Assembly: GCA_965263355.1 (NCBI GenBank) | Contig: CBDHHL010000056.1 | Coordinates: forward strand, 1,184,001-1,248,000 | Source: Leptolyngbyaceae cyanobacterium | GTDB taxonomy: Bacteria; Cyanobacteriota; Cyanobacteriia; Phormidesmidales; Phormidesmidaceae | Reading direction: 5' to 3' | Length of the DNA: 64,000 bases | Shown here: in pieces, positions 1 through 64,000 of the stretch | Position numbering within the stretch: the first letter of the stretch is position 1 | How the letters are laid out: the number at the start of each line of letters is the position of its first letter | The notes under the pieces: model-generated | Database searches by the model: none | Seen by the model: the letters and a program-made list of their open reading frames with translations, nothing else | What the model was told of the DNA's origin: nothing | Translations under genes and position numbers: made by a program

Positions 1-1234
1 TGGTGTTGAAGGTTTGGTTGATCAGCGCTTGCCGTTCTTCTAGTTGCGATCGCAGCTGACATTGAGCCTGGTCAAAGGGATACAATACGGCAACATTGAC
101 AAAAAAGGTAATCACCATTGGCACCGTTGGCAGCCACCAGCTGGCCACCAGGAGACCATAGCCCGATACCAATGCCAGACCAATGGCACCAATTCCTAGC
201 AGTAGATGCATCAGAGGTTTACGTCGCCAATGGACAAGCGCCACCCCCAGACAGCCACTGCCTAGAATTAATAGGTATTCCACACCATCGGGTAACCCCT
301 TTAAGAACGGACGCTGATCATAAAACGCGCTCAGGATCTGGCTAACGGCATGGGCTTGCAAATAGACCCCAGGGAATAAACTAGGCGTTACCCCTGGAAC
401 TGCCCCAGAGCTGAGAAAGTCCTTGACGCTGTCAGCGGTATAGCCCACTAGAATTACCCGATTATGGATTAACTCAGGGGCTATGTCCTGGGTCATTAGC
501 TGTTTGTAGGTAATGGTCTCAAACGGATAGGGGCCAGCACGAAAATTTAGCAGAGTCTGATTGCCACTATTCTGGGTGCGAATATAGCCCCCCGTATTGG
601 GTTGAAAACGAGGAATCTCCACTGGTCCAAAACGCATGGTTTCTGGATCACGCAAACCATTTTCTAAAATGACGCCCTCGGGTTCCAGGTATTTTTCCAC
701 CAGGCGAATCGTAAATGAGAACCGATAGTTATCGTCCCGATCATTGATACCCAATAGACTCCGCCGGACAAAGCCATCGCTATCTAATGCTGCATCAGCA
801 AAGCCGATCTGATGTTCTGACAAAACGGGCAGTGGCTCAACGGGGCTCTGGCCCAATATTTTATGAATCAGAACAATATTCGGGTTAGTTTTTAGGCCCT
901 GTGACAACGCCGGATAGCCCTCACCCACAGGACCATCTCGAAAGATATCGATGCCGATGGCCCGAGGTTCATAGGCTTGCAACCGTTGGATCAGATCTGC
1001 CAATGCCTGATCGGACGGTGGATGGGGCAGCACCGTTTGCAAATCGTCATCGGTAATTTCAATGACGGTAATTCGCGGATCGGTGGCCTCAGTAGGACGC
1101 CACCGCAGGCTTAAGTCTAGGGCCTGCCATTCCAGGGGCTGTAGGATCCCGAGCAGTCGCGCCAGGATAACGAGTCCGGTGATGGAGAGGCCCGGTAAAA
1201 GACTAATTTGCCAGTTGGGTCGCCAAGCTTGCAT
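1..1234 (-). CDS. CHASE2-domain membrane sensor, probably a histidine kinase (runs off the left edge of the window)
   Basis: Not in the ORF track. Manual translation from CAT at 1232-1234 gives MQAWRPNWQISLLPGLSITGLVILARLLGILQPLEWQALDLSLRWRPTEATDPRITVIEITDDDL, a CHASE2 start. Later LDSDGFVRRSLLG, TM helices and a coiled coil; adjacent to a response regulator. Confidence 0.85.
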   Translation of the reverse strand, partial: MQAWRPNWQISLLPGLSITGLVILARLLGILQPLEWQALDLSLRWRPTEATDPRITVIEITDDDLQTVLPHPPSDQALADLIQRLQAYEPRAIGIDIFRDGPVGEGYPALSQGLKTNPNIVLIHKILGQSPVEPLPVLSEHQIGFADAALDSDGFVRRSLLGINDRDDNYRFSFTIRLVEKYLEPEGVILENGLRDPETMRFGPVEIPRFQPNTGGYIRTQNSGNQTLLNFRAGPYPFETITYKQLMTQDIAPELIHNRVILVGYTADSVKDFLSSGAVPGVTPSLFPGVYLQAHAVSQILSAFYDQRPFLKGLPDGVEYLLILGSGCLGVALVHWRRKPLMHLLLGIGAIGLALVSGYGLLVASWWLPTVPMVITFFVNVAVLYPFDQAQCQLRSQLEERQALINQTFNT

Positions 1235-1285
1235 GGTCTGGGTGCCTGAATCTGATTGCTACTGTCAATTGATAGGGGCAGGCAG

Positions 1286-1957
1286 TCAATCTAATAGGCC
1301 CGATTGCCGTGCCTTATTGTAGGTCTGCACCCGAATATTCGTCCCTTCCTCTGGATACACCCCCAGGGCGTCCTGTACACGGGTCCAATAGTGACGCACA
1401 GTCCGTTCTGATACGTTCATTTGTTTTGCGATCGCCTTATCTGTACACCCTTTATCAAAGGCCAACTGCAGCATTTCGAGCCATTCCGGCTTGACTTCGA
1501 TACCCAAACGCATTTCAGGTGGCGTGTAGAGCAGCCCATTGAGCGCCCAGTCAACTTTGACCAGCATTTCAGAACTGCTGAGACGTTTATCGGCAATGGT
1601 AAACCCGGCCTGGTGGGTGTCAATCAGATTCTTTAGCCGAATCAAGGTTTTTACATGGGCGCTTTGGACGACGATATTAAGGTTGGGGTAGGTGGTGAGT
1701 AGCGATCGCAATAAAGTCAGTCCTGTTTCTGTCTGCGATGGATCGCCATCCTTTTGAGGAATTGACAGATCCATCATCACCAAATCGGGTTGAATGTCTT
1801 TAACCAAACCCTCAACTTTATCGGCAGTTGCTACTGTTGTGATTTTGGCATCGGCATACTGAACCTGCAGCACACGGCAGGTTCCCTCTAACACCGAGGC
1901 ATGATCATCCACGACGATAAAGGTTTTGACAGATGTTGGAGCCATAGTTACAACCAT
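1286..1957 (-). CDS. NarL/LuxR-family response regulator
   Basis: VVDDH...PDLVMMD receiver domain; C-terminal HTH TDKAIAKQMNVSERTVRHY. Confidence 0.9.
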   Translation of the reverse strand: MVVTMAPTSVKTFIVVDDHASVLEGTCRVLQVQYADAKITTVATADKVEGLVKDIQPDLVMMDLSIPQKDGDPSQTETGLTLLRSLLTTYPNLNIVVQSAHVKTLIRLKNLIDTHQAGFTIADKRLSSSEMLVKVDWALNGLLYTPPEMRLGIEVKPEWLEMLQLAFDKGCTDKAIAKQMNVSERTVRHYWTRVQDALGVYPEEGTNIRVQTYNKARQSGLLD

Positions 1958-2336
1958 TTTCTGAATGCTCTTACTAGTTTGGACTAAACTGAGAAAATTT
2001 AAGACCTAGACCATCTTTTTTGCACCGTAGGCATCGTCAAGCTCTCACTTGAGCACAATTTCTTATCAACTAATCTTGCGCTCTTCATTGTTCATATACT
2101 GATTTGATTGCTTGGCTTTGCCTACACTGTAATGGTGTGGGTGAATCTACGGTGTTCAGTTTGCATCCAAAACTAGCGTCAATTAAAGTCAGGGGTGTTG
2201 TACCTTTCTGCAACGCCTGCCGAAGCTATAGACATACTACACATAGCGCTTATCAGTAGCATGCAGTTACTCCAAAGAACTGATTAGGGAATTAAGCTCT
2301 CAACCACTTTAAAAAGGAGGGATAATTCGCAAAAGA

Positions 2337-2726
2337 TTATTCCATAATCGGACTACCGTGATGATGCACCAAATACCACTTCCCACCCATACGCTCAAAC
2401 ATATTTGTTGCCATCGATTTCGCTTCTAATCGTCGGCTCCCCGCCACTTGCATCACATTCTCTACCAAAACCACATAAGCCAAGTCACCAGAGACTTCCA
2501 CCGAAATTACATCCAGGTCAATTTCAAGATAGCGAGTCGCCTTAAAGATTTGCACCCAGGATTTGCGAATATCTGTCCAACCTTTAATCGCCTTCCGGCC
2601 TGGATGAACACAAAGGCTGCCAATACCTTTAGAACAAACTGCCTCCATCGCGTCGATGTCCTTTTTCTCAAAGGCTCGATAAAACGATTGATTTGTTTCT
2701 AGGACAGCAGTTTGCTCGTTGGACAT
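2337..2726 (-). CDS. NTF2/SnoaL-like family protein
   Basis: NQSFYRAFE...CVHPG...ATNMFER...WYLVHHHGSP signature. Confidence 0.88.
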   Translation of the reverse strand: MSNEQTAVLETNQSFYRAFEKKDIDAMEAVCSKGIGSLCVHPGRKAIKGWTDIRKSWVQIFKATRYLEIDLDVISVEVSGDLAYVVLVENVMQVAGSRRLEAKSMATNMFERMGGKWYLVHHHGSPIME

Positions 2727-2771
2727 AGGGGTATGTAACTTAAAGATACTTAAATTCTAATGCAATATGGT

Positions 2772-4820
2772 TTAACAAGGTTGACTCATCACTAATCGAC
2801 CGTCTACAGTTCTATAAATTCCTGACGGTTCGATAAGCCCATGGTCAAATTGTTCTGGATCATCTTGGGAAGGGTTCAGTGGCTGAACAGAACTAATAGA
2901 GTAAACGCTAGCTGTATTATTCGGTGTTTCAGCAAGACTGTTCCTAGCTATCGTAAAGGTGCCATTCACAGTTTGACTACGTTCAACACAACTGTTGGAG
3001 ATTAACGTATCTGAATTGATAAATTGTTCTGGAAGCGTTGTTAGGTTGTTCTGAATAAAATTGGTATCTAATGAATTAATAGTAACGATGCCGCTAACCC
3101 CTGTTTGAGAACTTGCAGTAATATCGCTTAGAGATGTCAGTTGTGGCCGGGGCTCAATCCCAAAGACGCCTTGGGCAATGATATTAACCTGACCACCAGA
3201 ACCTGCAAAGGCATTGGCTGTAATGTCACTATTTTCGGTGGGTATAGCAACGATAAAGGGTGTGGTAATGGTGATGTTGCCGCCATCACCACCAAGACCA
3301 GCATTACCTGCAGTGGCGATAATATTGCTGCGATCGCGAAGTAAAAGCAAACGGTCAATTGTCAGGAAAATATCACCACCATCAACAGTGGTCGTGGCAG
3401 TGCTTAGAAAGCTTTCATTTTCTAAGAAAAGTCGATCAGTTGAAACTACAAGATTCCCAGCAGGGCTATCAGAGAGAGATTCAGAAAAAAAATCACTTTG
3501 GTTTAGCCTTACATAGTCAGTTGCTTGAATATTTATGTTTCCCGCTGGTCCCTCACCAAATGAGCTATTACTAATGACTGCGCCATTAGTTAATGTCAAC
3601 CTATCTGTTAGTATTTCGACATTACCGCCTTCACCCTTAGCATTATCACCCACGAAACTTAAAACTGAGCTAGGGAATCTGATGCCGTTAATCCGTCTTT
3701 CCCCATCAAGCATAAAATCCGATACATTGATGGTAATATTGCCAGCGTCTCCCACCCCTTCAGTGAGAGCACTAATCTGACCTACATTGATTATCTCAAG
3801 GCTAGTAGTAACAATCTCAATATCCCCTCCATCCCCGATACCGCTAGCTTCTACCTCACTGGAAATAATGCTGCTTTCTAATTTGTTACCGCTAATAACA
3901 ATACGCTCTCGAATGTTTAGCTTAATATCACCAGCATCACCAATACCAGCAGTGTCAGTAATCACCCCACTAGTCTCCAAAAGCTCAAGGGCATTGGCAG
4001 AAATGGTAATATTTCCACCGCCGTTCTTTATACTACTTGGGCCTGTGTCAGTACCTACAGATCCATTGATCAGACGTATCCGACCTTGAGCGTTAATCTC
4101 AATATCACCTGACGAACCGTTTCCTAACATCCCACCTAACAAGAATCCATTTCTGATATCTATATTGTTGGCAGATATGCTGATATCTCCAGATTCACCA
4201 ATTCCCTCAATACCTATAGCCGTCTGTATTACAGTGGGAAAGCGATCATCTAAGTCAGAATCAACAATCGTTAATTGATCGTTTACAAAACTGCTAAAGA
4301 AAAATGCCGATGGATTTACAGCAAGTAAGCTATCAGCAGTTGGCGTTGTCGCACTAAACTGACCAGCTTCCCCTAACTGTATACCTGCAGCTGTAGTGAC
4401 AATAAATGAGCCCTGAACAGACAGACTAGCCTCTGGACCAAACACGACACCGTTGGGATTAATCAAAAATAGATCTGCATCGGAACCAAAGGTGCCCAGC
4501 ACACCATCAATTTTTGAAGGGCTGTTTCCGGTAACGCGACTGAAGATGTGTTCAACACTATCGGGACCAAAGAAAAAGACACGTTTCCCAGGGGCGATAC
4601 TAAACGACTCAAAACTGTGGAATAGGTTTTGCTCTACTGTAATGCCCCCATCAATGATGGAAGTGTCTGGGTCAAAGGGAGTGATTTCAGTACCGACGGT
4701 ATTATCAGGAATGGGTTGCCCGTTGGCAGAACCACTCCAAAAGACCAACGCAGCTAAGGGTGTAAGCACTGAGGCAACACTAAAAAATACAGGGGCACAA
4801 CAACAGCGTTTTATACGCAT
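2772..4820 (-). CDS. Filamentous haemagglutinin N-terminal (TPS) domain exoprotein
   Basis: Signal peptide, NLFHSFESF, SRVTG, LFLINPNG, G-x-G-G-x-I beta-helix repeats, SDITANAF/SDITASS C-terminus. Confidence 0.9.
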   Translation of the reverse strand: MRIKRCCCAPVFFSVASVLTPLAALVFWSGSANGQPIPDNTVGTEITPFDPDTSIIDGGITVEQNLFHSFESFSIAPGKRVFFFGPDSVEHIFSRVTGNSPSKIDGVLGTFGSDADLFLINPNGVVFGPEASLSVQGSFIVTTAAGIQLGEAGQFSATTPTADSLLAVNPSAFFFSSFVNDQLTIVDSDLDDRFPTVIQTAIGIEGIGESGDISISANNIDIRNGFLLGGMLGNGSSGDIEINAQGRIRLINGSVGTDTGPSSIKNGGGNITISANALELLETSGVITDTAGIGDAGDIKLNIRERIVISGNKLESSIISSEVEASGIGDGGDIEIVTTSLEIINVGQISALTEGVGDAGNITINVSDFMLDGERRINGIRFPSSVLSFVGDNAKGEGGNVEILTDRLTLTNGAVISNSSFGEGPAGNINIQATDYVRLNQSDFFSESLSDSPAGNLVVSTDRLFLENESFLSTATTTVDGGDIFLTIDRLLLLRDRSNIIATAGNAGLGGDGGNITITTPFIVAIPTENSDITANAFAGSGGQVNIIAQGVFGIEPRPQLTSLSDITASSQTGVSGIVTINSLDTNFIQNNLTTLPEQFINSDTLISNSCVERSQTVNGTFTIARNSLAETPNNTASVYSISSVQPLNPSQDDPEQFDHGLIEPSGIYRTVDGRLVMSQPC

Positions 4821-5447
4821 AAATCAGTTCAGAAGACCATCGCATCCAGGCAACATAATGTCCCATACAATAGCATCATATTCCCGCTCGATAACACAGG
4901 CACAGCTATCGTCACCATTGTTGTATGTTGGTGGGAAATTCCTGTCCCGTGAGACTTGCCACCACAAAATCAAAAACTTTCCGTTCATCTTCTACCAAAA
5001 GAACTGTCATGGTTCTGTCGCTGGAGGTGTTCTCAAATCGGTTAGCTCATTAGGACTACCTACTTATCCAGTCACATCGACTTCTGAAATTCTAGGTGAA
5101 TTTATGCAGACTTCATAGCAAATTACAAATTTGTCATCTGGCAAAACGTTCTTCTGTAATTTTTAGCGCTGTGAATGGGGACATGGTTAGCGAATCACGA
5201 ACCCTAATACGGATAACTAACTATGCAACGGCTGCAGCAAAACCGTTCTACAACTTTCGAGCCAGAAACTCAGTCGAGTAAGGATATTAATGGTTCGCAA
5301 ACAAATTGCATCCTTAGAATACAATTTGTAGCATCGTCAGTTAATGAGCCATTCTATGATGCCGTCTGGCCGAAGGGATGATGGTTTGTAGGCAATCGCC
5401 TTTCCAATTCATCCTTCTACTGTTGCCGTTTCCCCAAAAAAAGCTTC

Positions 5448-5705
5448 ATGTTTCTGCCCTTGATACCCGTTCTTGTGGCCCAAGTTACACCTGATCAGTC
5501 TCTTGGTATAGAGCAGTCGATTGTGATTCAGGATGTAGACTTAGGAACAGCCTCACTTACCCTACAAGAGCGTCAAAACTTCTTAAAACAGCCCTTAGAG
5601 GAACGTCAACAACTCTTAGCGCAGCAAGCCGAAGCAATGGCAGATCACTATACCCAAAATACTGCATGGCAAGAACTAAGTACAGGTGACATCGCTGAGT
5701 ACTAG
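5448..5705 (+). CDS. Small putative antitoxin-like protein with an FHA-like N-terminus (chimera)
   Basis: Overlaps the downstream toxin start; acidic helical C-terminus FLKQPLEERQQLLAQQAEAM; N-terminus AQVTPDQSLG resembles FHA leaders. Confidence 0.55.
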   Translation: MFLPLIPVLVAQVTPDQSLGIEQSIVIQDVDLGTASLTLQERQNFLKQPLEERQQLLAQQAEAMADHYTQNTAWQELSTGDIAEY

Positions 5706-6054
5706 TACATCAAAGCGTGGTGAGATCTGGCTAGTTAACTTTGCCCCTACCTTGGGGTCAGAAATCAAAAAGACACGACCTGCTGTTGTCATCAGCTCAG
5801 ATGCCGTTGGAAGGTTACCCGTTAAGTTGGTAGCTCCAATCACAAATTGGCAACCTTACTTTGCCCGTAATCTCTGGCATGTCAAGATCAACCCCGATAG
5901 TGTTAATGGCTTGACTAAACCTTCAGCGGTTGACACTCTTCAGATAAGAGGAGTTGACCTGCACAGGTTTATTCGAGGCTTGGGAACATTGCCAAAACTG
6001 ACAATGGATGAAATTAACTTGGCAGTGATAACCGTCATTGAAGCAAATTTCTGA
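5686..6054 (+). CDS. Type II toxin, PemK/MazF family endoribonuclease
   Basis: RGEIWLVNFAPTLGSEIKKTRPAVVIS and NGL..PS...QIR motifs. Confidence 0.92.
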   Translation: MTSLSTSTSKRGEIWLVNFAPTLGSEIKKTRPAVVISSDAVGRLPVKLVAPITNWQPYFARNLWHVKINPDSVNGLTKPSAVDTLQIRGVDLHRFIRGLGTLPKLTMDEINLAVITVIEANF

Positions 6055-6126
6055 AGGAGTAGAGGTTGCTGCCGAAGTCTACCAACCCATGGCAAGATCA
6101 AACCGACCTACTTATTTGCCTGCCCC

Positions 6127-7086
6127 GTGAAATTTGCATTTATCATTGACCCCATTGCCAAGCTAGACCCTGGCCACGATAGTAGTGTCGCCATGATGGA
6201 AGCCGCCCAGGAACTGGGGCATCAAGTGTATATTACTCAAGCTCAGCACATGGGTGTGGTTTCTGGCCAAGCTATGGCCTATCTTACCCCTGTTACCCTG
6301 GTGCCCGTTACCTTGGGAGATAACCGCTGGGATGCAGTAGCCGACTGGTACACCCTGGGCGATACCCAATGGCAGCCCCTGGAAACCATGGATGCTGTCT
6401 TTATGCGCACTGACCCGCCGGTCACCGTGCCCTATCTCTACGCTACCTATATCCTCGACTACATTGATCCAACGAAGACTAAAGTCATCAATTCGCCCCA
6501 AGGTATTCGGACAGCTAATGAGAAAATGTATGCCCTACAGTTTACGGGGGCAATTCCAGAGACCATCGTCAGCCAAGATAAGACAGTAATTCGTGAGACG
6601 GTGGAAAAATGGGGAGGAGAAGCTGTACTGAAACCCCTGGGTGGAAAAGCTGGTGAAGGGATTTTATTTTTGAGTAGTCAGGACCGAAATTTTAACTCGA
6701 TGATTGAAATCAGCACCAAACAGGGCCAAGAACCCGTCATGGTGCAAACCTATTTGCCCGCTGCCAAAGACGGCGATAAGCGCATTATTCTACTTAATGG
6801 TGAACCTTTAGGCGCTGTTAATCGGATTCCTACCGGTAAAGAATTTCGGGGCAATATGGCCGTGGGTGGACGCACAGCAAAGGTGGATATTACCGAGCGA
6901 GAGCTGGAAATCTGCAAACAGCTAGCACCCACACTGCAGCGTGATGGCCTATATTTTGTCGGCATTGACATTATCGGCGGCTATCTGACCGAGGTAAACG
7001 TCACCAGTCCCACCGGAATTCGCGAAATTGATCGGCTGAATATAGTTAAACTGGGTCACCAAGTCATAGAATGGCTGACCAGATAA
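6127..7086 (+). CDS. gshB: Glutathione synthetase
   Basis: MKFAFIIDP, MRTDPP, NEK, FRGNMAVGG, LTEVNVTSPTG. Confidence 0.97.
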   Translation: MKFAFIIDPIAKLDPGHDSSVAMMEAAQELGHQVYITQAQHMGVVSGQAMAYLTPVTLVPVTLGDNRWDAVADWYTLGDTQWQPLETMDAVFMRTDPPVTVPYLYATYILDYIDPTKTKVINSPQGIRTANEKMYALQFTGAIPETIVSQDKTVIRETVEKWGGEAVLKPLGGKAGEGILFLSSQDRNFNSMIEISTKQGQEPVMVQTYLPAAKDGDKRIILLNGEPLGAVNRIPTGKEFRGNMAVGGRTAKVDITERELEICKQLAPTLQRDGLYFVGIDIIGGYLTEVNVTSPTGIREIDRLNIVKLGHQVIEWLTR

Positions 7087-7121
7087 AGGGTATCAACTTT
7101 AACTCGGAAATCTTGGCCAGG

Positions 7122-7149
7122 TCAGAAGTCAGAAGTTGGAAGTCGGAAG
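7122..7149 (+). repeat. Heptamer short tandem repeat (TYRGAAG x4), STRR-like
   Basis: tcagaag tcagaag ttggaag tcggaag, with a reverse copy ccgacttctg just downstream. Confidence 0.7.
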
Positions 7150-7291
7150 TGAGCCGCACTCCAAACGCCACAGTCCGACTTCTGTGTTAAGGAAATCCTC
7201 CTGCGTTAGATTGATATTTACCAAAGACTAAATATCTGCCCGTCGAAGCTCCCCATTTACCCCCTTGCCCATCCTAGCTAAGGCATCTGTA

Positions 7292-8341
7292 ATGACTAGA
7301 TTTAATCGCCGTCGCTTTATCCAGTACAGTTCATTAGCAGCTGGTACAGGACTTATTGCGGCCTGCGGTAACCCAGCAACCAATACAGCTACCGACACTA
7401 GTACTGAGCCATCGGCAGAGCTGCAGAAACTTACCTTTGGCACTAACTGGTATGCCCAGGCTGAACATGGTGGTTTTTACCAGGCTGTAGTAGCAGGCAT
7501 CTATAAAGAGTATGGCCTGGATGTAACTATTCAGATGGGAGGCCCCCAAGTCAATGGCACTCAGCTACTTATGGGTGGGGCGGTCGACTTTTTTATGGGC
7601 TATGCTTCAGATGCGATTAAAGCGGTTGAAGAAGAAATTCCCAAAGTTACGGTTGCAGCTATTTTCCAAAAAGATCCCCAAATTATTACGGCCCACCCTG
7701 ACCAGGGAATTAAAGACCTTGCTGACCTTAAGGGCAAACCTATCTTTATTTCCAAAGCAGCTAACGTCACCTACTGGCCATTTTTGGCGGCAAAATATGG
7801 CTTCACCGATGATATGAAGCGTAATTACAATTTTAACCCTGGTCCATTCTTGGCCGATAAGACCTCGGCCCAGCAGGGGTACCTAAGTTCTGAGCCATTA
7901 GCTATCTCCAAAGCAGGTGGTTTTGAACCTGTTGTCTTCCTGCTGGCTGACTATGGTTATACGCCTTATGCAACAACAATTGAAACCCGTCAAGAGATTG
8001 TTGATAGCGATCCTGACTTGGTACAGCGTTTTGTCGATGCTTCGATTAAGGGCTGGTATAGCTACTTTGATGAGCCGTCATTAGGTAACGAGCTAATCAA
8101 GCAAGATAACCCTGAAATGAGCGATGAGCAGTTAGCTTACAGCCTTGAAAAAATACAGGAATATGGCATTGCCATATCGGGAGATGCTGAATCTAAGGGG
8201 ATTGGAGCTATGACCGATGACCGCTGGAAAGCATTCTTTGAAGATATGTCTGCAGCAGGTATTTTTAGTGCCGCGACCGACTACACTCAGGCATATACTC
8301 TGGACTTTGTTAACAAAGGTGTAAACTTCTACAAAAGCTAA
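7292..8341 (+). CDS. ABC transporter substrate-binding lipoprotein, NMT1/THI5 family
   Basis: Tat motif RRRFI, lipobox IAAC, NWYAQAEHGGFYQA; start placed at ATG 7292. Confidence 0.9.
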   Translation: MTRFNRRRFIQYSSLAAGTGLIAACGNPATNTATDTSTEPSAELQKLTFGTNWYAQAEHGGFYQAVVAGIYKEYGLDVTIQMGGPQVNGTQLLMGGAVDFFMGYASDAIKAVEEEIPKVTVAAIFQKDPQIITAHPDQGIKDLADLKGKPIFISKAANVTYWPFLAAKYGFTDDMKRNYNFNPGPFLADKTSAQQGYLSSEPLAISKAGGFEPVVFLLADYGYTPYATTIETRQEIVDSDPDLVQRFVDASIKGWYSYFDEPSLGNELIKQDNPEMSDEQLAYSLEKIQEYGIAISGDAESKGIGAMTDDRWKAFFEDMSAAGIFSAATDYTQAYTLDFVNKGVNFYKS

Positions 8342-8497
8342 TGCTCCCTGAGCTTGCGACTTCCTGCCCTAATCCAAATTTTTAGCTTTGACACTGCATT
8401 AATCATAACTGTTGAAATAATAATCTCTCTACATTATTTTTTGTTGTCTTATTCCTATATATAAGAATTTTGCTAAGATTGTTATATATAGGAATTT

Positions 8498-9502
8498 TTA
8501 TGAAATATGCAAGGCTGCATGGGGCAAGTCTTCCATATCAATTGCTAAAAATCGATCCAATGCTAAATACATCCAGTAAACGGCAGCCTGGTTATCTAAA
8601 CCTGTTTTTTGGAAACCAAGGGCTGTAGCCAACGGTTCATAATGGCGATGAATAATCAGCGTATGGAGATCACACAGATTAGGAAAGTCTTTCTGCATAG
8701 CTTTCAATATGGTCTGGGTATCCTGCAACAAAATTAACGCCTGATGTTCATACTCAGGTGAAATATTCCAGCTCCGGATAAAGATGGAGCGACAGGTTTC
8801 ATCCCCTGGTTTAGCAAGGGTAAACGGATCATCATCAGAAATGCCGCTAAGATGTAGACCCTTGTTAGGAGAACCGAAGAAGTGAATCTCAGAATCACGG
8901 GTGGTGGGGTAAAGCAGATAAAAACCTACGGGATTTAGATTATCACTGCGCCGTAGCACGCGCATGCCCCGGTTATAACCTTCTGCCCACTGTCGCAACA
9001 GTTCGGTAATGCGATAGGGAACAGCGGTGTTGCTGTTGTGCATCCAGTTATAGCGGCTAGCCAGCAGGTTAGCAACAGGAATCGCATCGCAGCGTGGATC
9101 AAACTGGTCAGTGATGATATTGACTGGTTTGGGTTTAGATTGGTGGAGTTCCGGGGGTTGGGGGATTGCGATCGCAATCGTATTACCATCAAACTGCTTT
9201 TGAATTAATCCTAAGGCCATCAGCTTATCCAGCATCATCCCAGCCGACCGCTCACTCCCCCGATCAGACTCGGCATAAAACAGGGCTGCCGCCTCACGAC
9301 AGGTACAATCCACCCAGGCATCAATGGGCTTTAACTGCTGTAGAGGTTTAGGTAGATCCGTCTGCTTTAGTTGCAGGTAAGCCCACAGACGAACAAAACA
9401 ATCTGCCCGCCGTCGGGTCAGGCCCACACGACCCAGCAGATGTTGAACATACTGCTGCTGCTGCGACTTTGAAAAAAATTGATTCAGAGACTCCGGCGTC
9501 AT
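8498..9502 (-). CDS. Conserved cyanobacterial hypothetical protein (possible winged-HTH N-terminus, GNAT-like C-terminus)
   Basis: 334-aa ORF; domain guess from sequence pattern only. Confidence 0.65.
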   Translation of the reverse strand: MTPESLNQFFSKSQQQQYVQHLLGRVGLTRRRADCFVRLWAYLQLKQTDLPKPLQQLKPIDAWVDCTCREAAALFYAESDRGSERSAGMMLDKLMALGLIQKQFDGNTIAIAIPQPPELHQSKPKPVNIITDQFDPRCDAIPVANLLASRYNWMHNSNTAVPYRITELLRQWAEGYNRGMRVLRRSDNLNPVGFYLLYPTTRDSEIHFFGSPNKGLHLSGISDDDPFTLAKPGDETCRSIFIRSWNISPEYEHQALILLQDTQTILKAMQKDFPNLCDLHTLIIHRHYEPLATALGFQKTGLDNQAAVYWMYLALDRFLAIDMEDLPHAALHIS

Positions 9503-9648
9503 CTTAATTTACGACAGCTATGCTGTTAGGATTTTAAGCTGTTTAAATGGGTTGATATAGAATTGGTATGACAGTTATTGTGCCAATTGTCTTGAGCCAT
9601 GGTCCCAGGCTACCTGGTAAAGTAACGTTCGTACTGCTTGCCTCCTCT

Positions 9649-10152
9649 ATGACTGTTATTGCTGCCCGTAAAACTAAAGAAACTATTACCTTTGCGTCTG
9701 ATTCCATTTTGGTAGCTGGCTTCCTTAAGGCTAGCGATAAGGAAGTCATTTACAACAAGCTATTTCAGCAAAATGAAATGGTTATCGGTAGTACTGGCAC
9801 CGGTTACGAAGGCACCATGATGGAATTGTTCAGCCGTAATCATCGCCCCGTCGATAGTAGTCGCCTATCAGTGATCGACTTTTTTGTCGAATTCCGTGAA
9901 TGGATCAACAAGCGCGATTCTGGCCATTCCCCAGAAAATGAATATTTGATTGCCTACGATAAAAAATTATTTCGTACCTATGGTGGACTGGACATTTACG
10001 AAGTCCCCGAATTTGAAGCCGTTGGTGCTGGCGAAAATTTTGCTAAAGCAGCGCTACATCTTGGCCATTCCCCCCGTGAAGCCGTCGAAGTCGCCTGTAA
10101 GCTATCCATTTATTGCAGTGAACCCATCTCTGAGATTACGGTGGAGATTTAG
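9649..10152 (+). CDS. Proteasome-beta/HslV-like Ntn-hydrolase subunit
   Basis: In-frame ATG 9649 gives MTVIAA (Thr1), ASDS, NKLF, AVGAG and EAVEVACKLSIYCS. Confidence 0.75.
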   Translation: MTVIAARKTKETITFASDSILVAGFLKASDKEVIYNKLFQQNEMVIGSTGTGYEGTMMELFSRNHRPVDSSRLSVIDFFVEFREWINKRDSGHSPENEYLIAYDKKLFRTYGGLDIYEVPEFEAVGAGENFAKAALHLGHSPREAVEVACKLSIYCSEPISEITVEI

Positions 10153-10189
10153 CAGAATGGGCATTGCCCACTGCCTAAAATAGAGGCCC

Positions 10190-12613
10190 ATGCCAATTGC
10201 CCTATCCCCCGTTTTTGACTGGTTTCGACGCCAGCAATGGCAGCCCTTACCCTTTCAAAAGCAAACCTGGGATGCCCATTTAACGGGCAACAGTGGTCTT
10301 ATTCAAGTGCCCACCGGGTCAGGTAAAACCTATGCCGCCGTCATGGGTCCCATCGCCGATATGCTGGCAAACCCTGGTAAAGGCCTGCAATTGCTTTATA
10401 TCACGCCCCTGCGAGCGTTATCTCGGGATATTGAAAAATCAATTCAGCAGCCTATTACAGATATGGGTTGGCCCCTTCAGGTCGAATCTCGCACAGGGGA
10501 TACCAAAGCCTCTCTAAAGGCCCGCCAAAAAAAGACGCTACCTGAAATTTTAATTACTACGCCTGAGTCCTTGTCAGTGTTGCTGTCCTATAAAGGGGCG
10601 CGTCAGCGTTTTGGCAACCTGCGCACGGTTATTCTAGATGAATGGCATGAACTGATGAGTTCGAAGCGGGGTACCCAAACGGAACTGTGTTTGGCCCAGC
10701 TGCGATTAATCAAACCAGATCTTAAGACCTGGGCGATTTCCGCTACCCTTGGCAATTTAGCAGAAGCGGCCCAAGCTGCGGTGGGGCTGGGGATGGAACC
10801 GGTCATCATTCAATCTAATATTAAACGCGAGACCAAAATCCAAAGTATTTTGCCGGAGTCGGTGGATAGTTTTCCCTGGGCAGGACACCTGGGACTGCAC
10901 TTGTTTCAGGAGCTAGTGGATAGCCTGGACCCAGAAAAGTCGACACTGATTTTTACCAATACGCGATCGCAAGCCGAACGTTGGTTTCAAGCCCTCAACT
11001 TTGCCGAACCGGACTGTCCCATGGCATTGCACCACGGGTCCATCAATATGGACGAACGGCAGGCCATCGAAGCTGGTATCAAAAGTGGTGCCCTCAAGTG
11101 GGTGATCTGCACATCATCCCTGGACCTGGGTGTGGACTTTCATCCAGTAGAGCGCATTGTCCAAATCGGCAGTGCCAAAAATCTAGCTCGATTGCTACAG
11201 CGAGCCGGACGATCTGCCCATCAGCCCGGCGGCACCTCAGAGGTCTTCTTTCTACCCACCAATGCCCTGGAGTTACTGGAAATAGCAGCGTTTCGTCAAG
11301 GTCTGGCCCAGGGAGATATCGAATCTCGCCATGCCCTGCGGTTACCGTATGACGTCCTCAGTCAGCATCTGGTCACCTTGGCCTGTGGCGATGGCTTTGC
11401 GCCTGCCCCTACCCTGGCCTCTATTCGTCAAACCATTGCATTTCAAGATATTAGCGATGCCGCCTTTGAGTGGATGCTGGACTTTCTCGAAAAAGGCGGA
11501 CGTTGCCTCAACGCCTATCCCCGCTATCAAAAGCTAGTGTTTGATGCAGGGTACTACAAAGTTTCTAACGCCCAAATCTCTCGTATGCACCGCCTCAGCA
11601 TTGGCACCATTACCGGTAATCAGCAGGTACAAGTGGTTTATACCAACCGCCGCAAACTGGGCACCGTTGACGAGGGGTTTGTCTCACGGTTAAAAAAAGG
11701 TGATGTCTTTTTCTTCGCCGGTCGTCAGCTAGAATTTTTCCAGCTAAAAGACATGGTGTTATATGTCAAAAACACCCGTAAAAAGTCCACAACTGTTCCC
11801 GTATGGACCGGTGGCAATCTGGCAATTTCCGATTGTTTAAGCCATCATTTACGACAGCAAATTACCCAGATTAAATCAGACGAGAGTATTAGTCCCGAAG
11901 TGGCATGTATTATGCCGATTCTGGCAGCACAGGACCATATCTCTTATTTACCAGCAGACCAAGAACTGTTAGTCGAAACCTGGAAAAGCCGTGAAGGACA
12001 ACATCTCTATGTCTTTCCATTTGAAGGACGTTTTGTCCATGAGGGGTTAGGTTTTCTATGGACCTACCGCTTTGCCCAGTTTCAAAAAGCGACATTCACC
12101 GTTTCTGTTAATGACTATGGGTTTGAAATTCTTGCCCCAAAAGGCTATTCTTTTGAATCAATTTTTCAAAACCACTCTTCTCATTTCTTTAATCTAGACA
12201 ATATTGTCAAAGATATCCGTGCTAGCTTAAATATTTCAGAATTGACTCAGCGACGATTTCGCAGCATTGCCCAGGTTGCTAATCTGGTCTTTCAAGGCTA
12301 TCCGTCCTCCCGCAAAACTGGTAGTCAACTCCAGGTCAGCGCTTCGTTGATCTATGAGGTATTTTCTAAATATGAAGCTGACAACCTGCTGCTACTGCAA
12401 GCAGAACAAGAAGTCTTAGAACAACAGTTAGAGCTAGAGCGTCTAGAATTTGCTCTGGGCCGTTTGCAAAATTTCAATGTGATTTGGCAAACTACAAAAC
12501 GCCCTTCACCTTTAGCATTTCCTTTATTGGTAGAGCGTCTCAGTGCACGACTATCCAATGAGAGTCTGCTGGAACGCATAGAGCGCTTAAAGCAACAGCT
12601 GATTAATAAGTAA
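10190..12613 (+). CDS. Ligase-associated DNA damage response DEXH-box (Lhr-type) helicase
   Basis: PTGSGKT, ITPLRAL, LDEWHE, SAT, TSSLDLGVD, QRAGRS, PSPLAFPLLVER. Confidence 0.93.
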   Translation: MPIALSPVFDWFRRQQWQPLPFQKQTWDAHLTGNSGLIQVPTGSGKTYAAVMGPIADMLANPGKGLQLLYITPLRALSRDIEKSIQQPITDMGWPLQVESRTGDTKASLKARQKKTLPEILITTPESLSVLLSYKGARQRFGNLRTVILDEWHELMSSKRGTQTELCLAQLRLIKPDLKTWAISATLGNLAEAAQAAVGLGMEPVIIQSNIKRETKIQSILPESVDSFPWAGHLGLHLFQELVDSLDPEKSTLIFTNTRSQAERWFQALNFAEPDCPMALHHGSINMDERQAIEAGIKSGALKWVICTSSLDLGVDFHPVERIVQIGSAKNLARLLQRAGRSAHQPGGTSEVFFLPTNALELLEIAAFRQGLAQGDIESRHALRLPYDVLSQHLVTLACGDGFAPAPTLASIRQTIAFQDISDAAFEWMLDFLEKGGRCLNAYPRYQKLVFDAGYYKVSNAQISRMHRLSIGTITGNQQVQVVYTNRRKLGTVDEGFVSRLKKGDVFFFAGRQLEFFQLKDMVLYVKNTRKKSTTVPVWTGGNLAISDCLSHHLRQQITQIKSDESISPEVACIMPILAAQDHISYLPADQELLVETWKSREGQHLYVFPFEGRFVHEGLGFLWTYRFAQFQKATFTVSVNDYGFEILAPKGYSFESIFQNHSSHFFNLDNIVKDIRASLNISELTQRRFRSIAQVANLVFQGYPSSRKTGSQLQVSASLIYEVFSKYEADNLLLLQAEQEVLEQQLELERLEFALGRLQNFNVIWQTTKRPSPLAFPLLVERLSARLSNESLLERIERLKQQLINK

Positions 12614-13293
12614 TACCAAATTCGCAGGAAATTCACACGGGACAACCAACATTTGGCATGATTACCAACAGGAATGAGTTTTTATTTTTGCAGACAATGC
12701 AACAAGAGTATGGTAATTCGCGGTTGTTTTCGTTTGAGCCCACATTATTTCATATATGCATACCTCGATTGCAGGGCCACCATACGGGATCGCTCCCTGG
12801 GGACTAATGCATTCTAATCGGAGGAATCATTCAGATTGGCACTACTCACTACCCTTGGAGCAGCTCAGGGCAAGCTCACTACGCACCGTCTTTCCCAAAC
12901 TCTTGAATTTGAAGAAATACCAGAAATAAACTTGGAAATGATGGCAGCAAATACAGATGTTGATGGATAGTATGTCAATGGGAATAAATAACATCAGCAG
13001 CTTTGAGTGCAGAGCGCGTCCCCGATTGATGGTGTTCGTTCTGCGGTGATTTTATTAGATGGCTGTCAGAATCTGAATCGCTATCGCAGTTTTCGCCCTA
13101 TGGTGCTGGTTAACTAAACCTAAATGTCCCCATTCGCTGCACCAGCAGCTCTATTTTAGTGTCCCAATTATTTCTTATTAGCTAAGTAAAATCTATGGAA
13201 ACTAAAATTGATACGTTTCCGTCTTTGCGTATAACTTCTTGGTGACTTATTAAGAAATAAAACCCATGCAAAAAAGCCATTCTCAGAGGTGCA

Positions 13294-14355
13294 ATGGATC
13301 CTAATTTTTGGAGAGGAAAACGCGTATTATTGACAGGGCATACCGGATTCAAGGGAAGCTGGTTGTCTCTTTGGCTTCAACTGGTCGGTACTGAACTCGT
13401 AGGATACGCACTGCAACCGCCAACAAACCCGAGTTTATTCGAGATCGCTCAGGTAGCCAATGGCATGACGTCTATCATTGGGGATGTTTGTAACGGCAAA
13501 ACACTGCATCAGGTTGTTGCTGACTTCCGCCCAGAAATTGTGATTCACATGGCAGCTCAATCGGTTGTGCATACATCCTATACAGATCCTGTATCGACTT
13601 ACGAGACCAATGTCATGGGTACCGTTCATCTACTAGAGGCCGTTCGACAAGTGGGAGGTGTGCAAGCCTTAGTGAATATAACCTCAGACAAATGCTACGA
13701 AAATAAAGAATGGGTATGGGGATATCGTGAGGTTGATCCGTTAGGTGGCTATGATCCCTACAGCAATAGCAAAGCTTGCGCTGAGCTGGTGACAGAATCA
13801 TACCGAAATTCCTTCTTTCATGCGAGTGATTACTCAGAGCATGGAGTTGCGATCGCGACAGCCCGTGCAGGAAATGTTATTGCTGGTGGCGATTGGACCC
13901 AAAACGGTCTGGTTGCTGATATTGTTCAAGCCTTATTAGAACAGCGTCCCGTCCTAATTCGTAACCCTTATGCTACTCGTCCTTGGCAACATGTGTTAGA
14001 TGCCCTAAATGGCTACTTAACATTAGCAGAAAATCTTTATAACAAAGGTCCTGCCTTTGCTGATGCCTGGAACTTTGGTCCCTATGGGTCGGATGTTAAA
14101 CCAGTTGGTTGGTTAGTCGATCAACTCTTATCTCTCTGGGGTAACGGTGCTACCTGGGAACAGGACCAAGCCTATCATCCCCATGAAGCAAATTCCCTCA
14201 GCCTAGATTGTGCTAAAGCACGACTTAAGTTAGGTTGGAGTCCCAAGATTTCCCTAGACCAGGGGTTAGAACAAATCATCACATGGACTAAGGCCTATCA
14301 ATCTGGAGCCGATATGCGAAAAGTCACCGAAACGGCAATTTCTCAGTTGATTTAA
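13294..14355 (+). CDS. rfbG: CDP-glucose 4,6-dehydratase
   Basis: FWRGKRVLLTGHTGFKGSWL, TSDKCY, DPYSNSK, RPWQHV. Confidence 0.95.
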   Translation: MDPNFWRGKRVLLTGHTGFKGSWLSLWLQLVGTELVGYALQPPTNPSLFEIAQVANGMTSIIGDVCNGKTLHQVVADFRPEIVIHMAAQSVVHTSYTDPVSTYETNVMGTVHLLEAVRQVGGVQALVNITSDKCYENKEWVWGYREVDPLGGYDPYSNSKACAELVTESYRNSFFHASDYSEHGVAIATARAGNVIAGGDWTQNGLVADIVQALLEQRPVLIRNPYATRPWQHVLDALNGYLTLAENLYNKGPAFADAWNFGPYGSDVKPVGWLVDQLLSLWGNGATWEQDQAYHPHEANSLSLDCAKARLKLGWSPKISLDQGLEQIITWTKAYQSGADMRKVTETAISQLI

Positions 14356-14426
14356 GTCCACCATTACCAGTATTTCAGATTTTCATCCTCGACATCACTT
14401 TATCCTTATTACCTTACAAGTAGACC

Positions 14427-15707
14427 ATGACTCAACAAGCTGAAATGACAAGACCTCTGGAAAATTCTCTTAAGAAGACCCCAAAGTGTCTCTTTTGTGG
14501 AACCCCTTTAGAACATACCCTGGTCGATTTGGGCATGTCACCGTTGTGTGAAAGCATCTTAAGTGTTGAGCAGGTTAACAAAATGGAGGCATTCTACCCT
14601 CTACATGTTCGTGTGTGCAGCAATTGTTTTCTCGCCCAGTTGGAGGCATATGTTAGCGCAGAAGATATTTTTACTGAATATGCCTACTTTTCATCCTACA
14701 GTGATACCTGGTTAGCCCAATGTAAAGCCTATGCCGATCAGGTCGTGGAACGGTTTAATCTCAATGAAGAAAGCCATGTTGTTGAACTAGCGAGTAACGA
14801 CGGTTACCTGTTGCAGTACTTTGTAGAAAAGAAAATTCCAGTCCTAGGCATTGAGCCTGCCACTAACATCGCTAAGGTTGCAGTGGAAAAAGGTATTCCC
14901 ACCCTCAATGAGTTTTTTGGCCAGGACTGTGCCCAAAAATTAGTGCAGCAGGGTAAGCAAGGTGATCTAATTGCCGCGAACAATGTATTGGCCCATGTAC
15001 CGAATTTGAATGATTTTGTTGCTGGCATCAAAATCTTACTCAAACCCCAGGGTGTGTTTACAGGGGAAATTCAACATTTGATGCGGTTAATGGAGTTCAA
15101 TCAATTTGACACCATTTATCACGAGCATTTCTTCTATCACACCCTCACCACGCTAGAAGAAATCTTTGCTGCCCATGGCATGACAATCTTTGATGTGGAA
15201 GAGCTGCCCACCCATGGTGGATCATTGCGTATTTATGCACGACATGCAGATGATTTATCCAAACCAGTGGGAGAGCGCGTCATTGACCTCAGGCAACGGG
15301 AAGAAAAAGCAGGGCTCAGGACGTTGGAATGCTATGCACATTTTGATGAACAAGTACGAGAAACTAAGCGTAAATTGCTAGATTTCTTAATTCAAACAAA
15401 GCGAGAGGGAAAAACGGTTGTTGGGTATGGCGCACCTGGTAAAGGAAACACGCTACTAAATTATTGCGGCATCCGCACAGATTTTCTGGACTATACAGTT
15501 GATAGAAATCCTTATAAGCATGGAAAATTCCTACCAGGAACCCATATTCCCGTTTTCGCGCCAGATAAAATCAAGGAAACAAAACCTGATTATGTGCTGA
15601 TTTTACCTTGGAATGTTAAGGATGAAATCATGGAGCAAATGAGTATGATTCGCGAATGGGGTGGAAAATTTGTTGTGCCCATTCCTGAAGTAAAAATCTA
15701 CCCTTAG
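14427..15707 (+). CDS. NDP-hexose C-methyltransferase (Zn-binding, SAM-dependent)
   Basis: CLFC...CSNC, ELASNDGYLL, FDTIYHEH, THGGSLR, GYGAPGKGNTLLNY. Confidence 0.92.
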   Translation: MTQQAEMTRPLENSLKKTPKCLFCGTPLEHTLVDLGMSPLCESILSVEQVNKMEAFYPLHVRVCSNCFLAQLEAYVSAEDIFTEYAYFSSYSDTWLAQCKAYADQVVERFNLNEESHVVELASNDGYLLQYFVEKKIPVLGIEPATNIAKVAVEKGIPTLNEFFGQDCAQKLVQQGKQGDLIAANNVLAHVPNLNDFVAGIKILLKPQGVFTGEIQHLMRLMEFNQFDTIYHEHFFYHTLTTLEEIFAAHGMTIFDVEELPTHGGSLRIYARHADDLSKPVGERVIDLRQREEKAGLRTLECYAHFDEQVRETKRKLLDFLIQTKREGKTVVGYGAPGKGNTLLNYCGIRTDFLDYTVDRNPYKHGKFLPGTHIPVFAPDKIKETKPDYVLILPWNVKDEIMEQMSMIREWGGKFVVPIPEVKIYP

Positions 15708-15720
15708 CAATAAAAAATTT

Positions 15721-15884
15721 ATGCCTATCCAGTTAAAAACTGCATACATCATAGAGTTGGAACGCTTAGGGGACCAGTGTGGATTCTTTGTAAGAACTTG
15801 GCGTAAGCAACAGTTTTCAATAAATGGATTGAGCCCAACCTGATTCAATTCAGTATTTCCTTCAATATCAAAAAGGGAACTTTC
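15721..15884 (+). pseudogene. rfbC: Truncated, frameshifted dTDP-4-dehydrorhamnose 3,5-epimerase remnant
   Basis: MPIQLKTAYIIELERLGDQCGFFVRTWRKQQFSINGLSP, then shifted frame NLIQFSISFNIKKGT; matches the RmlC N-terminus, remainder missing. Confidence 0.8.
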
Positions 15885-15926
15885 AACCTTCGATAGCTCA
15901 CACTCAAAGTATGCCAGGACCATGAA

Positions 15927-17261
15927 ATGAATATAAGTCTGGATCTTGATGCGAAATCACTTGATATGAATTGCCTAGGATCAGAGATGTACAACCTGAT
16001 CGTTGATCTCTATCCAATTTGCCGTAGCATCACTGGCAATGGCGTACGAAAATCATTACAGATTGTTCAGCAGCATATTCCATTAGAGATGCATGAAGTC
16101 CCCACGGGGACGCCCGTTTTTGACTGGACTGTCCCTAAAGAATGGAATATCCGCGACGCTTACGTTAAGGATGAAACAGGCAAAAAGGTTATTGATTTTC
16201 AAGAATCAAATTTGCATGTAGTCAACTATAGCTTGCCAATTCACAAAAAGATGCCTCTTTCTCAGTTAAAAGATCATCTTTTCTCAATACCCGATCGACC
16301 AGATTGGATTCCTCATCGGACATCTTACTATAAAGAAACCTGGGGTTTTTGCCTGCCAGATCGAACCCTACAATCTCTGACCGATGGTGAATATGAAGTC
16401 TATATTGACTCTTCATTAGAAGAAGGTGCTCTCACCTACGGCGAGTTTGCTATACCAGGGCAAATAACAGATGAAGTCTTATTATTTTGCCATACTTGTC
16501 ACCCATCACTCTGTAACGATAACCTTTCGGGAATAGCCCTAGTCACCTTTCTGGCAAAGTATCTTAGCCAACAGTCTCTGCGTTACTCATATCGTTTCGT
16601 TTTTGCACCAGCGACCATTGGCGCAATTACCTGGTTGAGTCGCAATGAACATCGGGTGCCATTGATTAAGCATGGTTTGATCGTGGCTAATGTCGGAGAT
16701 TCAGGTCATTTAACCTATAAAAAAAGTCGTCGTGGAAATGCAGAAATTGACAGGGTCATCTCCTATATTCTAAAAGATTCATCCCAGGAATATAAAATCA
16801 TTGATTTCTCTCCATATGGGTATGACGAACGCCAATTTTGCTCACCTGGATTCAATTTACCCGTGGGCAGCTTGACGAGAAGCCAATTTGGCACCTTTCC
16901 CGAATACCACACCTCTGCTGACAATTTAGACTTTGTGCAAACGTCTGCTTTAGTCAACTCATTCGAAACATACCTGAATGTAATTGATATTTTAGAAAAC
17001 AACCACACCTACTTAAATACTAATCCTAAATGTGAGCCCCAACTGGGTAAGCGCGGCCTTTATAGTACGTTTGGAGGTAAACAAGCAACGCCTGATGATC
17101 GCATGGCACTCTTGTGGGTATTAAATCTGTCCGATGGGGAACACACATTGTTCGATATTGCTGAGCGTTCTAAATTGAATTTCTCAGTGATCAAGAATGC
17201 AGCATCCATTCTGGCAGATAGTGGCTTGCTAACGGTTTGTTCAAATACAGCTGAACACTAA
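15927..17261 (+). CDS. DUF4910-type aminopeptidase-like polysaccharide biosynthesis protein
   Basis: LYPICRSITGNGVR, DWTVPKEW, CHPSLCNDNLSG, GYDERQF, EYHTSADN. Confidence 0.9.
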   Translation: MNISLDLDAKSLDMNCLGSEMYNLIVDLYPICRSITGNGVRKSLQIVQQHIPLEMHEVPTGTPVFDWTVPKEWNIRDAYVKDETGKKVIDFQESNLHVVNYSLPIHKKMPLSQLKDHLFSIPDRPDWIPHRTSYYKETWGFCLPDRTLQSLTDGEYEVYIDSSLEEGALTYGEFAIPGQITDEVLLFCHTCHPSLCNDNLSGIALVTFLAKYLSQQSLRYSYRFVFAPATIGAITWLSRNEHRVPLIKHGLIVANVGDSGHLTYKKSRRGNAEIDRVISYILKDSSQEYKIIDFSPYGYDERQFCSPGFNLPVGSLTRSQFGTFPEYHTSADNLDFVQTSALVNSFETYLNVIDILENNHTYLNTNPKCEPQLGKRGLYSTFGGKQATPDDRMALLWVLNLSDGEHTLFDIAERSKLNFSVIKNAASILADSGLLTVCSNTAEH

Positions 17262-17369
17262 TCTCGCGCAAAGTCCAGGTGAAACCTAATTTTCTAATAT
17301 CAATTCAGGGGTCCCTTAGTTATTTAGCTAAACGAAAACATTAAACGTAAAAAAATCAAGGAAATCAAA

Positions 17370-18242
17370 ATGAAAGTCGTTCTATTTTGTGGTGGATTAG
17401 GAACTCGATTAAGAGAATATTCTGAAACTATTCCCAAGCCAATGGTGGAAATTGGCTATCGCCCAATTATTTGGCATCTGATGCGATATTACGCTCACTT
17501 TGGCCATAAAGAATTTATCTTGTGTCTTGGGTATAAAGGAGACTATATCAAAAATTACTTTCTCAACTATGACGAGTGTTTATCAAATAACTTTACCCTC
17601 ACCAATGGTGGCAAGGGGATTGAACTGCATACCACTGATATAGAAGACTGGAAAATCACGTTTGTTGATACCGGCCTAAATATGAATATCGGAGAACGAC
17701 TTGTCGCCGTTCAGCCTTATTTGGAAGGGGAGGATACCTTTCTCGCAAATTATGCAGATGGGCTCAGCAATCTTGATCTAAATTTGTATCTTGAGTATTT
17801 CCACCAACAAGACAAGATTGCTAGCTTTTTGGCGGTGCAACCCTCACAGTCATTCCATGTTGTTTCCTTGGACAAAGAGGATGGACTGGTGGAAAATATC
17901 CAGTCTGTAAGACATTCAGATTTATGGATCAACGGGGGCTACTTTGTTCTTAAAAAAGAAATTTTTGACTATATTTCTCCTGGTGAAGAGCTAGTGCTTG
18001 AGCCATTTCAGCGATTGATTCAGCAGAGACAACTGGTTGCTTACAGAAATCCTGGCTTTTGGGCATGTATGGATACCCTGAAGGAAAAGATGCTGTTTGA
18101 CGATATGTATGCAAAGGGAAACACTCCATGGGCTGTATGGGAATCCCTTCTAGAAACGTCAAAAAGTGGTAAAAATCTTGATATAAACAATTCTCTGAGT
18201 CTTGAGAAACCTCATAATAATCTAACATCATCGGCGATCTGA
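17370..18242 (+). CDS. rfbF: Glucose-1-phosphate cytidylyltransferase
   Basis: MKVVLFCGGLGTRL, PKPM, WINGGYF, FWACMDT. Confidence 0.92.
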   Translation: MKVVLFCGGLGTRLREYSETIPKPMVEIGYRPIIWHLMRYYAHFGHKEFILCLGYKGDYIKNYFLNYDECLSNNFTLTNGGKGIELHTTDIEDWKITFVDTGLNMNIGERLVAVQPYLEGEDTFLANYADGLSNLDLNLYLEYFHQQDKIASFLAVQPSQSFHVVSLDKEDGLVENIQSVRHSDLWINGGYFVLKKEIFDYISPGEELVLEPFQRLIQQRQLVAYRNPGFWACMDTLKEKMLFDDMYAKGNTPWAVWESLLETSKSGKNLDINNSLSLEKPHNNLTSSAI

Positions 18243-18252
18243 TAGAAATGAC

Positions 18253-18279
18253 GAGAGGATTCCCTAAAAGAATCCTCTC
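18253..18279 (+). terminator. Hairpin after rfbF (terminator or stabiliser)
   Basis: GAGAGGATTC-7nt-GAATCCTCTC perfect stem; no clear U tract. Confidence 0.5.
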
Positions 18280-18323
18280 ACAGACGATTGACTAAATCTA
18301 CACCGTTGCTGTAAAAACCTGTT

Positions 18324-18983
18324 ATGTTGAAGCTACTCTGTAATCATCAGGATCAAAATTCATTCCACCGCATTCTGTGTCTAGGAGCCCATAGCGACGA
18401 TATTGAAATTGGGTGTGGGGGAACAATCTTAAAATTACTTGAACAGTTTCAAAATATTGATGTTTACTGGGTTGTTTTTTCTGCCATTGGGGATAGGCGA
18501 GAGGAGGCCTTAGCCAGTGCGAATACTTTCCTAAAGTCAGCAAACCAGACGAATATTATAATTAAGGAATTTAGGGAACGGTTTTTCCCATATATTGGCA
18601 TAGAGATAAAAGAGTTTTTTGATCAGCTAAGTAAAGAAGTCTCGCCTGATCTCGTCTTAACCCATTATCGCAATGATCTACATCAAGATCATCGATTGAT
18701 TGCTGAATTAACCTTGAATGCATTTCGCAATCATATGATTTTAGAGTATGAAATCCCTAAGTATGACGGGGATTTAGGCACTCCTAATTTCTTTGTTCAT
18801 CTCGACAAGGAGATTTATCAGCGAAAAGTTTCCTACCTAATGCAACATTTTCAAACCCAGTCTAATAAACAATGGTTTGACGAAGAAACCTTTTCATCAA
18901 TTCTAAGACTGCGAGGCATTGAATCAAATGCACCAGATAAGTATGCAGAAGCTTTTTATTGTCGAAAAGCGCTCTTGATTTAA
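18324..18983 (+). CDS. PIG-L family deacetylase
   Basis: GAHSDDIEIG and HQDH motifs. Confidence 0.92.
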   Translation: MLKLLCNHQDQNSFHRILCLGAHSDDIEIGCGGTILKLLEQFQNIDVYWVVFSAIGDRREEALASANTFLKSANQTNIIIKEFRERFFPYIGIEIKEFFDQLSKEVSPDLVLTHYRNDLHQDHRLIAELTLNAFRNHMILEYEIPKYDGDLGTPNFFVHLDKEIYQRKVSYLMQHFQTQSNKQWFDEETFSSILRLRGIESNAPDKYAEAFYCRKALLI

Positions 18984-18987
18984 TCCC

Positions 18988-20022
18988 CTAATCCCAAATG
19001 TTTTCTAGCGTATAGGGGCCTCCTGGGACCTGCCAAAAAGCACCATCTACATAACGACGGTTCAAGTCAAGGCCAGCAATAGTTTGCATGTCCTCTGGTG
19101 TCAAAACAACATTAGCCGACGCTAAGTTTTGGCGAATACGTCCGGGATTGTAGGACTTGGGAATAACCACAGTCCCCCGTTGCATAGCCCAGCTCAGGAG
19201 CACCTGGGCAGCCGTTATCCCATGACGCTTGGCGATGGATGCAATGGTGGGTTCTTCCAGTAAGACCGGCTCATTGTCTGCCTTGAGACTATCAGGGCGA
19301 CCCGAAGATCCTAGAGGTGAATAGGCCGTCAGATAAATATTGTTAGCATTACAAAAATCTAACATTGATGGCTGCTGCAGATAGGGATGTAGCTCAATCT
19401 GATTTAGTTCTGGCTGAATCCGAGCGTTATCCAGCAGATTTTGTAATTTGGTGACAGTAAAATTGGACACCCCTATATGACGGCACAGTCCTTTATCCAC
19501 GAGGGATTCCATTGCATGCCAGGTGGTCAAAACAGGTAAGTCATTGAGGGAGATCAGCGTCTCTGTTGTTACGGGGAAGGTACTTCCCTTTTTGATAGCA
19601 ACAGGCCAATGCATAAGATATAAGTCTAGATAGTCGAGCTGCAAATTGGCGAGGGTTTCCTCTAACGCAGGCTGTACATCTTCTGGTGCATGGGCATCAC
19701 TCCACAGCTTGGAGGTAATCCACATCTGCTCTCGGGTGACAATACCCGCCTTAAAAGAATCAGCCAGGGCCCGGCCAATTTTCACTTCGTTGCCATAGAT
19801 ATGGGCACAGTCAATGTGGCGATAGCCCGCTGCGATCGCATCCTTCACAGCACTATACACATCGCCAGGGGCATATTTCCATGGGCCCAGTCCCAACATG
19901 CGATAGCCCGCTCCAATCGCCCGCTTAACCGTATTAGACGTGGTCCGAGGCGCAGATATCCACGTTCCTAAGCCCAACATGGGCATTTGATCGCCGTTGC
20001 TAAACGTAACTGTCCTGACCAT
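18988..20022 (-). CDS. Aldo/keto reductase
   Basis: GYRHIDCAHIYGNE, YLDLYLMHWP, IGVSNF, QIELHP, VIPKS. Confidence 0.93.
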   Translation of the reverse strand: MVRTVTFSNGDQMPMLGLGTWISAPRTTSNTVKRAIGAGYRMLGLGPWKYAPGDVYSAVKDAIAAGYRHIDCAHIYGNEVKIGRALADSFKAGIVTREQMWITSKLWSDAHAPEDVQPALEETLANLQLDYLDLYLMHWPVAIKKGSTFPVTTETLISLNDLPVLTTWHAMESLVDKGLCRHIGVSNFTVTKLQNLLDNARIQPELNQIELHPYLQQPSMLDFCNANNIYLTAYSPLGSSGRPDSLKADNEPVLLEEPTIASIAKRHGITAAQVLLSWAMQRGTVVIPKSYNPGRIRQNLASANVVLTPEDMQTIAGLDLNRRYVDGAFWQVPGGPYTLENIWD

Positions 20023-20089
20023 CTATCGACCTCTACACACCGATTCAAAATTTCTTAGCCGCGAGAAACTTGGCTGATTTACAACCGTC

Positions 20090-21247
20090 TTAACAGGCCA
20101 CCGGCATATCCACAGCACTAATACTATTAGCAAGGCTCTGCAAACGGTTTACCCTTTGTAGAACAGCTTGACTCGGCTGTAAATCGAAAGTGGCCAAAAC
20201 ATGTTGCCAGCGATAGACCCAATCATGTTTGAGCAACGCATTAACAACATTGCGACGCCTAATCCGTTCCACCTTATCAGGTTGTGCATTGAGTGATTGA
20301 ATGACCTCAAGCACGTCTTGCTCATAAAGATCTACCTTGATGACAGCATCTTCCCAGTCGAAATAACGGGGAAACATATCACCCTTGGGAGGTAGACCTA
20401 GCAACAAGGTACCCGCACCAACCCCTTCAAAATAACGATAGCCAATTTCTTGGGCTCCGCCAGTTTCGCTCAATGCGTTAAATCTCGCATGGACAGCGAT
20501 ATTGTAGCGGCTTCTCTGTAAAAGATTGACTAATTTAGCACGATGTTCGCGAGGATTACCTACTTCTAACTTGCCATTGTTAATAGTGTCGTAATAATAA
20601 AAGAAATTATCACTGCATTGAGAGCGTTGGTACAATGCCCGATGGGTTTCTTCAAGACGACGCCCAACACAACAAACATCAATCATCCGCTGGGGTGGAT
20701 TTGGATAGGGGCAAAACTGAAGGGCATCAATCGCTGGGGCCAGGTAGTCACAAGGAAGCCCCGTGACTTCTGAGTAGGTCTCAACACCATTGGCCGTCCC
20801 TAGAAAAATATGATCGAAATTCTTAAATGGTTCGTGGGCCAAACGCCAGTCGTTAAAGTTTAGCTTCCACGTTTCCATGATAAAGCAAGCCTTATGCCGA
20901 CATTTATCGCGCCAGTTTTTGACGGATTCTAACAAATGTAGCTGCCAAGGATTGTCGCAAGTAACAAATAACAAATCATATTCATGGTCTAACACGACTT
21001 CAGTTGGGAACGGTGCAATCGCGCTAGCAACATTTTGGGAACCAGTCGCATATTTAGCGAGGCGGTATATGCGTCTAGCTAGGTCAAATTCCTGGGTAGG
21101 CGCATAGAGCTTGACCCTATCTAAATCGCAGATAATATCCTCGAATTCATAAATAGTACAGTTAGCTACTTGAAATCGAAACCCTCGTACAGAGACAACT
21201 AAAATGCGGGGCTCTTTCTCTTTATTTTTAGAGGTATCAATTAACAT
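20090..21247 (-). CDS. Glycosyltransferase (CgeB / GT1_2-like)
   Basis: R.IDVCCVGRR, RYFEG.GAG, HDWVYRW C-terminal motifs. Confidence 0.8.
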   Translation of the reverse strand: MLIDTSKNKEKEPRILVVSVRGFRFQVANCTIYEFEDIICDLDRVKLYAPTQEFDLARRIYRLAKYATGSQNVASAIAPFPTEVVLDHEYDLLFVTCDNPWQLHLLESVKNWRDKCRHKACFIMETWKLNFNDWRLAHEPFKNFDHIFLGTANGVETYSEVTGLPCDYLAPAIDALQFCPYPNPPQRMIDVCCVGRRLEETHRALYQRSQCSDNFFYYYDTINNGKLEVGNPREHRAKLVNLLQRSRYNIAVHARFNALSETGGAQEIGYRYFEGVGAGTLLLGLPPKGDMFPRYFDWEDAVIKVDLYEQDVLEVIQSLNAQPDKVERIRRRNVVNALLKHDWVYRWQHVLATFDLQPSQAVLQRVNRLQSLANSISAVDMPVAC

Positions 21248-21529
21248 AGCTATCTAGGTACAGTCAAAAGGGGACAATAACTTGGCTCTATGTATCATCC
21301 CTAAGTAAGAAAACGTTATTTGTTCTGTAGATGTTCCTTACTTGACGTTAGTTCACCTTAACAATGCCCTGATACAGTTAAATAATTTAAGCCGCCCACG
21401 GACTCTCAAGAACTTTTTGACAAACTTATTCTAAGTTCGCCAGATTTTTAACGATTCAATACTGAATCTTTATCCTGAAGTTTCAGATAGTAATAAAACG
21501 TTTCGCTAGTCTGTCGCATCCAGAAGTCT

Positions 21530-22921
21530 CTAGAATTCGACATTGTCTGGTGTGCGGGGAAAGGGAATGACATCGCGAATATTTGCCATGCCGGTCATAA
21601 ACTGTACCAGCCGCTCAAAGCCAAGACCAAATCCGGCATGGGGCACCGTGCCATAGCGGCGTAAATCGAGGTACCACCAGTAATCGTCCTTGGGCAAGCC
21701 AGCCTCAGCAATGCGTTTTTCCAGGACATCCAAACGCTCTTCCCGCTGAGAACCGCCAATAATCTCCCCAATGCGGGGGGCCAGGACATCCATAGCTGCC
21801 ACTGTCTTGCCACCTTCGTTTAGCCGCATGTAGAATGCTTTAATTGCTGTGGGATAGTCGGTGACAATAACTGGCTTCTTAAAATAGTCTTCCGCCAAAT
21901 AGCGTTCATGCTCAGACTGCATGTCCAAGCCCCAGGACACTGGGTACTCAAATTTCTGATCACATTGCTCTAACAGTTTAATGGCATCGGTGTAAGTAAT
22001 CCGCTCAAATTCATTGTTAATAATGTTATCAGCGGTTTCTAAAACTGTTTTGTCAATACGCTTATTAAAGAATTCCATATCGTCGGGACAGTCTTCTAAC
22101 ACCCGCTGAAAAACAAATTTAAGAAATTCCTCTGCTAGGTCCATATTGCCTTCGAGGTCGCAAAACGCCATTTCCGGCTCCATCATCCAAAATTCGGCCA
22201 GGTGGCGCGAGGTATTGGAATTTTCAGCCCGGAATGTGGGGCCAAAGGTGTAAACATTGGTAAATGCCATGGCCATGATCTCAGCTTCCAGCTGACCACT
22301 CACCGTCAAGTACGTGGGCTTACCAAAAAAGTCCTGGCCATAGTCCACTTTGCCGTCATCATTTTTGGGTAGCTTGTCCAGATTCATGCTGGTGACGGTA
22401 AACAGTTCACCTGCCCCTTCACAGTCACTGGCGGTGAGGATGGGGGTATGGATCCATAGAAAATCGCGGCTTTGGAAAAACTCGTGAATGGCGCTGGAAC
22501 AAGCGTTACGCACCCGAAACACAGCACCGAGGGTATTGGTACGCGATCGCAAATGCCCCAATTCCCTTAAAAACTCAAACGAATGCCGTTTTTTCTGCAG
22601 TGGATAGGTCTCCGCATCGGACTCACCAACCACCTCTAGACTATTGGCCTGTAGCTCCACCCGCTGTCCTTTCCCTGGCGACTCCGCCAATGTGCCAGTG
22701 ACCATCACTGATGCCCCTGTGGTAATCCGCTTCATGGCATCGTCATAGCCATCCAGTTTGGCATCGGCAATTACCTGTAGCCCCGTCATTGACGAGCCAT
22801 CATTAACATCCAAGAAACTAAACGCCTTAGAATCGCGTTTCGTCCGGACCCAACCCTGAATAGTGACAACATCACCAGGGTTACCAGATTTCAGGATGTG
22901 CTTAATACGCTGGATGGTCAT
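21530..22921 (-). CDS. asnS: Asparagine--tRNA ligase
   Basis: [50 protein letters not shown]. Confidence 0.98.
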
Positions 22922-23025
22922 TGGCTGCCTACAATTTTGACTCTATATAAGGTAGCGCAGGCCAGGTATTTTTCAGGCATTTAGACATGGCATAATTTTT
23001 GCCATAGGGATTGGCATGTTAACCC

Positions 23026-23364
23026 CTATGGCGAACCAAACCATCCCCGAAAAAACCACCCCAGCACCAGTCCCAGTCCCACAAACCTTAGCACCTGCCA
23101 GAACGGTTCTTTGAGGTTATTCCAGGACAGCAACTGGCTTTCCAAGGTGTCCTCCAGATTTTCAAGTTGCTTTTGTAGCCGCTTTAATTCAGCCTTAGGC
23201 AGATGACCCTGGGTGATTTTCACCTGAGCCTCAGTCCACTGGGAAAATGCTTCTCGCACCTCACCATAGCGTTGACGCAGGGCATCAAAATCCTTGCTCG
23301 TCTCCTCCAGTGCCGTGGCAAAATCCGCCAGGTCTTGCTCAGTTAGGGGCAGCGACGATTTCAT
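23026..23364 (-). CDS. Hypothetical coiled-coil protein with C-terminal TM helix
   Basis: 112-aa ORF ending FWQVLRFVGLGLVLGW. Confidence 0.7.
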   Translation of the reverse strand: MKSSLPLTEQDLADFATALEETSKDFDALRQRYGEVREAFSQWTEAQVKITQGHLPKAELKRLQKQLENLEDTLESQLLSWNNLKEPFWQVLRFVGLGLVLGWFFRGWFGSP

Positions 23365-23497
23365 AACCTGGGCCTCATGCAGTAGATATAGACTAAAAGT
23401 ACAGTAGAGGATCTAAGGAATACCCTATTAGTAGATTCCTTACCCCACATCTATAGGTTGGGCATTGCCCACCGTTCTAGATTTCGAACTATCAACC

Positions 23498-23794
23498 ATG
23501 AACGAATCCACAGTAGCGTCATCTAATAATAATGAGGCGTTGAATCTGCAAGACACCGAACCAATGGCCCTGGCCCAAGCCTTGGCTAAGCAGCTAGCCA
23601 TTGGCCCCATGGACTGGCATCGACTCAATTCCAACCGTCAGGTGCGGGCCAAAGAACAGGTGGCGGCGGCTCTAGTCTATTTGCTTAACGATAATCCAGA
23701 CGAAGCCCTACCCCGTTTAGAACAGGCTATCGGTTGGCTCAACCGCAGTATCAAAGCTCCCCCCTGTCCTACCCATGGGAAAAATCAACATTAG
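23498..23794 (+). CDS. Conserved cyanobacterial hypothetical protein (DUF6439-like)
   Basis: DWHRL...RAKEQ.AAA...QAIGWL...PPCPTHG; start placed at ATG 23498. Confidence 0.75.
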   Translation: MNESTVASSNNNEALNLQDTEPMALAQALAKQLAIGPMDWHRLNSNRQVRAKEQVAAALVYLLNDNPDEALPRLEQAIGWLNRSIKAPPCPTHGKNQH

Positions 23795-23799
23795 CAACA

Positions 23800-24591
23800 T
23801 TAGTGATCAGAGACTTCATAGGTCAGCGTTACAGGCACACCCACCTGGGTTGCCAATACCTGTGCTGCACTATCGCCATTAATGGCCAGTTCCACATAGC
23901 CATGGCTGCCGATCAGTGCTAATGCTGTACCGGGTTCAGTGTATCCATAGCTGCTGTAGCAGGACAAACAATAGCCACCAAGGGTCACCTGCCAGGGTTG
24001 GGAGAGCAGATTTTGCCCTGGAATATTGGTAATCAAATTGCCAAAGTGATCAATATATTGAACGCTGCCTTTATAACCTGTGGAGGTTGCGATCGCGTCC
24101 TCTAAATCTAGACACACCAAATCAGCAACTGATATTGATGACCCTAGCTTTTCCAATGGCAAACCATTCGCTAAATGGGCAGCCACAGGCGCAAAAATAT
24201 CACGACCATGAAATGTATTGCTGGGCCAAGGGGTACGCCAATAGTCAGACTCGGTTAGTTCCACAGCTGCCGTAATAGAAAAGCCTGTAAGGATGCCATT
24301 ATCTGGGGCAACGATTATTTGGAGTCCAGTCGGGGTGTTAACTTGGGCTGCGATCGCAGCTCGCTGAGTCCCCACACCTGGATCCACAACGACAACATGA
24401 ACCGTGCCCCCAGGAAAATAGTCATAGCTAGTTAGCAAATTAAACCGAGCCGCCAAGATTGCCTGAGGTTGAATATCATGGGTCAGATCCACCACCTGAC
24501 TCTGAGAGCTGATACTAGCAATCACCCCCTTCATCACACCGACATAACTATCTTTGTGACCAAAGTCCGTCAACAGTGTGATCAGGCCCAT
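23800..24591 (-). CDS. SAM hydrolase / chlorinase-fluorinase family (DUF62)
   Basis: ITLLTDFG, VVDPGVGT.R, APDNG, TFHGRDIFAP, IDHFGN. Confidence 0.93.
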   Translation of the reverse strand: MGLITLLTDFGHKDSYVGVMKGVIASISSQSQVVDLTHDIQPQAILAARFNLLTSYDYFPGGTVHVVVVDPGVGTQRAAIAAQVNTPTGLQIIVAPDNGILTGFSITAAVELTESDYWRTPWPSNTFHGRDIFAPVAAHLANGLPLEKLGSSISVADLVCLDLEDAIATSTGYKGSVQYIDHFGNLITNIPGQNLLSQPWQVTLGGYCLSCYSSYGYTEPGTALALIGSHGYVELAINGDSAAQVLATQVGVPVTLTYEVSDH

Positions 24592-24627
24592 AGGGTTCTA
24601 ACCTTCTAAAGTGATACGTTTTCACCA

Positions 24628-25041
24628 ATGAGTAATTCCTTATCACACTGTGTCGATGTCTTAGCGCTCAATGCCATTGAGCGTCACATCTTTATATGTG
24701 CAGACCAAACAAAACCAAAATGCTGTGACAAGGCCGCCAGTATTGATGCGTGGAGTTACCTCAAAAAAAGATTGAAAGAATTACAGCTGGATATGCCAAC
24801 TGAGCAGCGTCCTAGCTGTATCTTTCGAACTAAGGCAAATTGCCTACGTGTTTGCCAGCAGGGGCCTATCCTAGTAGTTTATCCCGACGGTGTTTGGTAC
24901 CACAGTGCCACTCCCGAGGTGATAGAACGCATTATTCAAGAGCATTTAATCAATAACCAGGTGGTAGAAGCCTATGCTTTCCTGAAAAACCCACTACCTG
25001 ATGAAAATAAGTACCGGGCAATCCGTGATTCTATCGATTGA
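24628..25041 (+). CDS. Thioredoxin-like [2Fe-2S] ferredoxin
   Basis: HIFIC...KCC...[16 protein letters not shown]. Confidence 0.92.
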
Positions 25042-25350
25042 TTGGGAACAATTGATTTGAACTACAGGGTCAAGCAGTTGATATGGAAGCCGTTGCTGTA
25101 TTTCAGCTAATACTTAGCAAAGTTTTAATAATGCACAACCTTGCTATAAATTTAACTGGGCTTAATAAAATAACCCTGATTGACTATAGTCCGTACAGTA
25201 TCATCAACAGAGGTGTATACAAGCAAATAACTGGGCTTTGGCCACTTAAGCTCTGCCAAACCAGGACATACCTGGTGACTGCCTAATTCTTTTTGAACTT
25301 ATTCCTTCAAATTTTATCCTCACATACATCGAGTAACACGAGTACACGGC

Positions 25351-25998
25351 ATGAAAGAAACTACAAATGGCGATCAAAAGAAACTCTTACTAATCGATGA
25401 TGATCCTAATCTCATTCTGCTAGTGAGAGATTATTTAGAGTTTCGCGGCTATCAAGTGGTTACGGCAGGCAATGGCCGCGAGGCCCTTGATACCCTAGGT
25501 AACTTGGTGCCTGACATGATCATCTGCGATGTGATGATGCCTGAAATGGATGGCTATGCCTTTGTCGAGCAAGTTCGTCAAGATCCAGGCAAAAGCTGGA
25601 TTCCCATCCTTTTCTTATCGGCCAAGGGGCAAAGTCAGGACCGAGTTAAAGGTCTGACCACCGGGGCAGATGTCTATATGGTAAAGCCATTTGAGCCAGA
25701 AGAGCTAGTGGCCCAGGTAGAGTCATCCCTCAAGCAAGCCTCCCGTTTAATCCATCATCAGACCAAATCGGGCGGTGGTGCGCCGACCATTCAAGTCCCA
25801 TTCGACGTAGAGCTAACGCCCACAGAGCTAAAAGTAGTTCAGTTTGTAGCCCGTGGTATGGCTAACCGCGAAATTGCCGAAGAGCTTAAGGTCAGTCAGC
25901 GGACCATTGAAAGCCATGTTAGTAACATGCTTGGTAAAACGGGCCTCCACAACCGCACTGAGCTAGCCCGATGGGCCATGGAGAATAATAAGGCCTAG
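25351..25998 (+). CDS. NarL-family response regulator (OrrA-like from memory)
   Basis: LLIDDD receiver, CDVMMP, KPF; LuxR HTH LTPTE...NREIAEELKVSQRTIESH. Confidence 0.92.
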   Translation: MKETTNGDQKKLLLIDDDPNLILLVRDYLEFRGYQVVTAGNGREALDTLGNLVPDMIICDVMMPEMDGYAFVEQVRQDPGKSWIPILFLSAKGQSQDRVKGLTTGADVYMVKPFEPEELVAQVESSLKQASRLIHHQTKSGGGAPTIQVPFDVELTPTELKVVQFVARGMANREIAEELKVSQRTIESHVSNMLGKTGLHNRTELARWAMENNKA

Positions 25999-26014
25999 GC
26001 CTTATAGAACCGCA

Positions 26015-26052
26015 AGACAGGATAGGTTATTTGCCGTGGACCTATCCTGTCT
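26015..26052. terminator. Hairpin terminator between regulator and tRNA
   Basis: AGACAGGATAGGT-12nt-ACCTATCCTGTCT perfect 13-bp stem. Confidence 0.7.
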
Positions 26053-26080
26053 AAGTAATCAAATTTAGCTTAGATAAGTT

Positions 26081-26109
26081 TTTACTTAAGTGCAAAACTT
26101 CGCTATAAT
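26081..26109 (+). promoter_or_regulatory. Sigma70-type promoter of tRNA-Thr
   Basis: TTTACT-17nt-TATAAT ending 11 nt before the tRNA. Confidence 0.65.
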
Positions 26110-26120
26110 GCTAAGGCTTC

Positions 26121-26193
26121 GCTGGTGTAGCTCAGTTGGTAGAGCAGCTGATTTGTAATCAGCCGGTCGTCCGTTCGAGTCGGATCACCAGCT
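26121..26193 (+). tRNA. trnT: tRNA-Thr(TGT)
   Basis: Acceptor GCTGGTG/CACCAGC, D arm TAGCTCAGTTGGTAGAGC, anticodon arm GCTGA-TTTGTAA-TCAGC, T loop GTTCGAGTC; CCA not encoded. Confidence 0.97.
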
Positions 26194-26413
26194 TTTTAAT
26201 GAAAACCTTTCGTGTTAAGGGTTTTAGTCTTCTATATTTTAGACGTCTCTAGAATTTTTAGGTATATTTTTGCTTGATTTTCGACATAAACTAAGCGCTA
26301 AAAGCTTTTCATATCAAAGGTTTTAGGGGAATTAGTACAGGAATTAGCACAGAAATTAGTACAGGCGTAAATCTTCTAAAGGGGGTTAGCCATTATTTTC
26401 AATGAAAATAAGC

Positions 26414-26454
26414 ATTGCTTGACCGACTGACTTAGGATCAGCCGGTCAAGCAAT
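26414..26454 (-). terminator. 17-bp-arm palindrome in island left end (probable minus-strand terminator and/or core-like site)
   Basis: ATTGCTTGACCGACTGA-CTTAGGA-TCAGCCGGTCAAGCAAT; the mismatch is G.U on the minus strand, followed by a U-rich tail. Confidence 0.65.
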
Positions 26455-26653
26455 CTGCTAGCGCAGCCAATTCTGCCTCACCTCAGAAAAGTTCAGTAGC
26501 CATCGCACCACACCTGAGAGTCCGTGATGTTCTAAGTGCTCGCGATTCTAAAGAATTAGGTCCAATTAATGATTGGCTTGGCCTTAATGTCTGGAAGTAA
26601 CAGTCCGCTTAGTCTGAACACGAGATATATCAAGGTCTATTTTCTGCTAATGC

Positions 26654-29600
26654 CTACCAAGGGCTGCCAACTAAAGTAAACCCAGACCAGTAAAAAGGGT
26701 GAGATAGATTCGGAACGGTTTCCTCTCGGTGAAAAACTGCCTGAATACTATCGGGTAGAGGAACATCACCATCAGACCAATAAAGGGTATCAGCCTCAAT
26801 AAAGACCTTACCGTTCAGCATAGCAACTTGAGCTTCCTGTAGGGCTTCGGCCTTGATAGGAACTTCAATAGACTGTAACTGAGTGTAAAACTCAATCATC
26901 AGTGCAGCAGTACCTACGTCTGACACATTCCATAAGCTAGCCAGAGTTGACTTGACACCTGCTTGACTTGCAAATCCAGCAAATCCGAGTTCAGCTTCGT
27001 AGCTGTCACTAGCAGTTTCACAGGCACTCAGTATGAGTAATTCCAAAACTGGATCATGCCACCCCATTTTACGCACTTCAGACAATCGTAGTTTTCGATC
27101 CCATAGTTGGATGTAAGACTTGTCCGGACTGCTACGATTAAACCGAGCATGGGTTGCTAGATGAACAATACCAGTGGGGTCTACATTTCTAGAGTTGCGG
27201 ATGTTGTTTGTGGTGGCAGCCTCTTCCAAAAGAGGCGTGCTATTGCCAAACCAATTATTGATGACACTATCAATCTCAAAAGGAACTGCTGGCAAATTAT
27301 CTAAGTTTTGATCTGGGAAATTGGACATCCCTGCAGGCAGGACAAGAGAATCTTGAATATTCTGATAGCGTGTATCAGTCAAGTTGAGACTAGGCATTAA
27401 CCCCAGACTGTAGTTTTCAATTAGAAATTTCTCGCCATTATGCAAGGCTGCCAGAGGGGTAGCCCGTAACCCCTGATCCATAATAAAAACCAAATTATTG
27501 ATATCATTCCGTTTTAAGTCCTGAACTAGAGGATTAATGAGCCATCCATAGAGTTGCTGGGAAGGGAGAAGATAGTTCTGACTTTGCTCAAAGATAGCCT
27601 CACGGAAGCTACTGGCAGTCTCAGTAACTTCTAAACAAGTGGCACTGGGCACATGCTTGGAAATAACTTCTTCCTTACTGGTGATTACGACCAGAAATAG
27701 CTGATCATCTTCTCGTCCTTTGCAGCCTTCTTGCCTTTGCAGTTGTGCTAACAGAGTCGATAATGAATCTTCACTCTTGAATGTCCAGAGAGTTTCATGG
27801 GAATAAGCTGATTGAGGCTCTGCTTCATCTTCACGAATGTCCTCAATTCGTGCCTGTTCAGAGATAATTTTATCACTGGGAGCAAAGAACGCATATATAA
27901 TAGCAGGCTTGGCCCCCGTAGTATCTTCAATTCGTCGAATGGTATTTTGAGCATCGATAACAGTAGACTCATTTTCACCATTGTCCCCAGAAACATCAGG
28001 TGATAAAGAAGCTTGATAATAGTTTTCATACTGTTGCTGAAAACTATCTTCGACGCCTCTAAGAACAGATTCAATAACATCAGTGTTGTCGTATGTCACG
28101 GTAACAAATGCTGGCTCAGTAGCAGGGTCTAAGCCAATAAAGATATCAGTACTATCATTAATGCTAGTAAGGTCGTCAATAACGTTATCAATAATGGGCT
28201 CTTGCTGGGAGTCAGTAATAATTTGAATATCGCCCTGAGTAAAGGTGTCGAAGAAAGCTTGGGTAGGTAATATAGTGTCGTTGTCAGTTGTGATGGCGAA
28301 TTGGGTTCCATTGAGGCTAGCATCACCAACAGTAAAAGGAACAAATCCGCTTCCACCGTGACGAATAGTGATTGAGCCATTTCCTGATATCCCTGCTGTT
28401 GAGATACTGGCGTCAACGTTGTTGAAATCTGTAAAGCTTCCGCTGGCACGAAAGAATCTTCCAGTTGTAATATCAACCGTTCCACCGATTCCATTGGGAG
28501 CAGTCGTATTGATGCTGGCTATCTGAATATCGCCAATAGGGTCGAGAAACACATCACCTGCATCGCCTATAAGACTACTGGTATTGATGCTATTCACTTG
28601 AATTTCGGTCAATGCCTCAACAGTGACTGAGCCACCATTACCTAATGTGTTTTGTGTACCAATATCTTCTGTAAAAACTCCACCATTTTCAGACTGCAGT
28701 AAGACGTCACCCGAATTAGTTTGGCCACTCGTAGAAATTGTTTCTGTAAAAATTGAGCTAGCCGCATTGATCCTAATGTCTTGACCTTCAGTAGTAATGT
28801 TTCCAGTTTGAACATTACCTGCGGTACTGTTGAGTGCCAGAGGGACATCAAATGCAATGTCACCTAAAACAATATCTTGGCTAGCTGATAAAGAAAAAAT
28901 ATTGCTGGTATTAATTTCCCCTAAAACAGAAAAAAGTGCATTGGATTGAGGTGCTGTTGCGGTTACAAATATTGAGCCAGATCCTGATGCATCAATTTGA
29001 CTATTGTTACCTAAAAGAAAACTTGTGGAATTAGTATCACTTATAGCTGTAGTATCTATTAAAATATTTGCCGTTCCAGTCGATTCAACAACTGTGCCAT
29101 TGCCAACAATTTGAACACCATTATTGTTATTACTAGAGGCATTTCCACCAGTACCTATGATTGATAAATCTCCATCTTGGACACGAAAAATAGTAGCATC
29201 TGACTCAATATTAACTCCGTGATTATTTTCAGTCCCATTTCCCCCTATACCTATGAGAGTAAGAGAACCACTGCCTGCTGTTTCAAGATTTACACCAAGA
29301 TCGGCCCCAGTAATCCTAATCCCATCATTAAAATTACTGCCTCCATCACCACCTGTTCCTTCAATAAGTAAATCACCACCATCTGTTCCAATTCTGATAG
29401 GAGCACCATTATTAAGTATCGTAACCCCGGAGTTCAGACTACTGTTGAGGTTATTGCCAAATCCTCTGAGGGTTAAATTGCCACCATTAATAGTTTCAAC
29501 CGTTGCACCATCGCTAATTATAATTCCTTCGCCAGCATCAGCATTACCGATGCCACCTCCATTGCCTTCAACCAATAGTCCACCTGAGCCTGCTCGCACA

Positions 29601-31444
29601 GTTGACTGTATAATCTGAACACCTCGACTCTGGTTTGTTGAACTGTCACCACCTGTACCAATAATAGTCAGAGCACCATTACTCGTATCTAATAAACTGT
29701 TACTAATAAGTACACCTTTGTTATCTACATCAGAACCTCCTTGACCTGAGAGAGTTAAATTTCCACCTTGGGTATTAATAGAATTATTGATAACATTCAC
29801 GGCTCCTGCATCTATACTGTCAAAATTAGCTGTTAGGGTAACGTCTCCCCCTGCTGTAGTGATATTTGCATCTACATTGATGTCATTATTGGCGTTCGCG
29901 GTTAGTCCTACCCCTGGTGTAGCTATATTGACATCTGCATTGAATGTGATGTTGTTGGTTGCTTGGAGAACTATATCTGACGATGCTGCATTTAAAAAAC
30001 TGGCATCAATTGTGGTTGCTGCACCGGGGCCTAGATCGGTATCAAAGAAAAACTCATCCACATCGTCTAAACCTGTGGCCGATCCTCCAGCTGCAACAAT
30101 CGTAATATCAGTTGGATCTAACAGCAGTAACCCCACCTGACCATTCGCCGCCGCCGCATCGACTTGTCCGTGAAAATCTAGAAACTCTAAACCAGAAACT
30201 TCAACAAAACCTCCATCACCTCCCTGAGCCCCTCCTTGAACGCTAATATAGCCATCAAACTTAGTAGCCTCATCTGCCCAAACAATGACTTGGCCTCCGA
30301 CTCCTTCTACTAGAGCATTTGCCGCAATACTGGAGTCTGCACTGATAAATGTTCGGTTTGCATTGGGAATATTCTCTTGCCCCTGGTAACCTCCTCCAAC
30401 GCGAACCATCCCGCCTCCATTCGTACCAGACGCATCAAGATTTGCTCTAACAAGTCCCACGCGATCTCCTAAAGCTGTAATTACTCCTCCAGTCTCTCCG
30501 ACCGTTGTAATATCTCCTGACATCAAAGTTGTTTCAGGAATTATCGAGACTGCACTGTCAGCAGTTGTAAGCTGAACCGTCCCATCTGAGTTAATCATTA
30601 GGCTGGAAGCATGATTAACGCTGCCACCAGTCAAAGCATCTGGTAAAGACAGGGGATCAAAGGGGATTGTAGAGCCTGATTCTAGTACTGGTAGTTCATC
30701 TATCGTTGCAAGATCCAGGTTAATAAAATTACCCTCTTGGCTGATGCGAACCAATTGCTCACCTGGGACTGAAGCGATTGTGATTATGCCATCCTCAGTT
30801 GAGAGGCTGCCCGTATTGATAATAGTTCCTCCAATGATAGTCAATTGCTGCTCCGCAGTGAGGTCTAAATTTCCTTCATTGATAATGGCTCCAGGGTTCC
30901 TAGCGGTGAAGACAAATGTGCTAGGAGTTCCCAATAGAGAAGCATAGTTATTGTTATCAAATAGATTTACATAATTCTCTCCAAATCCAATTTGGTCTGC
31001 TGTTGTAACAGTAAGTCCACCGCCTATGTTCAAGACAGCATTTTGCCCAAAGAATATCCCGGCTGGATTTACGAGGAAGAGATTGGCATCTCCCCCTGTC
31101 ACTTGAATCAGGCCATCAATGGATGAGATGTTTTCATCATTAATGAGAGTTAGGATATTATTCAGTTCCGGCGTGACAAGAAAATCAGCAACTTCATCCA
31201 CAGGCACGTTGAACTGCTCAAATTCATGAAATAAATTATTCCCATCGTTGGAGTGACGACCGCCCGTAATTCTGTGGTGATTGCCTTCGGTAGTGACAAC
31301 AGAGCTGGTTCCACCCTCGTTAGGAACAATCGGGTTAGCAAAGGTGCTTGTAGCGATGGAACAATCTACCAACAGTGCGGTGATTGTAAGTGCTGGCAGT
31401 AAGCTGAGCGTAAGCCAATTAGTCTCTACTTTAAAGATGCCCAT
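26654..31444 (-). CDS. Filamentous haemagglutinin-domain protein with C-terminal CHAT (caspase-like) domain
   Basis: NLFHEF, LFLVNPAG, GGFVEVSG, LLLDP; CHAT motifs VHLATH, LILSACETA, ASLW.VSD, HPFYWSGFTLVGSPW. Confidence 0.93.
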   Translation of the reverse strand: MGIFKVETNWLTLSLLPALTITALLVDCSIATSTFANPIVPNEGGTSSVVTTEGNHHRITGGRHSNDGNNLFHEFEQFNVPVDEVADFLVTPELNNILTLINDENISSIDGLIQVTGGDANLFLVNPAGIFFGQNAVLNIGGGLTVTTADQIGFGENYVNLFDNNNYASLLGTPSTFVFTARNPGAIINEGNLDLTAEQQLTIIGGTIINTGSLSTEDGIITIASVPGEQLVRISQEGNFINLDLATIDELPVLESGSTIPFDPLSLPDALTGGSVNHASSLMINSDGTVQLTTADSAVSIIPETTLMSGDITTVGETGGVITALGDRVGLVRANLDASGTNGGGMVRVGGGYQGQENIPNANRTFISADSSIAANALVEGVGGQVIVWADEATKFDGYISVQGGAQGGDGGFVEVSGLEFLDFHGQVDAAAANGQVGLLLLDPTDITIVAAGGSATGLDDVDEFFFDTDLGPGAATTIDASFLNAASSDIVLQATNNITFNADVNIATPGVGLTANANNDINVDANITTAGGDVTLTANFDSIDAGAVNVINNSINTQGGNLTLSGQGGSDVDNKGVLISNSLLDTSNGALTIIGTGGDSSTNQSRGVQIIQSTVRAGSGGLLVEGNGGGIGNADAGEGIIISDGATVETINGGNLTLRGFGNNLNSSLNSGVTILNNGAPIRIGTDGGDLLIEGTGGDGGSNFNDGIRITGADLGVNLETAGSGSLTLIGIGGNGTENNHGVNIESDATIFRVQDGDLSIIGTGGNASSNNNNGVQIVGNGTVVESTGTANILIDTTAISDTNSTSFLLGNNSQIDASGSGSIFVTATAPQSNALFSVLGEINTSNIFSLSASQDIVLGDIAFDVPLALNSTAGNVQTGNITTEGQDIRINAASSIFTETISTSGQTNSGDVLLQSENGGVFTEDIGTQNTLGNGGSVTVEALTEIQVNSINTSSLIGDAGDVFLDPIGDIQIASINTTAPNGIGGTVDITTGRFFRASGSFTDFNNVDASISTAGISGNGSITIRHGGSGFVPFTVGDASLNGTQFAITTDNDTILPTQAFFDTFTQGDIQIITDSQQEPIIDNVIDDLTSINDSTDIFIGLDPATEPAFVTVTYDNTDVIESVLRGVEDSFQQQYENYYQASLSPDVSGDNGENESTVIDAQNTIRRIEDTTGAKPAIIYAFFAPSDKIISEQARIEDIREDEAEPQSAYSHETLWTFKSEDSLSTLLAQLQRQEGCKGREDDQLFLVVITSKEEVISKHVPSATCLEVTETASSFREAIFEQSQNYLLPSQQLYGWLINPLVQDLKRNDINNLVFIMDQGLRATPLAALHNGEKFLIENYSLGLMPSLNLTDTRYQNIQDSLVLPAGMSNFPDQNLDNLPAVPFEIDSVINNWFGNSTPLLEEAATTNNIRNSRNVDPTGIVHLATHARFNRSSPDKSYIQLWDRKLRLSEVRKMGWHDPVLELLILSACETASDSYEAELGFAGFASQAGVKSTLASLWNVSDVGTAALMIEFYTQLQSIEVPIKAEALQEAQVAMLNGKVFIEADTLYWSDGDVPLPDSIQAVFHREETVPNLSHPFYWSGFTLVGSPW

Positions 31445-31485
31445 ATGACTTGCGTTTTGAAAGTGTCGGAGAACGATCTCAGTGG

Positions 31486-32265
31486 TTATTCTACGGATGA
31501 ATCAGGCAATGCTAGATATTGCACAGGGAATTTATCGGCAGCTAGTGTCTCGAATCCGCCGTCCACCAGCAGTTGTTGCCATGCCGCCTGCACTACTCTA
31601 GACACCGAGTCTGTGGCCATCGATTCGCCCAATACATTAATTGCGTCGTACCACAAACCATTATCTCTGTAAGCATTGCTGAGAACTGGCGGTGAATCTG
31701 TTTCGGGAATGGGTTGCGTTAGGTTTGCATCAGCAATTCGCGCCACCCAAGCATTGACACGATAAGCATTTGTTTGCCCGACATCAGCTCTACCACCACA
31801 ATAGAGCTTGAACGTCCATAAAAAGGGTTCATTGAGCGGCAAAGCAAACTCTGTAGATGGCAGGGGAATACCGACAAACCCCTTTTGGAGCGTTGGAGCC
31901 ACAAATTCCCATTTAATCTCACTGTTGGTAACGGATTCAGTTTGAAAGCTGCTGATTTTCAACTGTATGCCTACATCCATGTCAGCTGTAATATCAAAGG
32001 GCATGTAGAGCCACAGAGTTGGTTGCTCTGCCAGGGTCAACCCACCAGAGTCGTAATTCCTGGGAGCTAAAGCTTTCATCGGCCTACCGCTATCTTCCTC
32101 TGGACAAGGCCCTCGGTGACCACCGCCATTGGGAGGAGGTGTCGTCGGTGGATAATGCTGATCAGGTAGGGAGGGCAATGCCTTACTAATTTGGACTGCT
32201 GGAGGCGCAAGTAACAGCATGGCAAGGCTTGACCAGGTTACAAAAAGCTTCATAGACAGATGCAT
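31486..32265 (-). CDS. DUF928 domain protein
   Basis: GGGHRGPC, TLAEQPTLWLYMP, NGLWYDA, AWQQLL. Confidence 0.88.
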   Translation of the reverse strand: MHLSMKLFVTWSSLAMLLLAPPAVQISKALPSLPDQHYPPTTPPPNGGGHRGPCPEEDSGRPMKALAPRNYDSGGLTLAEQPTLWLYMPFDITADMDVGIQLKISSFQTESVTNSEIKWEFVAPTLQKGFVGIPLPSTEFALPLNEPFLWTFKLYCGGRADVGQTNAYRVNAWVARIADANLTQPIPETDSPPVLSNAYRDNGLWYDAINVLGESMATDSVSRVVQAAWQQLLVDGGFETLAADKFPVQYLALPDSSVE

Positions 32266-32275
32266 TGCATATCCC

Positions 32276-34417
32276 TCAAATCAGTTTTTTGATAGATTTT
32301 GAATTCGTTGCGATCGCACTCATTCCACCTGCTCCTACTAGCGCTAAGACAAAAGGAACAGTGGGAAGCCACCATCCCTCCACAAATAGGATAAATGTCG
32401 TTCCTAAGCAGGCCACGAGCGTTAATGAATAAATTAATAACTTGGCCTGTTTGTGAAGGCTGAGAATCACGATACTACTGCCATAAAGGGCGATGCTCAA
32501 AATCAAGATGCCTTCGACTGATTGAGAGAGCGTTTGGAGGATGGGGCGATTGTCCAGCACCGCACTGATAAGCTGACTAGTCATGTGGGCATGGACAAAG
32601 ACACCAGGAATTTCGACATTGAAAGGTGTTCGCCAGGAATCTAGTCTACGGATACCTTCAGGATCAAGGCTATCGATGCGGTCCACACCAACCAGCACAA
32701 TGCGATCTCGGATATCGGTTGACTGAATATTTTTAGTTAGAACATCTTCCAGGGAAAAAGCAGATGCGATCGCTCTAGGTGTTCTTGTTGAACGATAGTT
32801 GAGGAGAATTTGTCCTACATCAGTCTCAAGATTTTGATAACCACTGGTACGACGGGTCAAATTCTTCAATACCAGTTCATCAAATGCCAAATATCCCTCT
32901 TCAGTAAATCGACCAGAGATATTGTCAGCTTCCAAATATTTACTGGCTAGCTGAAGACTCAACGCATAGGGGGTTTGGCAATCCCCTAATCCACCAAACC
33001 TTCCCAGGAGTAAATGGCGGCGAACTAATCTGTCCGTATCCGATAAAAAATTGGTAAATCCTACCCGTTCCATATCTGTATGTTTAAGCGGAGGGATTTC
33101 GTTTTCGCCTGCCTGACAAGCCGTAATCAGTTTCTCAGGTGATTGAAGCGTTTGGAGCATAGCTTCACTGTCTTCGGTCTCCATCCAATCTAGATAAATA
33201 TCTAATCCAATCGCTCTGGGCTGATAGGCACTGAGCGTATTAATCAGCTGTTCTAGGGCTCCGTCATAGGCGATTGACTGCTCCTCATTCCGACGCGAAA
33301 ATCCTTGTTTCTCTTGAAAGCGGAGGTCTGCATCGCTAATAGTTACCAAGACCAGTCTTTCATCTGGTGCTTCCAAAGGACGTAGCCTGAACAAAACATC
33401 ATAGGCACTGAGTTCTAATGGTTGTAAGGCACCGACAAAGCGTAAGCTTAGTAATACAGCAGATGTCAAAAGGCCACTTAAACCAGCAATGCGGAGTCGC
33501 TTTGATATCGGAATTGTGCTGGGTTGATAACAGTAATTGCTGATTCTCTGGAAAACGCTTAACTGTTCAGTTAGTGGCTTTTCCGACTGCTTAACCACTC
33601 GTTGAATTAGGGGTAACTGGTCGAGAATGACTTGCGTGTTCTGAGGACGTTGACTGGCAAAGGGAGCCATTAGCTCTTCAATAAAGGCCACTAACTCAGG
33701 TGGTAGCATTGAAGCAGAGTCTTGCCAAATAAGCTTGCCCAAGATGGAAGAAAATTCGGAAGGATTTTTCCCTGTTAATAAATAAACACAGGTACGTCCA
33801 AGTGCAAAGAAATCTGATTGGGCAACGGCCTGACCCTCCATTTGCTCCGTTGGAGTATAACCTTGGGATGCAATTCGAGTTCCAGTCAGATCGCCCAGAT
33901 GGTTTTGCAAATGGGTTGCCGCCGCCGCTTTGATACCACCGAAATCAATCAGCACTAAGGTGCCGTCTTCGTTCAACATAATGTTGGAGGGTTTGATATC
34001 ACGATGCAGAAAACCGTACTGATGCAAATAATGCAAAATCTGTGTGAGCTGTGTGAGCCAGGCCAAGGTTTTGAGGGGACTGACGGGTTGATAGTTCTGT
34101 GCCTTCATCCACTGGCTCAGCGTTACCCCTGGAATCTTTTCCATGACGTAGCCATGGATAGGATTGCTCTGATCATCTACATCACAGCAAAAGTAGCTAT
34201 TGTCATCCGCTTTGGGAATGCCAGGATGATCCAATTGGCTGAGAACTTGAGCTTCCCGCTGAAAAAGTTCAACGGCTTTGGGAAAGTCTTCTAACAGTAT
34301 TTTAAGCACCTTAGTTTGACCATTCACTAGAATTTCCCAGGTCTCACCAAAGCCGCCCTGACCTAACTGTCGGATCAGTTGGTATTGTCCATTGAGCTGT
34401 GATCCTGGTTTAAGCAT
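32276..34417 (-). CDS. Ser/Thr protein kinase with CHASE2 sensor domain
   Basis: LGQGGFG, HRDIKPSN, DFG; then TM, LQPLELSAYD..., D.DRLVRR, PGVFVHA and three TM helices. Confidence 0.93.
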   Translation of the reverse strand: MLKPGSQLNGQYQLIRQLGQGGFGETWEILVNGQTKVLKILLEDFPKAVELFQREAQVLSQLDHPGIPKADDNSYFCCDVDDQSNPIHGYVMEKIPGVTLSQWMKAQNYQPVSPLKTLAWLTQLTQILHYLHQYGFLHRDIKPSNIMLNEDGTLVLIDFGGIKAAAATHLQNHLGDLTGTRIASQGYTPTEQMEGQAVAQSDFFALGRTCVYLLTGKNPSEFSSILGKLIWQDSASMLPPELVAFIEELMAPFASQRPQNTQVILDQLPLIQRVVKQSEKPLTEQLSVFQRISNYCYQPSTIPISKRLRIAGLSGLLTSAVLLSLRFVGALQPLELSAYDVLFRLRPLEAPDERLVLVTISDADLRFQEKQGFSRRNEEQSIAYDGALEQLINTLSAYQPRAIGLDIYLDWMETEDSEAMLQTLQSPEKLITACQAGENEIPPLKHTDMERVGFTNFLSDTDRLVRRHLLLGRFGGLGDCQTPYALSLQLASKYLEADNISGRFTEEGYLAFDELVLKNLTRRTSGYQNLETDVGQILLNYRSTRTPRAIASAFSLEDVLTKNIQSTDIRDRIVLVGVDRIDSLDPEGIRRLDSWRTPFNVEIPGVFVHAHMTSQLISAVLDNRPILQTLSQSVEGILILSIALYGSSIVILSLHKQAKLLIYSLTLVACLGTTFILFVEGWWLPTVPFVLALVGAGGMSAIATNSKSIKKLI

Positions 34418-34495
34418 GGGAAAGTGTGGACAAAGAGAGAAAAAAAAGAAGGGGCGGTAGAGGGAGCAGAAGAAGACAGGTTAGATTCGAGTTGT

Positions 34496-35902
34496 TTATT
34501 TACTTGCATGGTATTTGACATACTTTTCAATAGTTGGTTGGAGCATAAATATTGTAGTATTCTCTCTCTTAGCATTTTCCAAGAGCGATCGCCTTCCCAG
34601 GGAATTAAGAACTGCCATCAACTCTGACCGGCGAATCTCAGATGTAATCCCCGTCAAAATTTCAGGCAAGGTTAATGGGTGGCCCTGATGTGCTAGACAA
34701 TTCATCACATCTTGCTCGATTTCCGAGAGGCGCTTGAATTGCTGATGTAGTAGATACTTAAAATCTCCCAAAAAGAGAGTGTTTTGATCCAGAAATTCAG
34801 CCACACTACCGCCAAATAGATCCTGAATAGTTGAGGCAATAATCCTCAGGGCTAGCGGATTACCGCCATAGGCCGTGACCAGTTCATGCCAACGATCTTC
34901 ATCCAATAACTGCTCATGGGTCAGAATTGCTTTGGCCTCATTACCCAGTCCCTCAACGCGATACGAACGAACTGGCATTGAAGGACCACTAATCCTGGAC
35001 GCCTCCCGCAGTTTTTCCCAACTGGTAAGGATGGTGCAGCTTTGGTGGGTTTCTTCCTCAATCCGCCGGAGTAGTTCGCCGTAACTTTCAAATCCTGCCT
35101 GATATTTACCCGATAATTCACCGATGCTGAGGATAGCCTGCACATCATCAAAGACCAGTAAGCAACGGTGTTCTTGAAGATAGCGAAGTAACTGAGAGAT
35201 GTAATCGGAAGGGGTTTGGAGGGACTGCCCCGCTGGTAGGTAGTTGAGGAAATCTAGAATATCCATCAGAAAGGGCTTCACTGCTGGCCGATTTCTCAAA
35301 GACCGCCAGATCAAGCACTCAAATTCATCTTTAATGGTGTGGGCCAGTTTTGCAGCTAGGGAAGTTTTACCGATGCCGCCTAAGCCGTAGAGTACAATGC
35401 TGCGGCATTTGTCAGTCAAGACCCATTGTTTGAGAAGGGTGATTTCGTGGGTGCGATCGTAAAAAATAGAGATGTCTGGTTGACTATCCCAACTTTCATG
35501 GGCTTTGAGTAATAGATTTGTCGAAACAACAGCTAGTGGTTGACGGTTTTCAATAACTTTAGCCTCTTCCTGAAAACGATACCCCGCTTGCTCCAGTAAA
35601 CGAGGGACCCAGCGCCAATTTTTTACCTGAGCCGTTTGATTAGCTTGTTCGATCAATTGGGTCTCTACTAAATTTTCAACATATCGATACACATGTCTAG
35701 AAAGGCATTGCCGCACAGTATCTGCACCTACGTGGCATTGCTCCGCAATTTTCCCTGGGCTGTAACCGCACAGCAATCCACGCAAATACTTTGCCTCAGT
35801 AGATGTCAGCTCATTGCCCTTAGCAACACCTAAATCTTTATAGAGCTGATCTAATCGCCAACTCTGAGCTGCTTTAGCAAAGTTTTCACAAGGATCTGAC
35901 AT
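34496..35902 (-). CDS. NB-ARC (STAND) protein with N-terminal HTH, no C-terminal repeats
   Basis: LRGLLCGYSP..IA HTH; GLGGIGKT; WRSLRN; LLVFDD; GNPLAL. Confidence 0.9.
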   Translation of the reverse strand: MSDPCENFAKAAQSWRLDQLYKDLGVAKGNELTSTEAKYLRGLLCGYSPGKIAEQCHVGADTVRQCLSRHVYRYVENLVETQLIEQANQTAQVKNWRWVPRLLEQAGYRFQEEAKVIENRQPLAVVSTNLLLKAHESWDSQPDISIFYDRTHEITLLKQWVLTDKCRSIVLYGLGGIGKTSLAAKLAHTIKDEFECLIWRSLRNRPAVKPFLMDILDFLNYLPAGQSLQTPSDYISQLLRYLQEHRCLLVFDDVQAILSIGELSGKYQAGFESYGELLRRIEEETHQSCTILTSWEKLREASRISGPSMPVRSYRVEGLGNEAKAILTHEQLLDEDRWHELVTAYGGNPLALRIIASTIQDLFGGSVAEFLDQNTLFLGDFKYLLHQQFKRLSEIEQDVMNCLAHQGHPLTLPEILTGITSEIRRSELMAVLNSLGRRSLLENAKRENTTIFMLQPTIEKYVKYHASK

Positions 35903-36089
35903 ACTTCAATCCATTACTAAGGCTCTCCGAAGTAATAGTAGTGTAGTCTTTATGGGCTTCCAACCCATGGCTACTCCATAAAAATCCTCCATGCTTACTC
36001 CATGGAATTTGCCGCAGTATGAGGCGACCTATCAATTGATTTTGAATATTCTGAGGTCAGGCTGATGAATTCATTTAAGGATCTTGGAT

Positions 36090-36608
36090 ATGAAAATCCC
36101 AAAATACTTTGATTTAGTTTCAGGTATAGTTTTTGTTGCATTAGTGGGGGCAAGTAAGCCTGCAAGCGCCCAAAATACTGACTACTTACGGGTTACATTT
36201 AATTCAATTGACGTGCATACACTTTTAGAGCCAGACCGTCCCGGTAAAAGGTCAGCCGAGCTTTATGCAAAGGTTAGATTCCCTCAGCATGATTGGCTTC
36301 GCTCAAGTCGTGAGAATGGGAATGCAATACGACCAGGCTGGAGATTTAGTCGAAATGTACAAGTTTCCAATCACCATTCAATTGATATTGAAGTATGGGA
36401 CCACGATAGAAGAGGAAGCGACGATAGAGGTCTTAATATCTCAGTTATCGACCTCAATATTTCAAACTGTTCCTATAGCACTGCTGTGAATGAATTGTCA
36501 GGCAAAGTTATTTATTATGGTCAACCCACCAACAATGGTGGTTGTTTGATCCGTGAACAATTTCGTGGAAGCCATGTGACAGCTGACGTCACTATTGAAG
36601 CCTATTAA
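36090..36608 (+). CDS. Secreted protein with C2-like acidic beta domain
   Basis: Signal peptide (ASA/Q); IEVWDHDRRGSDD; AAGGA upstream of ATG 36090. Confidence 0.65.
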   Translation: MKIPKYFDLVSGIVFVALVGASKPASAQNTDYLRVTFNSIDVHTLLEPDRPGKRSAELYAKVRFPQHDWLRSSRENGNAIRPGWRFSRNVQVSNHHSIDIEVWDHDRRGSDDRGLNISVIDLNISNCSYSTAVNELSGKVIYYGQPTNNGGCLIREQFRGSHVTADVTIEAY

Positions 36609-37167
36609 GCTTATTGACATAGAAAATTTTTAGGAATGGCTCACTCATGTTTAGCATACAACAACTATGTGGCCATTTCCTGTGCTCAACCATAGTGTAA
36701 AATACAAACGATCAGTACATATTTGCAGGAAGTTTTTGAGAGTAACACAACAATTTACTTATAGTGACAATAAGTAAATATCTCTGAGACTAAGTTTCTG
36801 AACTCTCAAGCTGTATAACTATGCCAGACTAAGTAGTGGCCATTTGCAACACTCAAAAAAATGAGAATCGAGAGAAAGCATTGGCTTTTCATTTGCATAG
36901 AAGACTATGTATAGCCCAACAGCTACTAGGCAAAAAACACTGAAATTTATCGGAATAACCTGGAAGAAGAATATCTTTCCATTACAACTGAATATCGAGA
37001 TTTAAAGTCCTATGGATATAGGAGAATTCTCCATAATGATCCAAGGTTTTGTTTATCCAGTCGATAAGTGATAGCCACCAAAGTATCAAGTTGCCGTTGT
37101 CGACTCAAATCTCACAGCGTTCTAAATCAACAGAAAAATCAGCTTCTAAAAACATGGAGGACTTCTC

Positions 37168-37743
37168 GTGAAAATCAAAAATGTTCTGATGGGAGCATTA
37201 TTTAGCTCTCTCCTAGTTTGCCCACCAGCTTTAGCCAAATTCTATTTAGAGAATCAAACTAACACTTCTCTACAAATAGGGTTTGTCACCCTCAGAGGTG
37301 AGCAAATTCGTGGTGATGGATGGTATACGCTTCGACCAGGCGAAGATAGGACTATTGAGGGTAATGACTATCGTGAAAACAAGCGTTATTTCTTAGTTGT
37401 CAAAGATCAATCTTCTGGCAAATATCTACGATTTGGATATGGAAATTTATGTGGTGATCATTGTCTTGCTGAATACGCCGACTCAGATGTGTATATCCCA
37501 CGCAGAGATTTCGACATTGGTTTTAACAACTCATATGTTGCAAATCAATTAAGAAGTGGTTATTGGTCTGCTTTTCAGGAATATGTCTCTAATACAGTTC
37601 GATATTCCGGCGTTTATATTCAGCCCAGCATTAATTGTTACGACAGTAGCAAGCTTTATATCACGGGGATTAGTGGAAACACAGCGAGTCTTAATATGAG
37701 GGTTTGGGATCGTGCAAGTCGTATTTGGGCTTGTGGGAATTAG
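37168..37743 (+). CDS. Secreted DUF1036-like protein
   Basis: GGAGG RBS, signal peptide (ALA/K), GWYTLRPGE motif. Confidence 0.65.
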   Translation: MKIKNVLMGALFSSLLVCPPALAKFYLENQTNTSLQIGFVTLRGEQIRGDGWYTLRPGEDRTIEGNDYRENKRYFLVVKDQSSGKYLRFGYGNLCGDHCLAEYADSDVYIPRRDFDIGFNNSYVANQLRSGYWSAFQEYVSNTVRYSGVYIQPSINCYDSSKLYITGISGNTASLNMRVWDRASRIWACGN

Positions 37744-37828
37744 GTGGATTTAGTCGTATTCCCTACTGAGTTTGGTTGAAGTTGGAAAGTGTATTGTTTT
37801 CTCAAAAAGCAATTAGGAGATTTTTGAA

Positions 37829-40327
37829 ATGACCAAGGTAGAAGCTTCCGGAATAAATCATATTGACAGCCTACTCTACTTGTCTAAATGGGGTGGCCCT
37901 AGAGGTGAAAGTGCATTAATTACTTACAGTTTTCAGAATAATCATGATGAAAGGTTTATTCCACTATCCGAAAGGCAAAGAACAAAAGTTAGAGAGGTTC
38001 TCAATGTTTGGGAAAAAGTGACAAACCTCTATTTTGTTGAAGATTTTACCGGACAAGGAGCTTTAATTATTAGAGGTGATGAAGGCTTTGGAGGAAGCGG
38101 TGGTTTTAATGGTCCTCATACTCGTGGACACGTACATTTGGGTGTTGATCTATTAGGGAATGGAGACTTCTCAGAAGGATCTACCGCTTATTGGGTTATC
38201 TTGCACGAAGTCGGTCACGTCTTAGGACTAAAACATCCAGGTAACTATAATGCTCCCTGTGACGGTCGAGTCACTGGAGAGTTATGTAATCCTGCCCCAT
38301 ATTTACCCTCCGATCAAGACAATCGTCGATACTCAATAATGTCATATGATGCTCATCCGACTGTAAGAGCCGAACCTTCTACACCCATGCTGTATGATAT
38401 TGCAGCTATTCAATATCTATATGGTGCAAAAGGTTTTGCAATTGGAAACAACAGATACTCTTGGAATCCAAATAAGGCATTTGTGAAAACCATCTGGGAT
38501 ACGGGAGGATATGACACTATTTCTGCTGGGAATCAAACCTTACCAGTCAAAATCAATTTAAATCCTGGAACTTTTAGTTCTATTGGTCCTCGCTCGGATG
38601 GAGCAGATATTTCAGCAGTCGATAATTTAGCTATTGCTTTCAACACTGTTGAATATCAAGTTTTGATTGAAAAGGCGGTGGGTGGCTCTAACGATGACGA
38701 AATTATTGGTAACAGTATCAATAATGAAATTCTGGGAGGTTTAGGTAATGACTTTGTTGATTCAAGCTTAGGAAATGATCGTGTGTATGGTGAAAACGGA
38801 GACGATATTCTTTTAGCTGGCGGTGGTAATGACTTTGTCAGAGGTGGAAATGGTAATGATCAACTTTTTGGTGAATATGATTTCCGTTTTACGGGTACTC
38901 CAGATCCTAATTTTGGTCATGACACCATTTATGGTGAAGATGGTAATGACTATATTGACGGTGGCCGAGGAAACGATACTCTTTGGGGTGGTGAACAGAA
39001 TGACACCATCAATGGTCGGGCCGAGAACGATGCTATCTATGGCGAAGGTGGACACGACACTATTTATGGTGAAGATGGCAATGACCTACTCTTCGGTGAA
39101 GAGGACTATAACGTTACTGGAGTGCCGAATCCGCACTTTGGTAATGACCTCATTCTAGGTGGTAATGGGGATGATTACATTGACGGTGGCCGAGGAAACG
39201 ATACTCTTTGGGGCGGTGAACAGAATGACACTATCAATGGTCGGGCCGAGAACGATATCATCTATGGCGAAGGTGGTCACGATACTATCTTTGGCGAAGA
39301 TGGAAATGACCTGCTCTTTGGTGAAGAAGATTATAACGTTACTGGAGTGCCAAATCCGCACTTTGGCAATGACCTCATCTTAGGTGGCAATGGAGATGAT
39401 TATATTGACGGTGGCCGAGGTGACGATACCCTTTGGGGCGGTGAGCAAAATGACACTATCTTTGGCCGGGCTGATAATGATGCCATTTATGGTGAAGATG
39501 GAAACGATACTCTCTTTGGTGAAGATGGAAACGACGTCATTGATGCTGGGAATGGCAATGATTTCGCTGATGGTGGCAATCACGATGACTTTATCGACGG
39601 AGGCGACGGCGACGACTCACTCTATGGAGCCTCAGGCAACGACACCATTCAGGGCTCGACAGGGTACGATCTCCTCAGAGGCGGAGATGGTAATGATCAG
39701 CTCGACGGTGGGTATGGTAATGACAACCTTGATGGTGAATCAGGAAACGATGAACTCCACGGTGGTGCAGATGATGACACAATTCAGGGTGGTCTAGGGC
39801 AAGATACTCTTGATGGTGAAGATGGCAATGACTATCTTCGAGGTGGACAAGACCATGATCGCCTAGATGGTGGCAACGACAGCGACAGATTGTATGGTGA
39901 CGAAGGGAATGATACGCTCTTTGGAGGCTCGGGAAATGACAAGCTCTTTGGCGGTATCGGCAATGACTTATTAGTCGGTGAAACCGGCAACGATATCTTA
40001 ATTGGTGGTGCAGGAGCTGATCAATTCAAATTCAATGCTCTAAATGAAGGCGTTGATCTCATTAAAGACTTCTCTGCAACCGATGGCGATCGCATCGTAC
40101 TATCTAGCAGTGGATTTGGCAGTGACCTATCCCTTGGAAAATTGAACACAGAGGACTTTATCTTGGGCACAGCTGCCAAACGAGAAAGCGATCGCCTCAT
40201 CTATGATTCGGCGACGGGTGTACTCTACTTCGATACTGATGGGACAGGGTCTCTGCAACAGACTCAAGTTGCTCAGTTCGCAAACCGACCCGATCTTAAC
40301 CCGTCTGACATTTGGATAGTTGCTTGA
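37829..40327 (+). CDS. Serralysin-like M10 metalloprotease with RTX calcium-binding repeats
   Basis: HEVGHVLGLKH zinc motif, SIMSY Met-turn, DIAAIQYLYG, many GGxGxD nonapeptides. Confidence 0.93.
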   Translation: MTKVEASGINHIDSLLYLSKWGGPRGESALITYSFQNNHDERFIPLSERQRTKVREVLNVWEKVTNLYFVEDFTGQGALIIRGDEGFGGSGGFNGPHTRGHVHLGVDLLGNGDFSEGSTAYWVILHEVGHVLGLKHPGNYNAPCDGRVTGELCNPAPYLPSDQDNRRYSIMSYDAHPTVRAEPSTPMLYDIAAIQYLYGAKGFAIGNNRYSWNPNKAFVKTIWDTGGYDTISAGNQTLPVKINLNPGTFSSIGPRSDGADISAVDNLAIAFNTVEYQVLIEKAVGGSNDDEIIGNSINNEILGGLGNDFVDSSLGNDRVYGENGDDILLAGGGNDFVRGGNGNDQLFGEYDFRFTGTPDPNFGHDTIYGEDGNDYIDGGRGNDTLWGGEQNDTINGRAENDAIYGEGGHDTIYGEDGNDLLFGEEDYNVTGVPNPHFGNDLILGGNGDDYIDGGRGNDTLWGGEQNDTINGRAENDIIYGEGGHDTIFGEDGNDLLFGEEDYNVTGVPNPHFGNDLILGGNGDDYIDGGRGDDTLWGGEQNDTIFGRADNDAIYGEDGNDTLFGEDGNDVIDAGNGNDFADGGNHDDFIDGGDGDDSLYGASGNDTIQGSTGYDLLRGGDGNDQLDGGYGNDNLDGESGNDELHGGADDDTIQGGLGQDTLDGEDGNDYLRGGQDHDRLDGGNDSDRLYGDEGNDTLFGGSGNDKLFGGIGNDLLVGETGNDILIGGAGADQFKFNALNEGVDLIKDFSATDGDRIVLSSSGFGSDLSLGKLNTEDFILGTAAKRESDRLIYDSATGVLYFDTDGTGSLQQTQVAQFANRPDLNPSDIWIVA
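38867..39541 (+). repeat. Three tandem 225-bp (75-aa) units within the RTX region
   Basis: Units begin FGE(Y/E)D at 38867, 39092 and 39317. Confidence 0.85.
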
Positions 40328-40384
40328 CTTAGTAACGTATTAGATATGAAAGGCCCTGAAATCCTTCCTTAAGAACCCAAATAG

Positions 40385-40428
40385 GTTGAGGCGATCGCTT
40401 TCTGAGTCAATAGAACGATCGCCTCAAC
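40385..40428. terminator. HIP1-containing hairpin after the protease gene
   Basis: GTTGAGGCGATCG...CGATCGCCTCAAC. Confidence 0.6.
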
Positions 40429-40507
40429 TTTAAGTGCGCTCGCTTATTATTAAGGACCTAATGTCTATATAGCTATACAAACTAGAACTTCAGCGAAGCT
40501 CTAGAGT

Positions 40508-40977
40508 CGCTATGCCGATAGAGCAGCTGAGTAATGCTCAGCTCATCTACCACTCGACGAATTCTTTATGAAAGGTTAGTACAAAAATAGGCCTACACGC
40601 ATTTCAGGAAGTTCTGAGTCAAAAAAATCTTAAAACCTTTGCTATACAATACTCGGCTCATCTACTACTCGACGATTTTTTCCCGAAAGATGGCCAAAAA
40701 ATTAGTACAAGAATGGCTCCATGTGGCTTTCAAATAGGTCTGAGTCGAAAAATGCTTAAAACCTCTGCTGTACATAGCGTTTAGCTTTGGAAAAAGCTAA
40801 ACGTCTCAGCCCCACTTGCTATGCTAACGGAGCAGCTAATTAACGGTCAGCTCATCTAGGTCTTGACAACAATTTGTACGAAAAATGCCGCGAAAAATTA
40901 GCACAAAAATCAGTACAATACTTTTTAGGTGTTACAAAAGCTTTGCCAGGCAATGAATTTAGCTTTTGAGTATTTCT
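40508..40977 (+). repeat. Three diverged stacked copies of an element right-end sequence
   Basis: TCRGCTCATCTA...TTAGYACAA...AAAASCTYTGC order repeated near 40538, 40653 and 40847. Confidence 0.75.
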
Positions 40978-41019
40978 TTTGTAATCAGCCGGTCGTCCGT
41001 TCGAGTCGGAGCACCAGCT
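40978..41019 (+). repeat. att site: duplicate of tRNA-Thr 3' half
   Basis: TTTGTAATCAGCCGGTCGTCCGTTCGAGTCGGAGCACCAGCT, 41/42 identical to 26152-26193. Confidence 0.95.
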
Positions 41020-41271
41020 TTTTAATGAAAACCTTTCGTGTTAAGGGTTTTAGCCTTCTACATTTTAGTTAAATCTAAAATTTTGGTGGTTATTTTTACT
41101 GATTTTTCGACATAAACTAAGCGCTAAAAGCCTTTGATGTCAATGGCTTTAGTGAAATCAGTACAGAAATTAGTACAGGTACAAATCTAACAAAAGGATT
41201 TAACCATTGTATTCAATAAAGATAAGCACGGTTTGACCGGCTGACTTTATATCAACCGGTCAAACCGTGCT
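41020..41271 (+). repeat. Diverged copy of the island left-end sequence at 26194-26459
   Basis: Shared blocks TTTTAATGAAAACCTTTCGTGTTAAGGGTTTTAG, TTTTCGACATAAACTAAGCGCTAAAAGC, ACAGAAATTAGTACAGG and the terminal palindrome. Confidence 0.92.
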
Positions 41272-41440
41272 CTAATAAAGCTGATTTTGCCTTGCAAAGT
41301 AGTCAATGTTTAAAACCCTGTGAAGCAAGGACTTCATTCATCTTTGACTATAAGCAATACCTTCGGGAGACGGCATATCAGTGAGATCTCATTCCAAATC
41401 CGGTGCTGGCCCAAAAGAGCAGTTGAGTCAGTTTGCAAGT

Positions 41441-41533
41441 TAAGTAGGTGGCAAAAACTATTTAATATCCCGAAGATTACCAGATAAGCATCTTAGCGAT
41501 TCAGAGCCACATTTACTTATGGCCACCTACTTA
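41441..41533. mobile_element. Miniature inverted-repeat element
   Basis: TAAGTAGGTGGC ... GCCACCTACTTA, 12-bp perfect IR. Confidence 0.6.
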
Positions 41534-41620
41534 GCAACACCCTTCGCTGAAGTTTTGTCGCTTTTGCATGAGCACCGATAGTTCGTAATCTAAACGAACT
41601 TGCAATTTACCTGATATGTT

Positions 41621-41845
41621 CTTAGCTCGACTTTATCCAAACATGTGGGGTTAATGAGGAAAGCAGCAAGCACAATAGGTTTATCAGAACCAACTTGCTG
41701 CAAATGGAAATACTAAATCTGCTATCGCTATTCGCTCCCTTATTTCGTCCAAGTGTAAGTGACATGATTAAAATCCCTCGTGAGATTTTCAACACTTGGT
41801 CTGACTTGCTTTGCTATGCGGCTTAGTGGATAAAGTCGAGCTAAG
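41621..41845. mobile_element. MITE, 225 bp
   Basis: CTTAGCTCGACTTTATCCA ... TGGATAAAGTCGAGCTAAG, 19-bp perfect IR, no ORF. Confidence 0.75.
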
Positions 41846-41953
41846 GAGCTGTTAAGAAACTACTTCACGGTTTAAGCCTGACAGGCTTGTTAAGCAATGA
41901 TTTAAATGAACAAGGCCATGATTTTAATTTTTAACAAGCCCTAAGCCCCGGAC

Positions 41954-42406
41954 CTAGGATGCTTTAATCAGGACACTCTCTCCCTCAATCATGGCTTCAT
42001 AGGAGTCGAGGGGCCTGACGGCGGGACCCACCGTTGCGGTGCCGTCAGTGCCAAATTTTGAGCCATGACAGGCACAGGAGAATTCCTCTCCCTGCCAGTC
42101 AACGGTGCAGCCCTGGTGGGTGCATTTGGAGTTGAGGGCAATTACGCTGTCGGTATTGGCTGGATCGCGCACAACAATTACATCACCTGCAGTCAGGCCT
42201 TTTTTGGCTAAGAATCCCTTGGCATCTAAATCGGCCACGGTACCGACGGTCTCAAACCCATCTGGCACAGCGGCCACTGGAGCTGAATCTTCTGTAGCAG
42301 GCGCATCGGATACAGTGTCTTGAGAATTGCAGGCTGCGATCGCAACTGGTAAAGAACTTACCAACATACCTAAGCCGACAAAGTTAATAAACTCACGACG
42401 TTGCAT
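41954..42406 (-). CDS. Small Tat-exported Rieske [2Fe-2S] lipoprotein
   Basis: MQRREF Tat motif, IAAC lipobox, CTHQGC and CACHGS. Confidence 0.9.
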   Translation of the reverse strand: MQRREFINFVGLGMLVSSLPVAIAACNSQDTVSDAPATEDSAPVAAVPDGFETVGTVADLDAKGFLAKKGLTAGDVIVVRDPANTDSVIALNSKCTHQGCTVDWQGEEFSCACHGSKFGTDGTATVGPAVRPLDSYEAMIEGESVLIKAS

Positions 42407-42557
42407 AGTCTTTCTTTCTCCTCTCTAGTTGTTATTGACCGTGTTGGCCAATTGAACTTTAATGCGATTGCTGATTTAGGGGATGAATCGGTCTGGAGCC
42501 ATTACTATTTGACGGTATCTCACAACTCCAGTCATCCCAAGGATCAGCAATGCCACG

Positions 42558-43670
42558 TTAACTACTACCCATAGCCTTAAGCCACTGGTTTTTGGTTTGA
42601 TCCAGCTGGGCTGGATTTAGGGGTAACAGCCCCACCTCGGTCATTACATTGGTCATTTCTGTCAGATAAAAGTTCACCACCGCTTTAGTCGGTGTAACTG
42701 ATGTGAGCCGTTTTTGATCCACATATAGAAACAGGGACTGCACCAACGGATAGGCGTTACTTCCTACTGTTTCTGAACTGGCGCTGATTCCGCTGATGGG
42801 TATGGCCTTAAAGGTTTGGGTAAAGCGTTCATGGATGGACCCATTAATAAAGGTCACACTATTGGTCCGGCTGCCAAGGCTTTGCACCATCGGTTCTGGA
42901 TAGTCATAAAATATGGTGCCAGCATTAAGCAATGCAGCTCCATTATCTGGAAACAGTTTTTGGGTTAACAACGCCACCGTAGACGAATTGGGGCCAATCA
43001 TGGCTCGTTCAATTGGGGCATTGGGCCAACTTGGATCCACCTCTGACCAGGTTTTAGCCGTGAGAATGGCTTTTAATTTTTCTAGGGTGACCCCGCGCAC
43101 AAAGTCATTTTGTTTGTTAACCACCAGCAGTAACGGATCTTTGCCAATGCTCATCTCTAAGGGTTGCAGCCCTTTTTCCTGGCAGGTCTTGACTTCGGCT
43201 GGCGTCATCGCCCGATTTACGGTGAGGAACGCCACGGTAGGATCCTGGCAAAATTGTTGAATGGCAGAACCCGCTTTTAGGGCATTGATATCTAGCACAC
43301 CACTGTAGCCTGCCTGAATCAAATGCTGATACATCTGTTCATTAAAGACCTGCATCGTTGGGGCGGTGACCATGGTTAAATTACCCTGGATGGCTAAGGG
43401 GGCATCCGCGGGTAACGTCACAGCTCCCTTAGTCATGGTCGAACTTTGCTGGAGACGACTGGCCGTCAGGCTTTCTAGGTTTGGATCAATCAGGGGCTCT
43501 ATCTCATTGACCGCTTGTCTGAATTGAGCGTAGGGATTGTTGGGATTGTCTTCAGACTGGGAGGCGGCAAGCTGCCCACAGCCAGTCACTAAACTAACCA
43601 ATAAAAGCGGACTAAGGTACTGCCAGCAAGATTTGAATAGGTTAGGCAAAACAAGATATGGCATGGGCAA
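42558..43670 (-). CDS. PstS-like periplasmic binding lipoprotein (divergent)
   Basis: LVTGC lipobox; LLLVVNKQNDF, TWSEVDPSWP, YPLVQSLFLYV. Confidence 0.75.
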   Translation of the reverse strand: MPMPYLVLPNLFKSCWQYLSPLLLVSLVTGCGQLAASQSEDNPNNPYAQFRQAVNEIEPLIDPNLESLTASRLQQSSTMTKGAVTLPADAPLAIQGNLTMVTAPTMQVFNEQMYQHLIQAGYSGVLDINALKAGSAIQQFCQDPTVAFLTVNRAMTPAEVKTCQEKGLQPLEMSIGKDPLLLVVNKQNDFVRGVTLEKLKAILTAKTWSEVDPSWPNAPIERAMIGPNSSTVALLTQKLFPDNGAALLNAGTIFYDYPEPMVQSLGSRTNSVTFINGSIHERFTQTFKAIPISGISASSETVGSNAYPLVQSLFLYVDQKRLTSVTPTKAVVNFYLTEMTNVMTEVGLLPLNPAQLDQTKNQWLKAMGSS

Positions 43671-44792
43671 CTAGTCCTGGTGGGCAACAGCCGACTGGGA
43701 TGTTGGCTCTTGGCGATCGGTTTTTACCTGCAAAATACCTTTAGCCAGCCGTCCCAAACTGTTTTCCTGGGTGGTATAAGCCACTAACTCTGATACCGCT
43801 TTAGGGGCTTCCGGATCAGACTTAGGGTTGAGAATATGGCTCAAGGCTGTTGCCATGATTTCAACCTGGCTGTAGCTTTGGCTCAGGGTCACCTGGGTCT
43901 GGCGCTGCCGATACTGCAGCCACAGCAGCCCCCCCAACAGTAGCAACAGAAACCAGCCATAGGTGAGGAAGCGGTAGATGCGAGTGTTGGCGAGGGCCAG
44001 TTGGTAACTGGATTCAAACTTACCAGCAATGGGCTCTGTGGATGGATCGAGGGGTTGCAGCAATTGTGTGGTGGTTTCTTCAATCAGGGGCTTGGCATTA
44101 AAAATGACGTTGGCATGGGATTGCACCAGTTGAAGGGGCAGCTCTGTTTCTGGAATTTCCAGGGTGTTTTGTAGTTGACTGAGGGTCCTCAGCTGGTTTT
44201 GCAGCTTGGTGGATAGGGTTTCGTCGGTGGTGGCAGTAAACAACAACAGGTTGCGAATTAGCTGATTGAGGGTGTTGTCTAAGGTGGCTAATTTACCAGC
44301 ATCCAGGGTTTCGGTTGGCTTCAGGGTACTGAGTTTTGCATCGATCTGATCGGTTAGGAAGGGAAGATAGCGCAGCGAGTTTTTCAATAGGGCATTTCGA
44401 CCTTTGAACACCTCACTTAGGTTTTCTTTTTGGTCCAGGGATGCCTGACGGCTTTCGAGAAAACTGCGAATTTCTTGTTGAGCGCTAGCGGTAACAAAAC
44501 CAGGAATGGTTTCTAGGGAGGCCAATACCTCTCCCTGATCCTCCAGGTTATTTACGATGGGATCATAATAGGCAAAAAGCTCATAGCGGGCCCGTAGAAC
44601 TTCTTGGGAGAAGTTGGCCTCTAGCTCACTGAGGCGTATGACCTCGTCCCGGTATTGCTGATACTGTTGAAAGGAAACCGGCAGGCCTCTATAAACGAGC
44701 AATGCGGAAATCAGGAGAATCAAGATTACAATCACAATCCCCAGTGCCCGCAACTGATACCGCAGTTTCTTAGAAAGACGAGACTCAACCAT
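43671..44792 (-). CDS. DAHL-domain membrane sensor lacking an output domain
   Basis: TM; VLRARYEL..YYDPIV and FKGRNALLKNSLRYLP; second TM; short HAMP-like tail. Confidence 0.8.
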   Translation of the reverse strand: MVESRLSKKLRYQLRALGIVIVILILLISALLVYRGLPVSFQQYQQYRDEVIRLSELEANFSQEVLRARYELFAYYDPIVNNLEDQGEVLASLETIPGFVTASAQQEIRSFLESRQASLDQKENLSEVFKGRNALLKNSLRYLPFLTDQIDAKLSTLKPTETLDAGKLATLDNTLNQLIRNLLLFTATTDETLSTKLQNQLRTLSQLQNTLEIPETELPLQLVQSHANVIFNAKPLIEETTTQLLQPLDPSTEPIAGKFESSYQLALANTRIYRFLTYGWFLLLLLGGLLWLQYRQRQTQVTLSQSYSQVEIMATALSHILNPKSDPEAPKAVSELVAYTTQENSLGRLAKGILQVKTDRQEPTSQSAVAHQD

Positions 44793-44800
44793 AATCAGTG

Positions 44801-45862
44801 TTACTCCTGAATTTCACCCGTCAAGGACTGTAAAAACTGCATGATCAAGTCCACATCCTGTTGTGGAATATCCACCCCCAGCTGATACTTACCCATGAGC
44901 TTGATGGCCTGATCCAGGGTTTTGGGATTGCCATCGTGAAAATAGGGGGAGGTGAGGGTAATGTTACGCAGAGTTGGCACCTTGAACACATGCAAATCCA
45001 GGTCATTTTTGGTGACGTTATAGCGCCCCAGATCCTGTTTGGTGACAGGCGTTCCTCGGTCAGCAAAATAATCTCCAAAGATACCCAGGGTTTGGAACAT
45101 GTTGCCCCCCACCAGCATGCCCTGGTGGCAGCTGACACAGCCGTATTCTTTAAAGCGTTCGTAGCCCTGCTTGGCTTCATCTGAAATGGCATCCTTTTGC
45201 CCCCGCAGGTACTGGTCAAAGGGGGCATTGGGGGTGTAAAGGGAGCGCTGGAATGTTGCGATCGCATCACGAATATTTTCCGCCGTCAGTCCACCGTCAT
45301 AGGCCTGAGCAAAGCCGCTGCGATACATGTCTTCCTTACCAATCTTACGTACCACCTCCTGCCAGGTCATCCCCCCCATTTCTCCCACCTTTTCAATGGG
45401 GCCTTTGGCTTGCTCTTCCAGGCTTTTGGCACTCCCATCCCAGTTGAGTCGGTGCATAAAGCCGGTATTAAACACTGTTGGCGAATTCAGCCCTGTATTC
45501 CCCCCAGCCATGCCAATGGAAATAGCTTTCCGGTCAGTGCCTCCCTTATCCAATACATGGCAGGTGGCACAGGAAACCGTATTGTCAGCCGACATGCGAG
45601 GATCGTGAAATAGCAGATCGCCAAGCTGCACCCGAGCTGGATTGGGCTCCTCTTCCAAGGTTAACGGAATCGGCTGAATCGGCTCTGCCAACAGCACAGG
45701 TTCAGACGCCAATGCTGCTCCGGGAGTCTCCGCCGCTGGCTGCTGTTGCCAAAACCGGGTAACTCCCAGGGCCGTTAATACCGCCAAACAAAACAAAACA
45801 ACTAGCGCCGCTATCTTTCTAAATCGATTTGACTTCAGTTGAGAGACTATTCGAGAAATCAT
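44801..45862 (-). CDS. Di-haem cytochrome c peroxidase (CcP/MauG family)
   Basis: LFHDPRMS, CATCH, NSPTVFN, WDG, CVSCH, FKVPTLRNI..T.PYFHDG. Confidence 0.93.
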   Translation of the reverse strand: MISRIVSQLKSNRFRKIAALVVLFCLAVLTALGVTRFWQQQPAAETPGAALASEPVLLAEPIQPIPLTLEEEPNPARVQLGDLLFHDPRMSADNTVSCATCHVLDKGGTDRKAISIGMAGGNTGLNSPTVFNTGFMHRLNWDGSAKSLEEQAKGPIEKVGEMGGMTWQEVVRKIGKEDMYRSGFAQAYDGGLTAENIRDAIATFQRSLYTPNAPFDQYLRGQKDAISDEAKQGYERFKEYGCVSCHQGMLVGGNMFQTLGIFGDYFADRGTPVTKQDLGRYNVTKNDLDLHVFKVPTLRNITLTSPYFHDGNPKTLDQAIKLMGKYQLGVDIPQQDVDLIMQFLQSLTGEIQE

Positions 45863-45905
45863 TGGGAAAACGCTTGACTGAGTGCCTACAAGTTGACTCT
45901 AAATG

Positions 45906-48011
45906 CTAAACAGAACTGCCCACCGGGGCTTTATCGGTGACTAAATGCCATGTAGGCAACGTCTCCATAGCTTCGGTTGCAATCGAACCATGGGACGACA
46001 ACTGATGATGATCTTTTAAGCGTTCATAAATTGGCTGAGTAACAACAATCTGATTTGGCTGTGCTTGATCAGGTAGCTTCGTAGCCAACTGAATTGTATC
46101 CCCCCAAAGCTTGTAAACAAAGGGATCAGTCCCTATAACACCTGCCATAAAGGCCCCTGAATGCAGACCCATTTGAAGACTTAAAGAGACCTGATACCGA
46201 TCATTCGTCCTCTGCACGATCTCTAGCAGATTCTGAGCTACCCGCAACCCCCGCTCCTGATGGTCAAAATGAACATCTGACAGTCCACATATCGCCAGGT
46301 AAGTGCCATCGGTTGTACCTTGGGGCTCTAGCCCGGATTGTTTGGCCACCTGGTCAAACTCACTCACCAGAGCATTCAATGCAACGGCGATTGATTCTGA
46401 TGAGGATGTTAGTCCTAAAATCTTAGCTGACAGCACCGTTGCCTGTTGCACCATATCCACAATTGGCTCGTCCCCCTGCCGAAATCTGGAAACAACCGCT
46501 GCGGGTAAAATATTCTTCAACAAGCTGTCATTTTCCAAACGTTTCTGTTCTATCAGTCCTCCCTGATTTTCCAGAGTGTGGGCCAGCTCCTTAAAAGATT
46601 TTCCCAGTTGACTAAACTCGTCATCTCCCCCAATTGGAATATCGCCCACGGGTTTCCCTGCCTGTATCTTCTTACTCGCTTCGATCAGACGGCTAACAGG
46701 ACTGGCAAATGCCTGGGCGATAAACCCTGATAACAAAGCCACTGCCAGAACAATGATCACACCTGCTGTAGACATGTAAATCTGCATCATTGTAACCGGT
46801 CCCAAGGCCTCGGCCTTATCCATTTCCGCTAAAATAGCCCAGCGCAGTCCCTCTAGCTTCAATGGTGCATAGGCACTCAATACCTGTTTGCCCTGATAGT
46901 CCGGGATGATTTCCGTATCTGCTTCGCCCAACATGGCATTCTTGGTTGCGATCGTATCCACAGGCTGTAGCAAGACCGATGTGTTGAGGTTGTATACCAG
47001 GTCTACAGTCTCAGAAGAAAGGCCCACTTTCCTCAGGTTTTCTCGATAGGTATCCGCATCCTCCAGAAGCTCCCGCGATACTGACCGCATTAGAGTATCT
47101 TCGCCCACCACATAGACCTGGCCAGTCTCACCTAACCCTTCATCCTCCCAGGCCTGGGTGCCCACCAGGATGTCATTAATCCGGTCAGGAGGGAGCTGCA
47201 GCGCCACAATACCCACAATGTGAGGGCCGTTAAAAATAGGTGTGCCAAGGAAGGCTACTGGAGCCGCTTTCCTTGGTACATAGGGTTCAAAGTCTACCAC
47301 CTGAACAAAACCACGACCTGGATTGTTACGCACTGCCTCGACCACTTCAGCTAGACCGCTGCGTCGGTAGGGACCCCGGTCTAGACTTGTGGCATAGTCG
47401 GGATGTTTGCTAACGGAATAGACAATCTCACCACTGTCAAAGTTGATCAAATAGAGATCATCATAGCCGTATTTATCGATCAAATTTTGAAAAAAGGGAT
47501 GATAGGTATTGTGATGTTGCGCATAAGCACTATCACCTGTAGCACTGGTTGAGCTGTCCCCTTCATTTGCCCCGGCAAGAACATAGCTGTACTGCAAGTA
47601 CTGCCCTGCTTGAGTCAGAGGTCGATAGTTAGCAAGAATCTGCGGCCCATCCACGTTTTCGGCCAGGGCAGGCAGAAAGTCACGGGCATAGTAAGTCTCA
47701 ATACCCTCTATCCACTCATTGGGGATCACTTCATTTTGCAGCCCCCGATAGGCCGCATTAAATTCCACCATGGCCGACACCACAGTGCGATCCTCGCCCA
47801 AAACTTCTAGCTGATCCCGGAGTCTTTTTATATAGGCTTCTACCTGAGTGCCCTTCGACGCTCGGACACTGGTGAGATGATCAAAGACTTGAGCCTCAAA
47901 TTCTTGACGAAATCGTAGCCAGCTGAGAGTCCCACCAATCAGCAACGAACCCAGGCTAACCCCCACCAAAAGGGCTATCAGCTTAGACTTAACACGCAGC
48001 CTATTTAACAT
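45906..48011 (-). CDS. Membrane Cache/HAMP class III cyclase-like protein with degenerate active site
   Basis: TM, GLGETGQVYVVG periplasmic domain, TM, HAMP, LLKNILP, cyclase fold GLHSG...AGVIG...LWGDT. Confidence 0.88.
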   Translation of the reverse strand: MLNRLRVKSKLIALLVGVSLGSLLIGGTLSWLRFRQEFEAQVFDHLTSVRASKGTQVEAYIKRLRDQLEVLGEDRTVVSAMVEFNAAYRGLQNEVIPNEWIEGIETYYARDFLPALAENVDGPQILANYRPLTQAGQYLQYSYVLAGANEGDSSTSATGDSAYAQHHNTYHPFFQNLIDKYGYDDLYLINFDSGEIVYSVSKHPDYATSLDRGPYRRSGLAEVVEAVRNNPGRGFVQVVDFEPYVPRKAAPVAFLGTPIFNGPHIVGIVALQLPPDRINDILVGTQAWEDEGLGETGQVYVVGEDTLMRSVSRELLEDADTYRENLRKVGLSSETVDLVYNLNTSVLLQPVDTIATKNAMLGEADTEIIPDYQGKQVLSAYAPLKLEGLRWAILAEMDKAEALGPVTMMQIYMSTAGVIIVLAVALLSGFIAQAFASPVSRLIEASKKIQAGKPVGDIPIGGDDEFSQLGKSFKELAHTLENQGGLIEQKRLENDSLLKNILPAAVVSRFRQGDEPIVDMVQQATVLSAKILGLTSSSESIAVALNALVSEFDQVAKQSGLEPQGTTDGTYLAICGLSDVHFDHQERGLRVAQNLLEIVQRTNDRYQVSLSLQMGLHSGAFMAGVIGTDPFVYKLWGDTIQLATKLPDQAQPNQIVVTQPIYERLKDHHQLSSHGSIATEAMETLPTWHLVTDKAPVGSSV

Positions 48012-48575
48012 TCTGTATTACTTTCCGTTAACCATTCACGTTTCCCTAATGGCGTTAGATAGAAACGTTACCCAGCAGCATTGGTCCCTAAGTTATGACC
48101 AATAAAAAGTTACTACGATCTCTGAATAAGCTGCAAGCAAGCCCACACTTAACTCACTCGGCACAAGGAAAATTGCAATTTTTGTTTACACTTCTGTCTA
48201 CGATTCTCGTTTACAGAGAGTTCATGCAGCCTAGACAATTTAGTAAGATAAGTAAGAAAGGTGTTCAAATTCAGTATTCACTAATTTTCTTGAGGCTGCC
48301 TTGTATTTCAAGATACTGACAAAAGAGTTTAAGTATGAGCTATAAAGTGAACCCTGGAAATAGTTATCTAGAAAACATAGGCATTGCTTTTCACGCAGAT
48401 TGTTTGTATTCACTAGTCGTTGACAAGCTATAATGTGATTCTCCTTACTAAAGGCTGTTGTAATTAGCGCTAACAGAAAAATCAAGATTAAATATCTTAA
48501 CTAAGCGCTTAAGTGGCTTGAAAACCTGGCTTAGTGAGATTGCACACACTTCTTACCTTGTTGCCATGAAATAGT

Positions 48576-50240
48576 GCTACCTGTGCAATTCAAATAGCTT
48601 AAGGCTAAAACTACTGCCGTGCTTAAGATAGAGTTCTATTCAGTCGATTTTTGGAAGTCGATCATCTATCCTAGAGGCCATCAGAAGAGATGGGGTTGAG
48701 GCCATGGGGAACTACAAGATCAAGGTCAATATTGAAATCGTAGAAAGCGATGAGGCCATCAGTTCTGGACCCGAAGAAATTGAGACCGGTGTGTTTGAGT
48801 TTAATATTAGCCCAGAGGCCGCTACCAGCATTGATGCGTGTGAACAAGCCTTGTTAAGTACGAATTATCCAGCATTACGCTCAGCATTGGCTCATCACCT
48901 TGAAACACTCTCTCAAAAAAACGGAAACGGCATCAACCGCAGGGATTTGGGAAATAACAAAGAGCCCATATCGGGTGGATGGGGAAATCGGTCGGTTTGA
49001 GTTTATGTCGTATACAGCGGTTGCATCCCCTGAGAATCAACCATCGAACCGAGTTAACACGCTATATGGGGCCCTACCCGGCAAAAGCTGGTATCGCACG
49101 GTGGGCTTTAAGGAGATTGCCTACACCCATGGGAGTGCGGTTGGATCGTACCGTAAAACGAGTGCGTGGCTCAATCGGATACGTCATCAAGAGACCGGGG
49201 GAACCCCGTCGAGAACGATGCAAGACAGTAGCGAGAGAGAAGGCACCCGTGTGCTCAATTACTTGACTCAGACCAGTGCCGCCATCCTGAAAACCCATGG
49301 TGTCATCGACACCACACTGCCTGCGGCTGTAGTCGTCTCTGCGAATGAGCGTGCGCCTGTCCATCTGGCTCCAGAAGCCGTATCCGCTGTCATCGAGCAG
49401 TGTGGCAAAACCGAGTGATTCGCCAACAGATGAAAGCCAATCCCATCCCGTATGAAGACCCTCACCATAGTCTCAACATTTCGATTGATGATGTCGGGGT
49501 GAAACGTCAGAGTGACCAGCGCCCCGCCAGTGTTCCAGAGACAGCCACCTCACGCAAGTATGCCTATCAAACAGTAGTCCATATCGAAAATCAACTCGGT
49601 AACTATCGATTGAATGCCTTTGGCTTGAAGGCAATGTTAACAATACTGTTGGCCTTTTTACTCCACAATGACCTTCTTCAAGGCCCTATCGTATTCTTTG
49701 CCGATGGTCAGCGCAGCTTGCATGGAGCGATTCTGACCACCTTTGCTGAGGTGTCAGCACTACAGTTGATCTTGGACTGGTACCATCTGCATGAGAAATG
49801 TAAACAACTTCTCAGTCTCGCCTGTCAGGGTAGACACCTGCGAAATACACACTTGACTCACCTAGCGGCCCTGCTCTGGCATGGATTAGTCGATGCGGCT
49901 CTGGTTTATCTTACATTCATCGATCCAGACCATCTCAAAAATATGGCTGCTATCGATAAACTCCAAGGATATCTTCGTCGAAACAAACCTCACATTCCTT
50001 GTTATTGTGTACGTAAACAGCTGGGATTGAGGAATTCCAGCAACCGAGGAGAAAAGGCGAATGATATATTAGTCTCCTCACGACAAAAGCATAATGGTAT
50101 GAGTTGGTCTAAAGCGGGTTCGGTCGCCTTAGCCGCACTCACTACCTTGGTTTCGAATCAAGAAGCTACCCAATGGTTCAGCACCGGACAGCTTAATTTC
50201 AAATTGCTTCCTCATCCCGTAAAGTAATTGCACAGGTAGC
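48576..50240 (+). mobile_element. Insertion sequence, 1665 bp (Mutator-like DDE; ISKra4/ISLre2-like, family uncertain)
   Basis: 15-bp TIR GCTACCTGTGCAATT/AATTGCACAGGTAGC; 6-bp TSD AATAGT at 48570 and 50241. Confidence 0.9.
48704..50227 (+). pseudogene. Transposase split over three ORFs (two frame changes)
   Basis: ORFs 48704-49000, 48900-49418, 49400-50227; IDDVG, FADG, ILDWYHL, SNRGEKAN motifs; A7 run near 48915. Confidence 0.75.
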
Positions 50241-50307
50241 AATAGTGTGATATAGGTAACTATAGGCATATCAGTGAGCCGCTAGAATATTTGTGTGAGA
50301 TGTTGAC

Positions 50308-51861
50308 ATGGATAGATCTCTTTTAGTCTGGTTGCTCTTTCTAGGTCTTGGATTTCCTCTGACCGCACTGGTTCTAAATGAGGTCGCTGAACGACTTCAG
50401 CAAAGAGAACACCCTTTAGCTGAAGCACTTCAGAAAATACGTCAGTATGTTTTGCCTCCCCTGGCGATACTCTTGTTATTAACAAAAGTACTGGAGTTAG
50501 CCAATGCCCAAGGAGCGACTCGTCTTGTTGAAACTGTTACCTACATTGCTGTTATTACAGCTGCTATTCCCCTATTAAATGCAGTTTTAACAACAGGTAA
50601 ACCCATTGCTGGACAGATAAAAGTACCCAATCTGTTTTTTCAGGTAGCCCGGGCACTGGTGATATTGGGTATTGGATATTACATTTTAGGGGGCGTTTGG
50701 CAGATTGATCTGAGTAGTTTGGCAACTGCTGCTGGTGTTAGCTCTTTAGCAATTGCCCTGGCGCTTCAGGATACCTTAAGTAATTTAGTTTCAGGTTTTT
50801 TACTATTATTTGCCAGGCCATTTCAAATCGGAGACTGGATTGAATTTAACGGTGTCGAGGGTCAGGTTTTTGCTCAAAACTGGCGCTCGGTCACCCTATG
50901 GGATAAAGGTTGGGGGCGATATATTTCAATTCCCAACGGCACATTGGCTGGAGCCACAATTAACAATTATGGACCCATGTACGAAAATGGTGTCTGGTTT
51001 AAGGTTGATATTAGCTTCTCCTATGATGATCCTCCTAATCGTGTATTAGATGCCCTTTGGAATATGCAGGTGGGGATTGAAGATCGACTCACTGAACCGT
51101 TGTTTCCGGTGGTGCATTCCTTTGGGGATTCCGGTATCAACTATATTGTTTGGTTTAGGAAGTCAGCCCGGGGGGGCAATGCTGCCGTAAAGCGAGGAAT
51201 TATTTCAGGACTCTATAATCTGGCTCAGCGAGAAGGATTCACAATCCCATATCCTATTAGCATGGAATACAAGATAGATGCTGCAAACGGGCTTCCATCA
51301 AAAATTCCTCATCAAGTGCAAGACCTTAGCCCAGAACTCGCCGATTTTCTAGGAACTCTCCCTTATTTCTCAAAACTTCAGAAATCAGAGATGGAGCGCA
51401 TTGTTAATTTAGCTAAGGTTCGAAATTACAGCAAAGGAGAACTGATTATTAAAGAAGGAGCCCCTGATGATGGCCTATATCTTGTGCGTGAAGGAAGTGT
51501 AAGCGTTTCTACCCAGGACAAAAATGGTGAATCCCAAGATTGTGGATCTTTATCGGTGGGGGAAGCTTTTGGTGAGATGGCTATTTTCCCTGAAGAGCTT
51601 AGCCCTGTAACTGTCATTGCGGCGGCAGATTCTCAGATTGTTATGATTCCGGTTGATGAAATTGTTCGCTTGATTCAAGGGGGGCCTCAGTTCCTGCATA
51701 ATTCAGGATTCTCCAAAGAGATGCTTCAGTTCATTTATGAGCGAAAGCGGGCACTTCGAAGAGCTAAAGGGATGGATGAAGATGTCATTCCCCAATCATC
51801 TAACAGTAATGGCAGCGAAAGATTCCAATACATTAGTCAAAGATCGGGACCTGAGACATAA
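50308..51861 (+). CDS. MscS-family channel with C-terminal cyclic-nucleotide-binding domain (bCNG-like)
   Basis: ALQDTLSNLVSG...PFQIGDWI...IPN; cNMP domain IIKEG...LYLVREG...FGEMA. Confidence 0.92.
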   Translation: MDRSLLVWLLFLGLGFPLTALVLNEVAERLQQREHPLAEALQKIRQYVLPPLAILLLLTKVLELANAQGATRLVETVTYIAVITAAIPLLNAVLTTGKPIAGQIKVPNLFFQVARALVILGIGYYILGGVWQIDLSSLATAAGVSSLAIALALQDTLSNLVSGFLLLFARPFQIGDWIEFNGVEGQVFAQNWRSVTLWDKGWGRYISIPNGTLAGATINNYGPMYENGVWFKVDISFSYDDPPNRVLDALWNMQVGIEDRLTEPLFPVVHSFGDSGINYIVWFRKSARGGNAAVKRGIISGLYNLAQREGFTIPYPISMEYKIDAANGLPSKIPHQVQDLSPELADFLGTLPYFSKLQKSEMERIVNLAKVRNYSKGELIIKEGAPDDGLYLVREGSVSVSTQDKNGESQDCGSLSVGEAFGEMAIFPEELSPVTVIAAADSQIVMIPVDEIVRLIQGGPQFLHNSGFSKEMLQFIYERKRALRRAKGMDEDVIPQSSNSNGSERFQYISQRSGPET

Positions 51862-51865
51862 AAGG

Positions 51866-53122
51866 ATGCTTCAGCTAGGCTATTTCGAAACTCTAGAAAC
51901 GGATGACGCTGAAAATCTTCTCAGCGCCCGTGAACGTTGGCATGAGTATAGACTTAATTTAAGTCAGATTACGGCACAATCGCGAGTCCTAGACATTGGC
52001 TGTGGTCAGGGCATAGCAACTTGGCTCACACAACAAACTGACTGTGAAGTGGTGAAAATTGATGATCAGATAGTTGATTTTCCTCACTTACCCTTTCTAG
52101 ATCAGTCTTTTACCCATGTTTGGAGCCAAACCACCCTCTCCCAGATTCCAGACCATCAACAGGTGTTAGCCGAAATCGAAAGGGTGTTACAAGCAGATGG
52201 CATTTTGATGCTAGATGACTTAATTATGCCTATGGCTCAGGTTAATGAATTGAAAGAAGAGTTGGTTGATCAAGTACTCTCGATTAAATCTTTCCTAACA
52301 CCAGAAGGTTATGCAGACCGTCTTAATCGACTTGGCCTTATGGTGTTGGACTCGTTAGATCTAACTGACCATCTAAGAAAAAGTTATGAGCTTCAATTGG
52401 AGTATCATCAAACTCATAAATCAGATAGCGATTTAGATCTGATTGCTTTTGCCAAACAGGCAATTGATACAATTGATGCTGGAAATCTGGGATGGTGGTT
52501 CTATCGTTGTAAAAAAGTTGGGGATCGCCTGCAATGGATTCACAACAATACAGATACGGATGAGCTGCGCCGTAAGTATGATTCTTGGGCGGCTTTATAC
52601 GAAGCCGATTTGGACAATTCGTGGTTAATGCCTGTGCATGCTGCTCATTTGCTAGAGCAGTTGCAACCCAGCCAAGGGAAAAATCAAGACTCCAGTAAAG
52701 CAATTGCTATTTTGGATGCAGGGGCTGGAACCGGAAAAGTGGGTCAAGCGCTGAGCCAGCTGGGCTATAGCAACATTACTGCTATGGATCTCTCGATTGG
52801 GATGTTAGAGGAAGCTCGCAAGAAGCAAGTTTATACCGCATTGTATGCGGCCAATTTAGAAGAACCCCTAACCGTTTGTGAGCCTGAAACCTTTGATGTG
52901 ATTACGGCCATCGGTGTCTTCACCTATGGCCATGCCAGTCCAGCTGGTTTGCGCCATCTTTTACCCCTCCTCAAACCGGGTGGGCTATTTCTGATCACGG
53001 TTAGGGCGTCTAATCAACTAATGCAGGATGCCTTCAAAGATTTGCCTTGGAGTCTAGTTAAACAAGAAGACTATGAGTTTGAAACCGCCCCTTTTTATCT
53101 GTTGGCCTACCGTAAAGATTAA
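51866..53122 (+). CDS. Tandem two-domain SAM-dependent methyltransferase
   Basis: Two motif-I copies VLDIGCGQG and ILDAGAGTG; start placed at ATG 51866 after AAAGG. Confidence 0.85.
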   Translation: MLQLGYFETLETDDAENLLSARERWHEYRLNLSQITAQSRVLDIGCGQGIATWLTQQTDCEVVKIDDQIVDFPHLPFLDQSFTHVWSQTTLSQIPDHQQVLAEIERVLQADGILMLDDLIMPMAQVNELKEELVDQVLSIKSFLTPEGYADRLNRLGLMVLDSLDLTDHLRKSYELQLEYHQTHKSDSDLDLIAFAKQAIDTIDAGNLGWWFYRCKKVGDRLQWIHNNTDTDELRRKYDSWAALYEADLDNSWLMPVHAAHLLEQLQPSQGKNQDSSKAIAILDAGAGTGKVGQALSQLGYSNITAMDLSIGMLEEARKKQVYTALYAANLEEPLTVCEPETFDVITAIGVFTYGHASPAGLRHLLPLLKPGGLFLITVRASNQLMQDAFKDLPWSLVKQEDYEFETAPFYLLAYRKD

Positions 53123-53241
53123 TCCCAAATATGTACCCAGTAATAAAGGCTTATAATCGATCTCCTTGAGATATCTCAGGCAACGAGAACATAGTTGACA
53201 TTTTGCGCCAATGGCCCCTTTGTAAAACAGAAAGAAAACAA

Positions 53242-54404
53242 ATGGTTACATCCATCAAAGAACTTCCCGTGTCTGACTTAGAGTTTCAGATGTTCGTACT
53301 AGATGAGTTGGCTGATGAGCTATTAGCTGACAAAAAGGACATCATTAAACTCACCATTGGGATTACGGAACTCGAAATTCCCGAAAGTGTTCGTCAGGTT
53401 TTTTCAAATACTATTTTTGATTACGAGAAAACTCACCGGGTTTATCCCCAGGGGATTCCTGAACTCAAGCGATCGCAAATTACTACAATGCTCAGTATCA
53501 TGTGGGAACCCAGGCTGAAAACGTTATTGTCAACGTGGGCACCAGTTCCATTTTTCGGAATCTGTTCCAGGTTCTATGTCAGCCTGGGCAAGAGATTTTA
53601 CTCCCCAAGCCTTACTATTGCCTCTATTTAATGAGTGCTATTTTGGCAGGGGCTAAGATTACCTACTATGACATCGACTACAAAACGGGTCAGATTGATC
53701 TAGACTCCTTTAGAAATGCCTTCGACCCTGATCGCACCGCTGTAGTGGTCTTAAACAATCCAGGTAATCCCCTCGGCAATGTTCTTACCAAAGATCAGAT
53801 CATTGAGGTCAATCAAATTATTGCAGGGCGGTCGTTCATTGTGAACGATGAAATTTATAACAACACTCTGTTCTACGCTGATTATGAATGTCCACTGGCC
53901 TATCTCGATGAATACCGGGATGTAAATATTGTCACCAATGGCTTTTCTAAAGGATTTCGCATGTATACCAAACGGGTTGGATTTGGTATCTTACCCGATT
54001 CTTTGATTATGCCGATGCGCATTGTACAACAGCACACGTTGTTGACCCACGATCCGGTCAATCAGCATGGTGCGATTGCGGCCCTAAAGGATCTAGAAAG
54101 TCCTAAAGAACTTACCAATCTCTATAAGCAGCGGGCAGAATACTCTTATACTCAGCTCGTCAATACTGGTTGCGATCCTATCAAAGCGGAAGGTGGATTT
54201 TATATTGTTTTGGATTGCGATCGCTGGGTAAAAGAAAAAGGCATGGCCGACTCTAAAGACCTTGCGGTTGACATTGCAAAAACTGTCCATGTAGCCACTG
54301 TTCCAGGTACAGACTTTGGCATTCCCAATGGATTAAGGTTGAGCTTCTGCACCGATAGATATAACGAAGGCATTGATCGATTGCGTGATTACTTCACTCG
54401 ATAA
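53242..54404 (+). pseudogene. Class I/II PLP aminotransferase, frameshifted near 53468
   Basis: YPQGIPELK continues in another frame as AIANYYN...; NNPGNPLG, DEIY, GFSKGF and LRLSF intact. Confidence 0.85.
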
Positions 54405-54557
54405 ATCGTTGAAATAACCTTCTGCTAAAGATCTTTTTGTTGGCTTGACAATAGTTTTAGAACCTTTAGCACAAGGAAATCCAGGTTTCTCTCATGGATT
54501 TGATCCTCTTGCTCTCATTGTTCTTATGGTGCCCCAGGTAATGTCTGGAGATATAGC

Positions 54558-55280
54558 ATGACAGTATATGACAACGTCAACGAAGCTTACGATCTGGTGT
54601 ATACCGATGTGGATACCAAGGTCCCCTTTGTACTTCAGGTTCTAGAGAAATATCAGAAAGAAAACGTGTTAGAACTCGGCAGTGGTTCCGGGCTATTTAC
54701 GATTCCCCTAAAAAAGAAAGGATTAAATATCGAAGGCGTTGAAATCAGTCAGGAGATGCTTAATCTGACTCTAAAAAAAGCGCCAGACCTAACGCTACAT
54801 CTAGGGGATATGAGAACCTATGATCTAGGTAAACAGTTTGATGCTGTTCTGATATTAAGTGCCACGTTAACTCTGCTCCAAAACCAGGAGGAAATGGTGC
54901 AATGTCTTCAGAAAACCTATAAACATTTGCCTGTTGGAGGTCTATTATTCCTGGAACTACCTAACCATGCGGTGGAAGTTCAGCAAAGCGAACAAACCCA
55001 GGAAGTCTACCAAAATGAAGACAGTTCTATTGTTGTTGTGGTGCAAAGCTTTAAGGTAGAACAATACTGGCGAGAGAATTGGCATATTTTCAAGAGTGGT
55101 CCTGATGGCTTTCAACAGAATCAGGTTAGCTGTGATGAATTTTTGTATGATCCTGAAAAATTAGAGCATCAAATTCAGACAACAGGATTTGAAATTGTAG
55201 AACGATATGGAGATTTGTTTGGAACAGCCTTTGATGCAAACTCTTCTTGGAGACGGGTTCTAATTTGTCAGAAGATCTAA
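54558..55280 (+). CDS. Class I SAM-dependent methyltransferase
   Basis: VLELGSGSG, GVEIS.EM, GDMR, FDAV. Confidence 0.9.
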   Translation: MTVYDNVNEAYDLVYTDVDTKVPFVLQVLEKYQKENVLELGSGSGLFTIPLKKKGLNIEGVEISQEMLNLTLKKAPDLTLHLGDMRTYDLGKQFDAVLILSATLTLLQNQEEMVQCLQKTYKHLPVGGLLFLELPNHAVEVQQSEQTQEVYQNEDSSIVVVVQSFKVEQYWRENWHIFKSGPDGFQQNQVSCDEFLYDPEKLEHQIQTTGFEIVERYGDLFGTAFDANSSWRRVLICQKI

Positions 55281-55337
55281 TTTGAAGGAACTTTTATATT
55301 TAGCTCATTTCTTGAAAACAAATTTTAATTACTCAAG

Positions 55338-56072
55338 ATGTCAACCAAAACAGTGATTTTGTGGGCAGCACCTCGGTGTGTTTCCACCGCTTTTGAAAAG
55401 ACATTTTCATGTCGTTCCGATACTGAGGTTGTGCATGAACCCTTTTGTGATGTTTATTTTTTTAGTCAGTGGCGTCGGTCTGAGCGGTTTGGTGATTGTG
55501 AAGACTTATGGGATTACAGTGGTAAGAAAGCAGTAGAACAAATTAATGCGCCACGAACCCCTTTAGTGTTTGTCAAGGACCATGCATATCAAGCTCTACC
55601 CTACATTGATCATACCTTTCTTGAATCCAAGATCAATACCTTCATTATTCGTGATCCTCAAGAAGTTTTGCTGTCATGGTATAAGGTTGGCGAATTACCT
55701 ACGTTAGATGAGTTTGGCTTTATCGCATTGGAAAAAATATGGACGATAGTCACTCAGGATTTAGAACTGCCCGCGATCGTAGTAGATGCAACTCAATTTC
55801 GCAAAGAGCCAGAGCAAACCTTAAGAAAGTATTGCCAGGATATTCAGGTAGAATTTAATCCTCAAATGCTGGCGTGGGAGACCGGAAAATTAAAGAACTG
55901 GAATACTCGTGAAGCTGAGTTTCATAGGAAATGGCATAGCACTTTAGATAGTAGTACAAAGATTCTCCCTCTTGATACGATTGAAGTAAATAGGCAACAG
56001 ATGAAAATTTATCCTGAACATCTTGATATGCTTAGCCAAGCTCAAGATATTTATAAAATGTTAGTCCCATGA
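55338..56072 (+). CDS. Sulfotransferase-like P-loop protein (family often fused to branched-chain aminotransferases)
   Basis: LWAAPRCVSTAF, VHEPF, FIIRDP, ML.W..G...WH motifs. Confidence 0.8.
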   Translation: MSTKTVILWAAPRCVSTAFEKTFSCRSDTEVVHEPFCDVYFFSQWRRSERFGDCEDLWDYSGKKAVEQINAPRTPLVFVKDHAYQALPYIDHTFLESKINTFIIRDPQEVLLSWYKVGELPTLDEFGFIALEKIWTIVTQDLELPAIVVDATQFRKEPEQTLRKYCQDIQVEFNPQMLAWETGKLKNWNTREAEFHRKWHSTLDSSTKILPLDTIEVNRQQMKIYPEHLDMLSQAQDIYKMLVP

Positions 56073-56296
56073 TTTGTCAGGTATCTTTTATCATCGTCGC
56101 TCTTTTTAACCGCTTACCAGATAGAAATTGATGCTTAGAATCATCTAATTTTAGATAAGGTAATGGGAACGCTCATTTTTAATGGGCAGGGAAATTTAAG
56201 GGATGAGGTATTTTCAGCATCTTAAGTTGAAAGTTAATCCTCAATTTTCCCCATAACAGGCAATCCGATTATCTTGTATCCCTGTAAGTTTGAACC

Positions 56297-57688
56297 ATGG
56301 CTGAGCCTCACAATCGAATTCTAGAAATTCTTGAACAGCATTGGCTCAAACGTTCCTTGAACTCGCTTGAAAAGTTTGTATTTATTCAATCCTGGCAAGG
56401 ACAGAGTTACGAGCAGATCGCTGGAGGTGCAGGCTATAGCATCGACTATATGAAGCAGATCGGCTCACTTCTTTGGGTAGAGCTATCGCAAGTGACAGGA
56501 CAATCTATAACGAAGAAGAATCTCAGGCTAACATTAGAGCCTTTGCTGTCTTCATCAGTAACAACCTCTGAAAAATCAGCTGAATCGCTACTAACCGTTG
56601 ATAGTTCAGTTTCCAGTCAGCTTTCAACCGCTATATCTCCAATTATTTCGGCCAATACAATAGACTCTCTCCACCGCTTTCCCTCTGGGCCTTTGCCGTT
56701 AGACTCCCCTCTATACATTGAGCGCCCTCCCATTGAACACACTGTCTATGATGAGCTAATGCGTGATGGCTGTTTATTACGTATTAAAGCCCCCCGCAGA
56801 ATGGGAAAAAGCTCATTGCTTAAGCGCATCACCTGGCAGGCTAAACAACAGGAATATCATATTGTTACCCTTGATTGTCAGGAAGCTAATGAATCACTGT
56901 TAGAGAGCACTGAGGATTTTTTGCGATGGTTTTGTCGATATATTACCCAGGCATTACAACTGGAAGACACGCTTGATACTACCTGGATTCCTGAAATGGG
57001 TAGCAAGGTTAACTGCAAGAATTATATAGAGCCCCGTATTCTCGCTGTTTTACAAAACCCTTTATTACTAACCATCAATGACCTCAACCGGCTATTTGAA
57101 TTTCCAAAACTAGCCCGAGACTTTTTGCCCATGTTGCGGTTCTGGCATGAACAATCAAAAGACAATACCCTCTGGCAAAAGATTAGATTAGTGCTGGTGG
57201 ATTCGACCGATGTCTATGCTCCTCTACAACTAAAGAAGTCCCTATTAAATGTAGGACTTCCGGTCCATTTACCATCTTTTACATTTGAGCAAATTCAGGC
57301 ATTATCCCATCGCTATGGCTTAGATTGGTCAAACGATCACTACTCAGATCTGCAAGCTCTGCATCAAATGATTGACGGACATCCTTATCTAGCTAGCCTG
57401 GCATTTTACTATTTGCATCGAGGTGAGACTACATTAAGGGACTTACTGGAGACTGCCCCTACATCGAAGGGTATTTATCGAAGCCACTTGCAGGAACAGT
57501 TGATTACCTTAGCGGCAGATCCTGCCCTAGCTGAAACTTTCAGAACGGTGGTTGAATCAGACACGGGTGTGGTGTTGGATGCGATCGCAATCCATAAACT
57601 AGAAGGCATTGGGCTTGTTCACCTCAGGAATGGCAAAGTTCATCCTATTTGCGATCTCTATCGTCTCTATTTTCGTCAACATCTGTAG
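56297..57688 (+). CDS. AAA_35-type ATPase with N-terminal HTH
   Basis: SWQGQSYEQIA HTH; SPLYIERPPIE, APRRMGKSSL, GHPYL, LYRLYF. Confidence 0.88.
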   Translation: MAEPHNRILEILEQHWLKRSLNSLEKFVFIQSWQGQSYEQIAGGAGYSIDYMKQIGSLLWVELSQVTGQSITKKNLRLTLEPLLSSSVTTSEKSAESLLTVDSSVSSQLSTAISPIISANTIDSLHRFPSGPLPLDSPLYIERPPIEHTVYDELMRDGCLLRIKAPRRMGKSSLLKRITWQAKQQEYHIVTLDCQEANESLLESTEDFLRWFCRYITQALQLEDTLDTTWIPEMGSKVNCKNYIEPRILAVLQNPLLLTINDLNRLFEFPKLARDFLPMLRFWHEQSKDNTLWQKIRLVLVDSTDVYAPLQLKKSLLNVGLPVHLPSFTFEQIQALSHRYGLDWSNDHYSDLQALHQMIDGHPYLASLAFYYLHRGETTLRDLLETAPTSKGIYRSHLQEQLITLAADPALAETFRTVVESDTGVVLDAIAIHKLEGIGLVHLRNGKVHPICDLYRLYFRQHL

Positions 57689-57703
57689 CTGTAATCTACA
57701 GGT

Positions 57704-58441
57704 TTAACCAGTTAAACTTTGCGATCGCTTACGTCCAGCACTACCACTCTCTCCCGATATCTGCAACGACTGAATCGACTGCACCTGAGCTACCGTACCT
57801 TTCGCATACTGATCCAACGACCCAGCATCCATGCCCTTCACCCCCTGCTGAAACTGAGCATACGGCCCCTGATACAACAAATGAGTCGCCGCCTCAGCCG
57901 ACTCCCCAGCCCTTAGCGCCGCCGCCACCACCTGTTGGTCCAACTGAATCGCCGCCAGGTCACTACTCACATGCTCACGATACAAATCAGCGTAGCTCTG
58001 AATTTTGCCAGTCACCGCATTCGCATATTCCGTATACCGCTGCTTCTGAGCCGTATCCACCTGCGTCTTAGCATAGTGCAGTAGTTTGGGCAGAGCCGCC
58101 TTCTTCTCATCTGTCGATTGCGCCCTCGTCTCACACTGCACATAGGGTCCCTGAGCAACAAACTGAATCACCTGCCGAGGAGAATGCCCTGCTTGTAATG
58201 CCACTTGAGCAACCGTACGATCCAGCTGTTGAGCCGTTTGTTGATCCTCAGGCTCCTCACTCGCGTAAGCCTGAAACAACGTTTGATAATCCTCAAAATT
58301 TACTCGTAGAGCCGCCTTTGCCAATACCAAATACTGTTCTCTCGCCTGCTGTCCCTTTTCCGTATCAGGCTCCCGAGGTAGTAGTTGAGCCTCTTCTGAA
58401 GTCGTTTCTTTATCAGATTTAGGAGACTTTGCCATGATCAC
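57704..58441 (-). CDS. Plasmid-type hypothetical protein with two internal helical repeats
   Basis: QLD..VA..AL.AG.S......QGPY.Q occurs twice. Confidence 0.6.
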   Translation of the reverse strand: MIMAKSPKSDKETTSEEAQLLPREPDTEKGQQAREQYLVLAKAALRVNFEDYQTLFQAYASEEPEDQQTAQQLDRTVAQVALQAGHSPRQVIQFVAQGPYVQCETRAQSTDEKKAALPKLLHYAKTQVDTAQKQRYTEYANAVTGKIQSYADLYREHVSSDLAAIQLDQQVVAAALRAGESAEAATHLLYQGPYAQFQQGVKGMDAGSLDQYAKGTVAQVQSIQSLQISGESGSAGRKRSQSLTG

Positions 58442-58444
58442 TCC

Positions 58445-58858
58445 CTACAACACATCCGAAAAGTCGTTGAGTAGATCATCTTGAGCCAACAGAGCAATCT
58501 CTCCTGTTGGTACTGCCATTGGACTAATTGTTGGAAATTCAGGCTGGGCAGATTCGCTCGACGGGGGCTCAATGCCAAACGTTTCGCGCAAATGCTGAAT
58601 TTGCTCTTCCATCCGAATAATAGACTGACGAGCCAGGGCCTTTAGCTCTGCTTCAGAATGCTTACCAGTATCCTTATAAGCAAAGGGCAGCCAGAAGGCG
58701 CGAGCCGCAGTAGCCGCTTTCTCTTTACCTTTGTAGGTATGATGAATCAGCCAGCTGTAGGTAATCCCATTAGGGGAACTACGATCTGGCTCAAAAATAA
58801 AGCGCACCCGTGATTTAGTGGGCTTATCTGGATCATCATTGCTGGGTTTACGAGGCAT
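58445..58858 (-). CDS. Plasmid-type hypothetical protein
   Basis: 137-aa ORF with AFWLPFA motif, 3 nt from the next ORF. Confidence 0.6.
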   Translation of the reverse strand: MPRKPSNDDPDKPTKSRVRFIFEPDRSSPNGITYSWLIHHTYKGKEKAATAARAFWLPFAYKDTGKHSEAELKALARQSIIRMEEQIQHLRETFGIEPPSSESAQPEFPTISPMAVPTGEIALLAQDDLLNDFSDVL

Positions 58859-58998
58859 GGGCTAATTCTATGGCAATGCCTACAGACTAACGCTTAAGCC
58901 AGTTAATGCTGAGGCTATGCTAAATATTTTAACAATAGCAGTAACTCTTGATATTAACTGCGGACACCATGCTGATTTTTAGCATCTATTCGCGTCAT

Positions 58999-59565
58999 CT
59001 AGCTCTCTAGAATCACGTCTTCATAGAGCAGTTCAATCGGAAACTCAAACTCAACGCTGTCGAGCTTAATGCCATCACCGGCTTGATAAGCGGTATACAA
59101 CCACATGCGGCCCTCTCCTCGACGGTAAATTTCAACATCGATTTGGGTGGAGCTGATCAAGACATAGTCTTCTAAGCTGGGCAGGGTTCGATATTCCTTG
59201 AATTTTTTACTGCGGTCCAGGGTTTCTGTTCCAGGAGACAGTACTTCAACAATTAGTTTGGGATACCTAATTGCATCCAAGGCTGTTTTATCTCGTTCGT
59301 CGCAGCTAACGGCTAGGTCGGGGTATCGATAAATGGATGGGGTGATGCTGACTTTGGCATTTGCTATGTTAATTCGACAGCGTTGGGTACGAATATGGGG
59401 ACGTAGGGCTGTAAGTAGGTTAATGGCGATATCGTTATGGGGTAAGGACCCACCGGTCATGGCGATGATTGCACCGTCGACAAATTCGTAGCGCTGTTCC
59501 TGCTGAGGTTCCCAGTCCAGGTAGGCTTCGACAGTCATTTTTTCAGGATACGCGATGGCGACCAT
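58999..59565 (-). CDS. Uma2 family endonuclease-fold protein
   Basis: RYEFVDG...H..IA.N, YPD, PKLIVEVLSP. Confidence 0.92.
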   Translation of the reverse strand: MVAIAYPEKMTVEAYLDWEPQQEQRYEFVDGAIIAMTGGSLPHNDIAINLLTALRPHIRTQRCRINIANAKVSITPSIYRYPDLAVSCDERDKTALDAIRYPKLIVEVLSPGTETLDRSKKFKEYRTLPSLEDYVLISSTQIDVEIYRRGEGRMWLYTAYQAGDGIKLDSVEFEFPIELLYEDVILES

Positions 59566-59630
59566 GGTGCAGTTTATATCCAGCTGATTTTATTATAGAA
59601 ATACGAGTTAGCCGCGTGAGGTGAATTCTA

Positions 59631-60239
59631 ATGGTACAAGCTCCTCCTCAACCCAAACTACTCTCACTTCACCTTCCTGGTGAAGTTGCTCTAAAGGTTA
59701 CTTCAGAGCAGTTTGCAGTTCTAGCTGCGGCAAATCGGGGTCTCAGACTTGAACGTACGGCAACGGGAGAATTGATTGTGAATCCACCCACTGGTGGCGA
59801 ATCGGGTAAGCGAAATCTCAGCATCAGCACTCAGCTTGGTATGTGGTTTGAGGCTAATGATACTTTGGGTGAAGCGTTTGATTCATCGACGGGGTTTGAT
59901 TTACCGAATGGGGCTAATCGTTCCCCAGATGCTTCTTGGGTCCGAAGGGAACGCTGGGATGCGCTAACTCCGGAGCAGCGAGAAGGGTTTGTTCCTCTGT
60001 GTCCAGATTTTGTTGTGGAGTTACGATCTAAGACGGATTCGCTTACGGTGCTCCAAGCTAAGATGCTGGAATATATGGATAATGGCTCGCAGTTGGGCTG
60101 GCTGATTGATCCTAAAAACAAACGGGTGGAAATTTATCGTGCGGGGCAAGCGGTTGAGGTTTTGGAAAATCCGGATACGTTGTCGGGAGAAGATGTTTTG
60201 CCTGGGTTTACGCTGATATTGAAACGGATTTGGGCTTAG
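59631..60239 (+). CDS. Uma2 family endonuclease-fold protein
   Basis: RLERTATGEL, FDSSTGF, SPDASW, CPDFVVELRS, LGWLIDP. Confidence 0.93.
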   Translation: MVQAPPQPKLLSLHLPGEVALKVTSEQFAVLAAANRGLRLERTATGELIVNPPTGGESGKRNLSISTQLGMWFEANDTLGEAFDSSTGFDLPNGANRSPDASWVRRERWDALTPEQREGFVPLCPDFVVELRSKTDSLTVLQAKMLEYMDNGSQLGWLIDPKNKRVEIYRAGQAVEVLENPDTLSGEDVLPGFTLILKRIWA

Positions 60240-60287
60240 GGGAAAGAATTCTAATTCGGAGTTCAGAATTCCGATCGGTGCAAACAA

Positions 60288-60328
60288 TCGTTTGATGTAA
60301 ATTCAAGATCTTGAGTTACGTCAAACGA
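60288..60328. other. Long near-perfect palindrome
   Basis: TCGTTTGATGTAA-AT-TCAAGATCTTGA-G-TTACGTCAAACGA. Confidence 0.6.
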
Positions 60329-60371
60329 CAGAGAAAATTATCAGGTTATTTCTACAAGGAATTGAAATTCA

Positions 60372-60734
60372 ATGGGAGTGAATTGGGACATTCTCAAAAA
60401 ACGATTCCTTCAGGCTGACCAAACAGCTCACCTGGAAAGTCTTGCATTGAATTTAACTCGCATTCAGTTTTTTGCAGACAGCGTTACAGGTGAATCAGTT
60501 GTAGAACACCTTATTAGGGAAAGTCAGTTTTTTATCGAGTGGATAGTGCCGGGTATTGATTTGGAGACCGGTCTGGACCAGGCTGTTGAGTTGGCTGACC
60601 TGCAACGGTTGCTGAGTCGTTGGAAGTTAAATTGGTCGGATTGGTGGTGGGATGAGCAAAAACGTCAGGAGGTGGCACGACTTGCCCAGGAGTGGTGCGA
60701 GCGTATTCTCAAGCAACACACATTATCGACTTAA
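60372..60734 (+). CDS. Hypothetical helical protein
   Basis: 120-aa ORF, IRESQFFIEW motif, AAGGA upstream. Confidence 0.7.
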   Translation: MGVNWDILKKRFLQADQTAHLESLALNLTRIQFFADSVTGESVVEHLIRESQFFIEWIVPGIDLETGLDQAVELADLQRLLSRWKLNWSDWWWDEQKRQEVARLAQEWCERILKQHTLST

Positions 60735-61257
60735 CAGAGCTAATTCTCTCTCTAAATAATAGTGGAATCGCTTTAATGTGAATTTTAAGGAAGTTCATTT
60801 AGCTGAGATTAAAACCCTTTGATTTCAGTGCCTCTGAGGTTACCTGACGTTCTACCACTGAGATCGTACATCTGAATTCCAAGCAGATAGCTTAAGAAGC
60901 TGGTGTCACTTCTTCCAATCTACATGCAGGCCGATATGCAAGTAATGCTTTTACGTATCGTAGTGGCCAATGATTTGACCTGACTACCCGAACAAAGTGC
61001 TGACGTTCAGGCCAGCGCCAAACTGTCCAATGTAGGTCAATCCAGCTAGCTTGATTTTTTGGGGTAAAATTGGGGTAAAGCAATATTTTGACCACTAAAA
61101 CTATTGATATATATAGCTTAAGCGTCAGCTTCCCAAACGATTTTCGATCTATGGGGCTGATTAATACGTTGACTGCACTCAGTTTTTATCTCATACATAG
61201 TGAAGGCATTCGATACACTAGTCGATATACGATTGATTCAAAGCTGCGTATCGTCCT

Positions 61258-61842
61258 ATGATTGCTTCACCAACCGTTAAAATTCCAACTGCCATGAGCG
61301 TTAGCTTTATGCAGTTTCTGCAGTTGGTTAAAGCGAATCCGGAGCTACGACTAGAGTTAACCGCTGAAGGAACATTGATTGCAATGTCACCAACCGGTAG
61401 TGAAGGTGGACAACGAAATGCTGAGCTAACAACAGATTTTTGTATTTGGAATCGTCAGATAAAACTAGGGATTGTTTTCGACTCGTCTACAGGCTTTAGA
61501 CTTCCAAATGGTGCCGTAAGGTCCCCTGATGTTTCCTGGGTGAAACAGTCTCGTTGGGATGCACTTACATCAGAGCAACGAAAGGGATTTGCTCCCCTAT
61601 GTCCTGATTTTGTTTTAGAACTTGCCTCCGAATCTGACGATATCGAAGATCTTCAGACCAAGATGCAGGAGTATCTCGAAAATGGGGCTCAGTTGGGTTG
61701 GCTAATTGATCCGAGGACCCGGCAAGTAGAGATTTATCGACCAGCAAAACCCGTCGAGATTTTGCAATCACCCAAAACACTTTCAGGAGAAGACATCCTA
61801 TCTGGACTAGTTTTCAATCTGAATGTAATTTATCTAGATTGA
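61258..61842 (+). CDS. Uma2 family endonuclease-fold protein
   Basis: FDSSTGF, SPDVSW, CPDFVLEL, LGWLIDP; paralogue of 59631-60239. Confidence 0.93.
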   Translation: MIASPTVKIPTAMSVSFMQFLQLVKANPELRLELTAEGTLIAMSPTGSEGGQRNAELTTDFCIWNRQIKLGIVFDSSTGFRLPNGAVRSPDVSWVKQSRWDALTSEQRKGFAPLCPDFVLELASESDDIEDLQTKMQEYLENGAQLGWLIDPRTRQVEIYRPAKPVEILQSPKTLSGEDILSGLVFNLNVIYLD

Positions 61843-61860
61843 ATGGAACGACATCACTGC

Positions 61861-62067
61861 TTATAGCTTGCTGCCAGGAGCGTTGAAGCTTTCCTCTGAA
61901 AAGTTTTCCTCTACATCAGGTAACTCGTCATTTGACTCATCGGATTCTGGTACGAGGATGAACACCTTAACAGTTGGAGGATACAGCAGATTGGGGGGTA
62001 GCTGAAAGTTAGGCCATTCAATTTGGCCATCCTCTGTGACAGAAGCATTAAGTTCGTAGGCTTCCAT
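61861..62067 (-). pseudogene. Small antitoxin-like gene, probably frameshifted at the 3' end
   Basis: MEAYELNASVTEDGQIE...VKVFILV...FSEESF; a shifted frame continues RSWQQAI. Confidence 0.45.
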
Positions 62068-62074
62068 ATAATAA

Positions 62075-62725
62075 TCACTGACTAAATTGCTCAATCAACC
62101 AACGGTTAATGGCTCCATCATCATCTGACCGGCCTCGCTGTAAAGCCTTTTCCACTGTTTCAATGGCTAGACCTGGCAATGCTTTAGAACGCCTAATCTC
62201 AGCACTACCACCATCTGCAACTGAAAAAGCGATTACTTTGCTGATAGCTACATTGATCACCCAGTACTCACTAACTCCCAGGCGTTCAAATAACAAACGC
62301 TTACTACCTAAATCCTCACTAAGACTGGTAGAGGCAATTTCAATCACTAGTTGAGGTGCTTTATAGATATCCACATTAACTGGCTCATTATTGCGGGGTG
62401 GAAATCGAATATCTTTACCTAAATAAAATGCCAGATCCGGCTGAGAGTCGCGCAGCCCAGACTTGCGAAACGTACAATTTATATATTCTGCAACACGAAT
62501 CATCTTGAATGTGGCAAATAAACTAACCACCTTGGATAAAATCGCATTGTCTCTGGCATGACTGGGACCTAAGGGTGCCATCTCAATTCGCATTTCTCCT
62601 GAATCGTAGTAGCACCGAGCTTTTTCATAGGCTGGACTATCTACAACCGCTATGTACTCATCCCAAGTTGCCTGAACCCAGGTGTCAGTCGGAATATTTT
62701 TGGGAGTAGGTACAGCACTAACCAT
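62075..62725 (-). CDS. Uma2 family endonuclease-fold protein
   Basis: ATWDEY, IEMAPLG..H, QPD, PQLVIEIA, GVSEYWV. Confidence 0.92.
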   Translation of the reverse strand: MVSAVPTPKNIPTDTWVQATWDEYIAVVDSPAYEKARCYYDSGEMRIEMAPLGPSHARDNAILSKVVSLFATFKMIRVAEYINCTFRKSGLRDSQPDLAFYLGKDIRFPPRNNEPVNVDIYKAPQLVIEIASTSLSEDLGSKRLLFERLGVSEYWVINVAISKVIAFSVADGGSAEIRRSKALPGLAIETVEKALQRGRSDDDGAINRWLIEQFSQ

Positions 62726-63003
62726 GGCTAAGGCTTTCTAAGCACGTTACTGAACTCTAGTATATCTGGCGTCTCAAACACCCAATCTAGAGGAATACAG
62801 ATGATAAAAATCAAGCCTAAAACCCTCAGCTTGGGAAGCTGAGCATCAGCAGGTCGAGTGCCGGTGAACTATTTGCGATCGCTAGGGGAAATCTGCCATC
62901 AAATTTGCAGTGGGTGTAAATTCACTTGATTCTTGCCTGGGTGTAATTTGGGTGTAATAAAGTTTTTTAGCCTCTGTAAGTATTGCTATAAAAGGATCTA
63001 ATT

Positions 63004-63050
63004 GCTGATTTGTAATCAGCCGGTCGTCCGTTCGAGTCGGATCACCAGCT
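63004..63050 (+). repeat. att site: third copy of tRNA-Thr 3' part
   Basis: GCTGATTTGTAATCAGCCGGTCGTCCGTTCGAGTCGGATCACCAGCT, identical to 26147-26193. Confidence 0.96.
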
Positions 63051-63252
63051 TTCTAGAAAAATCAATAATTTCCCCGACTGGGCAAAGCTTTTGGGCGTTG
63101 TCCAATCGGCGCTTTAGCGCACCCTCTGAAAACACGTTGGACATTTTTGGGTCAGTTTAGACAGGTTGGTCGGTCGATTGGGGTAAAAAAATGGGGTAAA
63201 TCGCTACTATTAAGTAGAACGCTAGTTCTACTATTGGAGTGCATGATTATGT

Positions 63253-63880
63253 ATGCCAGATCGTCCCGTCGGAAATCCTCAGGGGGAACCGTCTATGACT
63301 AAAGCCCAGGCGGGGTATGTAACGGTGTATCAGCCAGGAGATGTGCTGGTGCCGATACAGGATTATAAAAAACAAGGATTGCTGAAGGGACAGCAGTATA
63401 AGGTGGTTTCGGTTGACCGAGAAAATCAGCGGCTAGTAGTCGAGACAACCGGTGGTCAGGTGATGGGAGTTGATCCATGGCGATGTCCGTTGAAGTCGGT
63501 GTATGTGGGACAGGAGGTTCAGGTAGCTATTGGCGATCAGCTGCGATGGACTAAAAATAACCGAGCACATAAACGCCACAATGGTCAGCGGTTTACGGTT
63601 CAGCATATGGGGGCCGATGGCCTCGCTCAGATTATTGATAGTGAAGGGAACGCGCAACAGATAAGTCTTAGTGGTCAGCAGTATGTGGATTATGCCTGGG
63701 TCAGTACGACCTAGGGCAGTCAGGGCAAAACAGCGGATCGGGTGATGGCTTTGATGGATAGCACGACGACAAATCGGGAATCTTTCTATGTGACAGTGTC
63801 TCGTGCCAAGCATTGTTTGGCGCTATATACAGCTAATAAAATAGAGCTAGCGCAGTGGGCTGAGGTGTCGAAGGCGAAGG
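63253..63880 (+). pseudogene. Fragment of TrwC/TraI (MobF) relaxase-helicase C-terminal region
   Basis: GDQLRWTKN, DYAWVSTT-stop-GSQGKTADRV, FYVTVSRAK; in-frame TAG at 63712 and no relaxase N-terminus. Confidence 0.85.
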
Positions 63881-64000
63881 AAAGGGAGGTAGTTAGTTCA
63901 CCTGAAGATCCTTACAGCACCTTTCCAATTACTAAGCAGCCTGTAACCACGACAATTACAACAGAGCTATCAGCACAGGAACAGTCTATTGTTCCTAATG

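Follow-up and report, generated by a model that had tools for sequence, protein, structure and literature searches.

What are palindromic copies of a tRNA attachment core doing within the ends of elements that are inserted in that same tRNA gene? The question is raised by the window, the whole 64,000 nt stretch of cyanobacterial DNA analysed here, in which a first-pass annotation had noted four palindromes, each built from one half of a tRNA core around a 7 nt spacer. The window is a tandem stack of integrase-less gene cassettes in tRNA-Thr(UGU), with crossover presumably taking place within the anticodon loop. The palindromes, hereafter dyads, most likely offer additional places to bind for the integrase by which the cassettes are moved. 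They have the form of the real crossover site and most likely originated by duplication of the core region. The reading that they are accessory pairs of core-type half-sites for the integrase, prevented by their differing spacers from crossing over with the tRNA, is given a probability of about 0.5.

Layout of the locus

The target is a tRNA-Thr(UGU) gene, followed by two tandem islands without an integrase, the second of which spans 40978–63008. Their borders are three copies of the tRNA 3′ half, which form a direct-repeat family with repeat starts at 26147, 40973 and 63004 (Table 1). Direct repeats of a tRNA gene bounding the element, as in tRNA-integrating islands, are seen both in the window and in the relatives. 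According to Pfam, the cargo of island 1 encodes a TPS/CHAT protein, a DUF928 protein, a CHASE2 kinase, an NB-ARC ATPase, a C2-like protein and an RTX metalloprotease, and no integrase.

Table 1. Coordinates of the target tRNA, the island ends and the dyads in the window
Feature	Position	Strand	Basis or remark
tRNA-Thr(UGU), target	26121–26193	+	ARAGORN; Rfam tRNA score 68.6 bits
Left half-site B, TAGAGCAGCTGA	26140–26151	+	tRNA-Thr(UGU) sequence
Anticodon loop/overlap TTTGTAA, 7 nt	26152–26158	+	tRNA-Thr(UGU) sequence
Right half-site B′, TCAGCCGGTC	26159–26168	+	tRNA-Thr(UGU) sequence
tRNA 3′ half, copy 1, from the anticodon loop; with the 5′ half, attL of island 1	26152–26193	+	
Left end (P′ arm), island 1	26194–26480	+	Homologous to 41020–41300 and to left ends in 12/172 genomes of the order
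Right-half dyad, GACCGACTGA-CTTAGGA-TCAGCCGGTC; palindrome extends to 26414–26454	26421–26447	.	Island 1 left end
Cargo, island 1	26654–40327	.	ORFs, Pfam
Right end (P arm), island 1	40509–40977	+	Tandem units of ~125–190 bp bearing dyads and TTAGYACA repeats
Distal left-half dyad, TAGAGCAGCTGA-GTAATGC-TCAGCTCATCTA	40519–40549	.	Island 1 right end
Proximal left-half dyad, (CG)GAGCAGCTAA-TTAACGG-TCAGCTCATCTA, i.e. CGGAGCAGCTAA-N7-TCAGCTCATCTA	40828–40858	.	Island 1 right end
C half-site, TTGAGTATTTCT, terminus of island 1 P arm	40966–40977	+	
tRNA 3′ half, copy 2; with flanks, attP-like junction of island 1 and island 2	40978–41019	+	
Left end (P′ arm), island 2; TYAGTACA repeats at 41158 and 41170	41020–41300	+	
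Right-half dyad, GACCGGCTGA-CTTTATA-TCAACCGGTC; palindrome extends to 41225–41271	41235–41261	.	Island 2 left end
Right end, island 2, different 'B' type	62825–63008	+	
tRNA 3′ half, copy 3	63009–63050	+	
Left end of third, integrase-type element	63051–63300	+	Comparison with the intact syntenic integrase in L079

The P′ arm of island 1 consists, in order, of a short hairpin after the tRNA (~26203–26226), a conserved box, three TTAGYACA repeats with a 12 bp period (26332–26363) and the dyad. At the sequence level such arm-type repeats are present in both arms, all on the plus strand; those of the island 1 P arm start at 40576, 40702, 40898 and 40910 (the last two spanning 40898–40917), and those of the island 2 P′ arm occupy 41158–41177. 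The TTAGYACA repeats of both arms are kept in relatives. Island 2 has a right end of the B type, in which GGGTGTAA repeats occur at 62912, 62939 and 62950 and the C half-site retains GCTGA; no left-half dyad is found within it. Beyond the third tRNA half, the left end of another element comprises a hairpin, an TTGGACATTTTTGGGTCA box, GGGGTAAA repeats and ~15 initial integrase codons from 63245, after which it breaks off.

Dyads in the window

All four palindromes noted by the first-pass annotation are present, in position and in sequence. Its wording, which placed them at 'both left ends' and 'the right end', is accurate for the first island and fails for the second, whose right end is of the other type. 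The four amount to two independent features, since the two copies of each kind are homologous: the two left ends belong to one repeat family, and the two right-end dyads lie within the tandem units of the P arm. The dyads share the recognition motif of the core half-sites, with 12/12 identity to B and 10/10 identity to B′ for the respective kinds. The left-half dyads are imperfect, with CA in the right arm where GC would be the true complement.

Matches to TCAGCCGGTC with at most one mismatch number 10 in the window against 2.5 expected, and those to TAGAGCAGCTGA with at most two mismatches number 14 against 5.2; neither count was reached in any of 100 shuffles. Two right-half and two left-half dyads occur at a spacing of 7 nt and none at spacings of 3–6 or 8–12 nt. 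Neither kind of dyad arose in 300 windows simulated with a first-order Markov model. The concern that matches of this length might be common in shuffled controls is thereby answered, as both half-site matches and dyads are in excess over chance.

Conservation of the cassette ends

Of 172 genomes from a single cyanobacterial order, 12 contain the attP-like end module, made up of arm repeats (TTAGTACA) and dyads. The cassette arrays in these relatives always lie at tRNA-Thr(UGU) and hold one to five cassettes with unrelated cargo. A left-end search of a 401-genome sample of the phylum returned, as its sole real match, an already known genome (G001), and no relative of the module was found at another tRNA in the genomes of the order or in the phylum sample. 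In four sequencing runs, contigs break at the repeated tRNA halves.

The ends of the A type share a regular anatomy. The P arm, 190–450 bp long, consists of one to three units, each with a left-half dyad, ~45 bp and two TTAGYACA repeats. The crossover region follows, with a C half-site (TTGAGCATTTCT), TTTGTAA and the tRNA 3′ half, and then a P′ arm of ~300 bp with two to five TTAGYACA repeats, ~66 bp and a right-half dyad. At least one left-half dyad occurs in 12 of 14 A-type right ends (18 dyads in total), and in 10 of these 12 a dyad is centred 133–136 bp from the crossover; the proximal dyad of the window is centred at 135 bp. Among 22 A-type left ends the right-half dyad is intact in 13 and degenerate in 2, while 7 ends are truncated before it; one further intact copy lies on a metagenome contig. 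Supported in the first-pass reading is the view of the palindromes as sites that resemble the target, form part of the element ends and have the 7 nt geometry of the tRNA crossover site; they are also conserved in relatives.

The dyad columns of 15 aligned left-end copies contain no gaps, and nowhere in the P′ arm, the tRNA half excepted, is conservation higher than in the GACCGGCTGACTT block (left arm plus CTT). Positions that do not pair are conserved as well: 16 of 18 left-half dyads have CA in the right arm, where GC would pair, and one pair of the right-half dyad is unpaired in 10 of 15 copies. G and A at −10/−9 from the spacer are common to B, C, B′ and the two arms of each kind of dyad. 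In a direct comparison, the left-half dyad and its flank agree with tRNA positions 10–31 at 18 of 22 bases, a likeness that takes in the whole B side of the target and is not confined to a stem. A genome-wide scan for right-half dyads gave 55 loci, of which four are homologous ends; the rest are unrelated, mostly G+C-rich hairpins, and one (L015) is a terminator. As for other tRNAs, 9-mer matches to tRNA-Gly(CCC) at one locus (L111) were considered as dyads and rejected, lying inside a TPR gene at chance level.

The dyads could also be diverged duplicates of the core or tRNA, left by tandem duplication of P-arm units or by old junctions and carried along without a role of their own. The P arm is indeed made of tandem units that vary in number from one to three, and relative to G001 exactly one unit has been lost in G434, the deletion ending at two dyads. 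The likeness of the left-half dyad and its flank to a diverged 5′ part of the tRNA would fit such an origin, as would the loss of the dyad from 7 of 22 left ends. On the other hand, the arms, the 7 nt spacing and the 133–136 bp position have been kept over 12 genomes despite unrelated cargo, in end sequence that is otherwise only 49–93 % identical, and the left arm plus CTT is better conserved than any other block of the P′ arm. Passive descent is considered unlikely. The same truncated left ends, one third of the total, do indicate that the dyad is not indispensable for persistence.

Hairpin and RNA readings

The first-pass annotation had offered, as one option, a target-mimicking structured RNA or single-stranded DNA encoded by the ends. 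Covariation within the dyad and the Rfam search lend this no support. Covariation was 0.126 against 0.123 in shuffles, a value reached by 196 of 500 shuffles, with 78.8 % of cells paired against 77.6 %. In the Rfam search only the tRNA scored above threshold, with no family at the dyads, and ARAGORN detected no tRNA at them. Since arms and spacing are conserved together with non-complementary positions, and covariation does not exceed that of shuffles, it is the sequence rather than a hairpin that has been kept. An anticodon-arm mimic acting on a tRNA-binding factor would account for the anticodon stem GCTGA/TCAGC around a 7 nt loop in both kinds of dyad, and for left-end loops that start with CTT on the plus strand. 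Given the lack of covariation, the conserved stem mismatches and the absence of a tRNA or other family at the dyads, such a mimic is hardly credible.

A terminator-like scan flagged both left-end dyads of the window on the minus strand, with stems of 18 and 20 pairs and T-rich tails; the right-end dyads were not flagged. This raises the idea of an outward-facing hairpin that halts transcription from the cargo toward the tRNA gene, with the likeness to the tRNA explained by descent. The fold is more stable as minus-strand RNA in 12 of 15 left-end copies, and in three copies the stem is lengthened by 6–10 bp with differing sequences. Yet covariation stays at the level of shuffles, no Rfam family matches, and the tails in relatives are T-rich without being T runs. 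Nor does the idea account for the right-end dyads, which lack a tail and have two conserved mismatches in their stems. A strand-specific G·U argument for a minus-strand RNA was dropped, as the bias stems mostly from a single mismatch passed on by descent, and the pattern is reversed in other copies. Overall, a terminator role appears improbable. A TTGACA in the right end was likewise discarded as a promoter: its spacing to any −10-like hexamer is wrong, and the promoter scan found none.

Search for the integrase

No PF00589 match was obtained among 30 ORFs of the window or 60 ORFs of the relatives' cassettes and flanks, and the only integrase trace in the window is the 15-codon start beyond the third tRNA-half repeat. 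One relative carries, at the far end of its array, an integrase with an arm-binding domain (PF12167 Arm-DNA-bind_2 plus PF00589 Phage_integrase). Five other tRNA genes have a paralogue of it immediately on their 3′ side, and every paralogue is accompanied by arm repeats of its own. Among PF00589 matches in three relatives' genomes, a single locus lies near a tRNA-Thr(UGU) half. It encodes the same 'B-type' integrase, whose arm repeats differ from TTAGYACA and which is decayed in the window and in G434; the G449 locus sequence gave no match to it. An integrase recognizing TTAGYACA arms was not found in the two cassettes of the window or in the relatives' cassettes and flanks examined. Paired arm repeats outside the tRNA-Thr arrays were seen in none of 10 genomes, bar one lone match in G001 (contig C45) taken as chance. 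A metagenome scan for the arm pair gave 22 loci with only two true left ends (L181 is unrelated), and two scans of viral contigs gave no match.

Dyads of tRNA halves were sought at six paralogous integrase loci, over 12–40 kb each. The far end was mapped only for the tRNA-Pro(GGG) element of G434, and this element, with both ends in hand, has no tRNA-half dyads. It follows that dyads are not general to this integrase family.

The preferred reading involves an integrase of the lambda type, provided in trans and equipped with an arm-binding domain, which would place its N-terminal domain on the arm repeats and its core-binding domain on core-type half-sites. Each extra dyad would then hold a pair of integrases ~60–80 bp from an arm-repeat cluster, and these pairs may help to build or regulate the recombination complex. 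Because the dyad spacers differ from TTTGTAA, the dyads cannot themselves exchange strands with the tRNA. Alternatively, the dyads could be sites for some other protein, for instance a regulator or a directionality factor resembling an excisionase, and share the anticodon-stem symmetry by chance. Dyad symmetry and sequence conservation are typical of sites for dimeric regulators, and an excisionase-like ORF does lie beside the integrase of a relative (weak DUF1233 match, E 0.002). Against this, identities of 12/12 and 10/10 to two different halves of the target, at an exact 7 nt spacing, point to a protein that reads the target, and the two kinds of dyad differ from each other in the outer five positions just as B differs from B′. 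Binding by another protein of this sort is rated very unlikely.

Cargo boundaries and recombination at the ends

It had also been suggested that the dyads are an inner set of recombination sites bracketing the cargo, and one proposed check was whether cargo boundaries map to the spacers. The boundaries do not map there: conserved sequence continues ~40 bp past the left-end dyad in most copies and ~12 bp past the right-end dyad. In favour of the suggestion, the dyads are near the borders of the ends: the conserved left end has its inner edge no more than ~40 bp from the left-end dyad, and the distance between the outermost right-end dyad and the edge of the right end is at most ~12 bp.

Several comparisons show a decoupling of cargo from left end, with the left-end dyad as the dividing point. 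Copies G002 and G001_d are 94 % alike to the right of the dyad and 70 % to the left; in 50 nt windows, identity is 92–100 % from the dyad rightwards and 54–64 % over 100 nt leftwards. For G001_a and G440, likeness is 93 % on the left side and 21 % on the right side, the divergence starting inside the spacer; for G001_e and G444 it is 63 % on the left side and 83 % on the right side. The left ends are, however, mosaic over their full length: pairwise identities of their thirds correlate at r = 0.10–0.35, and nearest neighbours change along them. Ordinary recombination among repeated ends therefore suffices for the decoupling.

These breaks bear on the idea of cargo being exchanged or captured at the dyads, by the integrase or by a different recombinase, so that the conserved arms can be re-loaded with new genes. 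Further points in its favour are the unit deletion in G434, with dyads at both ends, and at least a dozen unrelated cargos between the same ends. As homologous recombination among repeated ends is enough, though, the dyad is no more than the last well conserved block, and the ~40 bp of conservation beyond it sit poorly with exchange at the dyad. Tyrosine recombinases normally require matching overlaps, and the spacers vary among copies, which argues against recombination dyad by dyad. Secondary recombination of this kind is regarded as doubtful at best. Equally doubtful is its specific form, in which the dyads are working pseudo-target sites where an integrase supplied in trans cuts and rejoins at the inner arm edges. 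Were that form true, unrelated chromosomal or foreign genes could be loaded between standard docking arms and stacked at tRNA-Thr, and filamentous marine cyanobacteria would possess an integron-like cassette system that is anchored at a tRNA and has cargo-exchange sites of its own.

Should the dyads bind integrase, they would exemplify an attP that builds or regulates its recombination complex with extra copies of the core site, beyond arm sites and host bending proteins. This may matter in cyanobacteria and could be used in the design of directional integrase tools. The cassette family is a compact natural case of gene shuffling at a tRNA hot spot without a resident integrase. Its cargos, more than a dozen and unrelated, are in many cases signalling or defence-like. 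Two questions become testable with it: which agent mobilizes the cassettes, and how cargo enters between standard ends.

Comparison with known systems

cis-Mobilizable elements (CIMEs) are bounded by att sites, lack an integrase of their own and lie in tandem with an integrase-bearing element. The cassettes are similar in being bounded by att sites, in having no genes for recombination or transfer and in lying beside an integrase-type element. They differ in that the neighbouring integrase element is truncated and decayed, with other arm repeats, and in that as many as five of them, unrelated in cargo, can form an array. Integron cassettes likewise form arrays of promoter-poor, recombinase-less units with imperfect palindromes at their borders. 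The integron attC is itself the crossover site; it recombines while folded as a single strand, and conservation concerns its structure rather than its sequence. In the present cassettes the crossover is instead marked by the repeated tRNA half, and what is conserved in the dyads is their sequence, without significant covariation.

The ends also resemble the lambda-type (heterobivalent) attP of elements that target tRNA genes at the anticodon loop: the direct repeat of the tRNA 3′ part begins at the anticodon loop, a 7 nt overlap is flanked by the anticodon stem, direct arm-type repeats lie in both arms, and the related integrase has an arm-binding domain. The cassettes depart from it in having no integrase and in carrying, in each arm, a full extra core-type dyad at core spacing, derived from one half of the target. 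A limited literature search found no description of attP arms with a complete extra core-type dyad.

Among marine cyanobacteria, the tycheposons of Prochlorococcus are integrase-carrying elements whose tRNA-specific tyrosine recombinases adjoin the tRNA, and successive integrations displace older elements inward, leaving partial tRNAs and fragmented integrases (bioRxiv 10.1101/2020.12.28.424599). The tandem arrangement seen here is comparable, whereas the present cassettes lack integrases and have a common end module of 0.5–0.75 kb. The string 'palindrom' has no occurrence in the text of that paper.

A precedent for the role proposed here comes from Tn4430. In its TnpI/IRS site the accessory motifs DR1-DR2 share the core motif, bind further recombinase and steer synapsis and the order of strand exchange (PMC2847244). 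Extra copies of a core motif beside the core, bound by the recombinase, are thus common to both. The TnpI motifs are single direct repeats adjoining the core of a resolution site, while the cassette dyads are inverted pairs with a core-like 7 nt spacer, placed 135–290 bp away in an integration site with arm-type repeats.

Target tRNA and island ends

The three copies of the tRNA-Thr(UGU) 3′ half indicate two islands in tandem (see table), and neither island contains an integrase gene by open reading frame and Pfam analysis. The left ends of islands 1 and 2 are homologous over ~310 bp, palindrome (dyad) included, and share one order: tRNA half, short hairpin, conserved box, 2–3 TTAGYACA repeats (period, 12 bp), a stretch of ~66 bp and finally the dyad. 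The right end of island 1 is built from tandem ~125–190-bp units, which bear the left-half dyad and TTAGYACA repeats in the same orientation as at the left end; the middle unit has the right arm of the dyad only. The right end of island 2 is of a different type, with GGGTGTAA repeats. Relatives carry AAGCCTT...AAGGCTT at a position equivalent to that of the tRNA-trailing hairpin, and so the cassette seems to bring a trailing hairpin of its own. An end of a Uma2-like gene also adjoins the right end in two relatives (G434 and G001).

Features of the islands and their ends (window positions)
Feature	Position	Remarks
tRNA-Thr(UGU)	26121–26193	anticodon arm TAGAGCAGCTGA-TTTGTAA-TCAGCCGGTC
tRNA 3′ half	26152, 40978, 63009	repeated from the first anticodon-loop base
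Island 1	up to 40977	cargo: TPS/CHAT protein, DUF928, CHASE2 kinase, NB-ARC ATPase, RTX metalloprotease
Island 2	up to 63008	~20 genes, mixed set
Right-half dyads	26421–26447, 41235–41261	left ends
Left-half dyads	40519–40549, 40828–40858	right end of island 1
tRNA-trailing hairpin	26203–26226, 41029–41052	left ends, directly after the tRNA 3′ end; AAAACCTT...AAGGGTTTT
Uma2-family (PF05685) genes	58999–62725	n=4, last 4 kb of island 2
TCAGCTTGGGAAGCTGA	62826–62842	right end of island 2; 17 nt, identical, when reverse-complemented, to the anticodon arm of tRNA-Gly(CCC) in a relative (L111)
GCTGA-GCA-TCAGCAGGTC	within 62825–62855	follows TCAGCTTGGGAAGCTGA; closely resembles the right half-site of tRNA-Thr
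Integrase remnant	63051–63300	upstream region and first ~15 codons, past the third tRNA half

The first-pass annotation had placed palindromes of the tRNA halves, all with a 7-nt spacer, at these ends; the coordinates of all four were confirmed in the sequence, and shuffled and simulated controls bear out both the excess of matches and the exclusive spacing. Within the 64 kb, the right half-site (≤1 mismatch) has 10 matches where 2.5 are expected and the left half-site (≤2 mismatches) 14 where 5.2 are expected; 0 of 100 shuffles reach either count. Both right-half and both left-half dyads have the 7-nt spacing, no dyad of either kind occurs in the window at spacings of 3–6 or 8–12 nt, and neither kind appeared in 300 simulated windows. 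Copies of each kind are homologous and therefore represent two independent features rather than four.

Distribution and conservation

An exact-pattern scan of the genomes of 185,579 species for the right-half dyad returned 55 loci, 4 of which are homologous left ends from marine cyanobacterial MAGs; the remaining loci are unrelated hairpins. By BLAST, the left end is present in 12 of 172 genomes of the cyanobacterial order. A 401-genome sample of the phylum yielded only G001, a relative already known, with nine further matches that are marginal (26–46 nt, E 5e-5 to 9e-4). Every left-end copy found is located at tRNA-Thr(UGU), and among the relatives recovered no A-type end, that is, a cassette end with TTAGYACA repeats, was found at any other tRNA. 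One genome has five consecutive cassettes behind the tRNA. The cargos of the relatives' cassettes are unrelated (caspase/FGE-sulfatase, trypsin-like, WD40, GNAT, MatE and others), and none of the cassettes examined contains an integrase. Junctions between cassettes are attP-like, ...TTGAGCATTTCT-TTTGTAA-TCAGCCGGTC..., with a left half-site that retains the GAGCA of the tRNA left half at an unchanged distance from the loop. Separately, in a Microcystis MAG (L043:1475-1535) the full tRNA-Thr 3′ half (reverse complement) stands head to head with a 17-nt 3′ half across the true loop TTTGTAA, forming a perfect palindrome of the right half with 17-bp arms; no tRNA is called there.

In total, 29 distinct tRNA-half sites were collected. 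The left-half dyad is found in 12 of 14 A-type right ends (18 dyads, consensus tcgctatgatga TAGAGCAGCTGA ttaacgg TCAGCTCATCTA gttcttgac), an intact copy being missing from the other 2. Its centre lies 133–136 bp from the crossover in 10 right ends, 122 bp in one and 335 bp in one, where it has been displaced by an insertion; in that right end (L160, G449:C11) a ~200-bp fragment with an open reading frame separates the arm repeats from the crossover and accounts for the move of the dyad from 135 bp to 335 bp. The right-half dyad is intact in 13 of 22 A-type left ends, degenerate in 2 and lost by truncation before the dyad in 7, and one additional intact copy comes from a metagenome. When 15 left-end copies are aligned, the dyad columns are gap-free, and conservation in the P′ arm outside the tRNA half peaks in the nearly invariant GACCGGCTGACTT. 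Spacers vary within limits, CTT being retained at the left end and TTAACGG present in most copies of the proximal right-end dyad. The original observation is thus confirmed and widened to a family of ends.

Sequence versus hairpin

Conservation of the arms does not follow base pairing. The right arm of the left-half dyad has CA in 16 of 18 copies where pairing requires GC, and that of the right-half dyad, mostly TCAACCGGTC, fails to form one of the pairs in 10 of 15 copies. Covariation over the 16-pair helix, from pair counts in the 15 copies, scores 0.126 against 0.123 for shuffles (reached by 196 of 500), with 78.8 % of cells paired against 77.6 %. Rfam places the tRNA alone above threshold. 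The earlier proposal of a target-mimicking structured RNA or ssDNA therefore gains no support here, and these results together with the conserved mismatches led us to conclude that the constraint probably acts on sequence and geometry, as in a protein site, rather than on a hairpin as such. A minus-strand RNA hairpin or terminator at the left-end dyad is an improbable alternative: both left-end dyads of the window score as terminator-like on that strand, and the minus-strand fold is the more stable in 12 of 15 copies, but this bias is due largely to one inherited mismatch, the tails after the dyad in relatives are not T runs, and at the right end the dyads lack a tail and contain two mismatches that are conserved.

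Cargo boundaries

Identity between copies drops at the left-end dyad. Two genomes sharing one cargo are 92–100 % identical in 50-nt windows rightwards from the dyad and 54–64 % in the 100 nt leftwards; in the reverse case, two left ends are 93 % alike while the DNA to the right is unrelated (21 %), with the divergence inside the spacer. The two members of one right-end pair are distinguished by exactly one unit, lost between two dyads: L129 (G434) and L056 (G001) share a cargo end (92–95 % identical), followed by one unit versus two, a difference of 182 bp from dyad to next dyad. These breaks and the unit loss fit site-specific cargo exchange at the dyads, as the first-pass annotation had suggested. 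However, when a 220-bp segment of 14 left-end copies (26199–26430 and homologues) was divided into thirds, the pairwise identities of the thirds correlated at r = 0.33, 0.35 and 0.10, and the nearest relative differed between thirds in most copies. Such mosaicism along the whole left end points to general recombination (or conversion) among repeated ends, and conserved sequence extends ~40 bp past the dyad in most copies; exchange at the dyads is therefore kept as a minority reading. The dyad would then be no more than the final well-conserved stretch ahead of the cargo.

Integrase and proposed role of the dyads

In the window, the integrase gene at the end of the array breaks off after ...GGAACCGTC, and it is decayed in G434 as well. 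An intact copy lies at the syntenic place in G002 (L079:1465-2634, minus strand; 389 aa, Arm-DNA-bind_2 and Phage_integrase). Its paralogues (28–45 % identity) are located directly 3′ of tRNA-Gly(CCC), Gly(UCC), Thr(CGU), Pro(GGG) and Pro(CGG), the closest targeting tRNA-Gly(CCC), and have their own short direct arm repeats immediately ahead of the start codon (L111–L121; G434, G001, G440). The TTAGYACA repeats of the cassettes are a further variant of such repeats; no integrase matching them was found in the relatives' genomes, a metagenome arm-pair scan or viral contigs. A tRNA-Pro(GGG) element of the same integrase family, with both ends mapped, lacks tRNA-half dyads. At tRNA-Pro(GGG) in G434, two different integrase elements stand in tandem.

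In geometry the dyads match the true crossover site; each target half is represented by one kind of dyad, and each dyad lies ~60–80 bp from the arm-repeat cluster of its own arm. All half-site types have G and A at −10/−9 from the spacer. We consider it about an even chance (roughly 0.5) that the dyads provide the missing heterobivalent integrase with accessory core-type binding sites, which would be inert for tRNA crossover owing to their different spacers. Bound in this way, they may help to assemble or steer the recombination complex. Most likely they derive from duplicated core sequence. The interpretation first offered, inner recombination sites or decoys, is partly supported.

Comparison with known systems

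Literature listings on CIMEs, on attP with anticodon and core-/arm-type sites, and on tRNA sublocation yielded no account of dyads derived from halves of the target. Prochlorococcus tycheposons show integrases specific for tRNAs, integration in tandem and partial tRNAs; the preprint that describes them does not mention palindromes (bioRxiv 10.1101/2020.12.28.424599). In the TnpI/IRS system, extra copies of the core motif can act as accessory sites (PMC2847244), a precedent for core-motif copies that assemble or steer the complex as proposed here.
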